Shown here one piece after another: positions 1 through 64,000 of a stretch of 64,000 nucleotides of DNA. The stretch spans positions 46,364 through 110,363 of the forward strand of contig CAZWNW010000006.1 in NCBI GenBank assembly GCA_964636255.1. Reading direction: 5' to 3'. Position numbers and translations under genes: made by a program. The first letter of the stretch is position 1. The number at the start of each line of letters is the position of its first letter. The notes beneath the pieces were generated by a model, which was given only the letters and a program-made list of their open reading frames with translations, ran no database searches and was not told the DNA's origin. The stretch is from an uncultured Bacteriovoracaceae bacterium (lineage in GTDB: Bacteria; Bdellovibrionota; UBA2428).

Positions 1-44
1 ATTTTCACTGCACTACTTCGCATGGCCTCGCATAAACTAGTGAC

Positions 45-1088
45 GTGAAGAATCCCGGAATGCTTTTCTTAATTTCGAATGCGTCACTGGGACGGCTGCT
101 TTTTCTTACAGTTGGACCCATGGTTGGGCTACTCCTGTGGGTGCTGATAGAGTCCTACTTTTCAAAAGGCGAATTTTCGCTACCTTCCGGTGTGGTTCCA
201 ATTCACTTTGTTCTTTTTGCTTTTCAAGCCTTAACTCAAGGACATGTTTTTCTCATTTTTCATCGCACTTTCTTCAATCGTGAAGTTTTCACCCGCTATC
301 GAAGCCGGATCATTTTGGGAACTACGCTCGTGTTTTTGGGCGCTCTTTTGAATTGGTGGATTTTTCTTCTCATCGCTCTTTTGAATGTTTTTTGGCTTCA
401 GTACCATTTTATGCGACAGCATTTTGGAGTCAGCCGAATGCTGGGAAAAAAGGAGTATTTCTCGAACATCTGGTTGCGAAGAGCTGATCTTTTTTTTATT
501 TCGCTCACTTTTTTCGTGCCACCCTTTCTCTCACGCCCAGACTTTCTCTTTTCACCTGGCGGCATTAACAAAATCCTCATTGCGATTGGCTGTGGGGCAG
601 CGATCAGCCCGCTGATGACTCTATTTGAGACGCTTGTTTCGATTGCCTTCTTAGTGCAGGTGCCCGCAATTATGTTTTCGACCGCGTATCTGTACTACTT
701 GTGGAGATACGAAGGTCGCGAAAAAGCCCTTTTTTCAACTTCGCTTTTCGCTGTGTTTTGGTCAAGCTGGGTGCTGCTCTCGCCGGAGTGGGGCATAGGG
801 GCGAGTATTGCTACTCACAGTCTTCAATATTACTACCTCGTCTCGAAAAACCGAGAGAATCCAAAATCCGGAATGAGCATGGCACTTTTTCTCGCTTTTG
901 TTTTTTTTGCCTTTTGCTTTGGAACCCTTCACCTACTCTTTGCTGAGCCCGACCAGATCGAGGCTTCTCTTTTTTTCGAAGGTCGTTGGCTGATGGCCTT
1001 TGTTGCCTCAGTCAATATTCTCCATTTTTGGATGGACGGCTTTGCTTGGAAACAACCTCGAAGACCTGCAGCAACCGAGGTGACTTGA
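45..1088 (+). CDS. Polytopic membrane protein of unknown function with conserved-looking His motifs
   Basis: 347 aa, many hydrophobic segments; motifs GHVF, YHFMRQHFG, HSLQY, HFWMDGFAW. Confidence 0.7.
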   Translation: MKNPGMLFLISNASLGRLLFLTVGPMVGLLLWVLIESYFSKGEFSLPSGVVPIHFVLFAFQALTQGHVFLIFHRTFFNREVFTRYRSRIILGTTLVFLGALLNWWIFLLIALLNVFWLQYHFMRQHFGVSRMLGKKEYFSNIWLRRADLFFISLTFFVPPFLSRPDFLFSPGGINKILIAIGCGAAISPLMTLFETLVSIAFLVQVPAIMFSTAYLYYLWRYEGREKALFSTSLFAVFWSSWVLLSPEWGIGASIATHSLQYYYLVSKNRENPKSGMSMALFLAFVFFAFCFGTLHLLFAEPDQIEASLFFEGRWLMAFVASVNILHFWMDGFAWKQPRRPAATEVT

Positions 1089-1119
1089 TCCGTGGCGTCT
1101 CCGGTGAAATCGGCCAATT

Positions 1120-2088
1120 TCACTTCCTAGTAAATTCTTCGATGATTTCGCGGACGCTTTGAATGCGATCGATTTTTTCGACGCTTTTTCCGGCTTGCCA
1201 GAGATCTTTGTAGGGGCGTGGTTTTTTCATGCTTGTTTTTAAATCCCGAAAGGATCGGAGCGAATAATAGAGGCGGGCCCAATGCTTAAATTTAGGATGT
1301 CTTAGCGCCCACTTCATCAATCCTCGAGCCTCGTAACCGAGACGATCGCTCTCTTCATTTTTGATGACGGAGACAGGAACTCCCGAAAGACGCTCAGTCA
1401 GGCGAATGTCTTGGGCTTTCGACTGAACGATCGCATTCTTATATGCCTCGGGGGCCTTGCATTCGGTCGTTGCAATAAAACGAGTTCCCATTTGAACGGC
1501 GGCGTAGCCAATATCGAGCATCTTGCGATATTCGTCCGGACTTCCCACGCCGCCTGCGCAAACAAGCGGAAGATTAAGATCTGAGAGATCATTGAAAAGC
1601 GTTTGCGGATCGCGGCCACCCGTATGGCCCCCCGCGCGATTATTCACACAGATGAGGCCGTCCACTCCGGCCGCGACTGCTTTTTCGGCCCATTTTCGTT
1701 CGGTGACATCATGGTAGACCAGCGCACCTGATGCGTGAGCCCGCTCGACGACCCATCGGGGATTTCCGAGCGCGGTGATAAAAAACTTTATCCCTTCATC
1801 AATCGCGATTTCCATGTAGCGCTTCATACGATCCAGATAAATATCGCTTGAGGCTTCAATTAAAAGATTAAGTCCAATGGGTTTCGAGCTGAGTTGCCGA
1901 ATGTAGCGTAGCCCTTCGCGAAAATCATGACCGTAGACATAGGTGAGGCTCAAGGGCTGAACAATGCCCAGTGCTCCAGCCTCGGATGCAGCCGCTACTA
2001 ATTCAGGATTGCTGCAAGGATACATGGCGCCACAAATGATCGGGTGTCGAATTCCCATTTTCTGGCAGAAATCGGCAGAGCTTTTCAT
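1120..2088 (-). CDS. Nitronate monooxygenase / FabK-like FMN-dependent oxidoreductase
   Basis: PIICGAM, AGGHTG, PLVCAGGV, AVQMGTRFIAT motifs typical of the NMO/FabK family. Confidence 0.85.
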   Translation of the reverse strand: MKSSADFCQKMGIRHPIICGAMYPCSNPELVAAASEAGALGIVQPLSLTYVYGHDFREGLRYIRQLSSKPIGLNLLIEASSDIYLDRMKRYMEIAIDEGIKFFITALGNPRWVVERAHASGALVYHDVTERKWAEKAVAAGVDGLICVNNRAGGHTGGRDPQTLFNDLSDLNLPLVCAGGVGSPDEYRKMLDIGYAAVQMGTRFIATTECKAPEAYKNAIVQSKAQDIRLTERLSGVPVSVIKNEESDRLGYEARGLMKWALRHPKFKHWARLYYSLRSFRDLKTSMKKPRPYKDLWQAGKSVEKIDRIQSVREIIEEFTRK

Positions 2089-2092
2089 GCGA

Positions 2093-2557
2093 CTAGGATT
2101 TCCTAAGTAGCCACTCGGCGGAGGTGGTGCAGACGATCTCGCCGCCTTCGTTTTGGATCTCCGTTAGAACATGAAGGGCTTGGTCGGTATCGACCTGGGT
2201 TAGGGGCGTGACCTGGGCGCGGGCCGTTAAAGTGCCCCGAGCCTTTTTTAAATAATCAACTTTCAGACTTCGGATGATGAAACGTGTGCCTTTAGGGACG
2301 GCGGTGAGGACGGCCAGTCCTCCCGTGAATTCGCCCAAATTTGCCAAAGCGATCGCGTGAATTGAATTGAGATGATTTCGAACGCGCCGAGTGTCGTAGA
2401 GACGGATCTCGGTGCTGCCTGCTTCGATTTTTACGACGTGAGGATAGATGCTCCCCGTATAGGGGATGAGGTGGCCGACTATACGAGAGAAAATTTTACT
2501 CCCCAGGGGCAATTTGTTGAGAGATTTCCAACGACTAAGGACAAGATCTTTGTTCAT
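2093..2557 (-). CDS. Hotdog-fold thioesterase (DUF4442/PaaI-like)
   Basis: NHLNSIHAIALANLGE and VDYLKKARG motifs; start moved to internal Met (MNKDLV) from ORF-track 2641. Confidence 0.8.
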   Translation of the reverse strand: MNKDLVLSRWKSLNKLPLGSKIFSRIVGHLIPYTGSIYPHVVKIEAGSTEIRLYDTRRVRNHLNSIHAIALANLGEFTGGLAVLTAVPKGTRFIIRSLKVDYLKKARGTLTARAQVTPLTQVDTDQALHVLTEIQNEGGEIVCTTSAEWLLRKS

Positions 2558-2706
2558 GGCTGGGACTATTATCGCGATAACTTTGTAAATTGCCAGCCGA
2601 ATAAATTTGCCAAGTTTTCGATCGACGATAAATCGCGCCAAATAATATCAGTAATCTTTCATCTCCGGATGGGCGATCCTTCTCAGTACGAGGAGGAAAA
2701 TGTTCT

Positions 2707-4458
2707 ATGGAAAGAAACTTTGAAATCAAAAGAGGGATCTCTCTGATTGCCTTAGCTATATTGTGCAGTTGTAGCCAGCGACCGCAGAATCCTTACGCTA
2801 ATCTTGAGCTGAGATTCGAGTCCTACGCCAATTGCACGGAGCTGGAAACAGACATCAAGGAACGGGCTTCAGTGCGGCGAAGATTGCTGGCGTCGGGTGG
2901 AATCAGCATCGGAAGCCCGGAAATTCTACCGATTTCAACTTCAGCCGAGCCGGGCTATGAAATCACGAACAATCAAGAAAATGGTGTCATCGAAGGTGAT
3001 AAGTTGAAGCGGAATAGCCACCAAATATATTTCGCACGTGGTGGCAGAATCGAAGTCATTGATTTGGAGACTTTCGCCAAACTGGATTCAATCGATTTTG
3101 GGCCTGCGACCTCGATCGAAGTTTTTGCGGATGAAGTCTTTTTGTGGGCACTAGTGAGCGACGACGCATCCACTCGCTTGCTGCAGTACCGAAGCGAAAA
3201 GCTTCTGCAACCGACATTAGAGCGCACGTGGTCCTGGCCTGGCTACCTCCGACACAGTCGCATGAAAGACGGGGAAATGCTCCTGGTGCTTGAGGATGGT
3301 ATCAACTGGGAAGAGAATACGGTAATTCTTCCGGCCTCAAATTCCTATCTAGGTGTGGCCTGCGATCAAACTTATCGTCCCAGTGGTGGTGATTTTAATA
3401 GTGCAGTGACGAAGGTCATCAGCCTTGATTTTTCTCGCGAGACGATTCAGCAAAAGGAAATGCAATATCTCGGCTGGTCCTCTGATGTTTATGTTTCGGG
3501 CGAGAACCTTTATTTCGTAAAAGATTATCGCATGACCGCGCCCTGGACGCCCGACGAGTGGAAAGAGTGGGATCAGGTTGGTTTTGTGCAGATTCCCTGG
3601 AGAAGTGGCGGAGAGAATCAACTTGAGCCTGCTGCCTCTGGAGTCTTTCCGGGACACATTAAAGATCGTCACAGTCTTAAGGAATATTGGGACGAGAGCC
3701 GGCCAATTCTTTATGCGGGAACCACTCTGGATAATGGTCAGGAAAACCGCTTGATCGTCTTGGAATCCCTGGATGGCCACTTGAATCTAGCGCATGAGAT
3801 CCGAGGACTCGGTATCGGCGAGGAAATCAAAGCAATGCGCTACATGAACGAGCGGGCCTATATGGTGACTTTTGAAAACGTGGATCCACTGTACAATTTT
3901 GATCTCACTAACAAACGAAAGCCCCTACTTTTAGGAGAGCTTAAGGTTCCCGGATACTCGGCCTATCTTCACCCTCTAAGCGAGGGGCGCTTGTTGGGGA
4001 TCGGATATGATGTTCGTTCAAACGGCAGCGCTTTGGAAAATGCGGGAATACAGATTTCTCTCTTTGATACGCAAGGAAATAGTCCCGAATTACTGGATAA
4101 AGTTATTCTGGGTAACAGGGAAAGTTATTCCTCACTTTTTTGGGACAGCCATGCTTTCTTCCTGGATAAGATTTCAGGAATTTTTAGCTTTCCTATGTCG
4201 GAGGGATTCAATCAGAATGGCTCGATCGTGAGCGCGGTCGCATTGCGCGTTGTGGGTGATCAACTACTCGATCTTGCGCGCTTTCGTCACGAGTATTTTT
4301 CTGACAATGCGTGCCCCGATCAAAGCCCGGAGGTTGATCGAGTCTTCCGCGTTGACGATAGTCTCCTCAGTGTTTCCGCTAAGGGCATTCAGCAGCATGA
4401 TTTGTGGGAGCCCGATCAGGTGCAAAGAGAAATGTCATTTTGTCACTTAAGTCGATAG
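2707..4458 (+). CDS. Secreted lipoprotein with C-terminal beta-propeller (Beta_propel family)
   Basis: Lipobox-like LCSC; GEEIKAMRY..RAYMVTFENVDPLYNFDL..LGELKVPGYSAYLHP signature. Confidence 0.8.
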   Translation: MERNFEIKRGISLIALAILCSCSQRPQNPYANLELRFESYANCTELETDIKERASVRRRLLASGGISIGSPEILPISTSAEPGYEITNNQENGVIEGDKLKRNSHQIYFARGGRIEVIDLETFAKLDSIDFGPATSIEVFADEVFLWALVSDDASTRLLQYRSEKLLQPTLERTWSWPGYLRHSRMKDGEMLLVLEDGINWEENTVILPASNSYLGVACDQTYRPSGGDFNSAVTKVISLDFSRETIQQKEMQYLGWSSDVYVSGENLYFVKDYRMTAPWTPDEWKEWDQVGFVQIPWRSGGENQLEPAASGVFPGHIKDRHSLKEYWDESRPILYAGTTLDNGQENRLIVLESLDGHLNLAHEIRGLGIGEEIKAMRYMNERAYMVTFENVDPLYNFDLTNKRKPLLLGELKVPGYSAYLHPLSEGRLLGIGYDVRSNGSALENAGIQISLFDTQGNSPELLDKVILGNRESYSSLFWDSHAFFLDKISGIFSFPMSEGFNQNGSIVSAVALRVVGDQLLDLARFRHEYFSDNACPDQSPEVDRVFRVDDSLLSVSAKGIQQHDLWEPDQVQREMSFCHLSR

Positions 4459-5954
4459 CGAGTGGCGCGGGCAGCACCGCTCAGTTCTAAAAATCCCGCC
4501 TTGCATAGTTCCCGGAGATGCCGTTGAAGGCTTCTTCGGGAGGTTTTCTTTGCGGTCGAAATATCGTCGATGCGAAAAGGTGCTTTTGGAAAATTGTCCT
4601 GAAGTGTCTGCAGGAGTTTAACTTTCTCGCTTTGCAAACCTTGGCGCTTTTCAGGATTCCATTCGATGTAAAAATTACTGCGCCTGCTCTCTAAATAAAA
4701 GGCGCCCTTTAGACAACGGATTTCCAAGGGCAATTTTTCGCTCTCCAAGAATCGCCGACTTCTCCTCAAGGCTTGGTGCAACAGTGCCGGCGTATGGAGG
4801 GCATGATAGTGACGTTCAGGATAAATGGCTTGGAACAGCCTCACGGTATCCATCGGACGGTAAAAATCTGAAGACAGAGCTTGCAGGGTTCGATGCACGA
4901 TTCCTGACTTTCGAAATTGATTTTCTGCGCTGGTGATCGACCAGGAACTTCCGTTGAACGGCGGTGGATTGTAAGTTCCTAAGCGGGGTAACCAATGGAA
5001 AGTTTCGCTTTCGCAGAATTGCGTGCCGAAGCTCTTGAGAAAATGTCGTCGGAGTCGCTCTCGATAGGCTGGATAGGCAGTTCCGCGGTAAACATGCTCG
5101 AAGAGGTGGAGGTCTTTTTGTAGGAGTGCGCGGTGGAGATCAAGGTCGCGCAAACTCTCCCAATGCAAAATTACCCGAGCCCGTTTTCGTAATCCCTCAA
5201 TGGGTTTCGGATCGTTCTTTTCATAGGCTTCAGTAAGTGCCTGCCATTTCTTGATAAAAAGCGATTCCAGCGATTCATGGTCCCAAATCTTTTCGGCTGC
5301 CTTCGATAGCATTTGGCGTGCCATTGGATAATCGCCCCGGTGGAAAGCATTTTGTGCTGCAAGCTCTAACACATTCAAATGAAGTCGCTTTCGTTCTGGA
5401 ATTTCCGTCGCCTGCAGTAGGCGTGGGATCAAACGTCTCGAAATCGAGAAGTCCTGCTCTTGAATGGCAGCAGCTAAAAGATTTACTTCACCAATCAGCC
5501 GCGGGTACTCATCAAGAAGGGGGCTTTTTAAATAGGCTTCAAGTGAGTGAATGGCTGCGCCGTAGTCCCATTCTTTGATCTGGGCAAAAGCCTGAAATAA
5601 CATTGCGCGAACGGGCATTTCCGTCCTTGCGTCCGGGCTCTTTAATAGCAACATGCCCTCTCTAGTGGCTCCCATTTGAATCAGGGCTCCGGCATACTCT
5701 ACCCGTTCTTCGATCGATGCCCTGCGCGTGGCTCGACCTTGAGGCCGTACCATGGGCCCCAGAAGTCGCAAGGCTAGTTGTGGTAATCCACTGCGTCGGC
5801 AGACTTCGCTGGCATGTACCCAGTGCTCCGGATGAAGTTTTTTAAGGTCGATTTGTCGAAGCAGGCTGCGGGCGCGAGCCAGTTGTGCCGCTCGGATGGC
5901 CTCTTCAATCATCTCCAAAGACTTCGCGTCATGGGTCTTCTGAAATCGCGCCAT
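4443..5954 (-). CDS. TPR-like helical protein with C-terminal winged-helix DNA-binding domain(s); putative regulator
   Basis: Helical repeats in N-terminal two thirds; OmpR-like segment (LFQAIYPE..LHQALRRSRR) and terminal HTH (SRRSLQRHLRELCKAGFLELSGAARATRY). Confidence 0.65.
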   Translation of the reverse strand: MARFQKTHDAKSLEMIEEAIRAAQLARARSLLRQIDLKKLHPEHWVHASEVCRRSGLPQLALRLLGPMVRPQGRATRRASIEERVEYAGALIQMGATREGMLLLKSPDARTEMPVRAMLFQAFAQIKEWDYGAAIHSLEAYLKSPLLDEYPRLIGEVNLLAAAIQEQDFSISRRLIPRLLQATEIPERKRLHLNVLELAAQNAFHRGDYPMARQMLSKAAEKIWDHESLESLFIKKWQALTEAYEKNDPKPIEGLRKRARVILHWESLRDLDLHRALLQKDLHLFEHVYRGTAYPAYRERLRRHFLKSFGTQFCESETFHWLPRLGTYNPPPFNGSSWSITSAENQFRKSGIVHRTLQALSSDFYRPMDTVRLFQAIYPERHYHALHTPALLHQALRRSRRFLESEKLPLEIRCLKGAFYLESRRSNFYIEWNPEKRQGLQSEKVKLLQTLQDNFPKAPFRIDDISTAKKTSRRSLQRHLRELCKAGFLELSGAARATRYRLK

Positions 5955-5970
5955 AAAATATCAGTCCAGG

Positions 5971-5998
5971 TTAGCATTTTTTTAGACGATGATTAGAC
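5971..5998. promoter_or_regulatory. Three direct repeats TTAG(CA/AC) at exact 11-bp period; candidate operator
   Basis: TTAGCA at 5971, TTAGAC at 5982 and 5993, in the 59-bp divergent gap. Confidence 0.4.
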
Positions 5999-6013
5999 TC
6001 TAAGAGGAAATCT

Positions 6014-6418
6014 ATGAAAAAAACCCTGGCTGCTTTTGGGATCGCAATAATGCTGAACGCCTGCCTTGGCGGTAACGGTGAGCCGTATCCGGGCCTTGTA
6101 TCTAGTATCGACTATCAGCTCATCTATGAATGTCAGAGTAGAGAGGGTGAGTATTCTCTAGAACTTTTCGAGCACACAGAAAGCGAGCTTTTTGGCCTTA
6201 TCCTGAACGATGCAGAGAGCGAGAAGAGCCAAAACTGGTTGGATTTAGAACTGTCCCATATCGAGACTGGGTGGGAGCGTTATCTGGGGGCGGGGGCCGA
6301 GTTATTGATTGATCGTAGTACAGAGGGTGAGCAGGGCTTTGAGGCCCATTTGAGTATATTTCCGCTGCCACCTGCACTGGAAACGCTCGAGATTGCCTTT
6401 GATTGCCGCTTGAAGTGA
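6014..6418 (+). CDS. Small lipoprotein, unknown function
   Basis: RBS GAGG; MKK..LNAC lipobox. Confidence 0.75.
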   Translation: MKKTLAAFGIAIMLNACLGGNGEPYPGLVSSIDYQLIYECQSREGEYSLELFEHTESELFGLILNDAESEKSQNWLDLELSHIETGWERYLGAGAELLIDRSTEGEQGFEAHLSIFPLPPALETLEIAFDCRLK

Positions 6419-6512
6419 GTCGGCTTTTGCTTCGCCGTCCCTGAGAAAAAGTTTCAACTAGCTATTCTTATATTGCGCCCGCAGTTCCTACGATCTAAGT
6501 TGAAATTTCAAG

Positions 6513-7448
6513 ATGCAGGTCAGGCACCTCTTGAGCATTCAAGATCTAAAGCCTACAGAAATTCCAAAAATTTTTGAGAGAGCCCGTTCCATCAAGGACG
6601 ACTATTTCGCTAAACGTGAGGCATCACCTTCGCACTTTCAAAAGGCAACGGCGCTGATCTTTCTAGAAAATTCTACCCGCACTCGCATTTCCTTTACGCG
6701 TGCCTGCCAAATCATTTCAAAGCCCTTTGTTCAGTTTCCGGATAAAAGCTCACTCTCCAAAGGAGAATCTTTCGAAGACACTCTGGCAAATCTGGAATCT
6801 CTGGAGTGCGACCAGCTGGTCATTCGTTGCACGGAAGAAAATTTGCTCCAGCGAGTCGCTCAATCCTCGCCGCTTTCGATTATTAACGGGGGTGATGGCA
6901 CACGTGAACACCCGACCCAGGCACTTTTGGATCTTTTTACGCTTTGGATGGGGCCAGCAGGTGGCAGTTTAGAAAAACTGAAAAAACTACACATCGGCAT
7001 CATGGGGGATCTCTTGCACTCGCGCGTTGCCCGAAGCTGGGGACGATTGGCCGCGGCGCTGGATTTGAAAGTGCAATTTTTTTCGCCAGAAGAGTGGCGG
7101 CCAAAAACTTGGGATTTCGCCCACGAGTGGCAGCCTGACTTGGATCCCTACCTGAAAGACTTAGACGCTGTGATGTCCCTTCGTGTGCAAAAAGAGCGTT
7201 TCGACGAACAAGAAGTCCGACGTGATTCCGTTACCGCATTCTCTAAAAAGTTTCAGCTGACAGAAGAAAAACTGAATCAATCAGGCAAACCCTGGTTGCT
7301 GCATCCGGGCCCTGTGAATTGGGGCATCGAATTGTCGGAAGAACTACGAAGTTATAAAAAATCTTTGATTCTTGATCAGGTGCAGGGTGGTGTATTCTTG
7401 CGTGCTGCAGTGATTGAACTCTTTTCCAAGGAAGGTGCTTCGAAATGA
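6513..7448 (+). CDS. pyrB: Aspartate carbamoyltransferase catalytic subunit
   Basis: FLENSTRTRISF, HPTQALLD, GDLLHSRVARS, HPGP motifs. Confidence 0.93.
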   Translation: MQVRHLLSIQDLKPTEIPKIFERARSIKDDYFAKREASPSHFQKATALIFLENSTRTRISFTRACQIISKPFVQFPDKSSLSKGESFEDTLANLESLECDQLVIRCTEENLLQRVAQSSPLSIINGGDGTREHPTQALLDLFTLWMGPAGGSLEKLKKLHIGIMGDLLHSRVARSWGRLAAALDLKVQFFSPEEWRPKTWDFAHEWQPDLDPYLKDLDAVMSLRVQKERFDEQEVRRDSVTAFSKKFQLTEEKLNQSGKPWLLHPGPVNWGIELSEELRSYKKSLILDQVQGGVFLRAAVIELFSKEGASK

Positions 7449-8629
7449 AAACCCACGACTCCCGTTCGATAGACGAGCCTGTGCCGGTGACCCTTGCTCT
7501 TGAATGTGGAGCTACCTTCGAGGGGCGAGGTTGGGGCGATTTTTCAAAAGCCCGCGGCGGGGAATTTGTATTCTGCACGGCCATGACCGGGATCGAGGAA
7601 TCACTTACAGATCCCAGTTTTTGCAGGCAGGTCGTGGTTTCGACCGTCTCACACGTAGGCAATACGGGTTATACGGAAGACGATCGTGAGTCGGCAAAAA
7701 TTTGGGCCGAAGGTTTAATCTGTCGCGTTTTAGAATCCGAGCCCTCCAATTGGCGGGCGCGAAAACCCCTGAAAGACTGGATCATTTCTGAGAAGCGATT
7801 TGTTGTGGAAGGGATCGATACGCGTCTTCTCACCACACTTTTGCGGGAAGAGGGCAGTCAGCGCGGCCTCATTTTTGAAAAGGCGAAGTTCTCAGACAAA
7901 GAGGCGCAGGAGCAAATCAAAAATCAGCTGCCCGACATGAACGGACTCGATCTTTGCGCCGAGGTGACTTGTTCAAAATCATTTTCCTTTAAGGAAGACT
8001 TTCAGAAGAACTATTGGGAAATTGTTCCCCGCGATCTGCGAAAGTCCGAAGTTCGCGCCAAAATCGGGGTGTGGGATTTCGGTGTTAAGAAAAACACGCT
8101 CCGGATCCTTTCGTCTTTAGGGATGGAAGTTGAGGTCTATCCGGCGACCACAAAGGCGGAAGATTTTTTAGGTCGAAAAGATCTTGATGGCATCTTGCTG
8201 TCGAATGGTCCGGGTGATCCGTCGGCTTCGGGCCACATCATTAGCGAATTGAAAAAGGTTTTGGGCCGTAAACCCGTTTTTGCCATTTGCCTGGGCCATC
8301 AGCTGGTTGCACGTGCGGTCGGTGCCGAAACCTATAAAATGAAATTTGGTCACCGCGGCATTCATCACCCGGTCGTTGAACTCAATGCGCGGGGCGAAGC
8401 CGTTCGCACGTGGATCAGCAGTCAAAATCATGGATTTGCTGTGGACGCGCAGAGTCTACCTCCGGGCTCGCACGTATCTTTTTATCACGGAGACGATGGA
8501 AGCGTTGAGGGTCTGAGCCTTCCCGAGTTAAATTGTGAGACGGTTCAATTCCACCCCGAAGCCGGACCTGGTCCCTATGATTCGTGGGTGCTTTTGGATC
8601 GCTTTCTCAGTCGCATAAGGGGGCAATAG
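7445..8629 (+). CDS. carA: Carbamoyl-phosphate synthase small subunit
   Basis: LSNGPGDP, ICLGHQ (catalytic Cys), SQNHGFAVD, QFHPEA. Confidence 0.95.
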   Translation: MKTHDSRSIDEPVPVTLALECGATFEGRGWGDFSKARGGEFVFCTAMTGIEESLTDPSFCRQVVVSTVSHVGNTGYTEDDRESAKIWAEGLICRVLESEPSNWRARKPLKDWIISEKRFVVEGIDTRLLTTLLREEGSQRGLIFEKAKFSDKEAQEQIKNQLPDMNGLDLCAEVTCSKSFSFKEDFQKNYWEIVPRDLRKSEVRAKIGVWDFGVKKNTLRILSSLGMEVEVYPATTKAEDFLGRKDLDGILLSNGPGDPSASGHIISELKKVLGRKPVFAICLGHQLVARAVGAETYKMKFGHRGIHHPVVELNARGEAVRTWISSQNHGFAVDAQSLPPGSHVSFYHGDDGSVEGLSLPELNCETVQFHPEAGPGPYDSWVLLDRFLSRIRGQ

Positions 8630-8636
8630 GAATTTC

Positions 8637-9281
8637 ATGGCGCAGACACTTCAAGAGTTCTTGGATCGGATTCTGACTCTATACTCAACGGGCTCGCGCT
8701 ATGAGGAAGTGCGCCGAGCAAAAGAAGAATTCTTCCGAAGGGCCGGCAAGGTGGCCGAAGGATCTGATGCATTTGAACAACAAATGCGTTCCTTCGTGGA
8801 CTGGTATCTCTTTGATCGGCCATTGGATGGTTTGGATCTTTGTCCCGTGAAAATGTTTGTGATTGAAAATAAAAACACTCTGCCTCCCGAAGAGCTGCAA
8901 ATTTTTACAGATCTCACAAAAGGAATTCATTCGATTTATGAGTATCTAAAAATGAAGGGTGATGATGTTTACCTGAAAGACCTCTTCTCTAAGGAAAACT
9001 ACGTCGTCGAAGATTCCGAAATCAATCGAGGCTTCACGAAGGGTGATATCTTTGAATCGCGCTTGATCCGCTTCAAAGACCGCTACGTTTTCGGCGGCTC
9101 TTTTGTTTTTCATCCAACCGATGTGAAAAGTTACATCACAAAACAAATTAAGAAGATTCGCTATCAAGATTATGCGCAGCGCTTGAAGCTGATTCATAAA
9201 TTGGCGACGATGCGTCTCAAGACGGATCAGTACGCCCATATTGACGTTAAGTTCATTTACACTGATCAACCGATGTTTTAG
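8637..9281 (+). CDS. Hypothetical cytoplasmic protein between carA and carB
   Basis: 214 aa ORF with RBS, in operon; beta-rich C-terminal half. Confidence 0.75.
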   Translation: MAQTLQEFLDRILTLYSTGSRYEEVRRAKEEFFRRAGKVAEGSDAFEQQMRSFVDWYLFDRPLDGLDLCPVKMFVIENKNTLPPEELQIFTDLTKGIHSIYEYLKMKGDDVYLKDLFSKENYVVEDSEINRGFTKGDIFESRLIRFKDRYVFGGSFVFHPTDVKSYITKQIKKIRYQDYAQRLKLIHKLATMRLKTDQYAHIDVKFIYTDQPMF

Positions 9282-9329
9282 GAGTTTTTTCATGGTGAAG
9301 ATAACGACTGTTTCTGTAGAGGATCTTCG

Positions 9330-12300
9330 ATGAGCGAGACAGCCGTTACCAAAAAAGAACTTCCATTTCGGACAGTCCTCGTTTTGGGAAGTGGGCCCAT
9401 CGTCATTGGTCAGGCCTGCGAATTTGATTATTCTGGAACTCAGGCCTGTCGGGCACTGCGCGAAGAGGGTTTGAAAGTAGTTCTGCTGAATTCAAATCCT
9501 GCAACCATCATGACCGATCCGGGAACGGCAGATCGTATCTACATCGAGCCGTTGGATCCCATGACAGCCGTGAAAATCATTCGCAAGGAAAGTGTGGATG
9601 CCATATTGCCAACCATGGGTGGACAGACGGCGCTAAATCTTATCACCGCACTTTCTAAAATTCCGGGAGCTCTGGACGGTGTGCAGGTCATCGGTGCGAA
9701 TCTCAAATCCATTCACCTCGCGGAAGACCGCCGCGCATTTCGCGAAGTTCTTGTGTCGATGAATCTCGACAGTCCACGCTCGCAGACGATTCGGACTGTG
9801 GAAGAGGCTCAATCATTTGCGGTTGAAGTGGGTTATCCCGTTATTTTGCGTCCGAGTTTCACTCTCGGGGGAACGGGACAAAGTTTTGTTTTCGGCAGCA
9901 CTGAGCTGATTGAGAAAGTGCAGCGCGCTCTTCATGAAAGTCCGGTGGGCGAGGCTCTCATGGAAGAGAGTGTGTTGGGATGGAAAGAATACGAGCTTGA
10001 GGTGATGCGAGATCGGCAGGATAACGCGATTGTTGTTTGTTCGATCGAAAATTTGGATGCCATGGGAGTTCACACAGGCGATTCCATTACGGTCGCCCCC
10101 GCGCAAACTTTAACGGACCGCGAATACCAATCGATGCGACGAGATGCTTTGGACCTCATCCGCCGTATCGGTGTTGAAACGGGTGGTTGTAACGTGCAGT
10201 TTGCTGTCGAACCCACTACGGGCCGTCGCATTGTGATCGAGATGAACCCACGGGTTTCACGTTCATCCGCATTGGCATCAAAGGCAACGGGTTTCCCGAT
10301 TGCGTATGTCGCAACAAAACTCGCTCTGGGCTACACCTTGCCGGAAATCACGAACACGATCACAGGAACAACGCGCGCCTGTTTCGAGCCTCCCATAGAT
10401 TATGTGGCACTCAAGATTCCGCGCTTTCATTTTGAAAAATTTCCGGGCGCCAAAGACGAGCTTGGTCCTCAAATGGCCAGTGTTGGCGAGGTCTTGAGTT
10501 TCGGTGCAAGTTTTGGCGAAGCCTTTCACAAGGCCCTCAATTCGTTGGAGCGGAAATGGCCGATCTTTCACCCGGTGGATTCCAAAAACCCCATCGAAGC
10601 CTGGCGCTCCGAGGAAGAAGCGCTTCTCCGGCGCGCACATTCTCGTCGTCCATATGCCGTGTGGGACGCATTAGCAACGGGTGTTGAGGCCGCGGAAGTG
10701 AGTTTGCTTTCGGGATGGGACCCCTGGTTCACGCGAAATCTTCGACGCTACCAAAAGGAATTGAATCTTGGACCGCGCGCTACATCACTCCCGGTCGAGG
10801 AGCCTCGTTTTGAAATGATCGACACCTCGTCGGCCGAGACCCGCGCCCGCACACCATTTTATTATTCGACGCGCGAAAAACTCGGGCGGTCTGATTGGGT
10901 CGTGAAGCGATTCCCGGATCTTTATTCTGTTCCTGAGCTGCCGCTCGAGAGTCGCGGTCGCGTTGTGATTTTGGGCTCGGGCCCGAATCGCATCGGACAG
11001 GGTATTGAATTTGATTATTGTTGCGTGCATTCGTCGCGTGCTCTGATTCAACTGGGATTTGAGACCATCATGGTCAATTGTAATCCGGAAACTGTCAGTA
11101 CGGATCCGACGACTTCAACTCGTCTTTATCTTGAACCGCTTCATTGGGATGCGGTGTTGCCGATCTTAAAACGCGAACTTGATCCCGTAGTTGCGGCCGG
11201 AAAAGAAGCCTATGTGCTTTTACAAATGGGTGGGCAAACTCCGCTGAAACTTGCAGAGGATGTTGATCGCGCAGGTTATCGAATTTTAGGAAGCTCCAAG
11301 GAGACGATCGACTTGGGCGAGGACCGCAAGGCCTTTGCAGATATCTTGAAAGAATTAAAAATTGCAACACCTGAGTCGGTTGTTGTCTCTAGCCTCGATG
11401 AGGCCCAATCCGCAGTCGAGCGCATCGGTTTTCCAGTGGTGGTTCGCCCGTCTTTTGTTTTGGGTGGATCGGCAATGAAGATTTGCGCTCATTCGAAAGA
11501 TCTTTATCAAGCTTTTGCGATGGCAAAAGAAGTTTCCGAAAATCATCCGCTCTACATCGATCGATTTCTGCCGGACGCTGTGGAATTCGACATAGATGGC
11601 ATTTGTGATGGTCAACGTGCATGGATCGGTGGAGTGATGGAACACGTCGAAGAGGCTGGTATTCACAGCGGCGATTCCAGTTGCGTGATTCCGCCACTGC
11701 GCCTTCCGCCGACGGTGATCGACGAAATGGCCGGACTCGCGAAAAAAATTGCTGTTCGTTTGGGAGTTAAGGGACTCTTCAATATTCAAATGGCGGTCTG
11801 CAACGACCGTATTTATGTTTTGGAAGCCAACCCCCGCGCCTCAAGAACAATTCCTTTTTTGGCGAAGGCAACGGCTTATCCGATGATCCGTTGGGCGATT
11901 CAGGCGGCTCTGGGCGAATCCGTTAAAGAAATCGTCGAGAGTGATCGCATCCCCGGGAATTATCGCTTACCGAGTCACGGATATGCAGTGAAAACTCCTG
12001 TTTTCCCCTTCAATAAATTTCGTGGATTTGATCCAGTCTTGGGACCCGAGATGCGCAGCACGGGTGAAGTGATGGGCATGGACTCGACTCCAGGAGCGGC
12101 ATTTGCCAAAGCCTTTTTTGCTGCCGGACTTTCGCTCCCGCTTTCAGGTCAGGTCTTGATGAGTTTTCGCAACGAGGACAAACCACGAGCATTAGGTGTT
12201 GCGCGGATTTTTGATCTTTTAGGTTTTGACTTGCTGGGAACGCCAGGCACTGCGGATTATTTGAAGCGCGCCGGTCTAAATTGCCTTTCGATTCCAAAAA

Positions 12301-12614
12301 TTGGGCAGGCACCGCTAGGTCAAGATTTGCTGTCGGTGATGAAGGGCGGCAAGGTCACACTGGTTGTGAACACAACAAGTGCTCTGGTGTCCTTACGAGA
12401 CGCTATATCGATTCGTAGCGCTGCACTTCAACTGCGCATCCCGCTTTTGTCGACGATTGCTGCTGCCGAGATGGCTTTGATGGCTATCCAAACCCTCAAA
12501 CGGCAAGGTTCATTAGACCCCGTTTGTTTGCATGATTTCCTGAATCCGCTCGATGAATTTTCAACGGACCCCTCTCGCCCGGTGACTCTCCCGGCCACAA
12601 ACCGAATTCACTAA
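9330..12614 (+). CDS. carB: Carbamoyl-phosphate synthase large subunit
   Basis: GSGPIVIGQACEFDYSG, EMNPRVSRSSALASKATG, second ATP-grasp repeat GSGPNRIGQGIEFDY, MGS-like C-terminus. Confidence 0.97.
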   Translation: MSETAVTKKELPFRTVLVLGSGPIVIGQACEFDYSGTQACRALREEGLKVVLLNSNPATIMTDPGTADRIYIEPLDPMTAVKIIRKESVDAILPTMGGQTALNLITALSKIPGALDGVQVIGANLKSIHLAEDRRAFREVLVSMNLDSPRSQTIRTVEEAQSFAVEVGYPVILRPSFTLGGTGQSFVFGSTELIEKVQRALHESPVGEALMEESVLGWKEYELEVMRDRQDNAIVVCSIENLDAMGVHTGDSITVAPAQTLTDREYQSMRRDALDLIRRIGVETGGCNVQFAVEPTTGRRIVIEMNPRVSRSSALASKATGFPIAYVATKLALGYTLPEITNTITGTTRACFEPPIDYVALKIPRFHFEKFPGAKDELGPQMASVGEVLSFGASFGEAFHKALNSLERKWPIFHPVDSKNPIEAWRSEEEALLRRAHSRRPYAVWDALATGVEAAEVSLLSGWDPWFTRNLRRYQKELNLGPRATSLPVEEPRFEMIDTSSAETRARTPFYYSTREKLGRSDWVVKRFPDLYSVPELPLESRGRVVILGSGPNRIGQGIEFDYCCVHSSRALIQLGFETIMVNCNPETVSTDPTTSTRLYLEPLHWDAVLPILKRELDPVVAAGKEAYVLLQMGGQTPLKLAEDVDRAGYRILGSSKETIDLGEDRKAFADILKELKIATPESVVVSSLDEAQSAVERIGFPVVVRPSFVLGGSAMKICAHSKDLYQAFAMAKEVSENHPLYIDRFLPDAVEFDIDGICDGQRAWIGGVMEHVEEAGIHSGDSSCVIPPLRLPPTVIDEMAGLAKKIAVRLGVKGLFNIQMAVCNDRIYVLEANPRASRTIPFLAKATAYPMIRWAIQAALGESVKEIVESDRIPGNYRLPSHGYAVKTPVFPFNKFRGFDPVLGPEMRSTGEVMGMDSTPGAAFAKAFFAAGLSLPLSGQVLMSFRNEDKPRALGVARIFDLLGFDLLGTPGTADYLKRAGLNCLSIPKIGQAPLGQDLLSVMKGGKVTLVVNTTSALVSLRDAISIRSAALQLRIPLLSTIAAAEMALMAIQTLKRQGSLDPVCLHDFLNPLDEFSTDPSRPVTLPATNRIH

Positions 12615-12704
12615 GGGAGCTAAATTCGGGGCCAAGAGCGCCTAATCTTCCAAAGATTGACGCTCATTGGGACTTCTGGCAGCTTAGACGAATTGGAAAA
12701 TCTT

Positions 12705-13178
12705 ATGATAGAGAAGGTCCCGATTACCGTAGAAGGTAAAAAAGCGCTTGAGGATGAACTTAAGCACCTGAAATCAGTAGAAAGACCCCGGGTAATCGAG
12801 GCGATCGCGATCGCACGCGCCCACGGGGACCTTTCGGAAAATGCGGACTATTCGGCCGCCCGCGAAAAACAGGGCTTCATCGAAGGTCGTATTGCCGAAA
12901 TCGGAGATAAACTCGCGCGAGCCGAGGTCATCGATCCGTCTCAAATCAAAAGCGATCGCGTCGTTTTTGGAGCCACTGTTACGGTGGTGGACGATACCGG
13001 CAAAGAAATCGTCTATCAGATTGTCGGAGAAACCGAGGGTGATCTCACCAAAGGCAAGCTCTCCATCAAAGCACCCCTGGCGCGCACTTTGGTCGGGAAA
13101 CAAGTCGGAGATGAGGCCATTTTGCGAACTGCAAAGGGTGAAAACGTCTTCGAAGTCATAAAAATCGAATACAAATGA
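12705..13178 (+). CDS. greA: Transcription elongation factor GreA
   Basis: [18 protein letters not shown] motif; start set at MIEKVP. Confidence 0.95.
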
Positions 13179-13179
13179 A

Positions 13180-15378
13180 ATGAGCCCTACGCCAAGTCGC
13201 TCACCCTGGGATCTCTCGGTCCAGTATCTGAAGGGTGTGGGCGATAAGCTGGGGAAGATCTTCGAGCGCGAAGATATTTTGAATCTTTGGGATCTTTTGC
13301 TTTTTTTACCGCGCACTTACGAGGACCGCAGAAAATTAGCGAATTTCCAGGACATTCAACGAGCAGCTGTAAGCAGCGAAGTTGTGATGGGGCTGGGCGT
13401 GATCGAGCGTTTTGAACGCATGGGGGCGCCTCGCGGTCGCGGGCGATTGGAAGCCTGGTGTTCCGTGCGGGAACTCGAAGCCGACGGAAGCGCACAGGTC
13501 TTCGGTCCGGACTACCTTAAACTAATTTGGTTTCATGATCCGGGCGGTACAACACAAAAGCGATTTCCCCCCGGCAGCGGAGTTATTTTTCGCGGTAAAG
13601 TTCAAAATTTCCGAGGTCAGCATCAAATTGTTCATCCAGAGCTGAAAAAATCTGATGGTCCACTCGCTCCTTGGGAATTTGGGGGATGGGTTCCTGTCTA
13701 TCGGGAAATTTCTAATCTCTCGACGCGAGTCACTCGTCGCATAGTCTCGCTCGCTCTTGAGCGGCCGGAAATTCAAATGATCCCAGAATCTTTGCCGGAG
13801 CCGTTGCGCCAGCGTCTACAACTTCCGAGCATCATTGAAAGTTTGCGTGAAATTCATTTTCCGAAAGCGTGGGAGCCAAATCCAGAAAATGAATCGCGTC
13901 CCGAAGGAAAGTTTCTGGCTCGATTGGCTTTCGAGGAACTTTTCATGATGGCGCTCACTTTGCAAATGCGAAAGAATCAGTGGGGCACTCAAAAGAAAGT
14001 TGCGACTCTTAAGCTTCCAAAGATTGGGGCCAGCGATGAGGAGATCCTGGCCGAGTCAAAGGCGCTTCCCTTTCAATTAACGAACGATCAGAAAAAAGCT
14101 CTCGGCGAAATTGCCGCGGATTTTCGATTCGAAAAACTCGAGGCCCCCATGCATCGCTTGGTACAGGGAGATGTAGGTAGCGGAAAAACTGCCGTGGCTT
14201 TTATCGCGGGCCTTTTGGCCATGCGTGCAGGGTATCAGGTAGCCCTGATGGCGCCGACTGAAATTCTTGCGGACCAGCACTTTGCGAATTTCGCGAAGTT
14301 TTTTCCCAAGGATGCAAAAAAATCTCAGCTCCTAAAAGGCGCGCTGACAGCGAAAAAGAAAAAAGATGTGCGGGCTCTTATGGAAAAAGGTGAAGCACAG
14401 TTCATCATTGGAACGCAGGCGCTCATCTCCGACAACACCGTATTTGATAAACTGGGCTTGGTGATCATTGATGAGCAACACCGATTTGGAGTCGAACAAC
14501 GCCTGGGCCTCAAAAAGGGAGTGGAAGGTGTCACCCCACATCTCTTAGTGATGACGGCAACCCCGATTCCTCGCTCTTTGGCTCTTACGGTCTATGGAGA
14601 TCTTGATTTATCAGTCATCCGTGAAAAACCTGCGGGGCGTCAGCCGATTGAAACACATGTCATCAAGCAACGTGCCCATGCGAAACTCCGCGAACGTCTT
14701 CAGCAATTTATTTCCGAGGGTCGTCAAATATATATCGTTTATCCATTAGTCGAAGAATCAGAGGAAATGGACCTCAAGGACGTGACAAGTGCATACAATG
14801 ATTGGGCAGCATTTTTTGGCCAAGATAAAGTTGAGCTACTACACGGCCGAATGAAAAGCGCCGAGAAGGAAGCGGCTTTTTCTCGTTTCCGTGAGGGCTC
14901 AGCCAAGATTTTGGTTTCCACAACCGTGATCGAGGTCGGGGTTGATGTCCCGCAGGCCTCAGTCATCGTCATTGAACATGCGGAACGATTTGGGCTTTCG
15001 CAGCTTCACCAACTTCGCGGGCGCGTAGGTCGGGGTGCCGACAAAAGTTATTGTGTCTTGGTCGGGCCCGATAACCCGGGTCCCATGGTTTTGGAGCGTT
15101 TGGAAATTATGGCGCAAAGCGATGACGGTTTTGCCATCGCAGAGAAAGATTTGGAAATACGGGGGCCTGGCGAGTTTTTAGGACGACGCCAAAGCGGTAT
15201 GCCGGGATTTCGTGTTGCACATATTTTGCGTGATGCTCAGATGTTAGAGCTGGCGCGTATTGAAGCTGAAGCAATTTTGGCGGCCGATCCACTTTTAAAG
15301 AAGCCGGAAAACCAGCAGCTGCGCGAAATGATCGAGCGGTGGTGGTCCGGGCGTCTTGAGCTGACGATGAGTGGGTGA
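13180..15378 (+). CDS. recG: ATP-dependent DNA helicase RecG
   Basis: QGDVGSGKT, DEQHRFG, MTATPIPR, QLHQLRGRVGRG, DLEIRGPGE. Confidence 0.96.
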   Translation: MSPTPSRSPWDLSVQYLKGVGDKLGKIFEREDILNLWDLLLFLPRTYEDRRKLANFQDIQRAAVSSEVVMGLGVIERFERMGAPRGRGRLEAWCSVRELEADGSAQVFGPDYLKLIWFHDPGGTTQKRFPPGSGVIFRGKVQNFRGQHQIVHPELKKSDGPLAPWEFGGWVPVYREISNLSTRVTRRIVSLALERPEIQMIPESLPEPLRQRLQLPSIIESLREIHFPKAWEPNPENESRPEGKFLARLAFEELFMMALTLQMRKNQWGTQKKVATLKLPKIGASDEEILAESKALPFQLTNDQKKALGEIAADFRFEKLEAPMHRLVQGDVGSGKTAVAFIAGLLAMRAGYQVALMAPTEILADQHFANFAKFFPKDAKKSQLLKGALTAKKKKDVRALMEKGEAQFIIGTQALISDNTVFDKLGLVIIDEQHRFGVEQRLGLKKGVEGVTPHLLVMTATPIPRSLALTVYGDLDLSVIREKPAGRQPIETHVIKQRAHAKLRERLQQFISEGRQIYIVYPLVEESEEMDLKDVTSAYNDWAAFFGQDKVELLHGRMKSAEKEAAFSRFREGSAKILVSTTVIEVGVDVPQASVIVIEHAERFGLSQLHQLRGRVGRGADKSYCVLVGPDNPGPMVLERLEIMAQSDDGFAIAEKDLEIRGPGEFLGRRQSGMPGFRVAHILRDAQMLELARIEAEAILAADPLLKKPENQQLREMIERWWSGRLELTMSG

Positions 15379-15420
15379 GCTGACATTGCAGAGCCTGATG
15401 CCTTGAGATAACCTGATTAC

Positions 15421-15666
15421 ATGCTCAGCGTTTGGCAAATACTCCTGATCCTCGTCATCGTCGTGATTTTCTTTGGCCCGGGCCGTATTGAAAAATTGGG
15501 TCCTGCATTGGGAAAAGCGCTTCGCGGTTTCAAAAAAGGACTCGGAGGCTCGGGCTCTGATGATTCTGATTCCGATGCCAAGCTCATCAACGAGCAAAGC
15601 GACCAACTAAAATCTAAAATCGAAAGTCTCGAAAAACGAAGTCGTAGTACCAAAGACGAAGATTAA
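15421..15666 (+). CDS. tatA: Twin-arginine translocase subunit TatA/E
   Basis: TM helix then FGPGRIEKLGPALGKALRGFKKG amphipathic helix, charged tail. Confidence 0.88.
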   Translation: MLSVWQILLILVIVVIFFGPGRIEKLGPALGKALRGFKKGLGGSGSDDSDSDAKLINEQSDQLKSKIESLEKRSRSTKDED

Positions 15667-15669
15667 ATT

Positions 15670-16827
15670 TTATTCATTAATCGCGGGCTTCGGTTTTTTG
15701 GTCATCTCTTTGCGATCTAGAGTTCCTGTGGCTCTTTCCACTGTTACGCTGTCATCCTTAAGGGAATAGAGAATGCGTTCTCCGTTAATGGTCTGTGTCC
15801 CGTCGTTTAGGGAGGCGACCTCCTCAAGAATAAAGTCCCCTTTGTCTGGAAAATATTCACCTCGTTCGCAGGTGGCAATTTTATTGTCCACGCGTATCTC
15901 GACCGTTTTTGATAGCAGGATGACAGAAACTCCATCGCGTGTAATTGATCTCAGCTCTTCGGCTTTAAGCTTCGCGCCGCTGGGAAGGTCTGCCGTCGCA
16001 GAGCCGATCGCGTGACTCTCCTCTACGTCTTCTCCGCTATCGTCCAATTTGAAAATTAGACCTCGGGCTCGGAAGAATGTGCCATCTTTCATTTCGGCAA
16101 TGGATTCATTTTTGGATTGAAATTCCAGGCGGCTGATCGTGCGATCCGTTTCGGCTTCTTTCGTAAGTCTTTTTTCCCCGCTTTTGAAGGTTTCATTGAA
16201 GGCCAGAATCAAACGATCGCCGCTTGCTTTGTATTTTGGCGCGTTCACTTTTACGTTGTCGATAAAATGCAGGCGATTGGTAGGCGCATCGAAGTTGCTT
16301 TGGCGAGCCGTGATCTTCATCAGCTCTCCGCTGGCCAGTGTTTTTTGAGCCTGAGCGTTCGCGAGGATCAGATAGCTGCCGCCCGTGATGTCGATGGAAA
16401 GTCCCTTGCCGCGAAGATCAAAGAGAGATTTTTCGCTCCCCCGGACTTGTTGGAAAACTTGAACATCGTCTTCGCCGCGGACAAGTTTAGTTTTAGTGTC
16501 GAATTCCACGGCGGTAGTTCGAAAGACAAAATCTTCTGGAGTCTGCACTCGGGCATCAGATTCCACAAATAGTATATCGGTGGCACCTGAATAAAAGGCT
16601 CGGGCACCATCAACTTCGAAACTCTTGTCGTTATGTCCCCGAATCGTGGAGCGAGGTAAGTCGAGAAGATAAAATTCCTCGGGACGGAAAAGTTCGGCAG
16701 TTTTTGCGCGGAGATCTAATTCGCGTCTTTCCAGTCGGCTTTGAACCATATGGAAACCCCGGATGACAACATCGGGTGCTCGATCGGGAATCATCAGGGC
16801 CGCCAAAAGCAGCGTTTGCCTTTTCAT
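15670..16827 (-). CDS. LPS export periplasmic protein, LptC-like domain fused to LptA/OstA-like beta-jellyroll domain(s)
   Basis: Beta-rich repeats (FRTTAVEFDTKTKLVRGEDDVQV; ATCERGEYF; QTINGERILYSL). Confidence 0.6.
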   Translation of the reverse strand: MKRQTLLLAALMIPDRAPDVVIRGFHMVQSRLERRELDLRAKTAELFRPEEFYLLDLPRSTIRGHNDKSFEVDGARAFYSGATDILFVESDARVQTPEDFVFRTTAVEFDTKTKLVRGEDDVQVFQQVRGSEKSLFDLRGKGLSIDITGGSYLILANAQAQKTLASGELMKITARQSNFDAPTNRLHFIDNVKVNAPKYKASGDRLILAFNETFKSGEKRLTKEAETDRTISRLEFQSKNESIAEMKDGTFFRARGLIFKLDDSGEDVEESHAIGSATADLPSGAKLKAEELRSITRDGVSVILLSKTVEIRVDNKIATCERGEYFPDKGDFILEEVASLNDGTQTINGERILYSLKDDSVTVERATGTLDRKEMTKKPKPAINE

Positions 16828-16999
16828 CTCGTAATCAAATTAGCATATCTCGCCCTTCTTTTGGCTTCGTCGGGCGAGGGCATATCCTAATGCGGCGAAT
16901 TATTGGACGTGGCAATAGTAAAGCTACGCACCTCTATAAGGATTTTGAGACAGCTGCCTCCCTTTGTGAATCTGAAAGTCTCCTCTAATATAAGAGAAG

Positions 17000-18619
17000 A
17001 TGTTTTCGTATATCGCACGATCTTTAGTCGTAATCAGCTTTCTCAACTTTGCTCTTTTGGCAATTGCGGCCGATCCGTCGCGGACCATGCGTTGGCCCTT
17101 TGACCAGCGGCAGATTCTTCTGGCTAAACCCGAGGGACAGAGTTTTCCCGATGATCTCACGGTTGCCCAAATTATGGATCTATTCGTCAAACGTGGTCGG
17201 GTTCGATGGGTGACGGCTCAAGGGGGTCGAAATCAACTGGTCCCTGTCGAAATTCCGAGTGACTTTCAATGGAGATCCGCTGACGCCGTCCGCAATCTTG
17301 GAACAAAATATCGCGTCGACGGAGCTTTACTTCTGTCGCAACAAAAATCGGAGGTTCAGCTGCACTGGTACTCTGCCGCCGATGGACAACCGCTTTTTTT
17401 CGAAACACTTTTTTTGCCCGAGCCCGGCAAAACCGTGGAAATGGCTGAGAAAAGAAAACAGCGCCTTAACGAATGGCTCTCGGACATATGGTCACGCATT
17501 CCTGGGCAAGGTTATCTTGTTCGGCGCGACAGCACTAGCGTGGAAATCGAGGGTGCAGACAAGGAAGGTTTTCGCATTGGGGACCAAGTTGAATTCGTTC
17601 GGCTCGAAGAAATCAAACGCCATCCTGTTTTAAAGACACTAGCAGAAATTAAATCCTCCATTGCGGGAGTTGGGGAGATCCTCACGCTCAACAGCCCCTT
17701 TTCGAAAGTTAAAATCATTTATGAATCCAACCTAGATCCCCTGCGCGAGGGAGACCGCTATCGCCTTATACGTCGAGAAACAAGTGCAGGAAGTATGGCG
17801 CAGCTGCCGGGTGGGCAAAGCGCCGGATCTCCGATTTCTCGTCCGCCTGAAACCACTGCGGATTCCGCAAAGTCTACTTCATCAACATTGGGAGGAATGC
17901 TTGGAATTCAGAGTCAGTTTTTAGATCTAAGCCTCCGTGGTGGTTATGGAAAACTGAGTCACAGTGAAGTGACGGCTGCTTCTGACACCTTAGAGATGTC
18001 TTCATCTGGTTATCTCTTGAAGGCCCATGCGGAACTTCTGATTTCTCGCGATTGGTTCGGATCTTTTGATTACGCATTTGGATTGCACAAGTTTTCCACT
18101 GTGCCGACCGAATACGGAGAGTCTTCGATCAGTTCTGGAATGAGGAATTTGATGATCTCAGCCGGCTATCGTTGGACAATCGACGAGGCCGCAGAAAGTT
18201 CCGGTGCGCTTCCCACCCAACTTTTGTTTTATGCTGGTTACCACAGGCTTTTGGGGAAAATGGCGCCGACAAGTTCTGATGTCGCTCCCTCACAAAAAAC
18301 CTACTCGGGACTATTTGCAGCAGTAGGACTGCGAATTCCCATGATGGATATGCTCGGACTCTCCCTGGACGTCACGCGCGCATTTGGAACATCGCTGGGG
18401 GAAGCGGTGGAAAGTTCCGGAGCAACATCGCAAAACGTGCTGTGGAGTTATGATTTCAGTTTGGCTTACGCCATGTCACGCACGCAAAACATAACACTCG
18501 GTTTTCACGGCATGAGCGCCTCGACAACTTTCAGCGGAGACGGAACGCGAACGACTTCAGCAGCACTAGCAGACCTACGCGCAGTCTACGGCTCACTCGG
18601 CTACCAAATGAAATTCTGA
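17000..18619 (+). CDS. Outer membrane protein: periplasmic N-terminal domains (FlgT-C-like segment) plus C-terminal beta-barrel
   Basis: Signal peptide; alternating beta strands after an S/T/G linker; C-terminal YQMKF BAM signal. Confidence 0.7.
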   Translation: MFSYIARSLVVISFLNFALLAIAADPSRTMRWPFDQRQILLAKPEGQSFPDDLTVAQIMDLFVKRGRVRWVTAQGGRNQLVPVEIPSDFQWRSADAVRNLGTKYRVDGALLLSQQKSEVQLHWYSAADGQPLFFETLFLPEPGKTVEMAEKRKQRLNEWLSDIWSRIPGQGYLVRRDSTSVEIEGADKEGFRIGDQVEFVRLEEIKRHPVLKTLAEIKSSIAGVGEILTLNSPFSKVKIIYESNLDPLREGDRYRLIRRETSAGSMAQLPGGQSAGSPISRPPETTADSAKSTSSTLGGMLGIQSQFLDLSLRGGYGKLSHSEVTAASDTLEMSSSGYLLKAHAELLISRDWFGSFDYAFGLHKFSTVPTEYGESSISSGMRNLMISAGYRWTIDEAAESSGALPTQLLFYAGYHRLLGKMAPTSSDVAPSQKTYSGLFAAVGLRIPMMDMLGLSLDVTRAFGTSLGEAVESSGATSQNVLWSYDFSLAYAMSRTQNITLGFHGMSASTTFSGDGTRTTSAALADLRAVYGSLGYQMKF

Positions 18620-18693
18620 GCGCTTTTCCGGAGGCAGGGGTTGGAACTCACGAGCCTGTGGGAAGCCTTTCGTAAATAAATCCCCTCATTGGA

Positions 18694-18794
18694 CACAATA
18701 CAGGGAAGCTCTTTATTAATTCCGTCGATGCCTCACCCCGGCGGCGTAGGCGTTTTACTCTTCTACATAAAACTTTGCCCGCCTTGGGGCAGTG
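18694..18794. repeat. Core copy X1 (101 nt, CAC...GTG), inverted relative to X2
   Basis: Blocks 18694-18703, 18730-18748, 18775-18794 are exact reverse complements of 19008-19017, 18962-18980, 18916-18935. Confidence 0.92.
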
Positions 18795-18915
18795 TCCAAT
18801 GAGGGGGAAAGGCTTCTCAAAGACATGGAGATTGCCATCTTGGTAATTTTGGAAACTTAGGAAATTTAGAAAACCTGAGTTCATTCACATAAGCTAGATA
18901 TTTATATCTCTGGAT

Positions 18916-19017
18916 CACTGCCCCAAGGCGGGCAATGGTGATTAAAGAAAAAAAATATACTTACGCCGCCGGGGTGAGGCTTTCACCGGGGTTCCTGAAG
19001 TGCATAGCTGTATTGTG
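18916..19017. repeat. Core copy X2 (102 nt, CAC...GTG)
   Basis: See X1; flanked by its own inverted repeat 18884-18918 / 19015-19049 (34/35 match). Confidence 0.92.
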
Positions 19018-19121
19018 ATCAAGAGATATAAATATCTAGCTTATGTGAAAGCACACAGCTGCCTCTATTCCCTTCCTAGACTGAAAGGGGACTCATCAGC
19101 TTTGTTTTTTACTAAAGTAAA

Positions 19122-19400
19122 TTACTTGAGGTTACGATCGAAGCGCGCCTTTTGGCGGTTAAACCAGTCGCGGAATTTGTCGTAATTTTCGTCAAGCTCG
19201 AGAAGATTATCAAGACTTAGATAGTCGGTGCGTGAAGTGACTTTTGCTTTGTCCTGATTGTAATAACTAAATTCATTTTGATTAAGTTCAACAGCTTCCA
19301 CCCAAGATTTGATCGCATCCTTTAACCACATGGGGACGTTCCGGAGGTCAGCCTCGCGGTTGTAGTTGATCAATTCCTGCTTGATGTCGTGTTGGTTCAT
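19122..19400 (-). CDS. Orphan 92-aa helical, AT-rich protein of unknown function
   Basis: Clean ORF downstream of suhB, no overlap with other genes, hand-counted lines 33-40% GC. Confidence 0.65.
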   Translation of the reverse strand: MNQHDIKQELINYNREADLRNVPMWLKDAIKSWVEAVELNQNEFSYYNQDKAKVTSRTDYLSLDNLLELDENYDKFRDWFNRQKARFDRNLK

Positions 19401-19451
19401 GTGTTCTCGTATTTAAAGCGCAAAATGAAGAAGCGCAAGGAATTCCTATCC

Positions 19452-20297
19452 TTAGAGCAATTTTTCGGCCAAGATTTTCTGCAGGTTTTGATTCGATGCA
19501 AGGATTTCCCCTTCAAAGATATCAAAGGCTTGGCCCGAGTGTTTCGATACATGCCCGCCGGCTTCGCTTACCAGTAATGAACCGGCAGCGATGTCCCAAG
19601 GTGCCAGTCCCCATTCCCAATAGGCATCGACCCGACCACAGGAAACATAGGCTAAGTCTAGGGCAGCTGACCCATCGCGGCGTACGCCCAGGGTTTCCAT
19701 GGTCAATTTCGAAAAACGTTCAAAGCTTTTTGTTTCATTGGTCGAGCGTGTGGAAGCAAAACCTGTGATCAGTAGCGATTCCCGCAGATCCTGAACATGA
19801 CTCACTCTAAGGCGATCACGATTCAACCAGGCCCCCCCACCGCGTGTGGCCCAAAACATTTCCTTTGCGACGGGGTTATATGTGAGTCCCAAAAGTGTTT
19901 CGGCTTCACCGCTGGCGTTCCACCGTAAAAGTGCAAGCGTTGTGCAAAAGAAAGGGTAGGCGCGCGCATAGTTGGTGGTGCCGTCAATGGGGTCAACGAG
20001 CCAGAAGTATTCCGAGTCCTTGGCCAATTCCCTTGGACTTCTTGTTTCTGTAGAAGCTGCTTCTTCTCCGATAACTTTTTCTCCCGGAAACAGTTTCGTG
20101 AGATCTTCAAAGATCGCAGCCTCAACCTTTTTATCGAAGTGGGTAACAAGATCACGGTAGGACTTTTTTGTTTCGATCCCGAGACTCGCAAGGCGCCGAT
20201 GGTCGCTACCGGGGGTCGGTGAATAGCCCTCGAGCAAAAGGCCGTCGAGGCGGCGAAGCAATTCCTTACAAAGATCTATGCGACGTTCAAGGCTCAT
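19452..20297 (-). CDS. suhB: Inositol monophosphatase family protein
   Basis: IGEE, DPIDGTTNY, RRDGSAALDL, WDIAAG. Confidence 0.9.
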   Translation of the reverse strand: MSLERRIDLCKELLRRLDGLLLEGYSPTPGSDHRRLASLGIETKKSYRDLVTHFDKKVEAAIFEDLTKLFPGEKVIGEEAASTETRSPRELAKDSEYFWLVDPIDGTTNYARAYPFFCTTLALLRWNASGEAETLLGLTYNPVAKEMFWATRGGGAWLNRDRLRVSHVQDLRESLLITGFASTRSTNETKSFERFSKLTMETLGVRRDGSAALDLAYVSCGRVDAYWEWGLAPWDIAAGSLLVSEAGGHVSKHSGQAFDIFEGEILASNQNLQKILAEKLL

Positions 20298-21289
20298 GGC
20301 GCGCTTCGTTCACCGGCAAACGAGCTTTCGAAGTCCGATGCAAAACGATTTCTTCCGGCACCACGTCCCAGAAGCGCCATCATTTTCGTAAGACTGGCCT
20401 CGAAGGTCATGTCCCCGGCCGAGATGGCTCCTGCTTCCAAAGCCTTTCGGCCGGTTGCATAGAGATTGAGGTCGACACTGCCATAGATTGCTTGCGAACA
20501 AATAACACAGGGGACGCCCGTCTCGGTGGCACCTCGGATGAGATGAAGTACTGAACTTTCCCCTAGGGGAATGTCACCGGGCCCGAAACCGTGAATGATG
20601 AGGCCTTTGACTCTCTGAGATAAGAGCGGCAGTAAAATTTCGACGTTTAGACCCGGAAACAAAAGCACACTTGCAACGTGGGTCTCTAAGCGTGCATCAA
20701 AGACCAATGGTTGTGGTGGAAGATCGGAATTCTTCCATTCGACGCTGGCTCCAACGGTCGCCAATGGAGGGAAATTCGGGCTCTCAAAAGCACCAAATTT
20801 AGAAACCGAGACTTTTTTTGCACGGTTTCCTCGCAAGAGGACCGAATCGAAAAAGATCGTGATTTCCCGGCAGCGCCCCTCGGCCGCTAATTCAACAGCG
20901 TTGATTAAATTCCGGGGAGCATCCGAGCGAGGATCGATCAGCGGACGTTGAGAGCCCGTAAGAATCACAGGCTTTTGAATTCCAGCCAACATGAAGGAAA
21001 GGGCGCTGGCGGTGAAGGCCATCGTGTCCGTTCCATGAATAACGACAAAGGCGTCCCACTCAGCCATTTGGCGGTGAATGCAGCTTGCGATTTCAATCCA
21101 GTCTCGTGGGTGTAGGTTTGAACTGTCTTTGTTGAAAAGCACCTCAACGCCGACCTCAGCTCGCTCGAAAATCTCAGGACAGTTTTTTTTCAGACTCTCT
21201 CGAAAACGTTCTTGATCGCTGGGCTCGCCGCTGAGTTCCATCCCGAGTGTTCCTCCGGTATGGATGAGAAGCACCCGTTTTTTGCTCAT
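20294..21289 (-). CDS. ansA: L-asparaginase, type I (cytoplasmic)
   Basis: HTGGTLGM, HGTDTM, PVILTGSQ, SDAPRNL. Confidence 0.9.
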   Translation of the reverse strand: MSKKRVLLIHTGGTLGMELSGEPSDQERFRESLKKNCPEIFERAEVGVEVLFNKDSSNLHPRDWIEIASCIHRQMAEWDAFVVIHGTDTMAFTASALSFMLAGIQKPVILTGSQRPLIDPRSDAPRNLINAVELAAEGRCREITIFFDSVLLRGNRAKKVSVSKFGAFESPNFPPLATVGASVEWKNSDLPPQPLVFDARLETHVASVLLFPGLNVEILLPLLSQRVKGLIIHGFGPGDIPLGESSVLHLIRGATETGVPCVICSQAIYGSVDLNLYATGRKALEAGAISAGDMTFEASLTKMMALLGRGAGRNRFASDFESSFAGERSAP

Positions 21290-21783
21290 GTGCGTTTCCT
21301 GGCTTTAGTGACCGGGGCAGCTGTTTTTGTTGCGGCGACCTTTTGCGGCGACAATCGTGGAGCCTGCACGCGCCTGAAATCATTGATGTAGGCTTTCATA
21401 AAATCATAACGAGTTACAATGCCCACCACTTGGCGTTGCACGTTTACGACGGGCATTCGCTTCAATTTGTTTTTGATAATGATCAAGAGCGCTTCTCGAA
21501 AAGAAGTGTCTGGATAGCAGGTGATGAGCTTGACGTCTTGGCATTCGATTCGCGAAGTCAAAGGTTTGGAGGCGGCCTGGAGTATGGCATCCATCTCTGA
21601 GTAAACACCCACTAATTTCCCCTCGTCAGAAACTACGGGGAGACCACTAATTTTGTTTGTGATCATCAGTTCCATGGCCTTCATTAGGGTCGTGCTTTCT
21701 TTTGCAAGAATCACGTCGACGGTCATGAACTTCGATACCGACTTAAAGGCGAGTGTATCTGAAACAGGAGGGGTCTCGCTCAT
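21286..21783 (-). CDS. CBS-domain pair protein with basic tail
   Basis: ISGLPVVSDEGKLVGV, LKRMPVVN..VVGIVTRYD. Confidence 0.88.
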   Translation of the reverse strand: MSETPPVSDTLAFKSVSKFMTVDVILAKESTTLMKAMELMITNKISGLPVVSDEGKLVGVYSEMDAILQAASKPLTSRIECQDVKLITCYPDTSFREALLIIIKNKLKRMPVVNVQRQVVGIVTRYDFMKAYINDFRRVQAPRLSPQKVAATKTAAPVTKARKRT

Positions 21784-23219
21784 GCGTTCTCTAAACCCTT
21801 GGCGTTGATGCCGTACTTTTTAATTTTTCGCAAAAGTGTATTTTTTGGAATCTTAGCTAGCTCACTGGTTTGATTGATGCGGCCGTTGTGGGCTTTTAGC
21901 GCCTGAATGATGAATTCCTTCTCAAATTCAGCCTTGGCGACATGGTAATCAAGGCGTTCGCCGGTCGGAAGTTTGAGGGCCTTTGCAGGAAGCTCCAGTG
22001 ACCATCCTTCTTCCTGATCCTTCAGGTCCTCGTGAATGCTTTCCGGTAGGCTTGAGGATTGGATCAAATTTCCTTTTTCGACGATGAAAGCGTGCTCAAT
22101 GGCATTTTCAAGTTCGCGAATGTTTCCAGGCCAGGAATATTTTCGAAGACAAGCAATCGCCTCATCGCTGATCCCAAGAATTTTATGCTGATGTTGATGA
22201 TTAAAATTCGTAATGAATTGGTTAACCAGCTGCGGAATGTCTTCGCGCCGCTCTCGAAGCGGCGGTAAATAAACAGGCATCACGTTCAGTTTGTAATAGA
22301 GGTCCGATCGGAATTCGCCGCTTTCCATCAATTTTTCGATGTCTCGGCTAGTTGCGGCAACAATACGCACGTCGACGTTAAATTCGCGTGTCGAGCCTAC
22401 GGGGCTAATTTTCCGTTCCTGAAGGACCTTCAATAACTTAATTTGAACGGCTGCTGGAAGCTCAGTGATTTCATCAAGAAAGAGAGTTCCACCGGAAGCA
22501 AATTGAAACTTGCCAATTTTGCGAGCGTCCGCACCGTCGACTGCGCCTTTTTCGTGGCCGAAAAATTCGCTTTCCATCTGGCTTTCCAGTACCGCAGCAC
22601 AGTTGATGGCAACAAAGGGTTTGGTTTTACGGGGGGAATTAAAGTGAATAGCTTTGGCCATCAATTCTTTACCCGTTCCATTTTCGCCGCGAATTAAGAC
22701 GCTGGTATGAACTGCCCCCAGTCGGCCAATAAGGTCGTAGACTTTACGCATTTGCCGGGAATCGCCCACAAATTCGACCGGAGTTTCCTCGCCTTCTTTT
22801 TCAATCGGAGTTGAAAAAGTTACCTGCTTCAAAAGTCCACGGGCTTGTATTGCACGATTAAGAATTTCATCAAGTTTTTCATTTTGAAGAGGTTTTTCCA
22901 AGTAATCGAAAGCGCCCAGTTGGACGGCCTTCACGGCGTCTTGGATGCTGGCATGGGCTGTAATGATAACAACCATGGTGACGTGGTCACTTTTTTTGAT
23001 CGTCTCAAGAACTTTTAAACCATCGATTTGCGGCATGCGCACATCGAGTAAAAGCAAGTCAAAGCGTTCGGTGTCCAAGGCCCTCAATGCAGCTAGACCG
23101 TCGGAGGCTTCAACAATGTGGTGTTTGCCTTTTTCAAGGTAACTGCGAAGACCGGCACGAAGTTCGGGTTCATCATCTGCGATTAGAATTTTAAGAGGCG
23201 TCATTCGGGGGCTAATCAT
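21780..23219 (-). CDS. NtrC-like response regulator (receiver + AAA+ + Fis-type HTH)
   Basis: ILIADDE, LLDVRMP, GENGTGKE, GGTLFLDEI, FRSDLYYKL, WPGNIRELEN; start set at MISPR. Confidence 0.92.
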   Translation of the reverse strand: MISPRMTPLKILIADDEPELRAGLRSYLEKGKHHIVEASDGLAALRALDTERFDLLLLDVRMPQIDGLKVLETIKKSDHVTMVVIITAHASIQDAVKAVQLGAFDYLEKPLQNEKLDEILNRAIQARGLLKQVTFSTPIEKEGEETPVEFVGDSRQMRKVYDLIGRLGAVHTSVLIRGENGTGKELMAKAIHFNSPRKTKPFVAINCAAVLESQMESEFFGHEKGAVDGADARKIGKFQFASGGTLFLDEITELPAAVQIKLLKVLQERKISPVGSTREFNVDVRIVAATSRDIEKLMESGEFRSDLYYKLNVMPVYLPPLRERREDIPQLVNQFITNFNHQHQHKILGISDEAIACLRKYSWPGNIRELENAIEHAFIVEKGNLIQSSSLPESIHEDLKDQEEGWSLELPAKALKLPTGERLDYHVAKAEFEKEFIIQALKAHNGRINQTSELAKIPKNTLLRKIKKYGINAKGLENA

Positions 23220-24867
23220 AGAGGGAATCCTGGGGGAGGGCAACACGCATTACCGTCCCGGTTTCCTTCTCGTGAAAGTAATGTCGCTCGCTTGTGGTCG
23301 AGCTGTCTGAATCCTGAAAAGATTTTGAAAATAATGAGATCTTTCCGTTATGCTTTTCAACGAAAAAGGAACTCAGATAGAGTCCCAAGCCGCTTCCTTG
23401 GACCGGCTGATCTTTCGGAGCAAGTTCATTGGCGCCGCGGAAGAATTTCTCGAAAACCTTCTTACGATCGCCCTCTGGAATCCCGGGGCCTTGATCTCGG
23501 ATTTCGAACCACACGGAGGGTTGTGGGGGCACTAAGGCTTGGTCGTTTTCCTGGTCGCCACAGCGTACAAATACTTGAGAGTTTTCGGGGGCATATTTGA
23601 TGGCATTTCCCAGCAAGTTGCCTGCCACCTCTCGCATTAGAGTCGGATCTAGATCCACCAAAAAAAGAGGGTCGAATTCTTTGACGATTTTTACATGTTT
23701 TCGGTCTGCCAGAGCTTCATGCGATTGCACGACTTCGGTTAAGAGAGTCGTAAGATCCGTGGGCTCCTTTCGCAGATGGAATTCCTGAGCTTCGATGCGG
23801 CTGAGAAGAAGGAGCGACGAGATATTTTTAAACATTTCTTTATTCGCTGCGAGAATTTTTTCGATCTCTCTCTTCTGGTCTTCGCTAAGAGCATGTTTTG
23901 AATCTTGAATCAGTCGTTCTGAAATGGCTTGAATTTTTGCGATTGGCGTTTTCAGATCATGTGAGATCAACGAGAGAAAGTTGTTCCTCATTTCATCAAG
24001 TCGCAAGAGACTTTCCTTTTCCCGATTCAACGACCACTCCGAGCGATCCCGTTGGTCCAGTCGATCGCTAACTCCTAAAATGTAGGTCATCACCGAGGAA
24101 AGCATTGGCGCCGCGATGAGTAGTTGAAAATCAAAAGTTTCAAAGCTGATGAAGGAACAAAGGATGAGAAACAAAAATAGTCCGAGTAGGTAAATGAGCG
24201 TGATTGCAGTCGGCAAGAAGTAGACAAAATAGGAAGTAAGAGTGATTGCCGCGATAGAGAGCGCGCTTTGCTGAAGAAGTGTTCCGTTTTTTAATGTGCG
24301 CCCCTCAACCAAGTTTGCCAGGAAATTCAGTAGGACGTCGGTTTGGGTCATTGTTCCCATGGGAGTGTTCAGTTGGGGGCCGGAACGAAAATTCTTCGAA
24401 ACCAGGACAACCAGAACATCTTCGGACATGTCGGCCTCGAGCTCGAGAAATTCCTGAAACTCCATGTGTCGAAAATCAGAGGATTTTCCAGAGTAGAGAA
24501 GTTGGTCCGAACTTAGGAGTTCGCGTTGCTTCAGATCAAGAGTATCCGAAAGTTCTATTTGAAGGTCGACGATAGATCCGACTGAAAATTTATTCGAGAG
24601 GTCAATGCGTTTACAGGGGCTTAGGAGAAGCGATTCTTCTGTAATGTCGACGCATTTTTTGGCTCTCTGGGAAAAACTTTCCGGCAACGTACGCGCAAAT
24701 CCAACGGAAGGCATTTCGATGACCAAGACATATTCGGACAGTTGCCGGGGGCCGCGTAATTGATAGCTCAGTTCTAGAATTTGATCGTCCACAAATCCCA
24801 GAGGTAGGAATCCCAGAAGAGCTGCGGGAAGAACCCTCAGGAAGGATTTGAGTCGAAGCTTCTTCAC
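23212..24867 (-). CDS. Membrane sensor histidine kinase with CHASE2-like input
   Basis: SHDLKTP H-box, NAIKY N-box, DQGPGI, GSGLGL; TPMGTM..LLNFLANL precedes 3 TM helices. Confidence 0.88.
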   Translation of the reverse strand: MKKLRLKSFLRVLPAALLGFLPLGFVDDQILELSYQLRGPRQLSEYVLVIEMPSVGFARTLPESFSQRAKKCVDITEESLLLSPCKRIDLSNKFSVGSIVDLQIELSDTLDLKQRELLSSDQLLYSGKSSDFRHMEFQEFLELEADMSEDVLVVLVSKNFRSGPQLNTPMGTMTQTDVLLNFLANLVEGRTLKNGTLLQQSALSIAAITLTSYFVYFLPTAITLIYLLGLFLFLILCSFISFETFDFQLLIAAPMLSSVMTYILGVSDRLDQRDRSEWSLNREKESLLRLDEMRNNFLSLISHDLKTPIAKIQAISERLIQDSKHALSEDQKREIEKILAANKEMFKNISSLLLLSRIEAQEFHLRKEPTDLTTLLTEVVQSHEALADRKHVKIVKEFDPLFLVDLDPTLMREVAGNLLGNAIKYAPENSQVFVRCGDQENDQALVPPQPSVWFEIRDQGPGIPEGDRKKVFEKFFRGANELAPKDQPVQGSGLGLYLSSFFVEKHNGKISLFSKSFQDSDSSTTSERHYFHEKETGTVMRVALPQDSLYD

Positions 24868-24927
24868 TCAACATTGTTTAGAGCGAGCGTCATGACAGCG
24901 CAAGGCTTTCACGGTAAGCTGCCGAAT

Positions 24928-25338
24928 ATGCGGGCAATTATTCTTGAGACGCGACCTGAGGTTGTTGGCGAATTAAAGGAAGTATTCGTCGAATTCAAGA
25001 TTCAGGTCGTCCAGTGGTCCCCGAAGGGCAGCGGTTGGATGGTGGATTTTCAAAAAAACCGCCCTGACGTCGTTTTTATCGATTATCTGCTGCCGGGTCG
25101 TGATGGACTGAGTTGTCTGGAAAAGGCTATCGAACTTACGAATCAGCCCTATTACTTTTTCATGCATTCCTATCGAGGCACGAAAGCAAGTTTGTTGGAA
25201 GGGAAGGCCTTTATTCTTGGTGCCGACGCGGTGGTGCAAAAGCCACTGTCTCGTAGCCGGCTCAGGGCCTCTTTGCAGCGCATGATCCGTAGCCGCGAAG
25301 GCAGTAATCGTCGTACGCGACTCGTTATTCGGGAATAA
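24928..25338 (+). CDS. Single-domain response regulator receiver, atypical
   Basis: PDVVFIDYLLPGRDGL and GADAVVQKP; start set at MRAIIL. Confidence 0.75.
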   Translation: MRAIILETRPEVVGELKEVFVEFKIQVVQWSPKGSGWMVDFQKNRPDVVFIDYLLPGRDGLSCLEKAIELTNQPYYFFMHSYRGTKASLLEGKAFILGADAVVQKPLSRSRLRASLQRMIRSREGSNRRTRLVIRE

Positions 25339-25342
25339 ATCG

Positions 25343-26008
25343 CTAAAAACGAATGCCGGCAAGAAGTGCGCTACTGACGAAACTTCCCGTCGATCCCAGG
25401 CGGTGGATGTAAAAAGTCGCTTGGATCAGAAAGGCATTTAAGTCCCAGAGGCTAGTGAAGCCTACACTGGGAAATAGGGTGATTTCGCTTTCTCCGGCGG
25501 CGGTGGATTCGATTCGTAAATCAAGAGTGGTCAATAACCCTGGCTTCCACATAGAAGTTTTTCCCAGTCGGCTGCGATAGAAGACACCTTGTTGCAAAAC
25601 GAAGACGTTTAATTTGTCTTCAGTTGTAAGGTTCATTCCGCGATAGCCCACTTCCGTTTCCAGAAATATCGGTTGGAAGGCCATATCCCAACCAAAACTC
25701 AGTCGTCCCTCGGCGCCAAAGCCAGTAATGCTGACGCCTTCGACAACAAGGCTCTGAAAATAACTATGGTTCACGCCGGCCTTGAGACCCATGCGAAAAA
25801 GCGAAGTGCGTTTTTTAAGTCGACCTTGTTTGACAAGTTCTTCGGGTGATTCCACTGGTAGTGAATTGTCCTCTCCCGAGGGAGGAGCTTCATCATAGGG
25901 ATATTCTTGGGCGTGAATATTTTGTGAGTGTAGAAAAAAAATTCCGCTAATGACGATAGAGAAAATCCGCAACATGCCTATCGATGATAATGGCAGGGAT
26001 TGAATCAA
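25343..26008 (-). CDS. Putative outer membrane beta-barrel protein
   Basis: Signal-like N-terminus, amphipathic strands, C-terminal LLAGIRF. Confidence 0.65.
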   Translation of the reverse strand: MIQSLPLSSIGMLRIFSIVISGIFFLHSQNIHAQEYPYDEAPPSGEDNSLPVESPEELVKQGRLKKRTSLFRMGLKAGVNHSYFQSLVVEGVSITGFGAEGRLSFGWDMAFQPIFLETEVGYRGMNLTTEDKLNVFVLQQGVFYRSRLGKTSMWKPGLLTTLDLRIESTAAGESEITLFPSVGFTSLWDLNAFLIQATFYIHRLGSTGSFVSSALLAGIRF

Positions 26009-26030
26009 ACAAGGCAGGGAAAATTTGCGA

Positions 26031-26077
26031 AATAAAAATTGCGCGCCTCGGAAGCTCGGGGTGCTTCCCAGGCGCGC
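26031..26077 (-). terminator. Probable intrinsic terminator downstream of flagellin
   Basis: GCGCGCCT/AGGCGCGC (8 bp) + GGAAGC/GCTTCC (6 bp) stem followed on the minus strand by AATTTTTATT. Confidence 0.6.
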
Positions 26078-26205
26078 TCAATCAGAGTGAGATTAAACCG
26101 CTACTTTGCCCAGCTCTCGCTAAGCTTCATAAGGAAGGGAGGTCCCTCACGCTGCCGTGAGGGCTGGACAACTCCGGTCCATTCCCACTCCAAAATCCGT
26201 CTTAG

Positions 26206-27033
26206 CTAGATCAGTTTCAATGCCATCGAAGGAACTGTGTTCGCTTGGGCCAACACAGAGACACCAGCCTGTCGGATGATGGAGGCCTTTGCCAAGTCAG
26301 CGCTCTCTTGAGCGATGTCAGCGTCTCGCATCCGGCTATTGGCAGACTTCAAGGCTTCTGCGCCGATTTCAACAGTGTTGATTACAGATTGCATACGGCT
26401 TTGAATGGCACCGAAGTTTGCGCGCATTGTACCGATCTTTCCAATCGCGTCTTCGATTTTGTCCATCGAACCCCGTGCAGCGTCTTTGTTTTCGACGCTG
26501 ACGCCGCTGACGCCTAGGGCGCCAGAAGTTGAGTTCGCAAGACCTGCATCAAAAGTGATGTAGTTTTGCTCATTACCTTGAGTGCCGATGTGGAAGTCGA
26601 GTGATCCACCGCTACCGTTCAAGAGAAAGGTACCGGAGTACTGAGTCGTTTGAGCGATACGGTCCAATTCTTTCAAGAGCTGTTGGGTCTCTACGTTCAA
26701 GAAGTTACGCTCGTTGTTACCGAGAGTATCGGAAGCAGCTTGAGTTGAAAGTTCGCGGACGCGTGTCAAAATGTTTGTGGTTTCCGCCAGCGCTCCTTCG
26801 GCAACTTGAATGAAGCTGATACCGTCGGAAGCGTTTCGCTGAGCTTGTTCCATGGCTCGGATCTGAGATTTGATCTTTTCCGAGATGGTCAATCCGGCGA
26901 CGTCGTCTGCGGCTTTGTTGATGCGCAGACCGCTAGCTAAGCGCTCCATGGCGCGGTCGGTTTGGCCTGCGGTGCTTTTCAAGGCACGAATGGCCGATAC
27001 TGATGGAATGTTCGAGTTAATTCTTAGTCCCAT
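26206..27033 (-). CDS. fliC: Flagellin (short, 275 aa)
   Basis: MGLRINSN..ERLASGLRINKAADD..; RANFGAIQSR; SRMRDADIAQE. Confidence 0.95.
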   Translation of the reverse strand: MGLRINSNIPSVSAIRALKSTAGQTDRAMERLASGLRINKAADDVAGLTISEKIKSQIRAMEQAQRNASDGISFIQVAEGALAETTNILTRVRELSTQAASDTLGNNERNFLNVETQQLLKELDRIAQTTQYSGTFLLNGSGGSLDFHIGTQGNEQNYITFDAGLANSTSGALGVSGVSVENKDAARGSMDKIEDAIGKIGTMRANFGAIQSRMQSVINTVEIGAEALKSANSRMRDADIAQESADLAKASIIRQAGVSVLAQANTVPSMALKLI

Positions 27034-27136
27034 AATTACGTTCCTCCCTTGTTAGGGCCGGCGCGATTTCGCGCCTGGCTGTATGAGAGAGGGTGGTCGC
27101 GTTTGACTCACCGCATTAATTTCTCACACGGTCTTT

Positions 27137-27163
27137 ATATCGACGCAGTGCGAAAATACTTTA
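27137..27163 (-). promoter_or_regulatory. Sigma28 (FliA) promoter
   Basis: TAAAGTAT-N11-GTCGATAT upstream of flagellin, canonical TAAA-N15 spacing. Confidence 0.8.
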
Positions 27164-27292
27164 GCGCGGTGCAGCAAATTGAGAGGGATATTTGGCCTAA
27201 ATATATGAATTTATTATATTAAAAAAATTTACTGTTTTTCCTAAAGTCGGAAGCCTGAGCTCTATATTTTGGGGGGAAGGATCAGCGCCTTA

Positions 27293-29227
27293 CTACTTAA
27301 ACCAGCCTTTTCTGATGCCCCCTGCGTCCCACTCGGATTGGGTCATTTTGCAGGTGGGCATGACCATATTGCGGTCTGCACAAACAAAGCGGCGAGGTAA
27401 ATTAGGGCTTGTTTTGACCGAGAGTTCCAGAAAGCTAGAGGCGTCCGACTTCTCAAGCAGTGTTTTTAGAGCCGTGGTCATGCGCTCTCGAAGCTGATTT
27501 CCATTATGCCCGATGCTTGCGTATTCCTGCCCTAATTCCCTCAGGTCGGGCCGCGGTAAAACTCCGAAGCTGCTTTGTTCGAGGATTTTCAAAAAATCTT
27601 TGCGGAGCTCGGCACTCAGTCCATCGCTGATCGCAATTTTTTCAGCGATCTGCCAGTCTATTTTATCTTCATCCCATTGGATCTTGCGTGTTTTAGTTTC
27701 ACCACGGTTAAGAGCGATGACGAAGAGAATTTCCTGTCCGTCGTTTTGCTCAGCCCATTTCACTGTTTCATCTACTTTTTCAAATAAAAGTTCCTGTTGA
27801 AAATCCTCGACGAGATTCATGGGGGGGAGATATCGGGTCTGGTGATAAGTCGCCCTAGGAAGATTCATCAACTGAATTCGAATATGTTTTGGGTATTCGC
27901 TTCGCAGTCGATCGGCAAATGCTTTTAAATCTTCAAGGCTTTTGATGGCGCCAGAGGTAATCTGGCCGCGCAGTTCTTTCAAACTAGCGTTCACTTGATC
28001 GAAAAGTTCTTCTCGGTTTTGGAAGCCTTCGGGAATAAATTGCAGCACTCCGAACTCTGCATCGCGAAGTTTCAGATCCTCCGACTCGGCTTTTTCCCGA
28101 ATGAGGCTGGGGCCCGGAGTAAGGCCGATGACGCCCTTTTTTCGGGCGAAAACTAAACCAGTCGCAAACTTTGAACGATTCAGGCCGACATACCATTTTG
28201 TTAGTTCTTCGTGCGTGCGTTCGCGAAACTCTTGTACGTTTCGAGGAGCGGGGTTGTCATAACGCAAAATAATGGGTCCGCCCCAGACGTCGTTACCTTG
28301 TTCATCCTTTAAATCGGTAATATCTCGCGAGAGTTCAATGGGATGAAATGAGCCCATGGGCGTGTCACGAAACTTCAAACTTTCCAGTAGGCGCAAATAG
28401 AAGGCAGCAAATCGGCGTTGCGCCTGCGCTTCTGACTCCAATTTCATGCCGGAAGTGTAGGGGATCTCTTGATTCAAAAATTTAAATCTTACGATTCCCT
28501 CGCGCCAGGCCTTCGATGCCAGATCGCGCATTTCAGGATAACGGGCAAGAAATTTGTCTGGGGTATTTTCTTTTCGATATGCCTTCACTTCTTCCTCGGA
28601 AACGGGGCGGCGCAGATCAGGCACTGGTGTGAGCCAGCTGGCATAACTTACTTTGATGGCCCATTCCTCTTGGGGCTTGGTTACTTGATCATTGCATTTG
28701 TAATTCGGATCATCCCGAAATTTTTTCCGCTCCAATATTTGTTCTTCTGGTGTATCGCCTTCGATCAATCGACGAAAAACGCAGCCATCGGTATCGCGCT
28801 CGTGCAGGCGGTGTTTCCACAGGGCCGTGTTGACGATGTGATCGGCGCGATAAGAACGGCCACCGCGTTTAGGAGCCTCCACATGTTTTTGGTGCGGGGG
28901 TTGAACCATGATGCGGTCGTAGTGAGCGGCTATTGCCATAGAGGCCAGCGCAAGGTCTTGAGCTTGAATTTCATTAAGTTTCAGTTCCGGAAAATCTGCC
29001 TTTATTTTGGCAGCATGAGATTTAACATCAGAATCCGTGACACTTTGATAGGCATCATCGACAGCAAATTGCACAACGGTTCGTGAGCCGTGGAATGCTA
29101 AATTATCCGAGGAGATCGCCCCATGGCCGTAGGCAAGAAAGGGGACGACTAGAAGGAGGTTTTTCAGAGAGGGCTTCCCGCAACTCAGTTTTACTTGGCG
29201 GGTTCGGCTCTTCAGTTCTACGTTCAT
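27293..29227 (-). CDS. Large secreted hypothetical protein (644 aa)
   Basis: RBS AAGGAG; N-terminal hydrophobic signal-like segment; no recognisable family motif. Confidence 0.75.
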   Translation of the reverse strand: MNVELKSRTRQVKLSCGKPSLKNLLLVVPFLAYGHGAISSDNLAFHGSRTVVQFAVDDAYQSVTDSDVKSHAAKIKADFPELKLNEIQAQDLALASMAIAAHYDRIMVQPPHQKHVEAPKRGGRSYRADHIVNTALWKHRLHERDTDGCVFRRLIEGDTPEEQILERKKFRDDPNYKCNDQVTKPQEEWAIKVSYASWLTPVPDLRRPVSEEEVKAYRKENTPDKFLARYPEMRDLASKAWREGIVRFKFLNQEIPYTSGMKLESEAQAQRRFAAFYLRLLESLKFRDTPMGSFHPIELSRDITDLKDEQGNDVWGGPIILRYDNPAPRNVQEFRERTHEELTKWYVGLNRSKFATGLVFARKKGVIGLTPGPSLIREKAESEDLKLRDAEFGVLQFIPEGFQNREELFDQVNASLKELRGQITSGAIKSLEDLKAFADRLRSEYPKHIRIQLMNLPRATYHQTRYLPPMNLVEDFQQELLFEKVDETVKWAEQNDGQEILFVIALNRGETKTRKIQWDEDKIDWQIAEKIAISDGLSAELRKDFLKILEQSSFGVLPRPDLRELGQEYASIGHNGNQLRERMTTALKTLLEKSDASSFLELSVKTSPNLPRRFVCADRNMVMPTCKMTQSEWDAGGIRKGWFK

Positions 29228-29261
29228 GAAATCTCCTTTTGTTTGTTAAGTTCGCAGTAAC

Positions 29262-29297
29262 AAAAAGGACCGAGCGAAGTCATCTTCGCCCGGTCCC
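29262..29297 (-). terminator. Intrinsic terminator
   Basis: GGACCG/CGGTCC + GCGAAG/CTTCGC stem followed by TTTTTG on the minus strand. Confidence 0.75.
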
Positions 29298-29309
29298 TTC
29301 AGAGAAAGC

Positions 29310-30434
29310 TTAGTTCTTAGATGATGTATCTTGAGGAGTAGCTGCACTGATGCGGATACCGAGTAGGGCACCCCAAGCAGTGTCTTCGTTTTCTTGGCTA
29401 TCCAGTTTCGCAAATCGGAGTTCACCGATAGCGTCAACCGAGATCAAGCCACTTTGATAAACTGGACGTTCAGCGCCCAAAGTTGCTTGAAGAGCTTCAG
29501 CGTTTCCAGACTCAGTCTGGATGTCGCCGATTTCGCCACGAGCATAAACAGTGGTCTTGCCGAACTTAGTACTGGCTTGAGCCATTAAGCTGTCCATGTT
29601 CTTCATAGAGTCAGTGAAGTGTCGGATGTATTGAGCCATCAAAGCAACTTCTTGGTCAGCAACATTTACGCTAGTTCCAACGGAAAGAGCGATTTTGTTG
29701 TCAACGTCGCCGCTGCCATCGCGCTCGTTAGCAAAAGCTACGCGAACTCGAGTCTTGTCGGATCCAACTTCGGCTGCAGCCATGACACTCAAACGGTCAG
29801 AAAGGTCGCCGCTTTGAACGTTCATCACGTCAGACCAGCGAATGCTTTCAGACAGATCGATCGCTTTGCGGCCAATGCCGTCATACAAAGTAACTGAAAG
29901 TTTAGCGTTCTTGAGTTCAGTTTCTGCACTGACCAAAAGACGCTCGCCGCGACGCTCTTGATTTTCCTGCATCGAACGGCTCAGTCCGTTTGTGGGACGA
30001 TCTTCGAAACGAATGTCGCCGTATCCACCACGAACCTTGAAGTTGCCGATTTGCTTGGTCAAGAGAATCTCTTGAATCAAGCCACGAGCGGGAGTTCCGT
30101 CGAGACTGCCGTGCTCTTGGTCCGGTCCGTCAAAATTGATCCCGTCAATGTGGCGACGAACGAGTTGTTCGAAGTCCAAAGCGAGTTCAACGACAGTGCC
30201 GTTTTCGAGCTTCATTTCGATGACGGCTGTAGGCTTATCAAATAGATAAGCTCCGCTGTTAGAGTCAGAGAGAGAGTCTTGTGAAAAGACTCCCGAAGCT
30301 CCGATAACAGACTGAGTCTGTCCTCTAGCAGAGAATTCAACAGCTTCACCGATGCTGGGGATCATCACTAGCAATGCTGCTAGCAACAAACCCTTTTTAC
30401 AGGTTTTCCAGAATCCGTAATTGTTATTGGTCAT
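29310..30434 (-). CDS. Probable porin-like outer membrane beta-barrel
   Basis: RBS AAGGAGG, signal peptide ending GEA, alternating beta strands throughout, own terminator. Confidence 0.65.
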   Translation of the reverse strand: MTNNNYGFWKTCKKGLLLAALLVMIPSIGEAVEFSARGQTQSVIGASGVFSQDSLSDSNSGAYLFDKPTAVIEMKLENGTVVELALDFEQLVRRHIDGINFDGPDQEHGSLDGTPARGLIQEILLTKQIGNFKVRGGYGDIRFEDRPTNGLSRSMQENQERRGERLLVSAETELKNAKLSVTLYDGIGRKAIDLSESIRWSDVMNVQSGDLSDRLSVMAAAEVGSDKTRVRVAFANERDGSGDVDNKIALSVGTSVNVADQEVALMAQYIRHFTDSMKNMDSLMAQASTKFGKTTVYARGEIGDIQTESGNAEALQATLGAERPVYQSGLISVDAIGELRFAKLDSQENEDTAWGALLGIRISAATPQDTSSKN

Positions 30435-30479
30435 GTATCCTCCTTAGATTTTGCGTTTACGCACGCGAGGAAGCCAATA

Positions 30480-30495
30480 AGCAGGAAGTGGGCCA
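30480..30495 (-). promoter_or_regulatory. Possible sigma54 -24/-12 promoter
   Basis: TGGCCCACTTCCTGCT has GG-N10-GC spacing ~45 nt upstream of the ATG; imperfect consensus. Confidence 0.3.
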
Positions 30496-30636
30496 GATCT
30501 ATAAAGGTTTGAATTTTGGTGCGAAATGACGAGAAACAGTAATTTTTGGGCAAATTTTGCTGTCGAAATTCTAATCATTCTCCGCAAAATGCGGAATAGG
30601 GCGGGGTTGATGATGAAGTGGAGTCGCTCTTCTGAC

Positions 30637-31311
30637 CTACTTTTCGACTTCAGCAGAACGCGAGAGCAACTGTTGCAGACCTTCGTCGAGGCCTGCCATC
30701 AAAAGTCGATGGTGAGACATAATAATAGAGTTGGGGGTCGGTATTTGAACAGACTCCATATTAGAGGTGTCGCGAATCGCCACGACTTGAACTCCGTAGT
30801 TTTTTGGAAGGGCAAGTTCAGACAAGCTTTTGCCGGTCATCCAGGGCTGCGCTCCATATTCGACTATCCGAAATCCATTACCCAGATCCATTTCATGTAG
30901 AATGGACGGAGTTAAAAGTCGATGCGCGATTGCCTTTCCCATTTCGCTTTCAACAAAGAAAACATCGTGAGCCCCCATCTTCTTTAAGATGCTTGCATTC
31001 AGCTCATTCGTTGCCCTGCAGGCCACATTCTTCACTTTCAGATCTAATAGATGGGCTGTCGTGAGGACTGCGCCTGCGAAATTTTCGCCGATACAGACGA
31101 TCGCTCCGTCGACAGATGCGGCGCCTAGTTGATCGAGCAATTTGGGATCCGTGCTATCTCCGGTAACCGCGAGTGCAACACGATCTTTAATGCGATCAAT
31201 GTAGACTGGATTTGAATCAAGTGCGATCACTTCTGCGCCCTCCGAGGCGAGAGTTTTCGCGACGGACTCGCCTAGAATCCCTAAACCAATGACAAGAAAT
31301 CTTTTATCCAT
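30637..31311 (-). CDS. ktrA: Ktr/Trk potassium uptake RCK subunit
   Basis: VIGLGILG Rossmann motif, AVTGDSTD, RCK_C domain. Confidence 0.88.
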   Translation of the reverse strand: MDKRFLVIGLGILGESVAKTLASEGAEVIALDSNPVYIDRIKDRVALAVTGDSTDPKLLDQLGAASVDGAIVCIGENFAGAVLTTAHLLDLKVKNVACRATNELNASILKKMGAHDVFFVESEMGKAIAHRLLTPSILHEMDLGNGFRIVEYGAQPWMTGKSLSELALPKNYGVQVVAIRDTSNMESVQIPTPNSIIMSHHRLLMAGLDEGLQQLLSRSAEVEK

Positions 31312-31337
31312 AAAAAAATTGTCCTTTACTAACGCTT

Positions 31338-33110
31338 TTATCCGGCAAAGAATTTATCCTCCGGGTAGCGAAAACGTTGCTCTTCCTGCCGCCCCAGTCC
31401 CGCATAAGCTGCGGTGACCAAACCCAATCGACCAACGATCATCAACAATATAATGATTAACTTCCCAAAAAAACTAAGGTGCGGCGTGGCTCCCAGCGAA
31501 AGACCCACGGTCGAAAGTGCGGACACAATTTCAAAAATAAGCGCCCATGAGTCCGTGTCTTCGGTGACGAAGAGAAGAAGGGATGCGCCGATAGCAGCGA
31601 CAAAATAGAGAACGACAGCAGAAATTGCGCGCATGACGACCGAATTTGGAATCTCGCGGTGATGATATTGAGCTGCTCTCTGCCCGCGAATCGAGCTCAA
31701 TGCGGCGGCAAAAAGTACGCCGATAGTTGTGGTCTTCAGGCCGCCGGCGGCCGAAATCGGCGAGCCTCCGATGATCATTAGGCCCATCATGACAAGTATC
31801 GTTGAGATGTGGAAGCGATCGACCGGTACCATGTTAAATCCCGCGGTGCGCGTAGACACAGTATAAAACAAAGCTTGTCCGAAACGCTCAAAAGCACTCA
31901 GGGTGGGAACTTTTACGACACTTTCAAGTAGGAAAAACAGAACTGCTCCCAGAATAAGCAGAACTCCTGATACTTGAAGTGAAAGCCGAGTGTTGGCACT
32001 AAATCTAAAATACTTTTTTGTTTTACGAGACCGATTGATCAGTTCAAAGAGAACCGGGAAGCCGAGTCCTCCGATGATCACAAGAAGGCAAATCGACCAA
32101 ATTCCCAAAATTCCAAAGGGACTCGACTCCAGGCTGAGAGGTAGGGATGAAAATCCGGCATTACAGAATGCAGAAATGGAGTGAAAGACTGCGTGATGAA
32201 AGCGGTCCGGCATATTTGACGGAAGCGAAAAGTATAGAATGATAGTACCGACGAATTCTGCCGCTAGAGTAAAAGCCACAACTTTTCGCAGGAAGAGAGT
32301 CATGTTTCCCAAGTCCGGAATGTCGTAAATTTCCCTGTTGACCAGCGTCCCGCGAATCGAAAGTCGTTTTACTGCCGCCAGTGCTAGTCCAGATGTGACG
32401 ATTACGATTCCCAGTCCCCCGATTTGGATCAGCCCAAGCAACACCCACTGGCCGGGAAGTGAAAGTATTTCGGCAATATTGATGGTCGAGAGCCCGGTCA
32501 CTGCCAGTGCCGATACTGTAATAAAAAATGAATCGATCAGTTTTAGAGAGGCTCCGTCACTGAGAGAAAAGGGCAGCATTAAAATATAGGTCCCAACTAG
32601 GGCTGCGATAAAATACAAGAGCATCATTCGACGACCGCTTGAAAGATCAAGGCGCGCAAAAAAGGGAGCTAAGCGCGATGAGTTCAATACAGTAGAAAGC
32701 AAAAAAGTTGCAAGAGCCGTGTCGATGTAATTCAGATAGTGCCGCGATCCAGATAGTTCGAGCGCGACGTCACTTCCGTAAAGCCAGCGACTCAACCACA
32801 GTAACAAAAATAAAATGGCGATCCAAGAAAGGGTTTCTCGTGCGAGAGATACGATGCGCTGACGTTCCGCATTGTCCATCCAACTAACAACTTCTACGCG
32901 CAAGTTTTGCAGGTTGTTAAAGATGCGCCAGAAATAGCCGCCGGAGAGGCGAAGGATTGAAAAAACTACGACGATGTCGCCGATCACAAGAACGAAATTC
33001 CAGTCTGGAAGAAAGTGGATCAGAAGAATCAACATCGACAGCAGTAAAATAACGAGCAGCTGTACTTGATTGTTAAAGCGTCCCAAAAGACGCCAAGGTG
33101 CTGTTTCCAT
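31338..33110 (-). CDS. ktrB: Ktr/Trk potassium uptake membrane subunit with N-terminal extension
   Basis: Four pore motifs SALAVTGL, SAFCNAGF, STRTAGF, SALSTVGL. Confidence 0.88.
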   Translation of the reverse strand: METAPWRLLGRFNNQVQLLVILLLSMLILLIHFLPDWNFVLVIGDIVVVFSILRLSGGYFWRIFNNLQNLRVEVVSWMDNAERQRIVSLARETLSWIAILFLLLWLSRWLYGSDVALELSGSRHYLNYIDTALATFLLSTVLNSSRLAPFFARLDLSSGRRMMLLYFIAALVGTYILMLPFSLSDGASLKLIDSFFITVSALAVTGLSTINIAEILSLPGQWVLLGLIQIGGLGIVIVTSGLALAAVKRLSIRGTLVNREIYDIPDLGNMTLFLRKVVAFTLAAEFVGTIILYFSLPSNMPDRFHHAVFHSISAFCNAGFSSLPLSLESSPFGILGIWSICLLVIIGGLGFPVLFELINRSRKTKKYFRFSANTRLSLQVSGVLLILGAVLFFLLESVVKVPTLSAFERFGQALFYTVSTRTAGFNMVPVDRFHISTILVMMGLMIIGGSPISAAGGLKTTTIGVLFAAALSSIRGQRAAQYHHREIPNSVVMRAISAVVLYFVAAIGASLLLFVTEDTDSWALIFEIVSALSTVGLSLGATPHLSFFGKLIIILLMIVGRLGLVTAAYAGLGRQEEQRFRYPEDKFFAG

Positions 33111-33159
33111 TGCTGAGCGCCAGGATACCCGTAGTCTGGGTCGGAATCCACGAAGCCAG

Positions 33160-33205
33160 CTTAAAAGTAAACCGGGAGGCGACTGTCCCGAAACAGCCGC
33201 CCCCC
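33160..33205 (-). terminator. Probable terminator downstream of second flagellin
   Basis: Minus-strand GGCGGCTGT-TTCGGG-ACAGTCGCC hairpin followed by T-rich run. Confidence 0.5.
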
Positions 33206-33245
33206 TTATGAGAATTAACCGTGACCCTGAACTTGACGGCTATAA

Positions 33246-34079
33246 TTAGCCGAGAAGTTTAAGAGCCAAAGCTGTAGTCGAATTTGCCTGAGCCAATACT
33301 GACGTTGCAGCCTGAGTCTTGACGATGTCTCGTGACATATCAGCACTGACAGATGCGAAGTCAGCGTCTTTGATACGTGAACGAGCTGCCGAGAAGTTTT
33401 CTACGGCGACTTCAGTGTTGGCGATGTTTGACACCAAACGGTTTTGAAGAGCACCCAGGTTGGATCGGTTACTATTGAGCGTGCCGATCGCGTTGTCGAG
33501 TGCTTCAAGGCCTGTTTGAGCCGCTGCTTTGTTTGAGATATCGATCCCTGACAATCCCAAAGCGTCAATAGTGACGTTGGTTTCAGCAGGTGAGTAGCTG
33601 ATGCGGTCTAAGAACTCGTCATTGCGTGTTCCGATTTGGAAATCGAGTTTCTCGCCTTCACCCTTCAACAGATAAGTTCCGTTGTAGTTAGTGGATTGCG
33701 CGATACGTTCCATTTCAAGCTTCAGCTGTTGAGCTTCACGGTCGAGATATCCACGCTCGGAAACACCGATCGTGTCCGAAGCAGCTTGGATGCTCAATTC
33801 GCGAAGACGGATGATCATGTTGCCGATTTCGTTCATCGATCCTTCAGCAACTTGCACGAACGAGATACCGTCTTGAGCGTTACGAGCGGCCTGTTGGAAG
33901 GATCGAATTTGACCCGTCAAACTTTCGCTGATTGCCAAGCCGGCAGCATCGTCTGCAGATTTGTTAATACGAGCACCAGAAGCGAGTTTCGAAGTGCTGT
34001 CGCCCAAAGTGCCTTGTGCCGCGCGTAGGTTACGCTGAGCATTTACAGATAGCATGTTAGTGTTAATTCTCATTCCCAT
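33246..34079 (-). CDS. fliC: Flagellin (short, 277 aa)
   Basis: MGMRINTN..KLASGARINKSADDAAGLAIS; RSNLGALQNR; RIKDADFA. Confidence 0.95.
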   Translation of the reverse strand: MGMRINTNMLSVNAQRNLRAAQGTLGDSTSKLASGARINKSADDAAGLAISESLTGQIRSFQQAARNAQDGISFVQVAEGSMNEIGNMIIRLRELSIQAASDTIGVSERGYLDREAQQLKLEMERIAQSTNYNGTYLLKGEGEKLDFQIGTRNDEFLDRISYSPAETNVTIDALGLSGIDISNKAAAQTGLEALDNAIGTLNSNRSNLGALQNRLVSNIANTEVAVENFSAARSRIKDADFASVSADMSRDIVKTQAATSVLAQANSTTALALKLLG

Positions 34080-34400
34080 GTTATTAATCTCCTTTAGTCA
34101 TTTTTCTTTTCACCTCCGTGTTTGATGTTGCATCTCTTGCAGGTTGCCGCCTTTAAGAGAGGGGATCGAATCGTTCGTCCCGTTTACGAGTTAAACAAAA
34201 AAGTTAGATGGTTAATTTCTGACTACCGCTGTGATTTTTCACATCCGGTATCCATCCGTAGTTTCGAACATCCGTTCGAAGAGAACCGAAGCTCCACTTC
34301 GTTAGAACCTTCGTAGTCGTCCGTACCTCCCTTTCTTTGTTTTTCCCGAAAACCAACTTTCGGGATCCGCGCCTGACATTTTTCTGGCGCTACATGATGA

Positions 34401-34427
34401 CAATCGGAATATTGACGCTCGACTTTA
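34401..34427 (-). promoter_or_regulatory. Sigma28 (FliA) promoter of second flagellin
   Basis: TAAAGTCG-N11-TCCGATTG, TAAA-N15 spacing; implies a ~315 nt leader. Confidence 0.65.
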
Positions 34428-34488
34428 GGGAAAAATGTAATTATTTTGACTGCTTGCACCGCATCAAAAAGACGCTGTGCGTAAAAAG

Positions 34489-35424
34489 ATGGAAACCACT
34501 CAGCTTTCTCATTTGCCTGTTCTTCTCTCGGAGATTTTGAAGATCTGCCCCGAGCGCGAAAATCTTCGATTTTTGGACTGCACGGCCGGTGGAGGAGGAC
34601 ATTTCTTCGCGGTGCTTGAGTCACGGCGGGTTGAAATTGCTGAGTGTTGGGATCGAGACCCGCTCGCCGAAAGTCGCATTAGGCAACACGCCGAATCGCG
34701 GGGAGTCCCAGTAAACGCCTATCAATTTAAACAAAAGAGATTCTCTGAAGGACCGGAAAGCTCCCAGCTTTATGACTTCATTCTGGCCGATCTTGGGATC
34801 TCTTCCTTTCAAATCGATGATCCGCAGCGAGGCATGAGCCTTTTTTCGGAGCAACGGGTCGACTTTCGCATGAACCCAAATGAAGGCGAATCGTTTGAGC
34901 AGTGGCTTAAACGCTGTCCCGAAAGTGAACTTGAGCGCATTCTACGACTTTACGGTGAAGAGCCAAAATCTCGACGACTGGCTCGCGCTCTAAAAGAAAA
35001 ACAACCACCCCTAGAAAATGCCGCTCGTTTTGCGGAATGGGTGGCCAAAGAACTCGCATATCCAGCGCCGAGCCGACGGCATCCAGCGACTCGAAGCTTT
35101 CAGGCCTTACGAATCGCGATCAACGAAGAATTAGCAGAGATCGAATCACTTCTTCGATGGGCTCCGGAGGCATTGGCAGTTGGTGGGCGCTTGGCCATCA
35201 TTTCATTTCATTCGCTTGAGGATCGAATGGTTAAAAGACGTTTCCGTGACTTGGCGGAGAGTCACTGCTTCGATATTCTAACTAAGAAGCCGTGGGAGGC
35301 TTCTGAGTCAGAGCTTTCAATGAATCCTCGATCGCGAAGTGCGCGGCTGCGGATCATTGAAAAAACTGCCGAGGAAGTGCCCGCACTAAAACAGCATGAA
35401 AAAGAAGCCAAGGATTCGTTATGA
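34489..35424 (+). CDS. rsmH: 16S rRNA C1402 methyltransferase
   Basis: HLPVLL, DCTAGGGGH, DLGISSFQID, HPATRSFQALRIAIN, SFHSLEDR, NPRSRSA. Confidence 0.95.
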   Translation: METTQLSHLPVLLSEILKICPERENLRFLDCTAGGGGHFFAVLESRRVEIAECWDRDPLAESRIRQHAESRGVPVNAYQFKQKRFSEGPESSQLYDFILADLGISSFQIDDPQRGMSLFSEQRVDFRMNPNEGESFEQWLKRCPESELERILRLYGEEPKSRRLARALKEKQPPLENAARFAEWVAKELAYPAPSRRHPATRSFQALRIAINEELAEIESLLRWAPEALAVGGRLAIISFHSLEDRMVKRRFRDLAESHCFDILTKKPWEASESELSMNPRSRSARLRIIEKTAEEVPALKQHEKEAKDSL

Positions 35425-35767
35425 GCCTCAATCCATCCGTGGCCCGGCTGTTCTTAGAATTGTTTTTTTATTTATTTCGGTTGCCGCAGCCTTTGTGCTG
35501 CACGTTTGGCTAAGAACGCAGGTCGTTGCCGAAAGTTATCGCTTGGGCGAGATACGCAGTAAAATTCTTGAGCTTGATGCCGAGAAGGTAAAGCTCCGTT
35601 TGAAGAGAGAGCGCCTAAAAAATCCGGAACGTCTAAGCGGTGTCGTTAAGCGCTATCGCGAACGCGGCGTCGACTTCCGTCATCCTAGCCCGGACCAAGT
35701 TCTTTATTACGAGCCTTTGACAACTAAACCTCGATCTTCGGAAGAGCTCCAGGGGCCCGCCCGATGA
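35396..35767 (+). CDS. ftsL: Cell division protein FtsL-like
   Basis: Single TM then coiled coil, between rsmH and ftsI. Confidence 0.7.
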   Translation: MKKKPRIRYEPQSIRGPAVLRIVFLFISVAAAFVLHVWLRTQVVAESYRLGEIRSKILELDAEKVKLRLKRERLKNPERLSGVVKRYRERGVDFRHPSPDQVLYYEPLTTKPRSSEELQGPAR

Positions 35768-37710
35768 AGAGTTCCAGCGTGTGGCGACTCCGTTTCCTGA
35801 TATTGGGATTCTTTTTTGGAACTTTATTATTGGTCTTTCGAGCCTTTCAGTTGCAAATGTTGCCACAAGAACGGGTTGAAAAACTTGCTCGACGCCAGCT
35901 GAGTCGGGTGACTGAAATTGTAGGACGGCGCGGAACGATTTTTGATCGAAATGGGCGCGAATTAGCAGTGTCGATGAATTCAGTTTCCGTTTATGCAAAT
36001 CCGCAATCCGTGCGGCAGCCGAGACTCGTTGCGCGAGAGCTTTCCAAGGTGCTGAGTCTCAGCGCAGATCAAATTCAGCGCAAACTCGCGGAGTCCACCC
36101 AGAAGAAATTCATTTGGCTCGAGCGGCAGCTGGATTCCGGTCAGATCGCAAGGCTGGAAAAGATCGAGCTCAAGGATCTCGATGGCATCGGCGTAATCCC
36201 TGAATACCGACGAGAATACCCCATGGGAGAACTTGCGGCGCACATACTGGGCTTTGTATCAATCGATGGATGGGGTCTAGAGGGAATTGAAAAGCGATTT
36301 GATCAGAAATTAAAAGGGAACACGGAAACCTTTCGCGTGGAGAGAGATGCGCGGGGGCGCCCGCTCTTTTCGCATATGGATCAGATTCGTTTGGATGATC
36401 AGCGCGGGGAAAACATCCATTTAACTATTGATGCGCGATTACAGTATGCCTCAGAGCAGGCACTGAAAAAGGCAGTCTCCCATCATGAAGCCGATGCCGG
36501 GGTGGCGGTCGTGCTGGATCCCAAATCAGGCGAGGTGCTGGCTCTCTCTAATTATCCGGCTTTTGATCCAGAGAGGCCAGGTCTCTCCCCACTTCAACAT
36601 CGCAGAAATCGAGCCATTACGGATCCGATTGAACCGGGAAGTGTCATGAAACCTTTTGTAGTGGCGAAGGCACTTGAAGACAAAGTGATCGGATTGACGA
36701 CGTGGATTCCTGCGGGTGATGGCAGCATTAAGATTGGTCGTAAAACAATTCGCGAAGCTGATGTAAAACACAACGCTAAACGACTTCAGCCTAAGGACCT
36801 CATTAAATTCTCCAGCAATGTTGCGACTGTGCACCTGCAGCGCATGATGGGTTTCGATCGTATTGCGGAAGTTTTCACCTCGCTTGGTTTCGGCCGCTTT
36901 ACAGGCATTGAGTTGCCCGGGGAATCGCGGGGGATTTTTCGGTTGCCGGGGAAAAAGCAACTGTTGGAGCAAGCAACGATATCTTTTGGTCAGGGAATTG
37001 CGGCCACACCCCTTCAGATCGCGAGCGCATTTTCGGCCTTAGCAAATGACGGAATCATGATTCAGCCGCGTTTATTGGAAGGCAGCGCCTCAAAAAGATC
37101 CGGCGAGCGAATTTACAAGAGTGAAACGGCTCGCAAACTAAAAGGAATTCTCCGTTCAGTTGTGGAGGAAGAGGGGACCGGAGTCGCGGCGCGAATTCAA
37201 GGTTTTGAAGTTGCGGGAAAAACAGGGACCTCCCAAATGGTCGACTTTGAAAAGGGCGGATACCTTCGCGGGGCCTATTGGTCGTCCTTTGTTGGATTTT
37301 TTCCGGCCAGTGATCCCAGGTTCGTAATTTATGTCATGCTTACCCAACCCCGAGTGAATGGTTATTATGGTGGTCGTATTGCTGCACCGGTCTTTGGTGA
37401 AATCGCAACTGCCGCCGCACGCACGGTGGGTGTACTGCCGGCAATCTCTAAATCGCGTTCGGATTTGCCGATCCAGTATCCCGATCTTGTGGATGAAAAT
37501 CGAAGGTCTCTTCAAGCAAAAAATTCGCTCATTAAATTGCGGGTGATGCCTAATCTGGTGGGGCTGAGTGTTACGCAGGCGCTGCGCGTGTTGGAAGAAG
37601 GAATCCCGTCTGTCGAGGTCATTGGACGGGGAACGGAAATTTTTGAACAAATTCCACGTGAGGGAGAAACCTTTGACCCCAACCAACGCGTGTATTTAAA
37701 GTTACGTTAA
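35764..37710 (+). CDS. ftsI: Penicillin-binding protein 3 with PASTA domain
   Basis: RRGTIFDRNG, EPGSVMK (SxxK), SSN (SxN), KTGT, C-terminal MPNLVGLS. Confidence 0.92.
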   Translation: MKSSSVWRLRFLILGFFFGTLLLVFRAFQLQMLPQERVEKLARRQLSRVTEIVGRRGTIFDRNGRELAVSMNSVSVYANPQSVRQPRLVARELSKVLSLSADQIQRKLAESTQKKFIWLERQLDSGQIARLEKIELKDLDGIGVIPEYRREYPMGELAAHILGFVSIDGWGLEGIEKRFDQKLKGNTETFRVERDARGRPLFSHMDQIRLDDQRGENIHLTIDARLQYASEQALKKAVSHHEADAGVAVVLDPKSGEVLALSNYPAFDPERPGLSPLQHRRNRAITDPIEPGSVMKPFVVAKALEDKVIGLTTWIPAGDGSIKIGRKTIREADVKHNAKRLQPKDLIKFSSNVATVHLQRMMGFDRIAEVFTSLGFGRFTGIELPGESRGIFRLPGKKQLLEQATISFGQGIAATPLQIASAFSALANDGIMIQPRLLEGSASKRSGERIYKSETARKLKGILRSVVEEEGTGVAARIQGFEVAGKTGTSQMVDFEKGGYLRGAYWSSFVGFFPASDPRFVIYVMLTQPRVNGYYGGRIAAPVFGEIATAAARTVGVLPAISKSRSDLPIQYPDLVDENRRSLQAKNSLIKLRVMPNLVGLSVTQALRVLEEGIPSVEVIGRGTEIFEQIPREGETFDPNQRVYLKLR

Positions 37711-37718
37711 TAGGTCAC

Positions 37719-39173
37719 ATGAAAAATTTTTTCGAAAAATTTCCGTCGCTCAACCATCAGGGGCGACGCATTATTTGGGACAGCCGCCAGAATTTATCGA
37801 GTCCCGAAGCAAAGTTAGTTTTTCTCTCGCCAGAAATTTTGGAAAATTCAGAAGTTTCAGAAAAGTTACTGGCGGCCGTCAACGCGGACTTCGTGGTGCC
37901 ACAAGGTAACAGGAAGGGACGAGAGGTAGCGGATGTCGCAGCAGCCCTGGCGTCCGCGTCGGCGGATGCGCTCTCGCACCCATCGTTGGCCCTGCGGGTC
38001 TGGGGGGTGACCGGAACCAACGGAAAAAGTAGTTGCGTGGAAATCCTTCGCCATGCGCTAATTTCAGAGGGGCGGAGTGTTCTTCAGATCGGTACGCTCG
38101 GGATATCTTTTTGGAAGGGAAATGCATCTACAGCTATTCATCGAGAGGAAACTGGCTACACGACACCCCTGGCGCCCCAGTTGCAGTACCTGCTCCATCG
38201 CGCAGTTGAAGAGGGCGTTCAAGATGTGGTGATGGAAGTTAGTAGTCATGCATTGGAAGAACGTCGCGCCGATTGCGTGGATTTTGATGCTGCCTTGTTT
38301 ACAAACCTTAGTCACGATCACTTGGATTTTCATGGATCGATGGATCGCTATTTCGAAAGTAAAAAAAGTTTTTTCACGCGCTTACTATCTGGCTCGCGAA
38401 AGTTGGAAAAGTTTGCCGTCGTCAATCGCGATGATCCCTACGGTCATCGATTGCTGCACGAAATTTCTTCGCAACCATTTATACATGTTGGCATTTCTAC
38501 TGCCTTTGATGCGCGCCTCAGAAAGAAATCCATTCGTGGTATGGAATTCAGTTGGACCGGGGTTGGTGATTTTCAAACGAAATTAGTTGGTTCTCATAAT
38601 CTGGAGAATCTAATGCTTTGTTTGGCGGCACTAAGGGGCATGGGGAGATTACCTGTTAAAAAGCTTCAAATGGCCGCCACGGATTTTCCCGGGGTGAGGG
38701 GGCGACTAGAGCGCATCGGGCCCGAGGGCCCCTTCGTTTTTGTCGACTATGCGCATAGCCCCGACGCTCTGGAGAAGGTGCTCAAGACCCTTTCAGGGCT
38801 CAGAGGCGAAGGCGCGCGTTTGGCGGTAGTTTTCGGCTGCGGTGGTGACCGTGACACCACAAAACGTCCGGAGATGGGGCGCATCGCAGCCCAGTATGCC
38901 GATATCATCACTTTGACCTCCGACAACCCCCGCACCGAAGACCCGGCTGAGATTCTGAAGCAAATTTATGAGGGAGTTCCGCAATCGGGGCGTGAGAAGG
39001 TCAATTTAAATGCTGATCGAGCGATCGCCATCCAGGACACCCTTCGAAAACTTGAGCCGATAGATGTTTGTTTAATTGCAGGTAAGGGACACGAGACCTA
39101 TCAGATCATTGGCAGTGAAAAACGAGCTTTCGATGATGCCGATGTTGTTCGGAGCTTTTTCAGGGGACTTTAA
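37719..39173 (+). CDS. murE: UDP-MurNAc-tripeptide synthetase (meso-DAP type)
   Basis: GVTGTNGKSS, MEVSSH, TNLSHDHLDFH, VDYAH, DNPR, AGKGHE. Confidence 0.95.
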   Translation: MKNFFEKFPSLNHQGRRIIWDSRQNLSSPEAKLVFLSPEILENSEVSEKLLAAVNADFVVPQGNRKGREVADVAAALASASADALSHPSLALRVWGVTGTNGKSSCVEILRHALISEGRSVLQIGTLGISFWKGNASTAIHREETGYTTPLAPQLQYLLHRAVEEGVQDVVMEVSSHALEERRADCVDFDAALFTNLSHDHLDFHGSMDRYFESKKSFFTRLLSGSRKLEKFAVVNRDDPYGHRLLHEISSQPFIHVGISTAFDARLRKKSIRGMEFSWTGVGDFQTKLVGSHNLENLMLCLAALRGMGRLPVKKLQMAATDFPGVRGRLERIGPEGPFVFVDYAHSPDALEKVLKTLSGLRGEGARLAVVFGCGGDRDTTKRPEMGRIAAQYADIITLTSDNPRTEDPAEILKQIYEGVPQSGREKVNLNADRAIAIQDTLRKLEPIDVCLIAGKGHETYQIIGSEKRAFDDADVVRSFFRGL

Positions 39174-39264
39174 AAGCTCCTGCTCCCCTCTTTAATTGAG
39201 CCTAGAATGTCTTCGCAGAATCTTCATACTGGGGGCTCCATTGGTGGTGATAATCTGAGAATGC

Positions 39265-41550
39265 ATGATGCGGGTCTATTTATCTGTTCTTGCTAAAGGC
39301 AGCGTTAAGCTCGTCTTTGCCTTTGCTTCATTAATTATTCACAATGATTGCGAAGTGGCCTTCAATTAGGAGAGCAAGAGAGCTAACCAAGTTGGAAATT
39401 CGAACGAAGCAGAACTTAGAATATTAAAGCCTTCGGGGATTGCTTATGTCACCGCCGATTCGCTTTCGCCGTTCACAGTTAGCGGTCGTTGTTCAAATAT
39501 AGATCGCGTCCAAATCCGACTTTCTGGAATTTCTGCAAATACCTATGCCGTTTGTAATGACGGCTATTTTACTGCTCAGCTGAATTTATCCGGGATTGCT
39601 CCGCGACAACGACTTACGATTTCAGCGACCGCAGCCGGCATAGGCGACGAAGCATGGGTCGAATACATGGTCGACGTTCCGAGTGTCAGCGTTTTTCGAG
39701 CTCGGCGATCAGCAACTGTTGATACGAACATTAGTTTAACAAAGGAAAGTACGGCCTACTTTAGTCTTTCGGCCACAGGTGCCGCGGAATACGCCATTTT
39801 TCCGAATACAAATTGTTCGGGAATTTCTAGTTGGCGCAAATACCAACCTGTTGGATCGATTGCCGTTGTGACTGCTGCGATCGGTAATTTCAATCGATCA
39901 AATAATTATTCCATAAAAGTGAGAAATCCGGCTCGTATTGAATCCGCATGTCGAGCCGGTGTTTCGATCGAACATGATTCTATCGTTCCGGAAATCGTCT
40001 TTGACCCGCCAGCTGCCTATGCCAATGCTCAGGCGGGTGATCAAACTGTATCTGCGTTCCGCCTAACGGGAACCTGTTCGGATGGTGGGCGCACATTATC
40101 GAATCGCCCATTAATCTTGGAGATTGTTCCGCAAAGTGGAGAAAGTCAGCGTGTTTCGAATTTAGGATCCTGTGGCAGTAGCTTCGGATTCAATGTAGAT
40201 CTTCGCTCCTTCCCGGAGGGCAGTATTAGCTTCCGAATTCTGCTTGAAGACGCAGCCGGGAACGAAGGACGCTCAATGAGCCGAACAATTGTGAAGGACA
40301 CACTGGCACCAACAAACCCATCGATCGTGATTAACGACGGCGACTCAGAAACGGCTGATTTGAATGTGATGTTGAGTCTCGCAGCTGTAGGCGCAACAAA
40401 AGTTCATGTAACTAACGTGGCAAACTGCGTAATCCCTTCGGGGGCCGTGAATCCGTGGGAGTTATTGAGTGGCGCGAAGGCTTGGGAGATTGAAGGTGCT
40501 GCGCCCAACAATTCCAAAGTTTTTGCAAAATTCATGGACGCTGCAGGGAATATGTCTGACTGTGTATTTGCGGAAATTCTCTTTAATTCTACGCTACCTT
40601 ATGTGACTTTTACGAAACCTCTGGAAGAAGAAGCTTTAAATAGTTACCTCGGCACACTTGAGATACGCGGAACCTGTTCTTCTCCGGGTCGAGCGGTAAC
40701 CGTTAACGTTTATATGATCGATAGCGATGTGTCCGTTTTGCCGCAAAGGTCGCCGAACTGCACGAATGCCAGAACTTGGAGTGTTAATCATAGCAATCTC
40801 GGGAATCTTGGCGACGGTAGTTTTGAAATCCGGGCCCTTCATTCAAATGCAGCACGGGTCACGGCAGAAAATCAGGTCACGTTTCATAGCTATCGAAGTC
40901 GACCTGTACTCATGGGGGCGACCGTAAGTCCCGTCGTTAAAGACTTACAATCGGCGATATTCACCATCGAGGTTCCCGCCGGGATTGAATCAGGAAACAT
41001 AGTTACGATCGGACCGAGCTGCCAAGAGGCCGTTCTTAGCCAAACGCTGGGAACAGGAACAAGTCCTTTTCTTTGGAATCTTCCTCACAACCCTCCGTTC
41101 TATTCATTTAAAGTGGTTGGCTCCTATCAACACGTGAACGGCACGAATCGTATTACCGAAGGAATGAATACCGTTGCCATTCGACTGCGAGACATTGCTG
41201 GTAATTTGTCCGATCATTGCCAGCAACTCAGTTTTCTGGTGGATTCTGCGGTTCCTGTAGTTACGGCCTCGGCTTCAAGCTATTCCGTAACTCAAAATTT
41301 TAACCTAACAGGGAGCTGCGAGTTGGGGGCGGGAAATGTGCTCTTGGAGATCGACTCAATTTCCCTGAGGCGATTGGGCGCCTGCTTTAATAACGGATCT
41401 GGCCTAGGTATTTTCAGCATAGCTCTGGAAAAGACTCTCTTTGTTCCCGGTAGCAGTTACGACGCCGAGTTGAAGCAGTCCGATGCCGCTGGAAATGAGG
41501 GTGTCTTTGAATTTGTCATCAGCGCACCCGAAGATCCCCCAGCGATATAG
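39265..41550 (+). pseudogene. Ig-like repeat surface protein gene interrupted by one in-frame TAG (39367-39369); pseudogene, readthrough gene or sequencing error
   Basis: Frame is open from ATG 39265 through the ORF-track CDS 39667-41550 except for one TAG; repeats of (F/L)x(V/L/I)xGxC. Confidence 0.65.
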
Positions 41551-41692
41551 TAGAGGCAGTCGAGAATAAATTTGTGGGCTAAATGGTCTCTCTTTAGGGC
41601 TATTTCGAGTCTGTTTCAGTTTTAGGAAAAAATTTCTTGAGCTTGGAATTTAGAGGCAATTGAATCAAAACTCCGAATAGAGGAGTTTGCCC

Positions 41693-42151
41693 ATGTCGAC
41701 TACTTATTTCTTGATCGCAAACCGAAGTTCGGCGCGAATATGGAAATCGCATCCACCATTCAAAGATTTCCAGGAAGTTGAAGAAATCGTGCATCCCGAA
41801 GGGCGCCTTAGAAATCGTGATATCAATGCTGATCGCCACGGGACATCTTTTGAAAGTGCAGGTAGCGGCCAGCACAACTATTCGGCGAGTGTCGAGCCGA
41901 CCGAAGTAGTTGCCAGAAACTTTGCGGCGAGCTTGATCAATAAAGTATCAGGTGCCTATCAGCGAGGGGAGTTTTCAGACTTGGTTTTGGTTGCAGAGCC
42001 CAATTTCCTAGGGCTTTTACGGAATGAGCTCAAGGCGCCTCTGAAGACGGCCCTAAAACCCGCTATTTCGAAGGACTTTGGAAATCATCCGCCACTGGAA
42101 ATCAAGAAAAGCCTAGAGAAATACACCGCTGGCCCCGTGAATCCCGAGTGA
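41693..42151 (+). CDS. Host attachment protein (AtsE / baeRF-type release-factor-like fold)
   Basis: LIANRSSARIW, DRHG, FAASLINKV, LVLVAEPNFLGLLR, ISKDF. Confidence 0.8.
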   Translation: MSTTYFLIANRSSARIWKSHPPFKDFQEVEEIVHPEGRLRNRDINADRHGTSFESAGSGQHNYSASVEPTEVVARNFAASLINKVSGAYQRGEFSDLVLVAEPNFLGLLRNELKAPLKTALKPAISKDFGNHPPLEIKKSLEKYTAGPVNPE

Positions 42152-42209
42152 AGTTAACCTTAACTTAACTTTAACCCTGAGCGCAAAAAGACCGAAATAC
42201 AATAGAGAT

Positions 42210-44546
42210 ATGAGCCGTTTTCGACGGCCTGGTATTCTATTCCGGGCATTTAGCTTATTTGCGCTTTCCAGTTGTGGAGTGAGTGAGCTTTCGGCTGGCT
42301 TTCAAAGCGGCGCAAAAATGCAGGAGTCTCTGGATAATCAAACTCTGCAGTTGATGAATCGCTCTCCGGCCGTGGCATCAAATGATTATAGTTTGCTGGC
42401 CTCCGAGGCCAATAAATTTGTCATCGATCGGTCGCCACGGATCACCCTGGGATTCAGCGGGTTGTCCGATTTGCGCTCAACTATTGGTAACGCTTATCTT
42501 ACAGTTCAAGAATCATTCTTTAATCGACGAGCCCCGACCTTTTTTGAATGGGCTGGAAAATTTATAAGTTGGCGGGATAACTCGGACTACAAGATTCTTT
42601 TCACCTACTATCACGCGCAAAAAACAATCGATTACGTTGATTATCTATTTGCAGAGGGATTGATCCCACTGGAGTACATTCATTATTGGAAAAAACAAGG
42701 CAGTTCCTTCGCGGTTGATGCTCCTTATTGCGACGATCCGGATCCTTTGATCAGTGCCTATTGTGTTCCGGTTGCAGAAATTCTTCCTGCGCTTCCGCTG
42801 ACGATTTATGCCGACGATGTTCAAGATCCCGAGGGATATTCCATGACCGCCGACGCCACGCATTTTTGTCCTTCTTTTAACGTCAATTTCAACTTGAATG
42901 GCGAGTCCTATTGCGTTGACAACACTGCAGCCGATTTTGACAGCTGGAAGTTAGAGGACGGAGCGCTGAAACGGGTAATGACTTTTTTCCGCCATCAGCA
43001 ATCACCGGTTCCCCTCTTTAATCCCGCCGATGATGCAGACACCATTTATCATGAAATGGGCCACGTATTGCAGCTTGTGATGAATGGTCGTGCGCTTGAA
43101 AATCCTGTGGGACGAAATGGCGTCGTGGACGCGATCTTAGAGGGTGTTTCTGATTTTTTCGCGGGTGTGATGACCGACGACAGCGCTCTCTTTCGCTATT
43201 CGTTGGCAAATTTTAAATCCGCTTATCCCGAAGCTTTCGCGTCGGGAACTCAGCACAATCAGCGCGACTTAACGAATACACTGCGGCTGCCAGATGCGTT
43301 CGCCGGATTTAGCGATCATCCCGATGCACCCCACGTAGGGAATTCCCACATGAGCGGACGAGTCATTGCAGGTCTTCTCTATGATTTGAAACTTTTTTAT
43401 GACGGCGAAACCCCTAGTTCCGTATCAGCTCATTGCGTGGATTTTCCGGACCTCGATATCTGCTCCATGCTTTTTAGCCCAATACAAATCCCTGCGGGAA
43501 AGGATTGGAGTAGCTGGGACATCGTTTTGGGGCTTGTCATGCGGACCTTCGCTGGACAACCCTCGTCGGATTCATTCAACGTAGATAATTCCACCTTCCA
43601 TCACTTTGGAGTGAAACTTTTGGAAACATGTGCGGATTTGGCAACCGAGTTCAACTGTCCAGAATCAGAGTTGACCGATCTGCTTGTCCTTCGCGGACTC
43701 ATGACTGAGAGGCCTTTGTATCCGCCGACACTTGCTGCGCCGCCAGTTCCCTATGATACCGAGGCCGAGCGGGTTTACTCCCTGGGCCCAATCGAAACCG
43801 GCGATCTTTATCAAACTGATTGGGGAATCGAAACTCTGAAAACAAGTTTAGGGCGTGTCGATTATCAGCCGGATTATTCAGGTGCACCCGCATCAGGCTA
43901 CTGGGCCAATGATGATCTTTTCGTGGACCCCTGCGAAGTGATGGTTATTTTTCCTAATCTCATCAACAAAACACACATCATGGAAAACCGTGCCAAAGGT
44001 AATTTTGATGATACAGACGCCGATCCCGACACTATGGGGGCCGATATCTACGACATTAAAGTCGAGCTTCTAGACTTTACAGGATTTTTGCCTTTTACCG
44101 TCGGGGATAATCTGATCGAAAACGTTTCGGACCCCGGATACATCGACCATCGCATTATTCCTTGGCTCAAGCCGGGCGAGTCGACTGGATTTGCGACGAT
44201 CGAAGACGCCAATGGCGACCGCGACGCCTATTCGCCGATTCGCGATCCTGAATCATCTTTTTACAAGGTTCACCAAGACTATCGAGTTTCGAAGAAAATT
44301 TCTAAGATGAAAGCCACATCCAGCACGACGGATTTTCCGACGGCTTTAGGTTGGATCCTTCGTGCCCCCAAAAATCTCAATGACGTGGCCTCCGCCACCT
44401 TTCGCGTTCACTACAAAGTCTACAATCAGTTGACGATGTATGACGATCCGGCGACCAGTAATTTCGTCGAGGGAATCCCGCAACTCAACTTTGAATTTAC
44501 ACAGTCGATGACGGTTGATGGGAGTGAATCCTTTTGTGACCGCTAA
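42210..44546 (+). CDS. Lipoprotein zinc metallopeptidase (M4/M36 gluzincin-like)
   Basis: LSSC lipobox; TIYHEMGH; ILEGVSDFFA third ligand; HMSG. Confidence 0.72.
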   Translation: MSRFRRPGILFRAFSLFALSSCGVSELSAGFQSGAKMQESLDNQTLQLMNRSPAVASNDYSLLASEANKFVIDRSPRITLGFSGLSDLRSTIGNAYLTVQESFFNRRAPTFFEWAGKFISWRDNSDYKILFTYYHAQKTIDYVDYLFAEGLIPLEYIHYWKKQGSSFAVDAPYCDDPDPLISAYCVPVAEILPALPLTIYADDVQDPEGYSMTADATHFCPSFNVNFNLNGESYCVDNTAADFDSWKLEDGALKRVMTFFRHQQSPVPLFNPADDADTIYHEMGHVLQLVMNGRALENPVGRNGVVDAILEGVSDFFAGVMTDDSALFRYSLANFKSAYPEAFASGTQHNQRDLTNTLRLPDAFAGFSDHPDAPHVGNSHMSGRVIAGLLYDLKLFYDGETPSSVSAHCVDFPDLDICSMLFSPIQIPAGKDWSSWDIVLGLVMRTFAGQPSSDSFNVDNSTFHHFGVKLLETCADLATEFNCPESELTDLLVLRGLMTERPLYPPTLAAPPVPYDTEAERVYSLGPIETGDLYQTDWGIETLKTSLGRVDYQPDYSGAPASGYWANDDLFVDPCEVMVIFPNLINKTHIMENRAKGNFDDTDADPDTMGADIYDIKVELLDFTGFLPFTVGDNLIENVSDPGYIDHRIIPWLKPGESTGFATIEDANGDRDAYSPIRDPESSFYKVHQDYRVSKKISKMKATSSTTDFPTALGWILRAPKNLNDVASATFRVHYKVYNQLTMYDDPATSNFVEGIPQLNFEFTQSMTVDGSESFCDR

Positions 44547-45396
44547 AAAAATTAAGGAATCAAAATCAGTAATCCTCATCAAATGTGCAGACGAAGTCGG
44601 TTTGGTGCACAAGGTAACGGGCGTGCTTTTCGAGCGAAACCGGAACATTGTGGGGACTAGTGAATTCGTGGATCGTGACAAGACCATGTTTTTTATGCGG
44701 ACTGAATTCATGGGTAGCCATGATCTCGAAGTCATCGAAAAAGAAATCAGAGCAAAACTTCCAGCGGGAGCGTGGGTTCAAATCAGACCTTTGCGTGCCA
44801 AAGAAATCGTGGTTTTTGCGACGAAAGAATCTCATTGTCTAGGTGACCTGCTACTTCGCCACGATTACGGGGAGCTGAACGCTCAAATCCTCGCTATCGT
44901 CAGTCAATACGAAGAACTATCACGTCTGGTAGAAAAATTTAATCTGCCCTTTCTGCATATTCCTGTAACGGAAGGAATGTCCAGGGAGGATCACGAGAGC
45001 GCGATTTTGGAAAAGTTATCTGATTATAATTTGGATTACCTGGTCTTGGCGAAATACATGCGCATACTTTCGCCCTCTTTTACTGAGCGTTTTGAAAACC
45101 AAGTGATCAATATTCACCACTCATTTCTTCCGGCCTTTGTTGGAGCCCGGCCCTATGAGCAGGCTTTTAAGAGAGGCGTGAAAATCATTGGAGCCACGGC
45201 TCATTTTGTGAATCAAAATCTGGACGAAGGTCCAATCGTGACCCAGGGAGTAATCCCAGTCGATCACAGCTATTCGCCTCAAGCGATGGCTCAGGCAGGT
45301 CGTGACGTCGAGCGAAGCGTCTTGGGCCGCGCATTGCGTTTGGTCTTTGATGATCGTGTAATCGTGGACGGCAATCGCTGCATTATCTTTGAATAG
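44515..45396 (+). CDS. purU: Formyltetrahydrofolate deformylase
   Basis: ACT domain; LAKYMRIL, INIHHSFLPAF, GVKIIGATAHFV, LDEGPI; true start may be GTG 44536. Confidence 0.95.
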   Translation: MMGVNPFVTAKKIKESKSVILIKCADEVGLVHKVTGVLFERNRNIVGTSEFVDRDKTMFFMRTEFMGSHDLEVIEKEIRAKLPAGAWVQIRPLRAKEIVVFATKESHCLGDLLLRHDYGELNAQILAIVSQYEELSRLVEKFNLPFLHIPVTEGMSREDHESAILEKLSDYNLDYLVLAKYMRILSPSFTERFENQVINIHHSFLPAFVGARPYEQAFKRGVKIIGATAHFVNQNLDEGPIVTQGVIPVDHSYSPQAMAQAGRDVERSVLGRALRLVFDDRVIVDGNRCIIFE

Positions 45397-45521
45397 CTTG
45401 CCTGGACCGGCGTTTGACGCTGTGGACTTCTCTGCTTTGATCCAATTTCTTCACCAAATCTTAACGAGAGGCCGGCAAGATTCCTACATATAATAAAGAG
45501 AGGGACGCGGTGGGCTCTTTC

Positions 45522-45549
45522 TAAAGCTCCGTCGGGCGTCGACCGATAA
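45522..45549 (+). promoter_or_regulatory. Possible sigma28 promoter of the flp/tad operon
   Basis: TAAAGCTC..ACCGATAA with 16-nt rather than 15-nt spacer. Confidence 0.45.
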
Positions 45550-45587
45550 ATATTTTGTACACTTCCTTAGGAGGCTTAGAGCAATTT

Positions 45588-45767
45588 ATGAAAAAGAATC
45601 TGAAAAAGGGACAAACATCATTGGAATACATGCTGATTCTTGGAATCGTGGTCGCTGTTATCGTGATCTTCGGCAAGGGGATCAAAGGTAAAATCGGCGG
45701 ATTACTTGAGTCAGTCTTCGGTGGCGCGCAAAATGCTGCGACACAAACTATGAACGACGGCGGTTGA
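45588..45767 (+). CDS. flp: Flp-type type IVb pilin
   Basis: KKG|QTSLEYMLIL class III signal; RBS GGAGG; start set at MKKNL. Confidence 0.85.
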   Translation: MKKNLKKGQTSLEYMLILGIVVAVIVIFGKGIKGKIGGLLESVFGGAQNAATQTMNDGG

Positions 45768-45789
45768 TTCCGCTGTTTTCACGATTTCG

Positions 45790-46023
45790 ATGGAATCTGC
45801 CGTGCCTCGCTCTTTCAGTGCGCAGTCTAAATCTGCTCGGCGAAATCGGGGCCAGGCCATGATCGAGTATGTGCTGCTGCTTTCGGCCGTTGCAGCGGCC
45901 TCGTTTGCTTTCTTAAAATTTTTTAGTTCCGAAATTTTTGGGGCCGGTTTGAATCGACTGCCTCAAAAAGTAAGCGTTTGTGCTTCCCGCATGCAAAATC
46001 CTGAGGTGAAGTGTGGGCCTTAA
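45790..46023 (+). CDS. Flp-like pilin
   Basis: RG|QAMIEYVLLL. Confidence 0.75.
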   Translation: MESAVPRSFSAQSKSARRNRGQAMIEYVLLLSAVAAASFAFLKFFSSEIFGAGLNRLPQKVSVCASRMQNPEVKCGP

Positions 46024-46276
46024 GGAATCGGTGGAGTCGCGTCGGGGTCAAAGCACCTTGGAGTACATTTTAATGATCGCGGTCGTAGTCGCCGCTACTT
46101 ATGTTTTGAAGGATCCTATGAGCACCTATCTCACTCAGTTTTTTGCCGGTTTCAGTGGTCGCGCTTCGCGGACCGTCGTTAAACCCACGGGGCAAAACTA
46201 TTTGAGTAATACGGGGACCAAAGGCTGTTCATCTGTTCAAGGTGGCCGAAGTGGAGGGGGTGCTTCATGCGAATGA
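46013..46276 (+). CDS. Flp-like pilin
   Basis: RRG|QSTLEYILMI. Confidence 0.75.
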   Translation: MGLKESVESRRGQSTLEYILMIAVVVAATYVLKDPMSTYLTQFFAGFSGRASRTVVKPTGQNYLSNTGTKGCSSVQGGRSGGGASCE

Positions 46277-46851
46277 AGAAAAACTCCAGAAAAGCCGGTC
46301 AAAGCCTGATGGAATTCGCGTTGGTTATCTTTATTTTCCTGAACCTCTTAGTTGTCACCTACAATAGTGTTCTCGCATTTGCGACTCAGCAGTATTTATC
46401 TTATGTCGCCTTTTTGTCCGCGCGCGCATTTCAAGCCTCCTCTGAAAACCCCGAAGGGCAGCAAACGCGCGCCCAAACCGTACTGGATCGCTTGCTTCCG
46501 GGTGATCGATTGCAGGTTCCGAAATTTAATCGTGTTCTCGCCTACAATATCAAAAAATACGTTCCGGAGGCCTCGTCGGTTCCTTACGGTACGCGTTCGC
46601 CAACACCCGCGCGAGAAGTGCGAATCCAATTTGAAGTGCCGCTTTTTCAACTACCTTTCTTCTCGCTCAGTGAAAACTTTCCCTCACTTTACCTTGAAGC
46701 CCGAAGTTATCTAGGGCGTGAACCTACGCGCGCAGAATGTCGGGCCTATTTTCAGCGCTTTTATAACTATTTTTTACCCACAGGTATCCCGACTCGGGGT
46801 GTGCCGGAGGTCAGTACCGCATGGACCGGTATGGACGACAACGATTGCTGA
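46267..46851 (+). CDS. TadE-like minor pilin
   Basis: AG|QSLMEFALV..YVAFLSARA. Confidence 0.8.
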   Translation: MRMKKNSRKAGQSLMEFALVIFIFLNLLVVTYNSVLAFATQQYLSYVAFLSARAFQASSENPEGQQTRAQTVLDRLLPGDRLQVPKFNRVLAYNIKKYVPEASSVPYGTRSPTPAREVRIQFEVPLFQLPFFSLSENFPSLYLEARSYLGREPTRAECRAYFQRFYNYFLPTGIPTRGVPEVSTAWTGMDDNDC

Positions 46852-47306
46852 AGCGTCGATCAGGGGGGCAAGCTCTGATTGAAATTCTTCCAGCAACTTT
46901 AATTTTCGTCATGGTCATCTCGGTCACGCTTCGCTATTTCGAGATTTTTAGAGACGCTGTGGAAAAAGAACAGGTCGCCCGCAATTTATTGTTTGCGAAA
47001 ATAGGCAATTCGGGAACGCTGACGACTCCGCCATCACAACTGGCGAATCCCCGACAAATCAATCCTCAGGACACTGCCACCAGTCCGATCCAGTTTGATA
47101 TCGAGGGAGGTCGCGTGGCGGTCGATTCCACCAACGCTTTCGTCGGATCCGATGCAACCTGCTTTTCCGCCTTTCCTCCAGATTGGAGAAAAGAAAACCC
47201 CATTTTTTTCCCCGGCATTGGGTCTGGTGCCTTCCCGTCTGTTTTTGTTCTGACCTACGCCGTGATCTATCGCAATGCGTCACAAGGTAGTTGTCCCTTC
47301 AACTAG
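46821..47306 (+). CDS. TadE/TadF-like minor pilin
   Basis: GG|QALIEILP..QVARN. Confidence 0.7.
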   Translation: MDRYGRQRLLKRRSGGQALIEILPATLIFVMVISVTLRYFEIFRDAVEKEQVARNLLFAKIGNSGTLTTPPSQLANPRQINPQDTATSPIQFDIEGGRVAVDSTNAFVGSDATCFSAFPPDWRKENPIFFPGIGSGAFPSVFVLTYAVIYRNASQGSCPFN

Positions 47307-47369
47307 TCGCTGAGGGGCTACCCTAAGGCAATTTTAGGAAAAAGCCGATGAGATCAAGAGGATAGGTGC

Positions 47370-48269
47370 ATGAATCAGTCTAAAGCATTTTTGATTAGTG
47401 CAGGCGCGGCTGTGATCGCAATGTTCCTCGTTTTCTTTTACATCAGTGAAGAAACCGATCGTGTGAAAAAATCTTTTGGTACTGAAGTCGTTGTCGTTGT
47501 CGCTAACCGCGACATCAACGAATTGGAAGAGATCCAAACCAATATGCTCACGACCAAGACACTGCCGAAATCTTTTGTTCAACCGGGTTCAGATCCAGAT
47601 CCGAAAACATTCGAAGGTTCAACGGCTGGAGCACCGATCAAGGCCGGAGAGCAAGTTCTTCTGACCAAAGTTCTTTTGAAGGGCGCAGCCACCGGAATTG
47701 CGAATCAAGTCGCCATTCATCGGCGCGCACTTTCGATTCCCGTTAATGATGTTACGGGCGTGACGCGACTCCTTCGTCCCGGTGATCGAGTTGATATCAT
47801 CGCTAAAGTTCAATACAAAGGCGGCGAAGGCATCGAGTCTGAAATCAAGACGATCATGCAAAACGTCACAGTGCTTGCGGTGGGCGAGCTCGTGCAAAAC
47901 AACATCCCGGCAGCCTTTGAGCGCGATCCTGTTAGTGGAAATCGCAAGGCCCTGAACCTTCGCGGCTCTCGAGCTTTCAACACGGTGACTGTGGAGGTAA
48001 CTCCGCAAGACGCTCAAAAAGTAATCTTTGTTGTCGAAGAGGGCGCTAATCTCTTCTTGACCCTTCGAAACCCAGTCGATCAAATATTAGCACCTGTTTC
48101 TACGGTAACTGTAGACGATGTCTTGGGTCAAAATTCACGTAAGGCCGACCGCGAACGCAATGCACGAGTTCCTGCTCAGGCGCCCGGTCCAGCGGCAGCT
48201 CCGCCACCGCGAAGAGCCGCACCGCCACCTCCAGCTTTCTTAGAGGGAGGAATTCCCATTGCGGATTAA
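47370..48269 (+). CDS. cpaB: Flp pilus assembly protein CpaB/RcpC
   Basis: SAF domain VVVANRDI, LRPGDRVDI, QNVTVLAVG, LTLRNP. Confidence 0.9.
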   Translation: MNQSKAFLISAGAAVIAMFLVFFYISEETDRVKKSFGTEVVVVVANRDINELEEIQTNMLTTKTLPKSFVQPGSDPDPKTFEGSTAGAPIKAGEQVLLTKVLLKGAATGIANQVAIHRRALSIPVNDVTGVTRLLRPGDRVDIIAKVQYKGGEGIESEIKTIMQNVTVLAVGELVQNNIPAAFERDPVSGNRKALNLRGSRAFNTVTVEVTPQDAQKVIFVVEEGANLFLTLRNPVDQILAPVSTVTVDDVLGQNSRKADRERNARVPAQAPGPAAAPPPRRAAPPPPAFLEGGIPIAD

Positions 48270-49983
48270 AATATTTTTACTTCTGAGTTTTTCAGGCCTT
48301 CTAGGCCTAAGCGCTTTCGCTCAGTCGCTTAATGTAGGCGAGGATCAAGCCGTACCACGTCTTGATGGTCGAGAGGCTGATATTTTAGGGGGCATTCCCA
48401 ATACAGATATCGACCGAATTTATCGTGATCGACTGGATAGGGGAATACTAATTCCTGAATTTGGCATCGAAGATGTTTTCCTCACCAAAGGTTCAAAGGA
48501 AACGCTGGATTTAGAGCGTTTTGGTTTCATTTGTATCGAACCGACAATTGGGAATATTGTCGTCTCACGCGATCCGCCGGGAGATCCCACCGTACCACGT
48601 AAATCTCGCACAATTGAGGCCGTGACCGAGGGCACCACGATGTTGGTGATTACGGAGCGCGCACCGGGGCAAACGGTTTGTAAAGCCGAACAGCGTGGAC
48701 GACTTTTGAAAGTTTTTCGAGTCAGCGTAACCAATAAAGACGTTATGCAGGCACTTTTAGAACTTCGCGCTCTCATTGGGGGCATTGAGGGAATCAAGCT
48801 GCGTGTGGTCGGCGACAAAATTGTTGTCGATGGCGAAATCATCGTGCCCGCAGAAATCGAGCGATTTGCGCGCGTAATGAATCCGGATGGCGGATTCATG
48901 AAGGGAAATAAAAATCTTCCCGTGATTTTGAATTTGGTTCAGGTATCGCCACTTTCGCAGCAGTACCTGGCGCAAAAAATGGAAGAACAAATTGCAGGCG
49001 GCCCCGATCGCCCCCGCGACATTCGCGTGAAGGTCGTCAATGGTCGCTTCTTTCTTGAGGGTTCCGTAGATCGTCTCGCCCAGCGGGAAGAAGCCGAGAA
49101 GATTTGTCAGGCTTATATTCAACCGCGTTTAGAAGTTGCCAAAGCCGGTGTCAGTTATCCACAGCCTCAGGGCGAGGGAGCTCCGACGGATTGTAATAAC
49201 CTGGTGTGGGTGCGAGCGAGTCCTACTCCCGATCCTCCGGATGTTGTTTCGGTGCGCGTAGACTTCGTTAGTTTAAGTAAAAATTATCTGAAAGAGTTTG
49301 ATTTTAGCTGGAGCCCCTCGATCACCGAAAATTCCGGCGTTGAATACAGTTCCGACTTGGGACGGATTTCGTCTGGTTTCGTAGCAACGCTCAGTAGTCT
49401 CTTTCCAAAGCTTTACCATGCGCAGAGCCACGGCTACGGACGAATTTTGAAATCGGTGACATTGCTGACGAAGGATAACACGGACTCGAGTCCCACAACT
49501 CCGCCGCCGCAATCGACTGTGAGTGAATCATTCGAGCTGCCCTATCAGGAATGTCAGTTGGACGCCAATGGTCAGCAGGCCTGTAGAGTGGCTACGATGC
49601 CCGTTTCGACCACAGTCAAAGTCGGCGTGCGCTCGGTGAAGGGCTCGGATAAAATCAATATGGTCGTCGATGCGGTCAGTGAATCTGTACGCGGTGACCC
49701 TGTGGGAGGACGCCCACCAAAGACCACTCAAACTGTTGGCACGAACATCTCAGTTGCCTCCGGCGAAAGCGCAGCGCTGGGTGGAATGGTTACAGAGAGT
49801 AGGACTGTCGGTTATTCGCGACGTCCAGCAGCAGGCAGCGCAGTAAATATTTTCGATATATCAAGAAAGCATACGTTCCTGGATGACAAAACGCAGTTCA
49901 TTATCTTTGTAACGCCAACGAAGCAAAAAACTCCCAGTCCTGGCACAGAGGAGCTTAAGCGGAAATTCCGCTTGAGACGCTGA
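48259..49983 (+). CDS. cpaC: Flp pilus secretin CpaC/RcpA with BON-like domains
   Basis: Signal peptide; C-terminal secretin motifs (GESAALGGMV; TQFIIFVTP). Confidence 0.78.
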   Translation: MRIKIFLLLSFSGLLGLSAFAQSLNVGEDQAVPRLDGREADILGGIPNTDIDRIYRDRLDRGILIPEFGIEDVFLTKGSKETLDLERFGFICIEPTIGNIVVSRDPPGDPTVPRKSRTIEAVTEGTTMLVITERAPGQTVCKAEQRGRLLKVFRVSVTNKDVMQALLELRALIGGIEGIKLRVVGDKIVVDGEIIVPAEIERFARVMNPDGGFMKGNKNLPVILNLVQVSPLSQQYLAQKMEEQIAGGPDRPRDIRVKVVNGRFFLEGSVDRLAQREEAEKICQAYIQPRLEVAKAGVSYPQPQGEGAPTDCNNLVWVRASPTPDPPDVVSVRVDFVSLSKNYLKEFDFSWSPSITENSGVEYSSDLGRISSGFVATLSSLFPKLYHAQSHGYGRILKSVTLLTKDNTDSSPTTPPPQSTVSESFELPYQECQLDANGQQACRVATMPVSTTVKVGVRSVKGSDKINMVVDAVSESVRGDPVGGRPPKTTQTVGTNISVASGESAALGGMVTESRTVGYSRRPAAGSAVNIFDISRKHTFLDDKTQFIIFVTPTKQKTPSPGTEELKRKFRLRR

Positions 49984-49984
49984 A

Positions 49985-52168
49985 ATGGCTTTGCCTACTA
50001 AACGCCCACCCAGCCCCCGCACCGGCCACATCATCGCCGTATTGGGTGGAAAAGGTGGCGTCGGTAAATCAGTTTTCTCTGTGAACCTGGCACTAGCGCT
50101 CAGCGCGGATTTGGGCCGCAGTGTCGCTCTGGTTGATTGTGATCCGCATAGCACGGGTGATTTGGGTCTTATCGCAGGTGTGAAGCAAATGAACGGCAGT
50201 GGCGAGCAAATTATGGAAGGGAAGGTCACCGAGGTGGCCAAGCTCCAGCAGATTCTCACGCCGATTTTATCGCCCAAGCCACAAAGCCCCGTGCTTTTAC
50301 TGCAGATGTTACAAAATATGGAGCGGCTCGAGGGGATGGACCCCAGCAAGCTAGATCTAGCGTTGAAAATGATTCGCCGTGGATTTCCAATCACGGTCGT
50401 CGATTGCGGTAACGAGCCATCGGGTGCGATATCTGCTGTTCTTGATAATGCCACCATGATGTTGGTAGTGACGAATCCTGATATTCTCGTTTTGAACCAA
50501 ACGCGGCGGGTTCTGGATCTTCTACAAAGTGAGCTTTACCCAAATGATATCGTGAAGGTCATTGCTAATCGATTTCAGGCACAGGGACCTTTTTCACCTT
50601 CATTCATCGAGACAACATTGCGTCGTCAGGTGATCGGAGTGATCCCAGAGGATCCTGCAGTTGCCGGTACCTCGCTATCGCGGGGCCAGCCCTTCATCGT
50701 TTCCCATCCTAATTCCGTTTTGACTCAGGCTTACATGAGTCTTTCGCGTATGATCATCGAAAAGCGTTTGCTGGATCAATACTCACAAATGAGCAAGTCC
50801 GAAAAGTCGCGTAGCACTCCCAAAACTGCCGCGGAATCTAATGTGGTATTGCTAAAAAAAGGCACTGGAAAAGAGCCCTCTGATCCGCGCAGTGCATTTA
50901 AGTTGCGCGTCAACGCCATGTTAGTTGAACGCATGGACCTAAAAAAAGAAGAACTTGATCGTTCGATGGATCTGCAAAAGAAAGCGGAACTTCGAACACG
51001 CGCCCAACGCATCATTGCGGAAATCGTCAACACAGAAGATCATCCCTGGAAAGATCGTATTGAGAGTGCGCAGTTAACAAAAGAGGTATTGGACGAGGCA
51101 TTGGGACTGGGCCCTCTCGAAGACTTTCTGGCCGACCCCGCGGTGACCGAAATTATGGTAAATCGCGCCGACCTCATTTACATCGAAAAAAACGGGAAGC
51201 CGGCGAAATCAAAAGTTACCTTTTCAAGTAATGAACAGCTGCGAGCAATTATCGAACGGATCGTGAATCCCATCGGTCGCCGCATTGATGAAAAAACCCC
51301 TTATGTTGATGCGCGGCTTGCCGACGGATCTCGTGTGCATGCGATCATCCCTCCTCTGGCGCTGGACGGTCCGATGGTGACCATCCGGAAATTTCCGTTG
51401 AAACGTTTGGGGCCGGACGATCTGATCAAATACGCCAGCTCGACGCCCGAAATGATGGCTTTTCTAAAAGCCGCGATCGAAGCCCGCGCCAACGTACTCA
51501 TCAGCGGTGGAACCGGTTCTGGTAAAACGACGCTGCTCAATATCTTGAGTGGCTACATTCCCAATTCCGAACGCATTTTGACTGTGGAAGATTCTGCGGA
51601 ATTGCAGCTTCAGCAAGAACACGTCGGCCGACTTGAAGCTCGACCTCCCAATATGGAGGGTTCGGGCGCGGTGACCATTCGTGATCTGGTGAAGCAAACT
51701 CTGCGTATGCGACCGGATCGAATCATTATCGGAGAAGTCCGTTCCGGCGAAGCTCTTGACATGCTGCAGGCCATGAACACCGGTCATGACGGATCCATGG
51801 CAACTGTTCACTCGAATTCTCCGCGTGATGCGATCGCGCGACTCGAAACTTTGGTGATGATGGCGGGAATGGAACTTCCAGTTGAAGCCATTCGTCAGCA
51901 AATCGCAGGGGCCGTAAACGTGATCGTGCAACAATCTCGACTTGCTGATGGCTCGCGAAAAATCACACACGTCACAGAAATTTTGGGCTACAACGCCGCC
52001 AACAACTCTATCAATATGCAGGACATCTTTGTTTTTCGTTCGGGCGGTTTGGACAAGGATCATCGGGTCGTTGGTCGCCATATGGCTACCGGTTTTATGC
52101 CACAACTGATGGAACGCTTCATCGCAATGGGCATCAGTGTGCCCAAGGAGATTTTTAGAGCGGCATGA
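49985..52168 (+). CDS. cpaF: Fused CpaE/TadZ (MinD-like) and CpaF/TadA pilus ATPase
   Basis: N-terminal GGKGGVGKS; C-terminal [31 protein letters not shown]. Confidence 0.9.
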
Positions 52169-53031
52169 CGATGTTTGGCATTAGCCTCGCAAGTGGGGCC
52201 CTTTTTTTTATCGCCGTCTACCTATCTTTTGATCGGCTTTATTTGGCCGTTTGGGGACGTCTGAAAGCGGTCTCAGAGGATACGCTCATTGCCTATGAGG
52301 ATCTTTTTTTTAAGCGCACGTTGAATCAAGTGATCATGACTCAGGTTGTGGTTGCGGGGATCGTGAGTCTGGGGATTTTTTATCTTTTTATTTCCGTTCC
52401 ACTGATGTCACTTGGTCTGGCGATTGCTGCCTTCTACTTTTCTTGGCGTTTGCCTCGTTATTACCTAAACAGCATGCTTCGCCGTCGCCGAGTCGCAGAT
52501 TTTTCAGTTCAGATGGTCGATGGCTTGACGCTGATGGGAAACGCGTTGAAGTCAGGTATGAACTTGGCTCAATCATTAAAAATTGTAGTGGACGAAATGC
52601 AGGGACCCATCGCCCAGGAATTTCGGCTGATCCTAGATAATAACCGCATCGGTCAAACCCTGGAGGCGGGATTTGATAATCTGGCCCGACGTTTACCATC
52701 CGAAGACGTGCAAATGTTTGTGACTAGCGTGAATATTCTGAAAGAAACTGGCGGCAACATGGCGGAAACCTTTCAGACCATCACAACAACCATCCGCGAG
52801 CGCATCAAACTCAACAGCAAAATCGAAGCCATGACCGCCCAAGGAAAATCCGCTGCGGCCATCGTTTCGGCTCTTCCGTGGGGTTTGGGAGCGCTTCTTT
52901 ATGCGATTGACCCCGTCTTGATGGGACCACTTTTTTTCCATCCTGCCGGGTGGGCGATCTTATTTGTGGTTTTGCTTTTGCAAATCACAGCTTTCTTTTT
53001 GATCAAAAAAATCACGACAATTCGTGTTTGA
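52165..53031 (+). CDS. tadB: Tad inner membrane platform protein TadB
   Basis: DGLTLMGNALKSG, GPIAQEF, ETGGNMAE, IRERIKL. Confidence 0.9.
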   Translation: MTMFGISLASGALFFIAVYLSFDRLYLAVWGRLKAVSEDTLIAYEDLFFKRTLNQVIMTQVVVAGIVSLGIFYLFISVPLMSLGLAIAAFYFSWRLPRYYLNSMLRRRRVADFSVQMVDGLTLMGNALKSGMNLAQSLKIVVDEMQGPIAQEFRLILDNNRIGQTLEAGFDNLARRLPSEDVQMFVTSVNILKETGGNMAETFQTITTTIRERIKLNSKIEAMTAQGKSAAAIVSALPWGLGALLYAIDPVLMGPLFFHPAGWAILFVVLLLQITAFFLIKKITTIRV

Positions 53032-53121
53032 TAGGATCGTCGAATCCAATGACTTCTTTCTGACGCAAGGTTTGAGACTTTGCTCAGGCAAAGGCAACGG
53101 CTTCTCAGATATAATCTTGAA

Positions 53122-54357
53122 ATGCATCTTATTGGGATGGTGCTCATGTTGATTGCTGCACCTCTTGCGGCGCAGGTAATATCGCATCAGACACGCACCT
53201 CCGCTATTCGATCGGATGAAAATCAAGGCTGTTTGGATGGCAGGAAGGCGGTTGACTTAGCTTGGCAATTTCCTGATCCAAAAATCCAGAATTCTCAGGA
53301 TTGTTTTGCCTATGCTAGCGTGGCACTCTTCGAAGCAGCTCTAGCTCGAAAAACCAGGACCCACTTTAATCTTTCTGAGGAATATGCAGTTTTCCGGCAA
53401 CGTCGCTACGGTCAACGAAGCAGCCTTTTACAGAGAAAACGTTCCGGTGACTTTAAACAGACTGCAACTGCCGGCCATAACACCGAGGATTTTGCGAGAT
53501 ATTTGCTCAGAAATCCAGAGGCCCTTATCTGGAAAACTCAGATATCAAAGGAGTCTTATCATTCAGCAACGGCAAAGGCTCTTGAGGAAAATCTCGCAGA
53601 ATTCCGAGAACTTCTTCAACAAAAGGGCGCTCAAAGGCTCATGCAACTTTCTCGCAAGAGCTTCGATAAGAAGCAGAAAGAAATCTGTAGGGACTTTCCT
53701 AGTTGTAACAACGAGGAAAACAGGAAACTGCAAGAATTGCTGAAAGCAGCAGATTTGACATTGACGAAGGTCGCGACAAAATCATTGAACTCAACTGAGG
53801 CTGAAAAATCCAAGATGGCATTGCTGTCAGCCACAGAAAGTCTCAGGGCTGAGTCTGTTAAAATTTTCACAGAAGTTCAAAAACACCTTCCAGAATGGTT
53901 CCTGGTGAATTGTCTCTACACTTCTGAGACCGGTGGATCGCTTGGCCCTGCTCTCTTGGAGGATCAAGAGATGAAGAAATGCATAGAAAAACATGATCCG
54001 GAAAGTCTGGAGCCGATTCGTCTTGGTCTTATTCGATTAGAGGACTTGTATCGAGGGATGAGCGGTGTTGTCGCGCGGTACAAAACGGATAGTGACCAAT
54101 GCCTAAACATAGGCCGTCAACTTGAGAGAGATTTCAGATCTCAGCTCTGCAAAGGTCTTCCAATTTCCATTTCCTTCGTAAACGGTGTTGATGAGAATAA
54201 TAGAGTCCTGCGACACGCTGCAGTTATCAGTGGTTTCATGCCTGGATCAACTCCTGATGGTGATGTCTGGCTGGTTCGTGATTCAGCCTTTGGCAAAACA
54301 GTGCCTATGCCTACACGGGAACTTTGCCGAATCGAAAATGCATTTGTCATTCAGTAG
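53122..54357 (+). CDS. Secreted papain-like (C1) cysteine peptidase
   Basis: QNSQDCFAYA (Gln, Cys), HAAVISGF (His), WLVRDSAFG; start set at MHLIG. Confidence 0.65.
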   Translation: MHLIGMVLMLIAAPLAAQVISHQTRTSAIRSDENQGCLDGRKAVDLAWQFPDPKIQNSQDCFAYASVALFEAALARKTRTHFNLSEEYAVFRQRRYGQRSSLLQRKRSGDFKQTATAGHNTEDFARYLLRNPEALIWKTQISKESYHSATAKALEENLAEFRELLQQKGAQRLMQLSRKSFDKKQKEICRDFPSCNNEENRKLQELLKAADLTLTKVATKSLNSTEAEKSKMALLSATESLRAESVKIFTEVQKHLPEWFLVNCLYTSETGGSLGPALLEDQEMKKCIEKHDPESLEPIRLGLIRLEDLYRGMSGVVARYKTDSDQCLNIGRQLERDFRSQLCKGLPISISFVNGVDENNRVLRHAAVISGFMPGSTPDGDVWLVRDSAFGKTVPMPTRELCRIENAFVIQ

Positions 54358-54542
54358 TAGTTTCTAAAATGATAGGCCTGGGCGCCAAATTCCCGAATTG
54401 GAAAGAGCCCAGACTGCAGAAGTTGAAATATTACGCAGCAGAGTTGCGACAGAGGATTTAGAATCGACGCGAAGACCTGAGAGCTGAAAATTAATCGTCT
54501 GTTTATCGGATCGCCCATAGCTCATGCTACAATTCAATTCAC

Positions 54543-55538
54543 ATGACTTTTGAAATTAAGCCCTCCTACACAATTCGGAAAAGTGCTTTCAGTCTTCTCG
54601 AGATACTTGTGGCAGTTGCTATCTTAGGAGTGGCTTCATTTGCACTTATGGAACTGATGAATAGCCTTGCGAAAAGCAATCTCAACATGCAACAGCAAGC
54701 CGAGGCCACCCACCTACACAACGAAATCTATGCGCTTCTTCGAAATCCGGATGCTTGTCTAGAGACTTTCTCCAACACGGCAGTCGATGCGGGTTCTACA
54801 GCAGTCAATTCACTGAAACGTGCAAACGGCACCGAAGCTTTCAACACCACAGATCTTTATGCGGGAAAAAAACTTCAGATCCCCGTGATGAGCGTGGGCG
54901 ATTTTACTCTAGACGGGAGCGACCCAGCTGTAGGTCAGGCGGTGTTGTGGTTGACGATCACCAAAATGGGCGAACCCCTGGGTCCAAAGGCGCTTCGAAG
55001 AGCTGTCAAATTGCACGTGAAGCGCAACAACCCGGGCGACAACAAAGTTACAAGTTGTGTGGCTGTGGGCGGAAATCTGACTTCGAGCGCAAGTGGCGGG
55101 GCTTCTTACACTGCCTGGGGCACTACTAATTGCGCTTCTGGTTATGAGAAGGCCTACGACGGTGTGGCGGCTGTGGCCTACTTCACGGGTGGGGTCGGAA
55201 GCTCTCCTGTATGTAAAGAAGGCGCCAACTTTACTGCGGCCGGAAGTTTCAGTTGGGGAACTGGCGGCTCAATCGCTAGCACTCAATCTATTTCATGTGC
55301 CGTTTGCGTCGGAAATAACTACGTTGCGTGGGGAACAACTTCCTGCGCTGCAGGCTTTACAGCTGCATACAGCGGCTATGCTGTAATTCCTTATCATACA
55401 GGAACTGTTGCGAGTTCTCCGATCTGCAAGGAGGGGGCCGTGTTTCCGACTCCCGTAACTGGTTTCTATTGGGGTTCAGGAGACAAGGCGTCCCCCTCCA
55501 CCAGTCCTGATCTTTCCTGTTCCCTCTGCGTAAGATAA
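54543..55538 (+). CDS. Type IV pilin-like protein with two Cys-rich C-terminal repeats
   Basis: SA|FSLLEILVAVAILG N-methylation motif; repeats YxAWGTTxCxxG. Confidence 0.8.
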   Translation: MTFEIKPSYTIRKSAFSLLEILVAVAILGVASFALMELMNSLAKSNLNMQQQAEATHLHNEIYALLRNPDACLETFSNTAVDAGSTAVNSLKRANGTEAFNTTDLYAGKKLQIPVMSVGDFTLDGSDPAVGQAVLWLTITKMGEPLGPKALRRAVKLHVKRNNPGDNKVTSCVAVGGNLTSSASGGASYTAWGTTNCASGYEKAYDGVAAVAYFTGGVGSSPVCKEGANFTAAGSFSWGTGGSIASTQSISCAVCVGNNYVAWGTTSCAAGFTAAYSGYAVIPYHTGTVASSPICKEGAVFPTPVTGFYWGSGDKASPSTSPDLSCSLCVR

Positions 55539-55655
55539 GCAGAATTTTGCCACCAATAGTACTTGGGTCGCTTTGATCGCTTTTGCAATCAGTATGATGA
55601 GTTGAAAGGTGGAAGTAGGTTGACCGATATTCCGATCCGGGCCTAAGCGGGATAA

Positions 55656-56681
55656 ATGTTTGATTTTTACTCTGGTGAAAGTTTTAATTCTTCGCAGGCT
55701 ATTGGTTTTTTCTTACTTGCAATATGCGCAAGTTCCACAGGCCTGTCGTCGCTTTCCGCCCAAGCTAAAATTCCGGGATCAAGCACCGAGAACTTCACTT
55801 TTTACAGCTCCCCGGGCTTTGGCTGTGATGGAGTGGACTTAGGTGGATCTCTTACTAGGCCGGCTGACGGAAATTCCAAAGCCTTGGTTATTTTTGCCCA
55901 TGGCTCTGGGACAACAGACCGCGATGAGAGCGTGGGGGACTTCAAACCCTTTCGCGATCTTGCAGAGGATTTCGCTCAAGCTCAAGTCGCCACCTTACGG
56001 TTCGATAAGCGAGGATCAACAAAAGAAAGTTTGAGTTCTATCAAGGATCCAGCCGAGCTTAGCCCTAAAGCCTACATTGAAGATCTGAAAAGTTTGATTG
56101 AATACTCAAAGCGTAGAGAGGATCTGCAAAAATTGCCTCTCTTTCTGCTCGGGCATAGTGAGGGCGTTAATTTTGTTGTTGAGATTGCAAAGGAGCGCGG
56201 TGATTCCCTCGCAGGAATCATCTTGCTGGCAGGTCTAGGTCATTATGGAATTCACGAGACACTTTTGCGTCAATTTGAATCGTTGAAGGATTTGCCCGGA
56301 GCGGAGGGCAAAAAATACGCCGCACTTTTTCAAGACGGCAGTAGATATTTCAATGACCTTCTTGCCGGAAGGATCGCGGACGATCAAACCTTTATGAATG
56401 TTTATCCCAAATATTGGAGTGATTGGATTGCGATCACAAAGAGGGCTTCCCGTGTTGCTGCTGAGGTTGAGGTTCCAAGTTTTTTGGCACAGGGTGATGC
56501 GGATTGGAATGTGACTCGGAAGGATTTTGATTCTTTGTCGGCCGCTCTTTCTAAAAAATCCAATCATGAATCTTTTTATGTCCACGGCCTCAACCACTAT
56601 TTAACTATAGGTACATCGACTCAAGTCGATAAGGGCCTAAGCAGCAGGATCTCAAACTGGATAACGAGACTGCTGAAATGA
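55656..56681 (+). CDS. Secreted alpha/beta hydrolase
   Basis: HGSG, LRFDKRG, GHSEG nucleophile elbow, QGDAD, GLNH. Confidence 0.85.
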   Translation: MFDFYSGESFNSSQAIGFFLLAICASSTGLSSLSAQAKIPGSSTENFTFYSSPGFGCDGVDLGGSLTRPADGNSKALVIFAHGSGTTDRDESVGDFKPFRDLAEDFAQAQVATLRFDKRGSTKESLSSIKDPAELSPKAYIEDLKSLIEYSKRREDLQKLPLFLLGHSEGVNFVVEIAKERGDSLAGIILLAGLGHYGIHETLLRQFESLKDLPGAEGKKYAALFQDGSRYFNDLLAGRIADDQTFMNVYPKYWSDWIAITKRASRVAAEVEVPSFLAQGDADWNVTRKDFDSLSAALSKKSNHESFYVHGLNHYLTIGTSTQVDKGLSSRISNWITRLLK

Positions 56682-56707
56682 ATAGAGTTGTTCCTCTAAA
56701 TATTGCA

Positions 56708-58171
56708 TCAATATCCGTAACCACGATTAGGAACTAGCGGAGGACGACGAAGTCGCACTTCCTCGAGGGCGGCCTCGACGTTAATGATTCCATTAGTCGT
56801 GACTTTGTTTTCCAGCGCCAGCGAATGAGTCGCAGTTTTCATGATGATCTCTTTCAGTTCAGGACCCGTGAGAGCGGGATTGTCGTCCAGGAGTCGAGCC
56901 GCAAGCCCCGCAACTTGCGGAGCTGCCATCGAAGTTCCGCTCATCTTGAGCGTCAGATTTTCGGGTGCAAGACTGGGTACTGCCACGCCCCATGCGGCTA
57001 CGTTTACAAAGGTTGGGGAATAGCATGAAAATCTCGCAATGTTGCCGTTCTGCGTGACGGCCGCAACTGTTAGTACGTTTGCAAATTCACGTGAAAGCAT
57101 AGCCGGATAAACGGGATAGCGGTCCAAATTGCCTGAGTCCTCAATGTGGGGATTTCCGCCATCATTCCCTGCTGCGATGACGAAGAGTGTTTTGGGATTT
57201 TGAGTGAAGAGTTGTCTCCAACCGGCAGCATTCGCCTCCAACACTGCGTTCACCATATAATAGAGCGTTTCCTTGCGCTCGTTATTCATTTCGGTTTCAA
57301 GTGGCAGTTTGGCTTTGTTTAACTCCTCAAACCAAAGTGCCAAGAGAGTGCGGTAAACGTTCATTCCAGAAACGCCCAAGCTAAGATTGACCACTTGGAA
57401 TTCCATGCTGGAAACATAGGCGCTAATGCGGGCAGAGCTTGCCATTTCGCGTCGTCGCATTACTTGGACTTGTTGTTCAAGAGCGGCACGATCATCCAGG
57501 TAACTTTTAAAGGGACCTTCACTCATGCCCAGCTTGTCAAAGAAATCGAGCTGAACTTCGCGCATAAAACTTGCCATGCCGACCGAGGGAGTTCGTTCCA
57601 GATTGTACTTCGTGCGAAGCCACCCGCCTTCCAGTGTGCGCGCTTCGTTGGGGCCTGAACTTGCACTGAAGACATTCATGCTTTGAATTTGGGTCGACTT
57701 CGGCGATTGCTTTTGAATGATCCCCGCTACATGCGTGCCATGCGAAAGGCCTGTAATGAATTGAATGTAGGCACGTAGTTGAGGGTCTTCGTTCACGCGT
57801 CGGATAGCCTGAACGTCACCATCTTCTAGGCTAGACGCAAAATCTACGGCTTCTTTTGCGCTGAGAAAATAACCAAAGGGATCGGGCTGCTGAAATACGG
57901 ATCTCATCCAATCAGGGAAAAAGTTGGAGTCGTTTGAAACTAGGTTCCAGCCCCAGATATTGTCGATAAAACCATTTTTTGTGTCGTCCGTGTTGGCCAG
58001 TCCGTAAAGTTCTGAATACTCAGTGAGCGCATTCCCTTTTAGACTTTCGTGAAAGAGATCTACGCCTTCATCGATCACTAAAACCCGAGCATCGAAAGCC
58101 TGGGTGGCAGTCGCCCACGACAGTGACAGTAGAATTCCCAAGTTGGATGCGGATTTAAATATTTTCTTCAT
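56708..58171 (-). CDS. Secreted S8 subtilisin-like serine protease
   Basis: VIDEGVD, HGTHVAGII, AAGND, GTSMAAPQVAG; signal peptide. Confidence 0.92.
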   Translation of the reverse strand: MKKIFKSASNLGILLSLSWATATQAFDARVLVIDEGVDLFHESLKGNALTEYSELYGLANTDDTKNGFIDNIWGWNLVSNDSNFFPDWMRSVFQQPDPFGYFLSAKEAVDFASSLEDGDVQAIRRVNEDPQLRAYIQFITGLSHGTHVAGIIQKQSPKSTQIQSMNVFSASSGPNEARTLEGGWLRTKYNLERTPSVGMASFMREVQLDFFDKLGMSEGPFKSYLDDRAALEQQVQVMRRREMASSARISAYVSSMEFQVVNLSLGVSGMNVYRTLLALWFEELNKAKLPLETEMNNERKETLYYMVNAVLEANAAGWRQLFTQNPKTLFVIAAGNDGGNPHIEDSGNLDRYPVYPAMLSREFANVLTVAAVTQNGNIARFSCYSPTFVNVAAWGVAVPSLAPENLTLKMSGTSMAAPQVAGLAARLLDDNPALTGPELKEIIMKTATHSLALENKVTTNGIINVEAALEEVRLRRPPLVPNRGYGY

Positions 58172-58481
58172 GTGTAGGGCCCCTCTGCAAGCTGACCGAA
58201 AGTAACAAATCTAAGCCTTCGTTACAGTGAAAACATATTTACAAAACGAAACGCCGCAGCACAGCCTTCGTTGCGCTGCGTGGCACGAGATCGATTAGTC
58301 TTGTTTATGCACTAGAGGCAGCCGCGGAGAGTTTTCTTGAAAGCCCCTTGCTCAACGCGGGGCGGCGGCGCCAAGAATTCGTGGATTTCGATCGCAATTT
58401 CTATTCAAAGTGCCTTCTATTTGACACACGAGGCTCTTGCAGAGCTGCTAGACTAAAATTCGTTTGGTGGGAGGTTTTTCT

Positions 58482-60095
58482 ATGTTCAGTTTGGGAAGGC
58501 GTACGACGCTTTTGGGGGCTTCACTTCTATTATCGCTTTGCTTTGTGCCCGTGGCCGAGGCGGGGGTGAACGTCAACAACGGAAACTTCTATGTCGCATA
58601 CACGGATTTTTTAATAAACAATCCAGGTTTGAATCTCGACATCACGCGCACCTACAACAGTCGTTCAAGTTACGTTAAAGGATTTTTCGGCGTTGGTTGG
58701 TCCTCTGAATACGAAGGCTATCTAGAATTCAAAGGTGCTGACATTCATTATTTTGAAGGTGGTGGTGGGAACGTTGTCGTCTTCAAAAAGTCCGGCAAAA
58801 ATTGGACTAACAATCTCTACGGAAAACAACAGATCGATAAGGTCGCTACAAATTTTGTTTTAGAAACGTCCATAGGCAAAAAAATCACCTTCAATTCGAA
58901 GGGACGTCCCACGCGCATTAGCGACAACAGCAAAAATTTCATTGAATTCGTCTATACCAACGGACAAATTTCTCTGATTCGCGACAATTTTAATAATCAG
59001 GTTCGCGTTAGCTGGAAGAATTTCGCTGGCGTCCCGCGCATTGTCCGTGTCGAGCGGGACGTGATGAAAGCTTCGTACCAATACAATGCCAAGGGGCAGT
59101 TGTTGAAGGTGACTGGAGCGGATGGCATTCCCTACAGCTATGAATATGACGATGAATTTAATATGACTGCCATTGTCTATAACGACGGCACTCGTAAAGA
59201 AATGAGCTACAACAAAACCCGCGACTGGATCACCAAATTTAAAGATCGTGATAATTGGACCACAGGTTATGATTATTTTTCGGACAATCTTGATCCGGAA
59301 AATAAATTTGGCACAACAGTTGTTCGTAGTCTTGCGGGAAGCAAAGAAAAAGACGAATCCCGTTTCTGGTATGAATTTCGAAAGCGTGCCGATGGTAGTC
59401 GCTACAATCATCGGGCTGTGACCTATGTTAATGGAATCGTGACCGAGACGTTTTTTACCGAGTGCTGCGGCACTCCGATCGAAATCGGTCAATGGCAGTT
59501 ATCGGCGAAGGATGCCGGATCAAACTCAAAGAGCTTGGCTTGGATCAATCCTCGTGGATCAGTGAAACGCACGAAATTCAGCTATGACAAAGACGGTCTG
59601 CTGGCGAAGAAAATCGCACCGGACGGGACAGAAACACGTCTCGTTTATAATCCGAAATTTAAAAAAGTTTCTAAAGTGACCATCGGATCGCGGGCCTTTT
59701 CCTATGGTTACGATGTTAAGGGCAATCTGCGTGAAGCGATTGACGAGGGTGCGAAGCGTAAGCTGACTTTGAGTTACAGCGTAGAAGGCCGCATAACGAA
59801 AATTCAAGATGTCGGGCCTGCCGCAAACGGCAAAGTGCTCGCGAAAGATGTGCTTTTCTCCTACGACAAACTTGGAAGGCCGAGCGTCGTTAAAGAAGTT
59901 CGCAAAGGTGGGGGCGGTGGTGTGATCCGCATGACTTACAATAATCGCGGCGAAGTTTCAGGAGTCTTGAATGCCAAAGGTCGAAGTCTGGCATCCGACA
60001 AGGATCTTGAAAGTGCGCGAGAAGTCGCCCTAACTTTTCAGAGCCTATTAGACATTGTACAGCCGGCCGGTGTGACACTAACTCCCGAGGGATGA
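58482..60095 (+). CDS. Secreted Rhs/YD-repeat protein without toxin tip; probable Bd0109-like hit-locus protein
   Basis: RBS GGAGG; signal peptide; NVNNGN..RTYNSRS..GFFGVGW (DUF6531-like) followed by YD repeats. Confidence 0.8.
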   Translation: MFSLGRRTTLLGASLLLSLCFVPVAEAGVNVNNGNFYVAYTDFLINNPGLNLDITRTYNSRSSYVKGFFGVGWSSEYEGYLEFKGADIHYFEGGGGNVVVFKKSGKNWTNNLYGKQQIDKVATNFVLETSIGKKITFNSKGRPTRISDNSKNFIEFVYTNGQISLIRDNFNNQVRVSWKNFAGVPRIVRVERDVMKASYQYNAKGQLLKVTGADGIPYSYEYDDEFNMTAIVYNDGTRKEMSYNKTRDWITKFKDRDNWTTGYDYFSDNLDPENKFGTTVVRSLAGSKEKDESRFWYEFRKRADGSRYNHRAVTYVNGIVTETFFTECCGTPIEIGQWQLSAKDAGSNSKSLAWINPRGSVKRTKFSYDKDGLLAKKIAPDGTETRLVYNPKFKKVSKVTIGSRAFSYGYDVKGNLREAIDEGAKRKLTLSYSVEGRITKIQDVGPAANGKVLAKDVLFSYDKLGRPSVVKEVRKGGGGGVIRMTYNNRGEVSGVLNAKGRSLASDKDLESAREVALTFQSLLDIVQPAGVTLTPEG

Positions 60096-60099
60096 TGAT

Positions 60100-60435
60100 A
60101 TGAAAAAAGTCTTAATGATGAAAATCAAGTTTGTTAAAACCGCGACTGTATTCGCGACGCTTTTAGTTGGCTCTCTTTCTTTTGCTCAAGGGCTTCCAGA
60201 GTTTACAGGAGCCGGAGCCCCATCAATGTTTGCCGGTCAAGGCATGGTAGCGCCGCCCATGGGTGCCCAGCCTGGAACTTTTGTTAGTCCCCAGCGGATG
60301 GTAATGGGCGAACAGCCTGCCTATGCGCAGGTTGGTGCGCAGGGGTGCGACCCGCGTGGTTATGTCGGCCCCGTGACGGGCCCCATCCAGTCAAATGGTA
60401 TGCCAATGCCCCTTCAGATGGTCCCAGGTCACTAA
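60100..60435 (+). CDS. Small secreted Gly/Pro/Gln/Met-rich, probably disordered protein; positional Bd0108 analogue
   Basis: Signal peptide ending SFA; low-complexity mature part; 4 nt after the Rhs gene. Confidence 0.7.
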   Translation: MKKVLMMKIKFVKTATVFATLLVGSLSFAQGLPEFTGAGAPSMFAGQGMVAPPMGAQPGTFVSPQRMVMGEQPAYAQVGAQGCDPRGYVGPVTGPIQSNGMPMPLQMVPGH

Positions 60436-60520
60436 TTCGGGAAGCACATTTTTTTGGGACAGATTTCAAGGCAGATCTTCCGCCTTTGCGCGCCTTGCTC
60501 GCCTAAGTTAACCTTCATGG

Positions 60521-61114
60521 ATGATTCGGATTTGTGGTGGCAGGCATAAAGGTCGGCAGCTTCGTACGCCTAAAGGCGATTTGACTCGACCCACTACTGA
60601 GGCCAATCGGGAATCTCTTTTCAATATAGTCGACATCTCCCTTCAGCATCCGATGACCCATATTTTGGATTTATTTTCCGGTTCCGGAGCCTTGGCTTTA
60701 GAGGCGGTATCGAGGGGGGCGGAATCGGCGGTCCTTTTTGATTCGTCTAAGGAGGCCGAGAGCGCTTCGAAGCAGAATTTTAGGGAGATTGCCCCTGAAA
60801 TTCCTTTGCGTATTTTTACTGATCCCAAAATTGAAAAGTGGGCTGGGCTCTTGGTGAATTTAGGCCCGGAATTTCGCCCCATCGATACGGTCTTTTGTGA
60901 CCCGCCCTACGGGAAGGGTTTTGCTCAAAAAGTCTTGGAATCTCTGCTTCCTCAGGGGGATTTGTGGGCCCCAGGGGCGATCTTTTGTTTTGAAGTTGGC
61001 AAGAAAGAAGTTTTCCCGATTCCTAAATCCCTTGAGATCCTTAGAGACAGGACGCGCGGAGACAGCCGTTTTCTCGTCCTTAGGAAGAGCACTTTTGACT
61101 TGAACGAGATATGA
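60521..61114 (+). CDS. rsmD: 16S rRNA G966 methyltransferase
   Basis: MIRICGGRHKGR, TRPTT..RESLFN, LDLFSGSGALALEA.SRGA, DPPY. Confidence 0.92.
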   Translation: MIRICGGRHKGRQLRTPKGDLTRPTTEANRESLFNIVDISLQHPMTHILDLFSGSGALALEAVSRGAESAVLFDSSKEAESASKQNFREIAPEIPLRIFTDPKIEKWAGLLVNLGPEFRPIDTVFCDPPYGKGFAQKVLESLLPQGDLWAPGAIFCFEVGKKEVFPIPKSLEILRDRTRGDSRFLVLRKSTFDLNEI

Positions 61115-61133
61115 GCCTGATTAGGCTCTTCCT

Positions 61134-61643
61134 GTGCCGAAAAAGATCGCCGTATATGCAGGCAGTTTTGATCCCATCACTCTGGGCCATCTTGATGTTG
61201 CCGAGAAAGTTCGAAGTCTCTTTGATGAGATCCACATTGTCGTAGCCGATAATCGACAAAAAAAGACTTTGTTCACGGCCAATGAGCGCGTGAAATTCAT
61301 TCAAGACAGTCTGGAACACCGGGGAATGACAAAAACCTTTCATGTGGCTTCGACCGAGGGGCTGGTGGTGGACTATTGCCGTCTAAACCACGCTTCACAC
61401 TTAATTCGAGGTCTGCGGGCAGTGAGTGATTTTGAGAGCGAATTTTCGCTGGCGGTAATGAATCGCCGCTTGGAATCAGGCGTCACGACTGTTCATGTGA
61501 TGGCTGACGAGAAATATTTCTTCCTATCGAGTTCACTGGTAAAAGAGGTGGCAGGCTTTGGTCGTTCCGTAGATGACTTTGTTACGCCGACCGTGGCTGC
61601 TGCTTTGAAAACAAGATTTAATCAGCTCCGAAACAGTCCTTGA
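61134..61643 (+). CDS. coaD: Phosphopantetheine adenylyltransferase
   Basis: AVYAGSFDPITLGH, RGLRAVSDFESE, SSSLVKEVA. Confidence 0.95.
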   Translation: MPKKIAVYAGSFDPITLGHLDVAEKVRSLFDEIHIVVADNRQKKTLFTANERVKFIQDSLEHRGMTKTFHVASTEGLVVDYCRLNHASHLIRGLRAVSDFESEFSLAVMNRRLESGVTTVHVMADEKYFFLSSSLVKEVAGFGRSVDDFVTPTVAAALKTRFNQLRNSP

Positions 61644-62827
61644 AAGGAAGCAAAAGCATGTTGCCAGAAAAAGTTCAGGAAAGTCTCACCCTCGCCCTAT
61701 TAGCTAAGGTTCGCGAAATGCGCGCCCGCGGCGAGGACGTAGTTTCATTTGCGGCCGGTGAACCTGATTTTGATACACCTTCTTTTGTCATTGAAGAAGC
61801 TTTTCGCGGAATGAAAGCTGGAAACACTCGCTATGTCGCAAGTCAGGGGCAGGCTAATTTACGAACAGCCATCGCCAAAGATTACCAAGAGCGTTTAAAC
61901 GTTCGTTGGGCGAAACCTGAGAATGTTCTGATCACTGCGGGAGCTAAACAAGGTCTTTATTTGATTTTCGATACGCTTCTTGAAAAAGACGACGAAGTTC
62001 TATGCCCCGCCCCCTACTGGGTAAGTTATCCCGGCATGGTGAAGGCAAGTAACGGCGTTACCAAGGTGATGGAAACGCTGGCTTCAAATGATTTTTTCCC
62101 AACGGCGGCAGAGTTGGATAAAGCCAAGACTTCGAAGACGAAGGCGCTGATATTCTCCTCGCCGGGTAACCCCTCAGGAACTATGATTACAGAAAAGCAG
62201 TTGCGAGAGATCATCGACTGGTGCGACAAAAATAAGGTCCTGCTGATTTATGATGAACTTTATGAACGGCTCGTACTGGATGAAAGCCGCAAGCATATTT
62301 CGGCACTGGCTCTGATCGAAGAGACAAAATCGGAATGGGTACTGGCGGTCAACGCTACTTCTAAATCCTTAGCGATGACGGGATGGCGATTGGGTTATGT
62401 TCTAGGTCACCCTGAAAATATTAAACGCTTAACGGCAATTCAAAGTCAGGCTTTGACATGTGTGCCGGGTTTTATTCAGGACGCGGCCGTTCTGGGTCTT
62501 TCCAAGGCCACCGAGTTTTTGACTCCAGTGGTGAAACAATATCGCGAGCGCCGAGACCTCTTGATAGCAGGCCTGAAAAAGATTCCAGGACTGAAGTGGA
62601 TAGAGCCTTCCGGTGCGTTTTACCTTCTCTTGGATGTCTCGGACGTGATCAAAAGAAAAGGTTGGTCCGGTGATAAGGATTTCGCGGCCCACATTCTGGA
62701 GCAGAAAAAAGTGGTCGTGATTCCCGGTGGATCAATGGGAGCACCCAACTGGGTGCGCCTCTCGTTTGCGACAAGTAATGCTGAGATTCAGCGAGGGATC
62801 ACTCGGCTAGCGGAATTTTGTTCCTAA
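61640..62827 (+). CDS. PLP-dependent class I aminotransferase (aspartate aminotransferase-like)
   Basis: GEPDFDTP, PGNPSG, DELYE, SKSLAMTGWRLG. Confidence 0.9.
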   Translation: MKGSKSMLPEKVQESLTLALLAKVREMRARGEDVVSFAAGEPDFDTPSFVIEEAFRGMKAGNTRYVASQGQANLRTAIAKDYQERLNVRWAKPENVLITAGAKQGLYLIFDTLLEKDDEVLCPAPYWVSYPGMVKASNGVTKVMETLASNDFFPTAAELDKAKTSKTKALIFSSPGNPSGTMITEKQLREIIDWCDKNKVLLIYDELYERLVLDESRKHISALALIEETKSEWVLAVNATSKSLAMTGWRLGYVLGHPENIKRLTAIQSQALTCVPGFIQDAAVLGLSKATEFLTPVVKQYRERRDLLIAGLKKIPGLKWIEPSGAFYLLLDVSDVIKRKGWSGDKDFAAHILEQKKVVVIPGGSMGAPNWVRLSFATSNAEIQRGITRLAEFCS

Positions 62828-62838
62828 GCGTTTCGGTC

Positions 62839-63813
62839 TTAGAGATCTCTGCAACAATTGGGGTCAATACTGCTGGTGCTTTCAGAGCCAACCACGCTAG
62901 TGAGAGTGTACGGCATCCCGTCCACACGAAAACTAAATTCGCCCATCTTCAGACTTTGCAATTCCCGTTGGCAATGACCCGTGGGCCGACTTCGACTACA
63001 GGTGATGTTTTTCTCGTTCCAAAGTTTCACTTGGGCCTGATTGACGGAGCCTCCGATCAATACCTCCATTGTAAAGTCCTCTAGCGGTGAGGGCGCCCTT
63101 CCGTTGGCACTTCCAAAACTAAAAGATGAAGAGGGAAAATAGGCGCCTGTCACTTCCAGATCACTAGGATTGACGGTGAATAGAGATATCTGGCGTCGAT
63201 CAATTTTTGCACTAAAGCGCAGTCCGTTGATGAAAAATTGATCGATGATGCTGGGTAGATCCGGGTTCGGGTGACCTTGGCCTTTCACCTGCAGAGTCGA
63301 GACGGGAATAATTTCATAGTCACGGCGATCTTCTGGAAATTCCGAATTCGGCATCAACTGGTGGATGCTTCGTCGAAAGCTTTCATCAAAAAAATTCTCG
63401 GATTTGTAGTTGGATTGGGTGAAAACTTGCAGGTCGCCGGATTCAAGACGCTTAAAGCGTCGAATGTCGATCGACTCGGACGCAGGAAACTCTGGGCTGG
63501 CTGGAATCTTGGTGTGAAGGCGGCGCACCAACTCGCCATCTTCGCAGCGAGCGGTTGAAGTGGTGACCTTGTCGATCTGATAAATTTTACCATCAGCGGG
63601 AATCACGACTTTTTCTGGATTGTCGTTGTTATCAAAGCTTCGAAAGGCAAAGCCGGTAATTTTTTTCGAAGCATCATTAATATCGTAGATTTCAAAATGC
63701 TGTTTTTGGCGAATATCTTGAACATAAAAGCCCTCAAGGCTGGGGCATTCAGCTGCCCAGGCGGATATGGAGATTGAACTGATTAAAGCGCAAGTGAGTT
63801 TGAAAATTTTCAT
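62839..63813 (-). CDS. Secreted hypothetical protein
   Basis: Signal peptide ending AWA; no family motif recognised. Confidence 0.7.
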   Translation of the reverse strand: MKIFKLTCALISSISISAWAAECPSLEGFYVQDIRQKQHFEIYDINDASKKITGFAFRSFDNNDNPEKVVIPADGKIYQIDKVTTSTARCEDGELVRRLHTKIPASPEFPASESIDIRRFKRLESGDLQVFTQSNYKSENFFDESFRRSIHQLMPNSEFPEDRRDYEIIPVSTLQVKGQGHPNPDLPSIIDQFFINGLRFSAKIDRRQISLFTVNPSDLEVTGAYFPSSSFSFGSANGRAPSPLEDFTMEVLIGGSVNQAQVKLWNEKNITCSRSRPTGHCQRELQSLKMGEFSFRVDGMPYTLTSVVGSESTSSIDPNCCRDL

Positions 63814-63882
63814 GCAGGTCTACGTTATCGGAGCAGTAGAGCCTGCGCTAGGCGGGGCGTGCCGGACTCTCGTCGCTCTGCT

Positions 63883-63999
63883 TCACTCTTGGCCAAAGAG
63901 CGAGAGCCAGTGCCCAAACTGTCGATCTGCGCGTGCGACTAATTTTTCTTTTTTCTGCTTGTCGCGCTCGGCAATACCATTAAGTGGAACCAATCCCCA
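63883..63999 (-). CDS. 3' fragment of a gene running off the window edge
   Basis: Open frame WGLVPLNGIAERDKQKKEK..LFGQE ending TGA at 63885-63883. Confidence 0.4.
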   Translation of the reverse strand, partial: WGLVPLNGIAERDKQKKEKLVARADRQFGHWLSLFGQE

Positions 64000-64000
64000 G

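What the first reader, a model, noticed from the sequence alone, without database searches (positions are those of the whole stretch)
18631..19065. Unknown ~435-nt element built almost entirely of interlocking inverted repeats
Seen (reverse-complement pairs): A 18662-18671/18807-18816 (10/10); B 18682-18696/18792-18806 (15/15); F 18694-18703/19008-19017 (10/10); C 18730-18748/18962-18980 (19/19); D 18775-18794/18916-18935 (20/20); E 18884-18918/19015-19049 (34/35); outer closure 18631-18637+18656-18660 with 19054-19065 (12/12, 18-nt side branch). So two long hairpins (A+B and E) lie inside an outer stem, and their ~95-nt loops are complementary to each other through F, C, D. This density is far beyond chance and fits no terminator, REP, attC, CRISPR or riboswitch pattern I recognise. 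Inference: a novel structured ncRNA/ssDNA element or non-autonomous mobile element inserted between convergent genes.
Basis: partly seen in the sequence, partly recalled or inferred. Interest (0 to 1): 0.9.

Follow-up and report, generated by a model that had tools for sequence, protein, structure and literature searches.

The report
Two back-to-back hairpin repeat elements
The "interlocking" 435-nt structure is real, but it is two diverged copies of a non-coding hairpin repeat unit lying in opposite orientations, inserted where related bacteria have only a short gap; it is a new repeat family of an ordinary kind, not a new class of RNA or DNA device.

Summary
The pattern resolves into two units. 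E1 (about 18638-18838, + strand) and E2 (about 19085-18845, - strand) each have a stem of about 41-44 bp around a core of about 100 nt. The two cores are homologous copies that share three identical boxes: F (10 nt), C (19 nt) and D (20 nt). The stems differ. Because the units point in opposite directions, their loops are complementary, and this produces all the "interlocking" and the CAC/GTG "quartet".

In Bdellovibrionota relatives with the same gene order, the gap between the OMP gene and the 92-aa gene is 2-114 nt. Here it is 502 nt, so about 420-455 nt is a lineage-specific insertion.

A spurious ORF across E1 has one database relative, P0082, on a different 223-kb contig. P0082 matches E1 collinearly in three reading frames, so a second non-coding copy with the same stems exists, at most about 90% identical.

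Rfam, plasmids, phages, GTDB genomes, JGI metagenomes and viral contigs gave no match.

Best reading: a MITE/ERIC-like palindromic repeat family, two members tail to tail.

The parts
17000..18619 (+). Flanking gene: an OMP-like beta-barrel protein of 539 aa. It is not part of the element.
   Evidence: ORF. Weak hit to the autotransporter beta-domain. Orthologues at 35-59% identity with conserved synteny. The C-terminal ...YQMKF is intact.
18620..18637 (.). Native intergenic flank: GCGCTTTTCCGGAGGCAG.
   Evidence: CCGGAG(G)CAG also occurs in the 62-nt gap of relative L005. Homology with the paralogous copy P0082 stops at 18637/18638.
18638..18655 (+). 5' extension of E1 (GGGTTGGAACTCACGAGC).
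   Evidence: Conserved in the paralogue: P0082 ...AREFQP allows up to 18/18 identical bases. It pairs only weakly with 18823-18838.
18656..18696 (+). 5' stem arm 'a' of E1. The outer part is 18656-18671, a 10-nt bulge is 18672-18681, and the inner part is 18682-18696 ending in CAC.
   Evidence: Inverted repeats I3 and I4, and the DNA fold. The paralogue carries the partner of the bulge, so this copy has a deletion of about 10 nt in its 3' arm.
18694..18794 (+). Core X1 (101 nt, CAC...GTG). It holds box F (18694-18703), box C (18730-18748) and box D (18775-18794), separated by variable spacers of 26 nt each.
   Evidence: Alignment of X1 with the reverse complement of X2. C and D pair with each other (GGCGG:CCGCC and CCCC:GGGG) in the folds of both copies.
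18792..18838 (+). 3' stem arm a' of E1 (18792-18822), plus a degenerate outer extension.
18839..18874 (.). Junction between the two units. It contains A-tracts with a period of about 10 nt and the degenerate outer part of the E2 arm.
   Evidence: Sequence; arm extension.
18875..18918 (-).
   Evidence: Inverted repeat I2 (44 nt, 91%); fold.
18916..19017 (-). Core X2 (102 nt), a homologue of X1 on the opposite strand. The boxes lie at F 19008-19017, C 18962-18980 and D 18916-18935.
   Evidence: The three boxes are 49/49 identical to those of X1. The spacers are only about half identical.
19015..19085 (-). 5' stem arm of E2 (e', 19015-19058, beginning CTGTG on the - strand), plus a degenerate outer extension that includes CTGCCTC (19059-19065).
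   Evidence: The right-hand limit of the insertion is uncertain, lying somewhere in 19059-19101.
19122..19400 (-). Flanking gene: a conserved 92-aa protein of unknown function. It is not part of the element.
   Evidence: 56 homologues, nearly all 69-93% identical. They sit next to suhB in relatives that lack the element.

Best explanation
The locus holds two diverged members of one family of non-coding, hairpin-forming intergenic repeat units. They are MITE/ERIC/Correia-like in kind. They lie tail to tail and fill a gap between convergent genes that is short in relatives.

Each unit has inverted arms of about 41-44 bp, perfect near the core and decaying outward. The arms enclose a core of about 100 nt that carries three conserved boxes: F, and C and D, which pair with each other. 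E1 reads on the + strand and E2 on the - strand. For that reason the two cores are complementary, and the four stem/core junctions give every combination of a or e with f or d' around CAC/GTG.

Shown: the decomposition into two units, the insertion relative to relatives, the non-coding nature, and at least one further copy of the E1 type elsewhere.

Inferred: the units spread by transposition in trans, or by a comparable copy mechanism. When transcribed, each sits in sense orientation in the 3' UTR of its neighbouring gene, E1 after the OMP gene and E2 after the 92-aa gene. There it would fold into a long hairpin that can end or stabilise the transcript and insulate the convergent genes from each other.
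For: - **Two homologous units.** X1 and the reverse complement of X2 align collinearly over 101 and 102 nt. Boxes of 10, 19 and 20 nt are identical and are separated by spacers of equal length but different sequence. Each unit folds alone into a long hairpin (z-scores -5.3 and -8.0).
- **Insertion.** In relatives with the order asparaginase-suhB-92aa facing OMP-lptC, the gap is 62 nt (L005), 33 nt (L009), 114 nt (L026-L029) and 2 nt (L030), against 502 nt here. The 92-aa and OMP genes are intact.
- **A further copy.** phmmer of the 78-aa ORF over E1 against 1.84 billion representative proteins gave one hit, P0082 (E 5.8e-5). P0082 lies on a 223,165-bp contig in NCBI, whereas the window's contig is 202,507 bp. 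P0082 matches E1 collinearly in three different frames: MSLRSL at 18826-18809, residues 11-56 at 18806-18666, and residues 44-66 at 18706-18638 with 78% identity. At least 19 of 186 nt differ, and there is a 10-nt indel.
- **Non-coding.** Homology that crosses reading frames means conserved DNA rather than a protein.
- **Constraint on the boxes.** The boxes are better kept than the spacers in that comparison too. C is up to 19/19 and D up to 16/17. The spacers are at most 20/25 and 20/26.
- **No linked enzyme.** No recombinase, reverse transcriptase or HUH gene lies in the syntenic neighbourhood.
Against: - No target-site duplication is visible at any plausible boundary.
- No parent IS or transposase is known.
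- Only one further copy is documented, and only through a translated ORF. Its DNA and flanks could not be fetched.
- In MITE families the terminal repeats are normally the conserved part and the core drifts. Here E1 and E2 share the core boxes and differ in the arms. Arm homology is only weak: 16 of 1000 shuffles reach the observed score.
- The boxes are 49/49 identical between E1 and E2. The closer paralogue of E1 has at least one change in F and at least one in D. This hints at a local constraint on E1-E2 identity or complementarity.
- No copy was found in 106 kb of relatives' DNA or in the rest of the window, nor in any public collection searched.
Confidence: 0.6

Rival explanations
1. One composite mobile unit. 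The whole stretch of about 420-455 bp (E1 + E2) would be a single foldback-type non-autonomous transposon. Its two ends would each carry the F-C-D boxes as inverted subterminal binding sites, and it would have inserted once, possibly into the loop of a small terminator hairpin (GAGGCAG/CTGCCTC).
For: The two units abut with no neutral spacer. The boxes are arranged symmetrically about the centre. GAGGCAG at 18631-18637 and CTGCCTC at 19059-19065 bracket the whole. The native remainder of about 54 nt is similar in size to the gaps of relatives.
Against: Homology with the paralogue ends at 18638, and it is not preceded by GAGGCAG. CCGGAG(G)CAG is native flank, also present in L005. Whether the paralogue has an E2 partner is unknown. 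No target duplication is visible.
Confidence: 0.13
2. A functional two-state nucleic-acid device. A read-through RNA, or single-stranded DNA, would toggle between two local hairpins (A/B and E) and a long-range fold (F, C, D). Alternatively the complementary loops would kiss. The complementarity itself would be under selection.
For: The two states are close in energy for the 502-nt RNA: -199.4 against -208.9 kcal/mol. The boxes are 49/49 identical between E1 and E2, although the closer E1 paralogue has changes in F and D. Perfect boxes next to spacers that are only about half identical are hard to obtain by gene conversion.
Against: The complementarity is fully accounted for by two inverted homologous copies. 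There is no Rfam match, no homologues to test covariation, and no promoter-like site for a dedicated transcript. Perfect helices of 20-44 bp are atypical of functional bacterial RNAs. The four-way form would need 26-52-nt linkers to span helices of up to 65 bp. The paralogue shows E1 is a repeat unit in its own right.
Confidence: 0.12
3. A DNA inversion or recombination site. The inverted cores X1 and X2, or the CAC/GTG junction 'quartet', would be substrates for a recombinase. That enzyme would invert 18795-18915, exchange stem partners and abolish both hairpins, giving a phase switch or a frozen recombination intermediate.
For: All four junction combinations (a|f, a|d', e|d', e|f) exist around a common CAC. 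Inverted 65-nt arms flank a 121-bp segment.
Against: The quartet is an automatic consequence of 'core flanked by its own palindrome, twice'. The four half-sites are unrelated in sequence apart from CAC. No invertase or integrase lies in the conserved neighbourhood. The paralogue keeps the a-X-a' arrangement. There is nothing to switch between two gene ends.
Confidence: 0.05
4. An assembly artefact, in the form of a chimeric or fold-back join in a metagenome-assembled contig.
For: The genome appears to be a MAG-type assembly, and no reads could be laid on it.
Against: Artefactual palindromes are exact copies of real neighbouring sequence. Here the two cores are diverged copies, the arms are unique, and an independent paralogue exists on another contig. 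Both flanking genes are intact.
Confidence: 0.03

Closest known systems
MITEs and MITE-like palindromic repeats of bacteria (Correia/NEMIS, ERIC/IRU, RUP, and the stem-loop sequence families of PMC2267715; reviews PMC2229807 and PMC10969869)
   Same: It is small (about 200-240 bp per unit), non-coding and intergenic. It has long inverted arms that fold into a hairpin. It is present in more than one copy, absent from the orthologous site of relatives, and sits in the 3' region of genes where it can act as an RNA hairpin.
   Different: No target-site duplication or parent IS has been seen. The arms differ between the two units while the core boxes are identical, which is the reverse of the usual pattern. 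Copy number is unknown. There is no sequence similarity to any described family.
BIMEs (clusters of REP / palindromic units in alternating orientation; PMC2817692)
   Same: Two different but related palindromic units lie side by side in opposite orientation between gene ends.
   Different: The units are 5-6 times longer than a REP (20-40 nt) and have a 100-nt asymmetric core. No RAYT gene was seen. High copy number has not been shown.
Elements that insert into hairpin loops or palindromes (IS1397/ISKpn1 into REP loops, IS110-family elements such as ISPpu9 into REPs (PMC12288879), group IIC introns at terminator stems). The first two examples and the last are from my own knowledge.
   Same: The architecture is nested, palindrome within palindrome. 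The C:D hairpin sits inside the a:a' or e:e' stems, and the whole may sit inside GAGGCAG/CTGCCTC.
   Different: The ~100-nt core X encodes nothing and matches no known IS end or intron. The paralogue shows that stem plus core move or duplicate together.
Integron attC sites
   Same: Both are imperfect hairpins with a variable central part, recognised as structure rather than as sequence.
   Different: There are no R''/R' core sites (RYYYAAC / GTTRRRY) at the stem base, where the junctions read CAC/GTG. There is no integrase and no cassette array.

Membership tests
MITE (miniature inverted-repeat transposable element) | Terminal inverted repeats | tested here: met
   The E1 arms are 18656-18696 and 18792-18822. 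The E2 arms are 18875-18918 and 19015-19058. Both pairs extend outward at lower identity.
MITE (miniature inverted-repeat transposable element) | Direct target-site duplication flanking the element | tested here: inconclusive
   No direct repeat is seen at boundaries 18637/18638, 18838/18845 or 19058-19101. The boundaries are only known to about 10-40 nt.
MITE (miniature inverted-repeat transposable element) | Multiple dispersed copies in the genome | tested here: inconclusive
   One further E1-type copy is inferred from P0082 on another contig.
MITE (miniature inverted-repeat transposable element) | No coding capacity | tested here: met
   The only ORFs are 78-79 aa with no Pfam hit. Homology to P0082 runs through three frames.
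MITE (miniature inverted-repeat transposable element) | A related autonomous IS with the same terminal repeats | not testable with these tools
   This needs the whole assembly. Nothing was found in plasmids, phages, GTDB genomes or metagenomes.
MITE (miniature inverted-repeat transposable element) | Presence/absence polymorphism (empty orthologous site) | tested here: met
   The gap is 2-114 nt in syntenic relatives against 502 nt here. However, the relatives are distant, with OMP identity of 59% or less.
REP/BIME | Imperfect palindromes of 20-40 nt | tested here: not met
   The units are about 170-240 nt with a 100-nt core.
REP/BIME | Units in alternating orientation within a cluster | tested here: met
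   E1 is on the + strand, E2 on the - strand, and they are adjacent.
REP/BIME | Copy number above about 100, and a RAYT transposase | not testable with these tools
Any Rfam RNA family | A score at or above the family's gathering threshold | tested here: not met
   There were no hits at gathering threshold in the whole window. At E up to 10 only noise appeared, with a best score of 19 bits against thresholds of 36-70.
Integron attC | R''/R' core sites (RYYYAAC...GTTRRRY) at the base of the hairpin | tested here: not met
   The stem/core junctions read ...GGACAC / GTGTCC... and ...GATCAC / GTGATC....
Inverton (invertible promoter switch) | Both orientations present in reads, and an invertase nearby | tested here: inconclusive
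   No recombinase lies in the conserved neighbourhood. Orientation could not be tested because no runs were found.

The most novel reading that the evidence does not exclude
The pairing between the two units is itself the function. On this reading the locus is a bistable RNA or ssDNA device between convergent genes. Two ~40-bp hairpins would display ~100-nt loops kept exactly complementary at three boxes (49/49). It could refold into a long-range F/C/D structure of similar energy, for example to sense read-through or collision of convergent transcription, or to serve as a substrate for inversion of the 121-bp centre.
Probability: 0.1. Interest if true: 0.75.

Novelty: new variant of a known kind. 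Interest (0 to 1): 0.35.

Why it matters
If the reading is right, this adds a previously undescribed family of palindromic intergenic repeats in an uncultured Bdellovibrionota lineage. The family has an unusual design, with conserved core boxes inside long arms that can be exchanged.

It is also a worked example for scans of this type. A spectacular "interlocking" or "Holliday-junction-like" repeat pattern can arise simply from two diverged copies of a hairpin element placed in opposite orientation.

The open point of real interest is why three boxes are perfectly conserved between units whose arms and spacers have diverged. They could be binding sites for an unknown mobilising protein, or for a host factor.

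Tried and rejected
Copy number, ends and a parent IS could therefore not be determined.

**Searches that found nothing**
- Sequencing runs for three different stretches of the window: none found. There is no read or RNA evidence.
- Box D in GTDB genome contigs: 4 single hits in unrelated taxa, with no neighbouring boxes, so they are chance.
- Box C in JGI metagenome contigs: 16 hits, all inside GC-rich coding sequence, so they are chance.
- Boxes C and D and the arm sequences of E1 and E2 in viral contigs: nothing.
- blastn of the element against plasmids and phages: no match.
- Rfam at gathering and permissive thresholds: nothing.
- Word-based protein search with the 78-aa ORF: nothing.
- nhmmer of E1 and E2 against 106 kb of relatives' loci and the rest of the window: nothing significant.
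- Exact look-up of the DNA encoding P0082: not on record.

**Ideas considered and rejected**
- Hammerhead ribozyme. A CUGAUGAG occurs on the - strand at about 19091-19098, but there is no GAAA core and no Rfam hit.
- Sigma-54 or sigma-70 promoter in the E1 5' extension. The spacing is wrong, and the scan finds none.
- Tn3-type 38-bp terminal repeat. This was only a remembered partial resemblance, and there was no blastn match to plasmids.
- attC. The core sites are absent.
- The 92-aa gene as cargo or partner of the element. It is conserved in relatives that lack the element.
- REP-like CACTGCC...GGCAGTG hairpins elsewhere in the window. None were found.
- Nucleotide-level reconstruction of the empty site from L005. 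The relatives are too diverged, and the boundaries stay uncertain by 10-40 nt.

Full report
**1. The observation**

- A/B: 18656-18696 with 18792-18822. The inner 15 bp are perfect and the outer 16 bp pair at 88%. A 10-nt bulge lies at 18672-18681.
- C/D: 18730-18794 with 18916-18980. This is 65 nt at 78%, containing perfect blocks of 19 and 20 nt.
- E: 18875-18918 with 19015-19058, 44 nt at 91%.
- F: 18694-18703 with 19008-19017, 10/10.
- Outer closure: GAGGCAG...CTGTG with CACAGCTGCCTC.

In 18631-19065, 198 of 435 bases lie in perfect inverted repeats of 10 nt or more. In 500 dinucleotide shuffles the mean is 1.6 and the maximum 44. No other 435-nt window of the 64 kb exceeds 28. Folding z-scores are -10.4 and -8.8.

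**2. Anatomy: two units, not one**

The stem arms and the long-range blocks abut at CAC/GTG, so the region can be written as a-[X]-a' ... e-[rcX]-e'.

X1 (18694-18794, + strand) and X2 (19017-18916, - strand) align collinearly over 101 and 102 nt. The order is:
- box F, CACAATACAG (10/10);
- a spacer of 26 or 27 nt, about half identical;
- box C, GCCTCACCCCGGCGGCGTA (19/19);
- a 26-nt spacer, about half identical;
- box D, TTGCCCGCCTTGGGGCAGTG (20/20).

C and D are themselves an imperfect inverted repeat (GGCGG:CCGCC and CCCC:GGGG). They pair in the folds of both copies.

Each unit folds alone into a long hairpin. The arms continue outward at lower identity, E1 over about 18640-18838 and E2 over about 18845-19085. 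The two units therefore abut.

Both 5' arms begin with CTGTG and end with CAC. Otherwise arm a and arm e are only weakly alike: 16 of 1000 shuffles reach the observed score.

- The complementarity of the two "loops" (F, C, D).
- The CTGTG part of the outer closure.
- The full set of four junction types around CAC (a|f, a|d', e|d', e|f).

A physical four-way junction in one strand is unlikely. The linkers of 26, 52 and 27 nt would have to bridge the far ends of helices up to 65 bp long.

**3. It is an insertion**

The 92-aa protein has 56 homologues, nearly all 69-93% identical, named by their sources as Bdellovibrionota MAG proteins. The OMP has orthologues at 35-59% identity on the same contigs.

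In every relative fetched with the gene order asparaginase-suhB-92aa facing OMP-lptC, the gap is short:
- L005: 62 nt
- L009: 33 nt
- L026-L029: 114 nt
- L030: 2 nt

These figures come, with sequences. Here the gap is 502 nt.

CCGGAG(G)CAG, immediately left of the element, also occurs in the L005 gap, so it is native flank. About 420-455 nt is extra. The relatives are too distant for base-level boundaries.

The 92-aa gene is therefore a conserved resident gene and not cargo.

**4. It is a repeat family and it is non-coding**

The spurious 78-aa ORF across E1 (18648-18884, - strand) has no Pfam hit and no word-based relatives. An exhaustive phmmer search against 1.84 billion representative proteins found one hit: P0082, 70 aa, E 5.8e-5. 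P0082 is a singleton from NCBI on a 223,165-bp contig. The window's contig is 202,507 bp.

tblastn shows that P0082 matches E1 collinearly in three reading frames:
- MSLRSL at 18826-18809, in the a' outer arm.
- Residues 11-56 at 18806-18666, covering D, spacer 2, C and spacer 1.
- Residues 44-66 at 18706-18638, 78% identical, covering F, arm a and the 18-nt 5' extension.

Homology that jumps frames is DNA homology and not protein homology. A second, diverged copy of E1 therefore exists elsewhere, with the same arms.
- At least 19 of 186 nt differ.
- It has 10 extra nt exactly where the window's E1 has its bulge.
- Its homology ends at 18637/18638.
- It is probably in the same assembly. Like the window's own OMP, its gene is not on record in the contig index.

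The boxes are better conserved than the spacers in this comparison as well. C is up to 19/19, D up to 16/17 and F up to 6/7. The spacers are at most 20/25 and 20/26.

**5. What it matches**

It matches nothing known.
- Rfam: no match.
- Plasmids and phages: no match.
- Box D in 185,579 GTDB genomes: chance hits only.
- Box C in JGI metagenomes: chance hits only.
- Viral contigs: nothing.
- 106 kb of relatives' DNA plus the rest of the window: nothing.

No recombinase, reverse transcriptase or HUH gene lies in the neighbourhood. The neighbours are recG, lptC, OMP, the 92-aa gene, suhB, an asparaginase gene, a CBS-domain gene and a sigma-54 activator gene, and this order is syntenic with relatives.

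**6. Mechanism**

My best-supported reading, at about 0.6, is two members of a MITE/ERIC/Correia-like family of hairpin repeats inserted tail to tail.

Established:
- the two-unit anatomy;
- the insertion;
- non-coding status;
- at least one paralogue.

Inferred:
- mobilisation in trans, with the boxes as likely protein-binding sites;
- an RNA-level effect.

On the RNA-level effect: E1 lies in sense in the 3' region of the OMP gene, and E2 lies in sense in the 3' region of the 92-aa gene. Each mRNA would therefore end in a hairpin of about 40 bp. On the - strand the E2 hairpin is followed by GUUUUCU. No classical intrinsic terminator is otherwise present in the gap.

Weaknesses of this reading:
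- no target duplication;
- no parent IS;
- copy number unknown;
- the arms differ while the core boxes are identical, the reverse of typical MITE families.

One observation keeps a more interesting rival alive. The boxes are 49/49 identical between E1 and E2, although the closer E1 paralogue has changes in F and D. For a read-through RNA, the two-hairpin and long-range folds are nearly equal in energy, at -199.4 and -208.9 kcal/mol.

I give these probabilities to the rivals:
- functional two-state device: about 0.12;
- single composite foldback element: 0.13;
- inversion or recombination site: 0.05;
- assembly artefact: 0.03.

**7. Limits**

- No sequencing run was found.

The decisive computation is a search of the whole assembly for E1, E2 and X. 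It could not be run.

**8. Verdict**

It is not a single exotic interlocked element. The novelty is a new variant of a known kind, and the interest is moderate.

Noticed in passing
window 19122-19400 (- strand): The 92-aa ORF is not an orphan. It is a very well conserved small protein, with 56 homologues that are nearly all 69-93% identical. It has no Pfam domain and is always found just downstream of suhB in Bdellovibrionota MAGs. Its function is unknown.
   Followed up: partly
window 18841-18878: The junction between the two units carries A/T-tracts spaced about 10 nt apart (AATTTTGGAAACTTAGGAAATTTAGAAAAC). This suggests intrinsically bent DNA. No IHF-consensus match was seen by eye.
   Followed up: no
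window 18672-18681 and 18806/18807: The window's E1 has a 10-nt bulge in its 5' arm. The paralogue inferred from P0082 carries the complementary 10 nt in its 3' arm. This copy has therefore suffered a deletion of about 10 nt.
   Followed up: yes
window 19091-19098 (- strand): A CUGAUGAG motif next to a small hairpin (19071-19090) resembles half of a hammerhead core. It lacks the GAAA element and has no Rfam hit, so it was judged to be chance.
   Followed up: partly
L026-L029, locus positions 13162-18259 in L026: Some relatives carry an extra block between lptC and recG that is absent from the window and from L005. It comprises an AhpC/redoxin gene and an ABC transporter operon.
   Followed up: no
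L032 10289-10739: In one relative the OMP gene is replaced downstream of the 92-aa gene by a same-strand glycosyl-hydrolase-like gene, after a gap of about 450 nt. That gap shows no similarity to the element.
   Followed up: partly

Follow-up and report, generated by a model that had tools for sequence, protein, structure and literature searches.

The question raised by the locus described here is what two copies of a structured motif, placed on opposite strands in the gap between two convergent genes, represent in the genome of an uncultured Bacteriovoracaceae bacterium (Bdellovibrionota). The two copies, X1 and X2, lie in a stretch of 64,000 nucleotides of contig CAZWNW010000006.1 (assembly GCA_964636255.1), which is referred to as the window and which sets the coordinates of the locus. 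A sequence-only reading of this DNA had described three exact blocks in a fixed architecture and had proposed that the segments between them could be guides or spacers. Here, we present a computational analysis of the architecture, fold, genomic setting and possible relatives of this element. The feature itself is real and statistically secure. Judged from its sequence, the element looks undescribed and looks like a hairpin-tip repeat with a putative function rather than a guide RNA.

Conserved blocks and fixed architecture

Each core consists of three blocks separated by two linkers and is enclosed by a closing stem; core and stem together form a module (Table 1). The block positions are identical in X1 and X2 (49/49). 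Positions and spacing were re-derived, which confirmed the three exact blocks with their fixed architecture and supports the view of X1 and X2 as two opposite-strand copies of one structured motif. A degenerate three-block pattern matched exactly two sites, X1 and X2, and blocks 2 and 3 had no further occurrence in the 64-kb window with up to three mismatches allowed (0.00-0.01 matches in shuffled sequence).

Table 1. Features of the locus between the two convergent genes (18620-19121)
Feature	Position	Strand	Remarks
Left flank, from the stop codon of the OMP-like gene (18617-18619) to module 1	18620-18655		paired to the outer module 1 arm when the entire gap is folded
Module 1 closing stem, 5' arm	18656-18693	+	outer part 18656-18671, one-sided 10-nt bulge 18672-18681, inner part 18682-18693
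X1 core	18694-18794	+	101 nt; layout 10/26/19/26/20 nt
X1 block 1	18694-18703	+	CACAATACAG, same 10 nt in X2; its own CAC forms the top three closing-stem pairs
X1 linker 1	18704-18729	+	26 nt; contains a small GGAA/TTCC hairpin
X1 block 2	18730-18748	+	GCCTCACCCCGGCGGCGTA, same 19 nt in X2; 18736-18749 paired to block 3
X1 linker 2	18749-18774	+	26 nt, AT-rich; loop of the block 2:block 3 helix
X1 block 3	18775-18794	+	TTGCCCGCCTTGGGGCAGTG, same 20 nt in X2; 18775-18789 paired to block 2; terminal GTG closes the stem
Module 1 closing stem, 3' arm	18795-18822	+	
Inter-module spacer	18823-18874		52 nt; 9-nt tandem unit at 18851-18874
Module 2 closing stem, 3' arm (minus-strand reading)	18875-18915	-	
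X2 core	18916-19017	-	102 nt; layout 10/27/19/26/20 nt
X2 block 3	18916-18935	-	as in X1
X2 linker 2	18936-18961	-	26 nt
X2 block 2	18962-18980	-	as in X1
X2 linker 1	18981-19007	-	27 nt
X2 block 1	19008-19017	-	as in X1
Module 2 closing stem, 5' arm	19018-19058	-	44-nt arms including CAC/GTG, 91% paired
Right flank, up to the 92-aa gene stop codon (19122-19124, minus)	19059-19121	+	imperfect hairpin, then T-run 19105-19110

The linkers are kept in length (26/26 nt in X1, 27/26 nt in X2), with a difference of at most 1 nt. The earlier manual counts of 14/26 and 12/26 matching linker positions were reproduced, but shuffling places this likeness at or below chance, so that the "diverged linkers" of that account are better called unrelated but equal in length. 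For the left arms of X1 and X2 the shuffle test gave p = 0.15, and for the remaining linkers and stems p = 0.7-1.0. Since the blocks agree at 49/49 positions while linkers and stems are at chance, X1 and X2 are not a recent duplicate, and the same difference indicates constraint on the blocks and their spacing. A CAC/GTG junction is present at all four core boundaries. The spacer between the modules carries 2.7 copies of a 9-nt unit (GGAAACTTA GGAAATTTA GAAAAC; 18851-18874), iteron-like in appearance.

Fold of the modules

In X1, the inner part of the closing stem pairs 18682-18696 with 18792-18806 (15/15) and the outer part, past the one-sided bulge, pairs 18656-18671 with 18807-18822 (14/16); in X2, 18875-18918 pairs with 19015-19058 over 44 nt (91% paired). 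Stem size is therefore given as 31 bp with a bulge for module 1 and 44 bp for module 2, and the stem sequence is copy-specific. Compared with shuffles, single modules reach fold z-scores of -6.3 to -8.0 on either strand, and the hairpins are also stable under DNA parameters (z = -5.3). It had been noted before that the closing stems differ and yet both pair: within the 15-column top of the stem, 14 pairs are predicted, of which 9 differ at both positions between the copies and nevertheless pair. The small hairpins reported within the blocks are likewise present, on the CACTGCCCC strand.

An addition to the earlier note is a helix between blocks 2 and 3, which are mutually complementary over 13 pairs in both copies (18736-18749 with 18775-18789 in X1), according to RNAalifold and the single-sequence fold of module 2. 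This helix lengthens the closing stem into a rod and makes linker 2 a 26-nt AT-rich terminal loop, with block 1 and linker 1 as a one-sided bulge of ~40 nt. Except for the block 2:block 3 helix, the core folds of X1 and X2 differ. Being inverted copies, X1 and X2 can also pair with each other, as they do in the minimum-energy fold of the entire 502-nt gap (-208.9 kcal/mol, z = -10.4); with this alternative, the locus has three mutually exclusive sets of long helices.

The strand on which the element acts cannot be read from wobble pairs: G-U pairs are few in each orientation, five of the six mismatches in the stems would not be wobble pairs on either strand, and the G-U/G-T evidence favours neither strand. 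An intrinsic terminator requires, on the transcribed strand, a GC-rich hairpin with a U-tract immediately behind it. In the minus-strand reading, module 2 is followed by the U-rich GGTTTTCTAAATTT, whereas no U-tract follows module 1 on the plus strand, and the sole call of a terminator scan was the small block 3 hairpin of X1. No promoter-like site was found in or beside the modules.

Insertion site and neighbouring genes

The element occupies the gap between two intact convergent genes, one encoding an outer-membrane-protein-like (OMP-like) product (stop 18619) and one encoding a protein of 92 aa (stop 19122). This gap measures 502 nt here and 2-114 nt in five related gene layouts from nine contigs, in which the gene order is the same (RecG, LptC-like, OMP, 92-aa gene, SuhB, asparaginase, CBS, sigma-54 regulator). 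In detail, the distance from the 92-aa gene to the OMP gene is 2 nt in L052 and L053, 33 nt in L026, 62 nt in L022 and 114 nt in L054-L056. As the gap in the relatives is short despite the shared order, the structure of ~400-440 nt is a lineage-specific insertion. Its non-coding span of ~400 nt (18656-19058) comprises the two inverted hairpin modules, and the left flank may belong to the insertion or to an ancestral spacer. Divergence of the flanks prevents their alignment with the relatives, and a covariance model built from X1 and X2 found no match in 16 loci, 11 of them from relatives.

In L022, the stop codon of the OMP gene lies within a hairpin that is followed by a T-run, an arrangement comparable to the right-flank hairpin at 19059-19110. 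The latter was not called by a simple terminator scan; it probably served as the terminator of the OMP-like gene before being displaced ~440 nt downstream. To judge from this layout, the insertion apparently lies between the stop codon of the OMP-like gene and its terminator.

The OMP-like gene (17000-18619, plus strand) encodes 539 aa ending in ...GYQMKF, with an autotransporter beta-domain match that is sub-threshold for Pfam (E = 6.6e-4). Its position is kept in the relatives, where the products have 526-564 aa and a faint OMP_b-brl match, and the sequence features suggest that it is probably an uncharacterised outer-membrane beta-barrel encoded beside an LptC-like gene. The 92-aa gene (19122-19400, minus strand; protein MNQHDIKQELINYNREADL...) is the last of an operon with the sigma-54 regulator, CBS, asparaginase and SuhB genes. 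Its product has no Pfam and no NCBIfam match, but dozens of Bdellovibrionota metagenome proteins share 80-93% identity with it, although SuhB reaches only ~50-70% identity in the same set, and the gene following suhB is nearly always this one. A role of the 92-aa ORF as cargo or partner of the element was rejected on this ground: the protein is kept at 80-93% identity in relatives that lack the element and is therefore encoded by a conserved core gene. It represents an unusually conserved small protein of no assigned family, neither an orphan nor an island gene.

In some relatives, the OMP gene is missing from this position: in L057 (826-1104) and the contig of P0003, the 92-aa gene is followed by an NAGPA-domain gene in one and by small same-strand ORFs in the other. 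The variable gene at this place makes the junction a recurrent rearrangement point in the lineage. No gene for a transposase, a RAYT/HUH protein, a recombinase, a reverse transcriptase or a cas-type protein was found within ~12 kb of the element, and the 64-kb window contains no tRNA gene.

Searches for homologues

Run with filters off over the 64-kb window, the covariance model returned only X1 and X2. A 37-nt palindrome of 78% GC at 26041-26077, which the model matched on both strands as a bare hairpin, follows a 221-aa ORF (25343-26008) and is probably a bidirectional terminator. In Rfam 15, where twister, hammerhead, 6S, Y RNA, retron-type and omega RNAs were considered as far as they are modelled, no family came near its gathering threshold, either for the region or for each module alone, with E <= 10 accepted on the short inputs; the best scores were 13-20 bits against thresholds of 36-70, and the families concerned are all implausible.

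No homologues were found in species-representative genomes, JGI metagenomes, IMG/VR, phage records and plasmid records. Exact block 2 gave 21 matches in species-representative genomes, all without block 3 and in unrelated, mostly GC-rich genomes, and exact block 3 did not occur in JGI metagenomes or IMG/VR. In IMG/VR, a gapped pattern of blocks 2 and 3 gave 24 matches, all by chance in GC-rich DNA, and a purine/pyrimidine-degenerate pattern of the three blocks gave none; the only metagenome match of a three-anchor pattern was a chance match within a coding gene. By blastn, the entire region had no match at E <= 1 in 72,556 plasmid and 50,697 phage records. No contig with an exact-protein match was obtained for the neighbouring proteins, and no sequencing run containing the region was found.

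Several known classes were considered and set aside. The coding reading was rejected, as no frame is conserved over both cores and the open 24-codon frame of X1 lacks a start codon in X2; the translation of a spurious 78-aa ORF across module 1 had no relative among 5.8 billion proteins. The strings ACACUGCC and CCCAAG resemble twister, but a twister-like ribozyme was rejected since the Rfam models gave no match. In retrons, a1/a2 inverted repeats enclose msr-msd directly upstream of a reverse transcriptase gene; here enclosing inverted repeats are present, but a nearby reverse transcriptase gene is not. Sites of the dif/Xer type or for IHF in the stems were also rejected, as the agreement by eye (5-7/11) with the E. 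coli consensus is unconvincing.

Linkers and the guide question

In guide-bearing RNAs, such as the bridge/seek RNAs of IS110/IS1111, CRISPR, TIGR and C/D box RNAs, constant segments alternate with variable ones, as they do in X1 and X2. That the element could be an RNA with programmable guide or spacer segments, in linkers or stems, between constant handles is suggested by exactly this alternation of constant blocks with unrelated segments of nearly constant length. The further evidence makes it very unlikely. No target of any linker was found in the 64-kb window (no 16-mer match at <=1 mismatch), in phage or plasmid records, or in IMG/VR, where 20-24-mers of all four linkers are absent. The linkers are AT-rich and partly of low complexity (TTTTTTTTCTTT; T8 occurs in one of them), and linker 2 forms the loop of a hairpin.

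Compared with their own flanks, the linkers show no overall significance, one of four tests reaching p = 0.05 (outer left arm compared with GGGAAGC(T)CTTT of X1 linker 1). Two local likenesses were observed, individually non-significant (p ~0.05 for X1, ~0.4 for X2). The start of X1 linker 1, GGGAAGCTCTTT (18702-18714), is an 11/12 copy with one gap of GGGAAGCCTTTC in the outer left arm (18659-18670) and could therefore compete for the outer right arm; the end of X2 linker 1, GTGAAAGC, perfectly complements GCTTTCAC of the outer left arm.

X1 and X2 furthermore differ from all these guide systems in segment lengths and boxes and have neither effector gene nor targets. Bridge/seek RNAs reside inside the insertion sequence beside a DEDD/RuvC-like recombinase gene, and their guide loops match target and donor ends; no such recombinase gene lies within ~12 kb of X1/X2, nor does a cas, tas, IS110-type recombinase or TnpB/IscB gene. 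CRISPR and TIGR loci consist of tandem direct repeats and spacers with cas or tas genes, the spacers matching mobile elements, in contrast to two inverted units with three different blocks and no tandem array. The guide/spacer proposal of the sequence-only reading thus found no support, as no targets and no significant match to the flanks were found and one linker serves as loop, while its statement that the motif is not a bridge RNA, TIGR or C/D RNA was correct.

Alternative explanations

A serious rival to the repeat-element reading, although a rather unlikely one, is that X1 and X2 are paralogous genes for a new small RNA, with the stems as processing stalks from which RNase III would free an RNA of ~100 nt. 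The blocks would then form its functional core, which could bind a protein, act as a ribozyme or resemble an aptamer junction, and the linkers would form fixed-size peripheral loops. Small ribozymes and aptamers typically combine conserved strands at the junction with an outer stem and peripheral loops that vary. The RNase III stalks of rRNA and of 23S intervening sequences, long variable stems that are cut to release the conserved RNA between them, have a layout like that of the modules; X1 and X2 differ in being known from sequence alone and in enclosing a core that matches no known RNA. Conservation of each block position next to parts at chance, linker lengths kept within 1 nt and the nine compensated closing-stem pairs argue for this explanation, as does the symmetric layout, in which each convergent transcript meets a module in one orientation. 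Against it stand the negative Rfam result even at E <= 10, the lack of a promoter-like site, a U-rich tract after module 2 only, the different core folds outside the block 2:block 3 helix, stem mismatches that are mostly non-G-U and favour neither strand, and the absence of homologues from the searched collections and of the element from the relatives.

It is distinctly unlikely that X1 and X2 mark the two ends of a single miniature mobile element, or that they are left over from a small replicon that passes through a single-stranded DNA stage. In this case, a transposase, a primase or a Rep protein would bind the blocks, spaced about four helical turns apart, and the hairpins would be recognised on single-stranded DNA, as in the ends of IS200/IS605 elements, parvovirus-type terminal hairpins and RSF1010-type origins, where opposite-strand ssi sites occur with iterons. 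Left and right transposon ends often show such inverted copies with a common block architecture and different spacers, the insertion is missing from the relatives, three iteron-like 9-nt repeats lie between the modules and the hairpins are stable with DNA parameters (z = -5.3). However, there is no target-site duplication at 18693/19018, the outside flank of a core is complementary to the interior of the element, which a simple two-ended transposon does not explain, plasmid and phage records show no similarity, and no transposase or rep gene is nearby (~12 kb). The ssi/Frpo hairpins of plasmids and filamentous phages also belong to replicons with a single-stranded DNA stage, whereas X1 and X2 lie among chromosomal core genes and have no blastn match. 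A DNA switch is highly improbable: the nested repeats (A/A' around X1, X1/X2 around the middle, B/B' around X2) would permit recombinational inversion, and three interlocking inverted-repeat sets with CAC/GTG at all four core boundaries fit this idea, but the location between two gene 3' ends offers nothing obvious to switch and no recombinase gene occurs within ~12 kb. An assembly or library artefact is hardly credible. Palindromic flanks around a constant core are a signature of untrimmed hairpin adapters and fold-back chimeras, here around constant synthetic or hairpin sequence, and the element is found in no other data set; it lies, however, inside a 202-kb contig with intact syntenic genes on either side, its linkers differ between the copies, the arm mismatches and the bulge look like real evolutionary decay, and plasmid and vector records gave no match.

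A hairpin-tip repeat element as the preferred reading

A hairpin-tip repeat best fits the combination of features, namely invariant blocks at fixed spacing, linkers without mutual similarity, arms that pair although their sequences are unrelated, and inverted copies inserted between convergent gene 3' ends. Our preferred reading, which we hold tentatively and put somewhat short of an even chance, is that X1 and X2 are copies of a small, putatively dispersed structured element or palindromic repeat in which locus-specific arms carry a conserved hairpin tip. The best fit is that only the tip (~101 nt) is the inherited, constrained part. The GC-rich invariant blocks would be required by the fold or by an enzyme that recognises or propagates the element, the arms would be built or kept paired locally, e.g. 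by intra-strand template switching, and the linkers would act as length-constrained spacers, not as guides. Given its place between the OMP stop codon and the probable terminator, and downstream of the suhB/92-aa operon, the insertion is probably transcribed, the modules entering the 3' UTR in the CACAATACAG orientation. In a 3' UTR, such long hairpins could form barriers at the 3' end, serve as RNase III sites or insulate the two convergent genes from each other.

This picture shares much with the REP/BIME/REPIN elements, which are non-coding, hairpin-forming and extragenic, which lie at gene 3' ends and frequently form inverted pairs where two genes converge, which vary in presence among related genomes, which form mosaics of conserved units with linkers of set length and which become part of 3' UTRs and there stabilise or insulate the message. 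X1 and X2 have no sequence similarity to REP/BIME, and the differences are marked. The conserved part of a REP is the stem of a 20-40-nt (imperfect) palindrome, whereas here a tip of ~101 nt is conserved and the stems are copy-specific. REP/REPIN sequences occur in tens to hundreds of dispersed copies per genome and are mobilised by RAYT, a Y1 HUH transposase whose gene is usually flanked by REPs; the 64-kb window has two copies only, both at one locus, and no RAYT gene lies within ~12 kb. A candidate REP-like CACTGCCG hairpin family elsewhere in the same genome is a lead only. Resemblance also extends to Correia/NEMIS, ERIC, RUP, Rickettsia palindromic elements and MITEs, small, non-autonomous, intergenic elements with long hairpins, which may be co-transcribed and, in the case of Correia, cleaved by RNase III. 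MITEs, however, have conserved terminal inverted repeats and target-site duplications, while X1 and X2 share only CAC/GTG (perhaps TTG..CAC) at their ends, and no direct repeat was found around the cores or around the unit 18694-19017.

Neither arm could be traced to any ancestral flanking DNA. According to two papers (PMC8794818; PMC13100816), inverted-repeat arms can arise from local sequence by template switching during replication and can be homogenised and lengthened in this way, which offers a possible route to locus-specific arms around a common tip. Template switching is a mutational process and defines no element family, and it leaves the invariant blocks unexplained.

Perfect blocks beside random linkers fit a selected function at least as well as a repeat element. 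Selfish non-autonomous copies normally decay evenly. An unlikely but broader possibility is an undescribed, structure-defined class of hairpins in Bdellovibrionota and other uncultured bacteria, of which the tip alone is inherited. In one variant, the arms would be self-made from target DNA by fold-back or template-switch synthesis at each insertion, amounting to an inverted target-site duplication; in the other, the tip would be a new functional small RNA whose stalk is cut by RNase III and whose linker segments are exchangeable.

What the hairpin-tip element means for the biology of these bacteria depends on its copy number. If it is a single-locus oddity, it would be a curiosity, and its likely effect would be limited to the insulation of two convergent transcription units. 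If more copies exist, they would provide a clean case of selection on a hairpin tip with arms that are free or locally made, a selection on the tip alone that textbook REP and MITE families do not show. Two questions would then follow, namely which enzyme or fold reads the three blocks, and how arms of 30-44 bp are generated and kept paired.

Follow-up and report, generated by a model that had tools for sequence, protein, structure and literature searches.

A Bd0109-type Rhs gene and its small exported partner as the probable hit module of an uncultured relative of Bacteriovorax

Results

Gene order at the locus

In the 64,000-nt window (i.e., the whole stretch of DNA analysed), the Tad genes flp-cpaB-cpaC-cpaF-tadB lie upstream of a pair formed by an Rhs gene and a small ORF, all on the same strand. 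At its head, the tad operon carries Flp-type pilin ORFs (45555-46276) and TadE/F-like pseudopilin ORFs (together 45555..47306, plus strand), and translations delimit five of them (45555-45767, 45790-46023, 46013-46276, 46267-46851 and 46821-47306), which are short and display a hydrophobic stretch after a G/xxxxEY-type motif (KKGQTSLEYMLILG, RGQAMIEYVLLL, RRGQSTLEYILMI, KAGQSLMEFALVI, GGQALIEILPAT). We take this motif to be that of the Flp/TadE class. Next on the plus strand come cpaB/rcpC (47370..48269), placed by tblastn at the cpaB position of ~75 related loci, 40% identical to bd0113 of Bdellovibrio bacteriovorus HD100 and with Pfam RcpC/SAF in its near-relative orthologues, and the cpaC secretin (48259..49983), identified by synteny, tblastn and orthologues with Pfam Secretin. 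They are followed by cpaF/tadA (49985..52168, plus strand), a 727-aa ATPase with an N-terminal ParA/CbiA-like extension that is 45% identical to the bd0111 ORF of HD100 (739 aa) and whose orthologues carry Pfam ParA/CbiA and T2SSE, and by tadB (52165..53031, plus strand), a platform protein with Pfam T2SSF (2.6e-18) and 44% identity to HD100 bd0110. On the far side of the pair, an rsmD-type methyltransferase (60521..61114, plus strand, Pfam Cons_hypoth95) is a conserved downstream boundary lying outside the system, and the same neighbour is found at four related loci (L002, L003, L005 and L097) and on one further contig (P0002).

A preliminary description of this DNA had placed the pair downstream of flp-cpaB-cpaC-cpaF-tadB. 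Strand and order stand, but tadB and the pair are set apart by four genes on mixed strands (53080..58171). This lineage-specific insertion of 5.1 kb, recognized from Pfam and the gene order of relatives, encodes a 425-aa unknown protein (53080-54357, plus), a 331-aa prepilin-type protein (54543-55538, plus), an alpha/beta hydrolase (55656-56681, plus) and an S8 subtilase (56708-58171, minus), with a GC content of 0.45-0.47 against ~0.50 in the flanks. The end of tadB is thereby 5.4 kb from the Rhs start in the window, minus-strand gene included, compared to a gap of 90 nt in the nearest relative; in near relatives, tadB directly adjoins the Rhs gene. None of the four genes was found within 10 kb of the Rhs/small-ORF pair in 80 related loci, and no terminal or flanking repeats were found around the insertion, so that no mobile-element mechanism can be named.

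The insertion is peculiar to the window genome, and so is the standing of the pair as a separate, translationally coupled unit, since the insertion splits tadB from the Rhs gene. With a minus-strand gene also placed before the pair, co-transcription with the tad genes, as in HD100, is implausible here, and the pair, being cut off from the tad operon, would need its own promoter. This promoter presumably lies in the divergent intergenic region of 310 nt that separates the Rhs gene from the S8 protease gene (58172..58481). No convincing sigma-70 or sigma-54 site was seen upstream of the pair (sigma-54 matches over the whole window are at chance level, 27 versus 30 +/- 5), and an Rfam scan of 52900-61200 gave no match.

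A toxin-less Rhs protein orthologous to Bd0109

The Rhs gene (58482..60095, plus strand; ORF 58464/58482-60095) starts with an ATG at 58482, with GGGAGG 8 nt upstream, and encodes an exported, truncated Rhs/YD protein of 537 aa, as assigned by BLAST, Pfam, NCBIfam and a structural model. Its N-terminus is a predicted Sec signal peptide, followed by Pfam DUF6531 (residues 29-95) and RHS_repeat, as well as NCBIfam YD_repeat_2x. The chain ends 8 residues past a C-terminal helix (506-529), and there is thus no toxin domain. In addition, neither PxxxxDPxG nor DPxG occurs in the window Rhs, and the regular expression for PxxxxDPxG is absent from Bd0109 and from all 97 family members. The ORF, the domain assignments, the motif search and the chain end therefore all agree with the secreted protein, lacking cleavage motif and toxin, that had been described initially.

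The predicted model (pLDDT 82.7) is a YD beta-hairpin array with ~38 beta strands and one helix. Foldseek matched it locally to Rhs, teneurin and Tc shells (E 1e-19 to 1e-10), with a poor global superposition on the solved shells (TMq only 0.14-0.40, rmsd >11 Å), and the 537-aa, ~38-strand model does not amount to a closed, toxin-enclosing YD shell. The C-terminal helix, outside the YD repeats, is a family signature (TFQSLLDIVQPAG in the window Rhs versus TFNNLLDIIAPA in Bd0109). The window Rhs also contains two vicinal cysteines, Cys328-Cys329.

The HD100 genome, recognized by an exact match of a published primer together with the published Bd0108 peptide RRHDDTVSREIKGS and ASA-DE (PMC3818213), was compared with the window's genome in both directions. 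Bd0109 was the sole significant match of the window Rhs in HD100 (BLASTP E 4e-46 with 31% identity across 414 residues, and a further collinear match at the N-terminus), and the window Rhs was the sole significant match of Bd0109 in the window's genome (3.6e-41, the next being 0.27). The four further RHS genes of HD100 (bd0328, bd1292, bd2719 and bd3309; PMC3818213) gave no match to the window Rhs at E <= 0.001. On these reciprocal best hits, which bear out the proposed relationship to Bd0109, the window Rhs is a Bd0109 orthologue.

Gene order points the same way as initially described: cpaB-cpaC-cpaF-tadB-Rhs is found in HD100 and in most of the 80 related loci (the tad operon being inverted in 5), and the order including the small exported ORF downstream is kept in most of the ~110 loci examined. 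As a single copy, the Rhs family is present in 388 of 401 Bdellovibrionota genomes (97% of those sampled), and is consequently a marker of the phylum rather than of a special trait.

A small exported partner with a conserved core

The small gene (60100..60435, plus strand) encodes a G/P/Q/M-rich exported protein of 111 aa at the Bd0108 position, as supported by its ORF, tblastn, a profile and a model. It starts 4 nt past the Rhs stop, with GAGGGA 7 nt upstream, so that its Shine-Dalgarno sequence sits within the Rhs 3' end; given this short gap and this ribosome-binding sequence, the small gene is translationally coupled to the Rhs gene. The two ORFs are in different reading frames.

The N-terminus reads as a signal peptide (residues 1-29, MKKVLMMKIKFVKTATVFATLLVGSLSFA, with QG following), and the mature protein is made up of G (18%), P (16%), Q (11%) and M (10%), with 0% K and 64% disorder-promoting residues, which agrees with the size, spacing and composition first reported. 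A variable low-complexity stretch (30-57) precedes a conserved core (58-111) of the form GE-QPAY-x-GC-x2-R...NG...H, in which G70, E71, C83, R86 and H111 are conserved and Cys83, invariant in the family, is the single cysteine of the window member. In the AlphaFold model (mean pLDDT 54), residues 30-111 stay at 44-53, without secondary structure past the signal peptide; the mature protein is thus predicted to be intrinsically disordered, as had been anticipated.

Among 5.8 billion proteins, a word-indexed search matched the small protein to itself only. Per-genome tblastn recovered homologues from 5 genomes, which represent 4 further genera of its family, and a profile search extended the protein family to ~36 clusters, nearly all of 79-123 aa. 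Judged by these homologues, the small ORF is a real conserved gene belonging to a narrow family. Direct repeats of the kind associated with the 42-bp in-frame deletion in HD100 were sought in the small gene, and only short imperfect ones were found, such as two 16-nt copies 45 nt apart with 81% identity, next to a perfect 8-mer whose copies are 12 nt apart; a low-complexity gene can be expected to contain as many.

Divergent partners across the phylum

Demonstrable homology of the small protein to Bd0108 was rejected, in keeping with the initial decision to claim no similarity. Indeed, the two proteins show no detectable similarity (BLASTP E 7.5; hhalign probability 0.1%), and tblastn of Bd0108 on the window's genome gave nothing below E 1.3. 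When mature proteins were compared by hhalign, the window family reached probabilities of 0.0-0.1% with the Bd0108 group and with three Bacteriovoracaceae groups, the sole match among those groups being that of two Bacteriovoracaceae groups to each other (88.5%). Any equivalence to Bd0108 would consequently rest on position, size, export signal, disorder and the Cys or GE...C feature.

These shared traits extend across the phylum. A small signal-peptide ORF directly follows the Rhs gene in 79/79 evaluable Bacteriovoracia-type loci and in nearly all of 30 Bdellovibrionaceae loci. The positional partners fall into 65 BLAST-unrelated clusters, 64 of which keep at least one Cys (28 expected), and GE-x(2-21)-C is enriched among them (29 versus 13.8 +/- 3.1 in shuffles, a value reached by 0/2000 shuffles). 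The feature is GE70-71...C83 in the window protein and GE34-35...C56 in Bd0108. Moreover, cysteine counts covary across loci: of the 46 loci whose Rhs has 2 Cys, 41 encode a partner with an odd number, and of the 23 whose Rhs has 0 Cys, 22 encode one with an even number.

Discussion

Reading of the pair and proposed mechanism

Our results support reading the pair as the hit locus of an uncultured Bacteriovorax relative, a find that is correct though for the most part ordinary. It is probable that the pair constitutes this lineage's version of the Bdellovibrio hit module, in which a Bd0109-family Rhs and a coupled, predicted disordered partner at the Bd0108 position would have a role in pilus and prey signalling. 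The reading is carried by the orthology of the Rhs, the conserved gene order, the export signals and the absence of toxin and cleavage motifs, to which the small protein adds its conservation within the family and its predicted lack of structure. The pilus and lifestyle signalling function itself would be carried over from Bdellovibrio only, where the function of Bd0109 (Rhs) and Bd0108 of HD100 has been published (PMC3818213, PMC4267844). By this analogy, the Rhs would probably be a periplasmic or envelope protein close to the Tad/type IV pilus machinery, and the small protein would bind it weakly via its conserved core (residues ~58-111). Once formed, the complex would adjust how pili are extruded and retracted, and thereby the signal coupling prey contact to growth and hence, as in Bdellovibrio, the lifestyle switch.

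A more specific reading can be drawn from the cysteine data, according to which the partner would be a universal, hyper-divergent companion of Bd0109-type mini-Rhs proteins in Bdellovibrionota, joined only by GE...Cys, with cysteines acting together with those of the Rhs. In the window, Cys83 may thus face Cys328-Cys329 as a thiol/disulfide switch (redox or covalent capture). We regard this generalization as speculative and rather unlikely as it stands; if it held, the hit partner would not be confined to Bdellovibrio, nor would it be missing from many predators, where homology searches score it as 'absent'.

Alternative explanations

An Rhs gene followed by a small ORF is also the classic layout of toxin and immunity genes, and the best Foldseek matches of the Rhs model are T6SS Rhs effectors, so that the pair could be seen as a degenerate polymorphic-toxin cassette, with an Rhs effector devoid of its tip and a former immunity gene. 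However, PxxxxDPxG, DPxG and a C-terminal domain are lacking in 97 family members, the N-terminus of the Rhs is a Sec signal peptide and not linked to PAAR/VgrG, and a single-copy gene in 388 of 401 genomes with fixed tad synteny is the opposite of patchy, variable cassettes. The partner, too, is itself exported and predicted unstructured. This explanation is largely refuted, and we rejected it as extremely improbable.

The pair might otherwise be a structural accessory of a Tad (Kil-like) predatory pilus, such as an envelope-anchored adhesin, a pilotin or a tip-associated module contacting prey, and not a regulator of type IVa pili and of the growth switch. Linkage to cpaB-cpaC-cpaF-tadB is tight and phylum-wide, bd0109-bd0113 belong to the attack-phase core genes of BALOs (PMC5430801), the Kil-type Tad pili of predators bear variable tip complexes (PMC12075869), and a hypervariable partner (65 unrelated clusters) is what a surface or prey-facing component would lead one to expect. 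Against this stand the experimental phenotypes of HD100, which bear on the extrusion of type IVa pili and on growth without prey, and the periplasmic behaviour of tagged Bd0108 and Bd0109 in E. coli (PMC3818213), as well as the fact that the window genome and several others keep the pair although it has been split off from the tad operon or lies inverted to it; on balance, a purely structural role seems unlikely. Still less likely is that the 111-aa ORF is an unrelated, family-specific secreted peptide occupying the slot after the Rhs gene and not the equivalent of Bd0108. It would account for the missing sequence or profile similarity, the different composition and a conserved region at the opposite end compared to Bd0108, whose conserved Bd0109-contact region (residues 32-40) is N-terminal (PMC4267844). 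But a small, exported, Cys-containing ORF occupies exactly that slot in most of the ~110 loci and in three deep lineages, cysteine retention and GE-x(2-21)-C exceed expectation and shuffles, and the GE...C feature common to both proteins overlaps in Bd0108 with that same contact region. The hit-module reading thus remains the one that we favour.

Significance

The classic genetic entry point to the choice of obligate bacterial predators between attacking prey and prey-free growth is the hit locus. The window pair does not add a new kind of system; together with the compared loci, it shows that the Rhs gene is a core gene of the phylum, while the small partner is unrecognizable by sequence between lineages, yet almost always present and almost always with a cysteine. 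The pair had also been taken as pointing to a predatory lifestyle, which agrees with membership of the phylum but adds little beyond it; the pointer is weak because the Rhs family occurs in nearly every sampled Bdellovibrionota genome. In comparative genomics, many predators are said to 'lack Bd0108' (e.g., PMC11870529), and since the partner is nearly always present though divergent, such statements may reflect divergence and not loss. The partner of the window family offers a well-defined core (GE, Cys, Arg and C-terminal His) usable in binding and mutational studies.

Comparison with known systems

Canonical Rhs/YD-shell toxins (T6SS Rhs effectors, TcB-TcC and teneurin) share the YD-repeat beta-hairpin architecture with the window Rhs, which in contrast is about half their length and Sec-exported, and is devoid of the aspartyl-protease cleavage motif, the encapsulated toxin and a PAAR/VgrG link. 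In the HD100 hit pair as in the window, the Rhs has a Sec signal, DUF6531, YD repeats and the same C-terminal helix, without toxin or cleavage motif, lies after cpaB-cpaC-cpaF-tadB on the same strand, and is followed by an exported, Cys-containing protein of ~100 aa (gap of 15 nt in HD100 and 4 nt in the window), structure-poor in HD100 and predicted to be so in the window. The Rhs proteins are 31% identical, and no similarity is detectable between the small proteins: the window partner is nearly uncharged and rich in G/P/Q/M, with a single Cys and a C-terminal conserved core, whereas Bd0108 is charged/polar, with CxxC and an N-terminal conserved part. Likewise, co-transcription with tad is reported in HD100, while the 5.1-kb insertion uncouples the pair from tad in the window.

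The situation of the window pair has a published precedent in Bacteriovorax (Halobacteriovorax) marinus SJ, where BMS_0182 lies with BMS_0183/0184 at a syntenic tad/hit locus (PMC3526173, PMC4267844), as a Bd0109 homologue (35% identity to Bd0109) with small signal-peptide neighbours lacking Bd0108 homology (PMC4267844). The window Rhs is ~28-32% identical to Halobacteriovorax-type members, and marinus SJ encodes two small partners that are charged and rich in Cys, compared with the single partner, from another sequence family, in the family of the window.

The Rhs protein and its orthology with Bd0109

The Rhs open reading frame spans 58464-60095 (+) and encodes 537 aa when read from the ATG at 58482, which is preceded at proper spacing by GGGAGG. 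Pfam recognised DUF6531 (residues 29-95, 2.7e-14) and RHS_repeat (1.3e-22) in this protein, and NCBIfam recognised YD_repeat_2x. The motif PxxxxDPxG was absent from the window Rhs, from Bd0109 and from 97 family members of 480-620 aa, and TECCGTP, which holds the vicinal C328-C329 of the window Rhs, was present in 73/97 family members. The AlphaFold2 model, built on a 14-sequence alignment (pLDDT 82.7), displays ~38 beta strands in hairpins, a disordered signal peptide and a single C-terminal helix (506-529) as the last element before the end of the protein. Foldseek related this model to PDB structures of T6SS Rhs effectors, teneurins and TcB-TcC shells (E 1e-19 to 1e-10), but the query-normalised TM-scores were just 0.14-0.40 and the rmsd exceeded 11 Å. 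Thus, the window Rhs has the repeat type of these shells, yet it has about half their size and gives no superposition as a closed cocoon, and it is a toxin-less mini-Rhs, like the published description of Bd0109.

The Bdellovibrio bacteriovorus HD100 genome was recognised through the published primer Bd0110F (PMC3818213), whose single exact match lies in a one-contig genome of 3.78 Mb (G135). In its locus (L086), one strand carries cpaB, cpaC, a 739-aa cpaF, tadB, a 550-aa ORF and, 15 nt further on, a 101-aa ORF. The 101-aa protein has ASA|DE, RRHDDTVSREIKGS and the last residue Q101, all of which are published features of Bd0108 (PMC3818213, PMC4267844), and therefore the preceding 550-aa ORF is Bd0109.

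At the sequence level, the window Rhs is orthologous to Bd0109. Indeed, 414 residues of the two align at 31% identity (E 4e-46), in addition to a collinear N-terminal match, and Bd0109 was the sole match of the window Rhs in the whole HD100 genome, where the four further RHS genes reported (PMC3818213) were not matched. With Bd0109 as the query, the complete genome of the window organism (3.5 Mb, 48 contigs) yielded the window Rhs as the sole match (3.6e-41; next, 0.27), and this genome has no second Rhs gene. The reciprocal BLAST proposed in the preliminary description thus gave a clean reciprocal best hit. The C-terminal helix outside the generic YD repeats (TFQSLLDIVQPAG in the window and TFNNLLDIIAPA in Bd0109) runs through the whole family.

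The small partner and its family

The small gene starts with the ATG at 60100, 4 nt past the Rhs TGA and with its ribosome-binding site (GAGGGA) within the 3′ end of the Rhs gene, and ends at 60435 (+), encoding 111 aa. Its N-terminal stretch, MKKVLMMKIKFVKTATVFATLLVGSLSFA|QG, looks like a Sec signal peptide, and the mature 82 residues are composed of G (18%), P (16%), Q (11%), M (10%) and A (10%), among others, with one Cys and no Lys. Note that the homologues align from Met7, which makes the ATG at 60118 a possible true start; the better Shine-Dalgarno precedes 60100, and the mature protein is identical for both starts. No Pfam or NCBIfam model matched the protein. Homologues were identified with tblastn in five other genomes from four further genera (1.8e-8 to 9e-4), and a search of 1.84 billion proteins with a ten-member profile retrieved 36 cluster representatives, of which a single one falls outside 79-123 aa. 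In the family alignment, the first half is variable and G/Q/M/P-rich and the second half conserved, with an invariant Cys83 and nearly invariant G70, E71, R86 and C-terminal His (H111); within its own family, the gene is clearly genuine and conserved. AlphaFold2 with this family alignment produced the signal-peptide helix alone, residues 30-111 remaining at pLDDT 44-53 and devoid of secondary structure; this is consistent with the disorder put forward for the small protein in the preliminary description, which holds as a prediction only.

A signal-peptide ORF of 58-140 aa was found downstream of Rhs in 79/79 evaluable Bacteriovoracia-type loci (the two remaining ones are cut short there and are thus not evaluable), and among 30 loci of Bdellovibrionaceae such an ORF also follows Rhs in nearly every case. 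When 105 partners were compared by their mature parts, they fell into 65 clusters without any BLASTP link at E < 1e-5, beside Rhs neighbours alignable end to end, and therefore the partner evolves far faster than Rhs, as had been anticipated; between the window and the related locus L097, the identity is 77% for Rhs and 46-49% for the partner.

No similarity between the small protein and Bd0108 was detected, either by direct comparison (E 7.5) or by profile-profile comparison of the window family with the Bd0108 group (probability 0.1%). Both proteins nevertheless display a GE...Cys arrangement, GE70-71...C83 in the window and GE34-35...C56xxC59 in Bd0108, where the conserved stretch of the Bd0109-contacting region is residues 32-40 (PMC4267844). 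With kinship ignored in all three counts, at least one Cys occurs in the mature part of 64/65 partner clusters (28 expected from a Cys content of 0.88% in the proteome), GE followed by Cys within 2-21 residues in 29 clusters (13.8 +/- 3.1 in residue shuffles, 0/2000 reaching 29), and CxxC in 14 (4.6 +/- 2.0 in shuffles). This common feature is a resemblance and no proof of homology. A one-contig 2.7-Mb Bdellovibrionaceae genome carries two Bd0109 homologues (L127, G024:C1:2425102-2426754 and downstream), a layout that fits the published B. exovorus; the small ORF after its Tad-linked Rhs copy has IGEDPNM (compare NPGEDPN of Bd0108) and no cysteine, and according to the literature the partner of the other copy has CxxC without that N-terminal region. 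Two paralogous partners may each carry one half of Bd0108.

Distribution and genomic neighbourhood

The best 80 of 257 loci, from a scan in which each species was represented by a single genome, all belong to Bdellovibrionota / Bacteriovoracaceae / Halobacteriovoraceae-type MAGs and to Peredibacter sp. Most of these 80 keep the order cpaB-cpaC-cpaF-tadB-Rhs, standard also in HD100, with tadB ending 100-250 nt before Rhs, and in five of them the tad operon is inverted and convergent with the pair. The Rhs family profile matched 388/401 evenly sampled genomes of the phylum (330/336 high-quality), nearly always in single copy, and 48/48 high-quality Bdellovibrionaceae genomes; the Rhs gene is therefore a core gene of Bdellovibrionota. 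Consequently, it is a weak pointer to the predatory lifestyle previously suggested, since it signals 'Bdellovibrionota' and little that is more specific. It has been reported that bd0109-bd0113 are in the BALO attack-phase core set (PMC5430801). In three genomes belonging to a single genus (g35), a single in-frame TAA interrupts the Bd0109-family gene (G201:C46:12056-13663, G386:C26:24371-25999 and G281:C4:28306-29907), which is intact in other g35 genomes; this may be a shared pseudogene, recoding or a sequencing issue. CpaF (727-739 aa; window 49985-52168, L086 6757-8976) fuses an N-terminal ParA/CbiA-like domain to a T2SSE ATPase (TadZ-CpaF-like), a fusion kept from the window lineage to HD100.

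Upstream of the pair, on the same strand, lie Flp-type pilin ORFs, cpaB, cpaC, the 727-aa cpaF and tadB. The pair and the tad order are thus as initially described; not mentioned there is that, between the end of tadB (53031) and Rhs, four unrelated genes intervene (53080-58171). These encode a 425-aa protein with no assignment, a 331-aa prepilin-type protein whose C-terminal Cys-containing module is duplicated internally, an alpha/beta hydrolase and, on the minus strand, a secreted S8 subtilase; this cargo looks envelope- or prey-directed. The segment has a GC of 0.45-0.47 compared with ~0.50 elsewhere nearby, no flanking repeats were found around it, and none of its genes occurs near the pair in any other of the best 80 of 257 loci. 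The nearest relative, whose Rhs is 78% identical, has a tadB-Rhs gap of 90 nt, and downstream of its Rhs come a 110-aa ORF, rsmD, coaD and an aminotransferase, as in the window. L097 carries at this junction a different 1.7-kb insert that encodes an IS200-type Y1 transposase together with an LRR protein (-), and another related locus, L018, has ~1.5 kb there. Therefore, 53080-58171 is a lineage-specific insertion at a junction struck repeatedly. Independent disruptions of this junction include L097 (6321-7723), L018 (about 8546-10000) and the inverted-tad loci (L009-L012 and L014), one genus-level group in which the whole operon converges on the pair. Because one inserted gene is on the opposite strand, the co-transcription of pair and tad genes that has been reported for HD100 is implausible here, and the pair's own promoter would therefore lie in the 310-nt divergent region 58172-58481, in which we sought a promoter, including sigma-54 sites, and identified none and in which no Rfam family matched.

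Discussion

Our findings show the orthology and architecture, the export signals, the coupling and conservation, and the predicted disorder, and the mechanism is drawn by analogy with the Bdellovibrio pair (PMC3818213, PMC4267844). By this analogy, both Rhs and the small protein would be exported, the small protein would bind the mini-Rhs weakly via its conserved core, and the complex would affect pilus extrusion/retraction and, with it, the growth-licensing signal. Across ~104 loci, the Cys count of Rhs is 0, 2 or 4, and the partner has an odd Cys count in 41/46 loci with a 2-Cys Rhs and an even count in 22/23 with a 0-Cys Rhs, a phylogenetically confounded pattern. The sole cysteines of the mature window pair are C328-C329 of Rhs and C83 of the partner, and a thiol/disulfide link between the two is possible. 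A serious rival to the signalling mechanism is that the pair would act structurally, on the Tad (Kil-type) pilus itself (PMC12075869). Given the distribution and the lack of the motifs, a toxin/immunity pair is largely ruled out.

The added value of this locus is modest: it defines a partner family in which a core is conserved, and it exemplifies a pair uncoupled from the tad operon. Small signal-peptide gene arrays beside Bd0109 homologues have been described in wastewater Bdellovibrionales bins (PMC10469934). Altogether, the HD100 hit locus is the closest known system to the window pair, and the closest published precedent is BMS_0182-0184 of Bacteriovorax marinus SJ, in which a Bd0109 homologue has non-homologous small signal-peptide neighbours (PMC4267844, PMC3526173).
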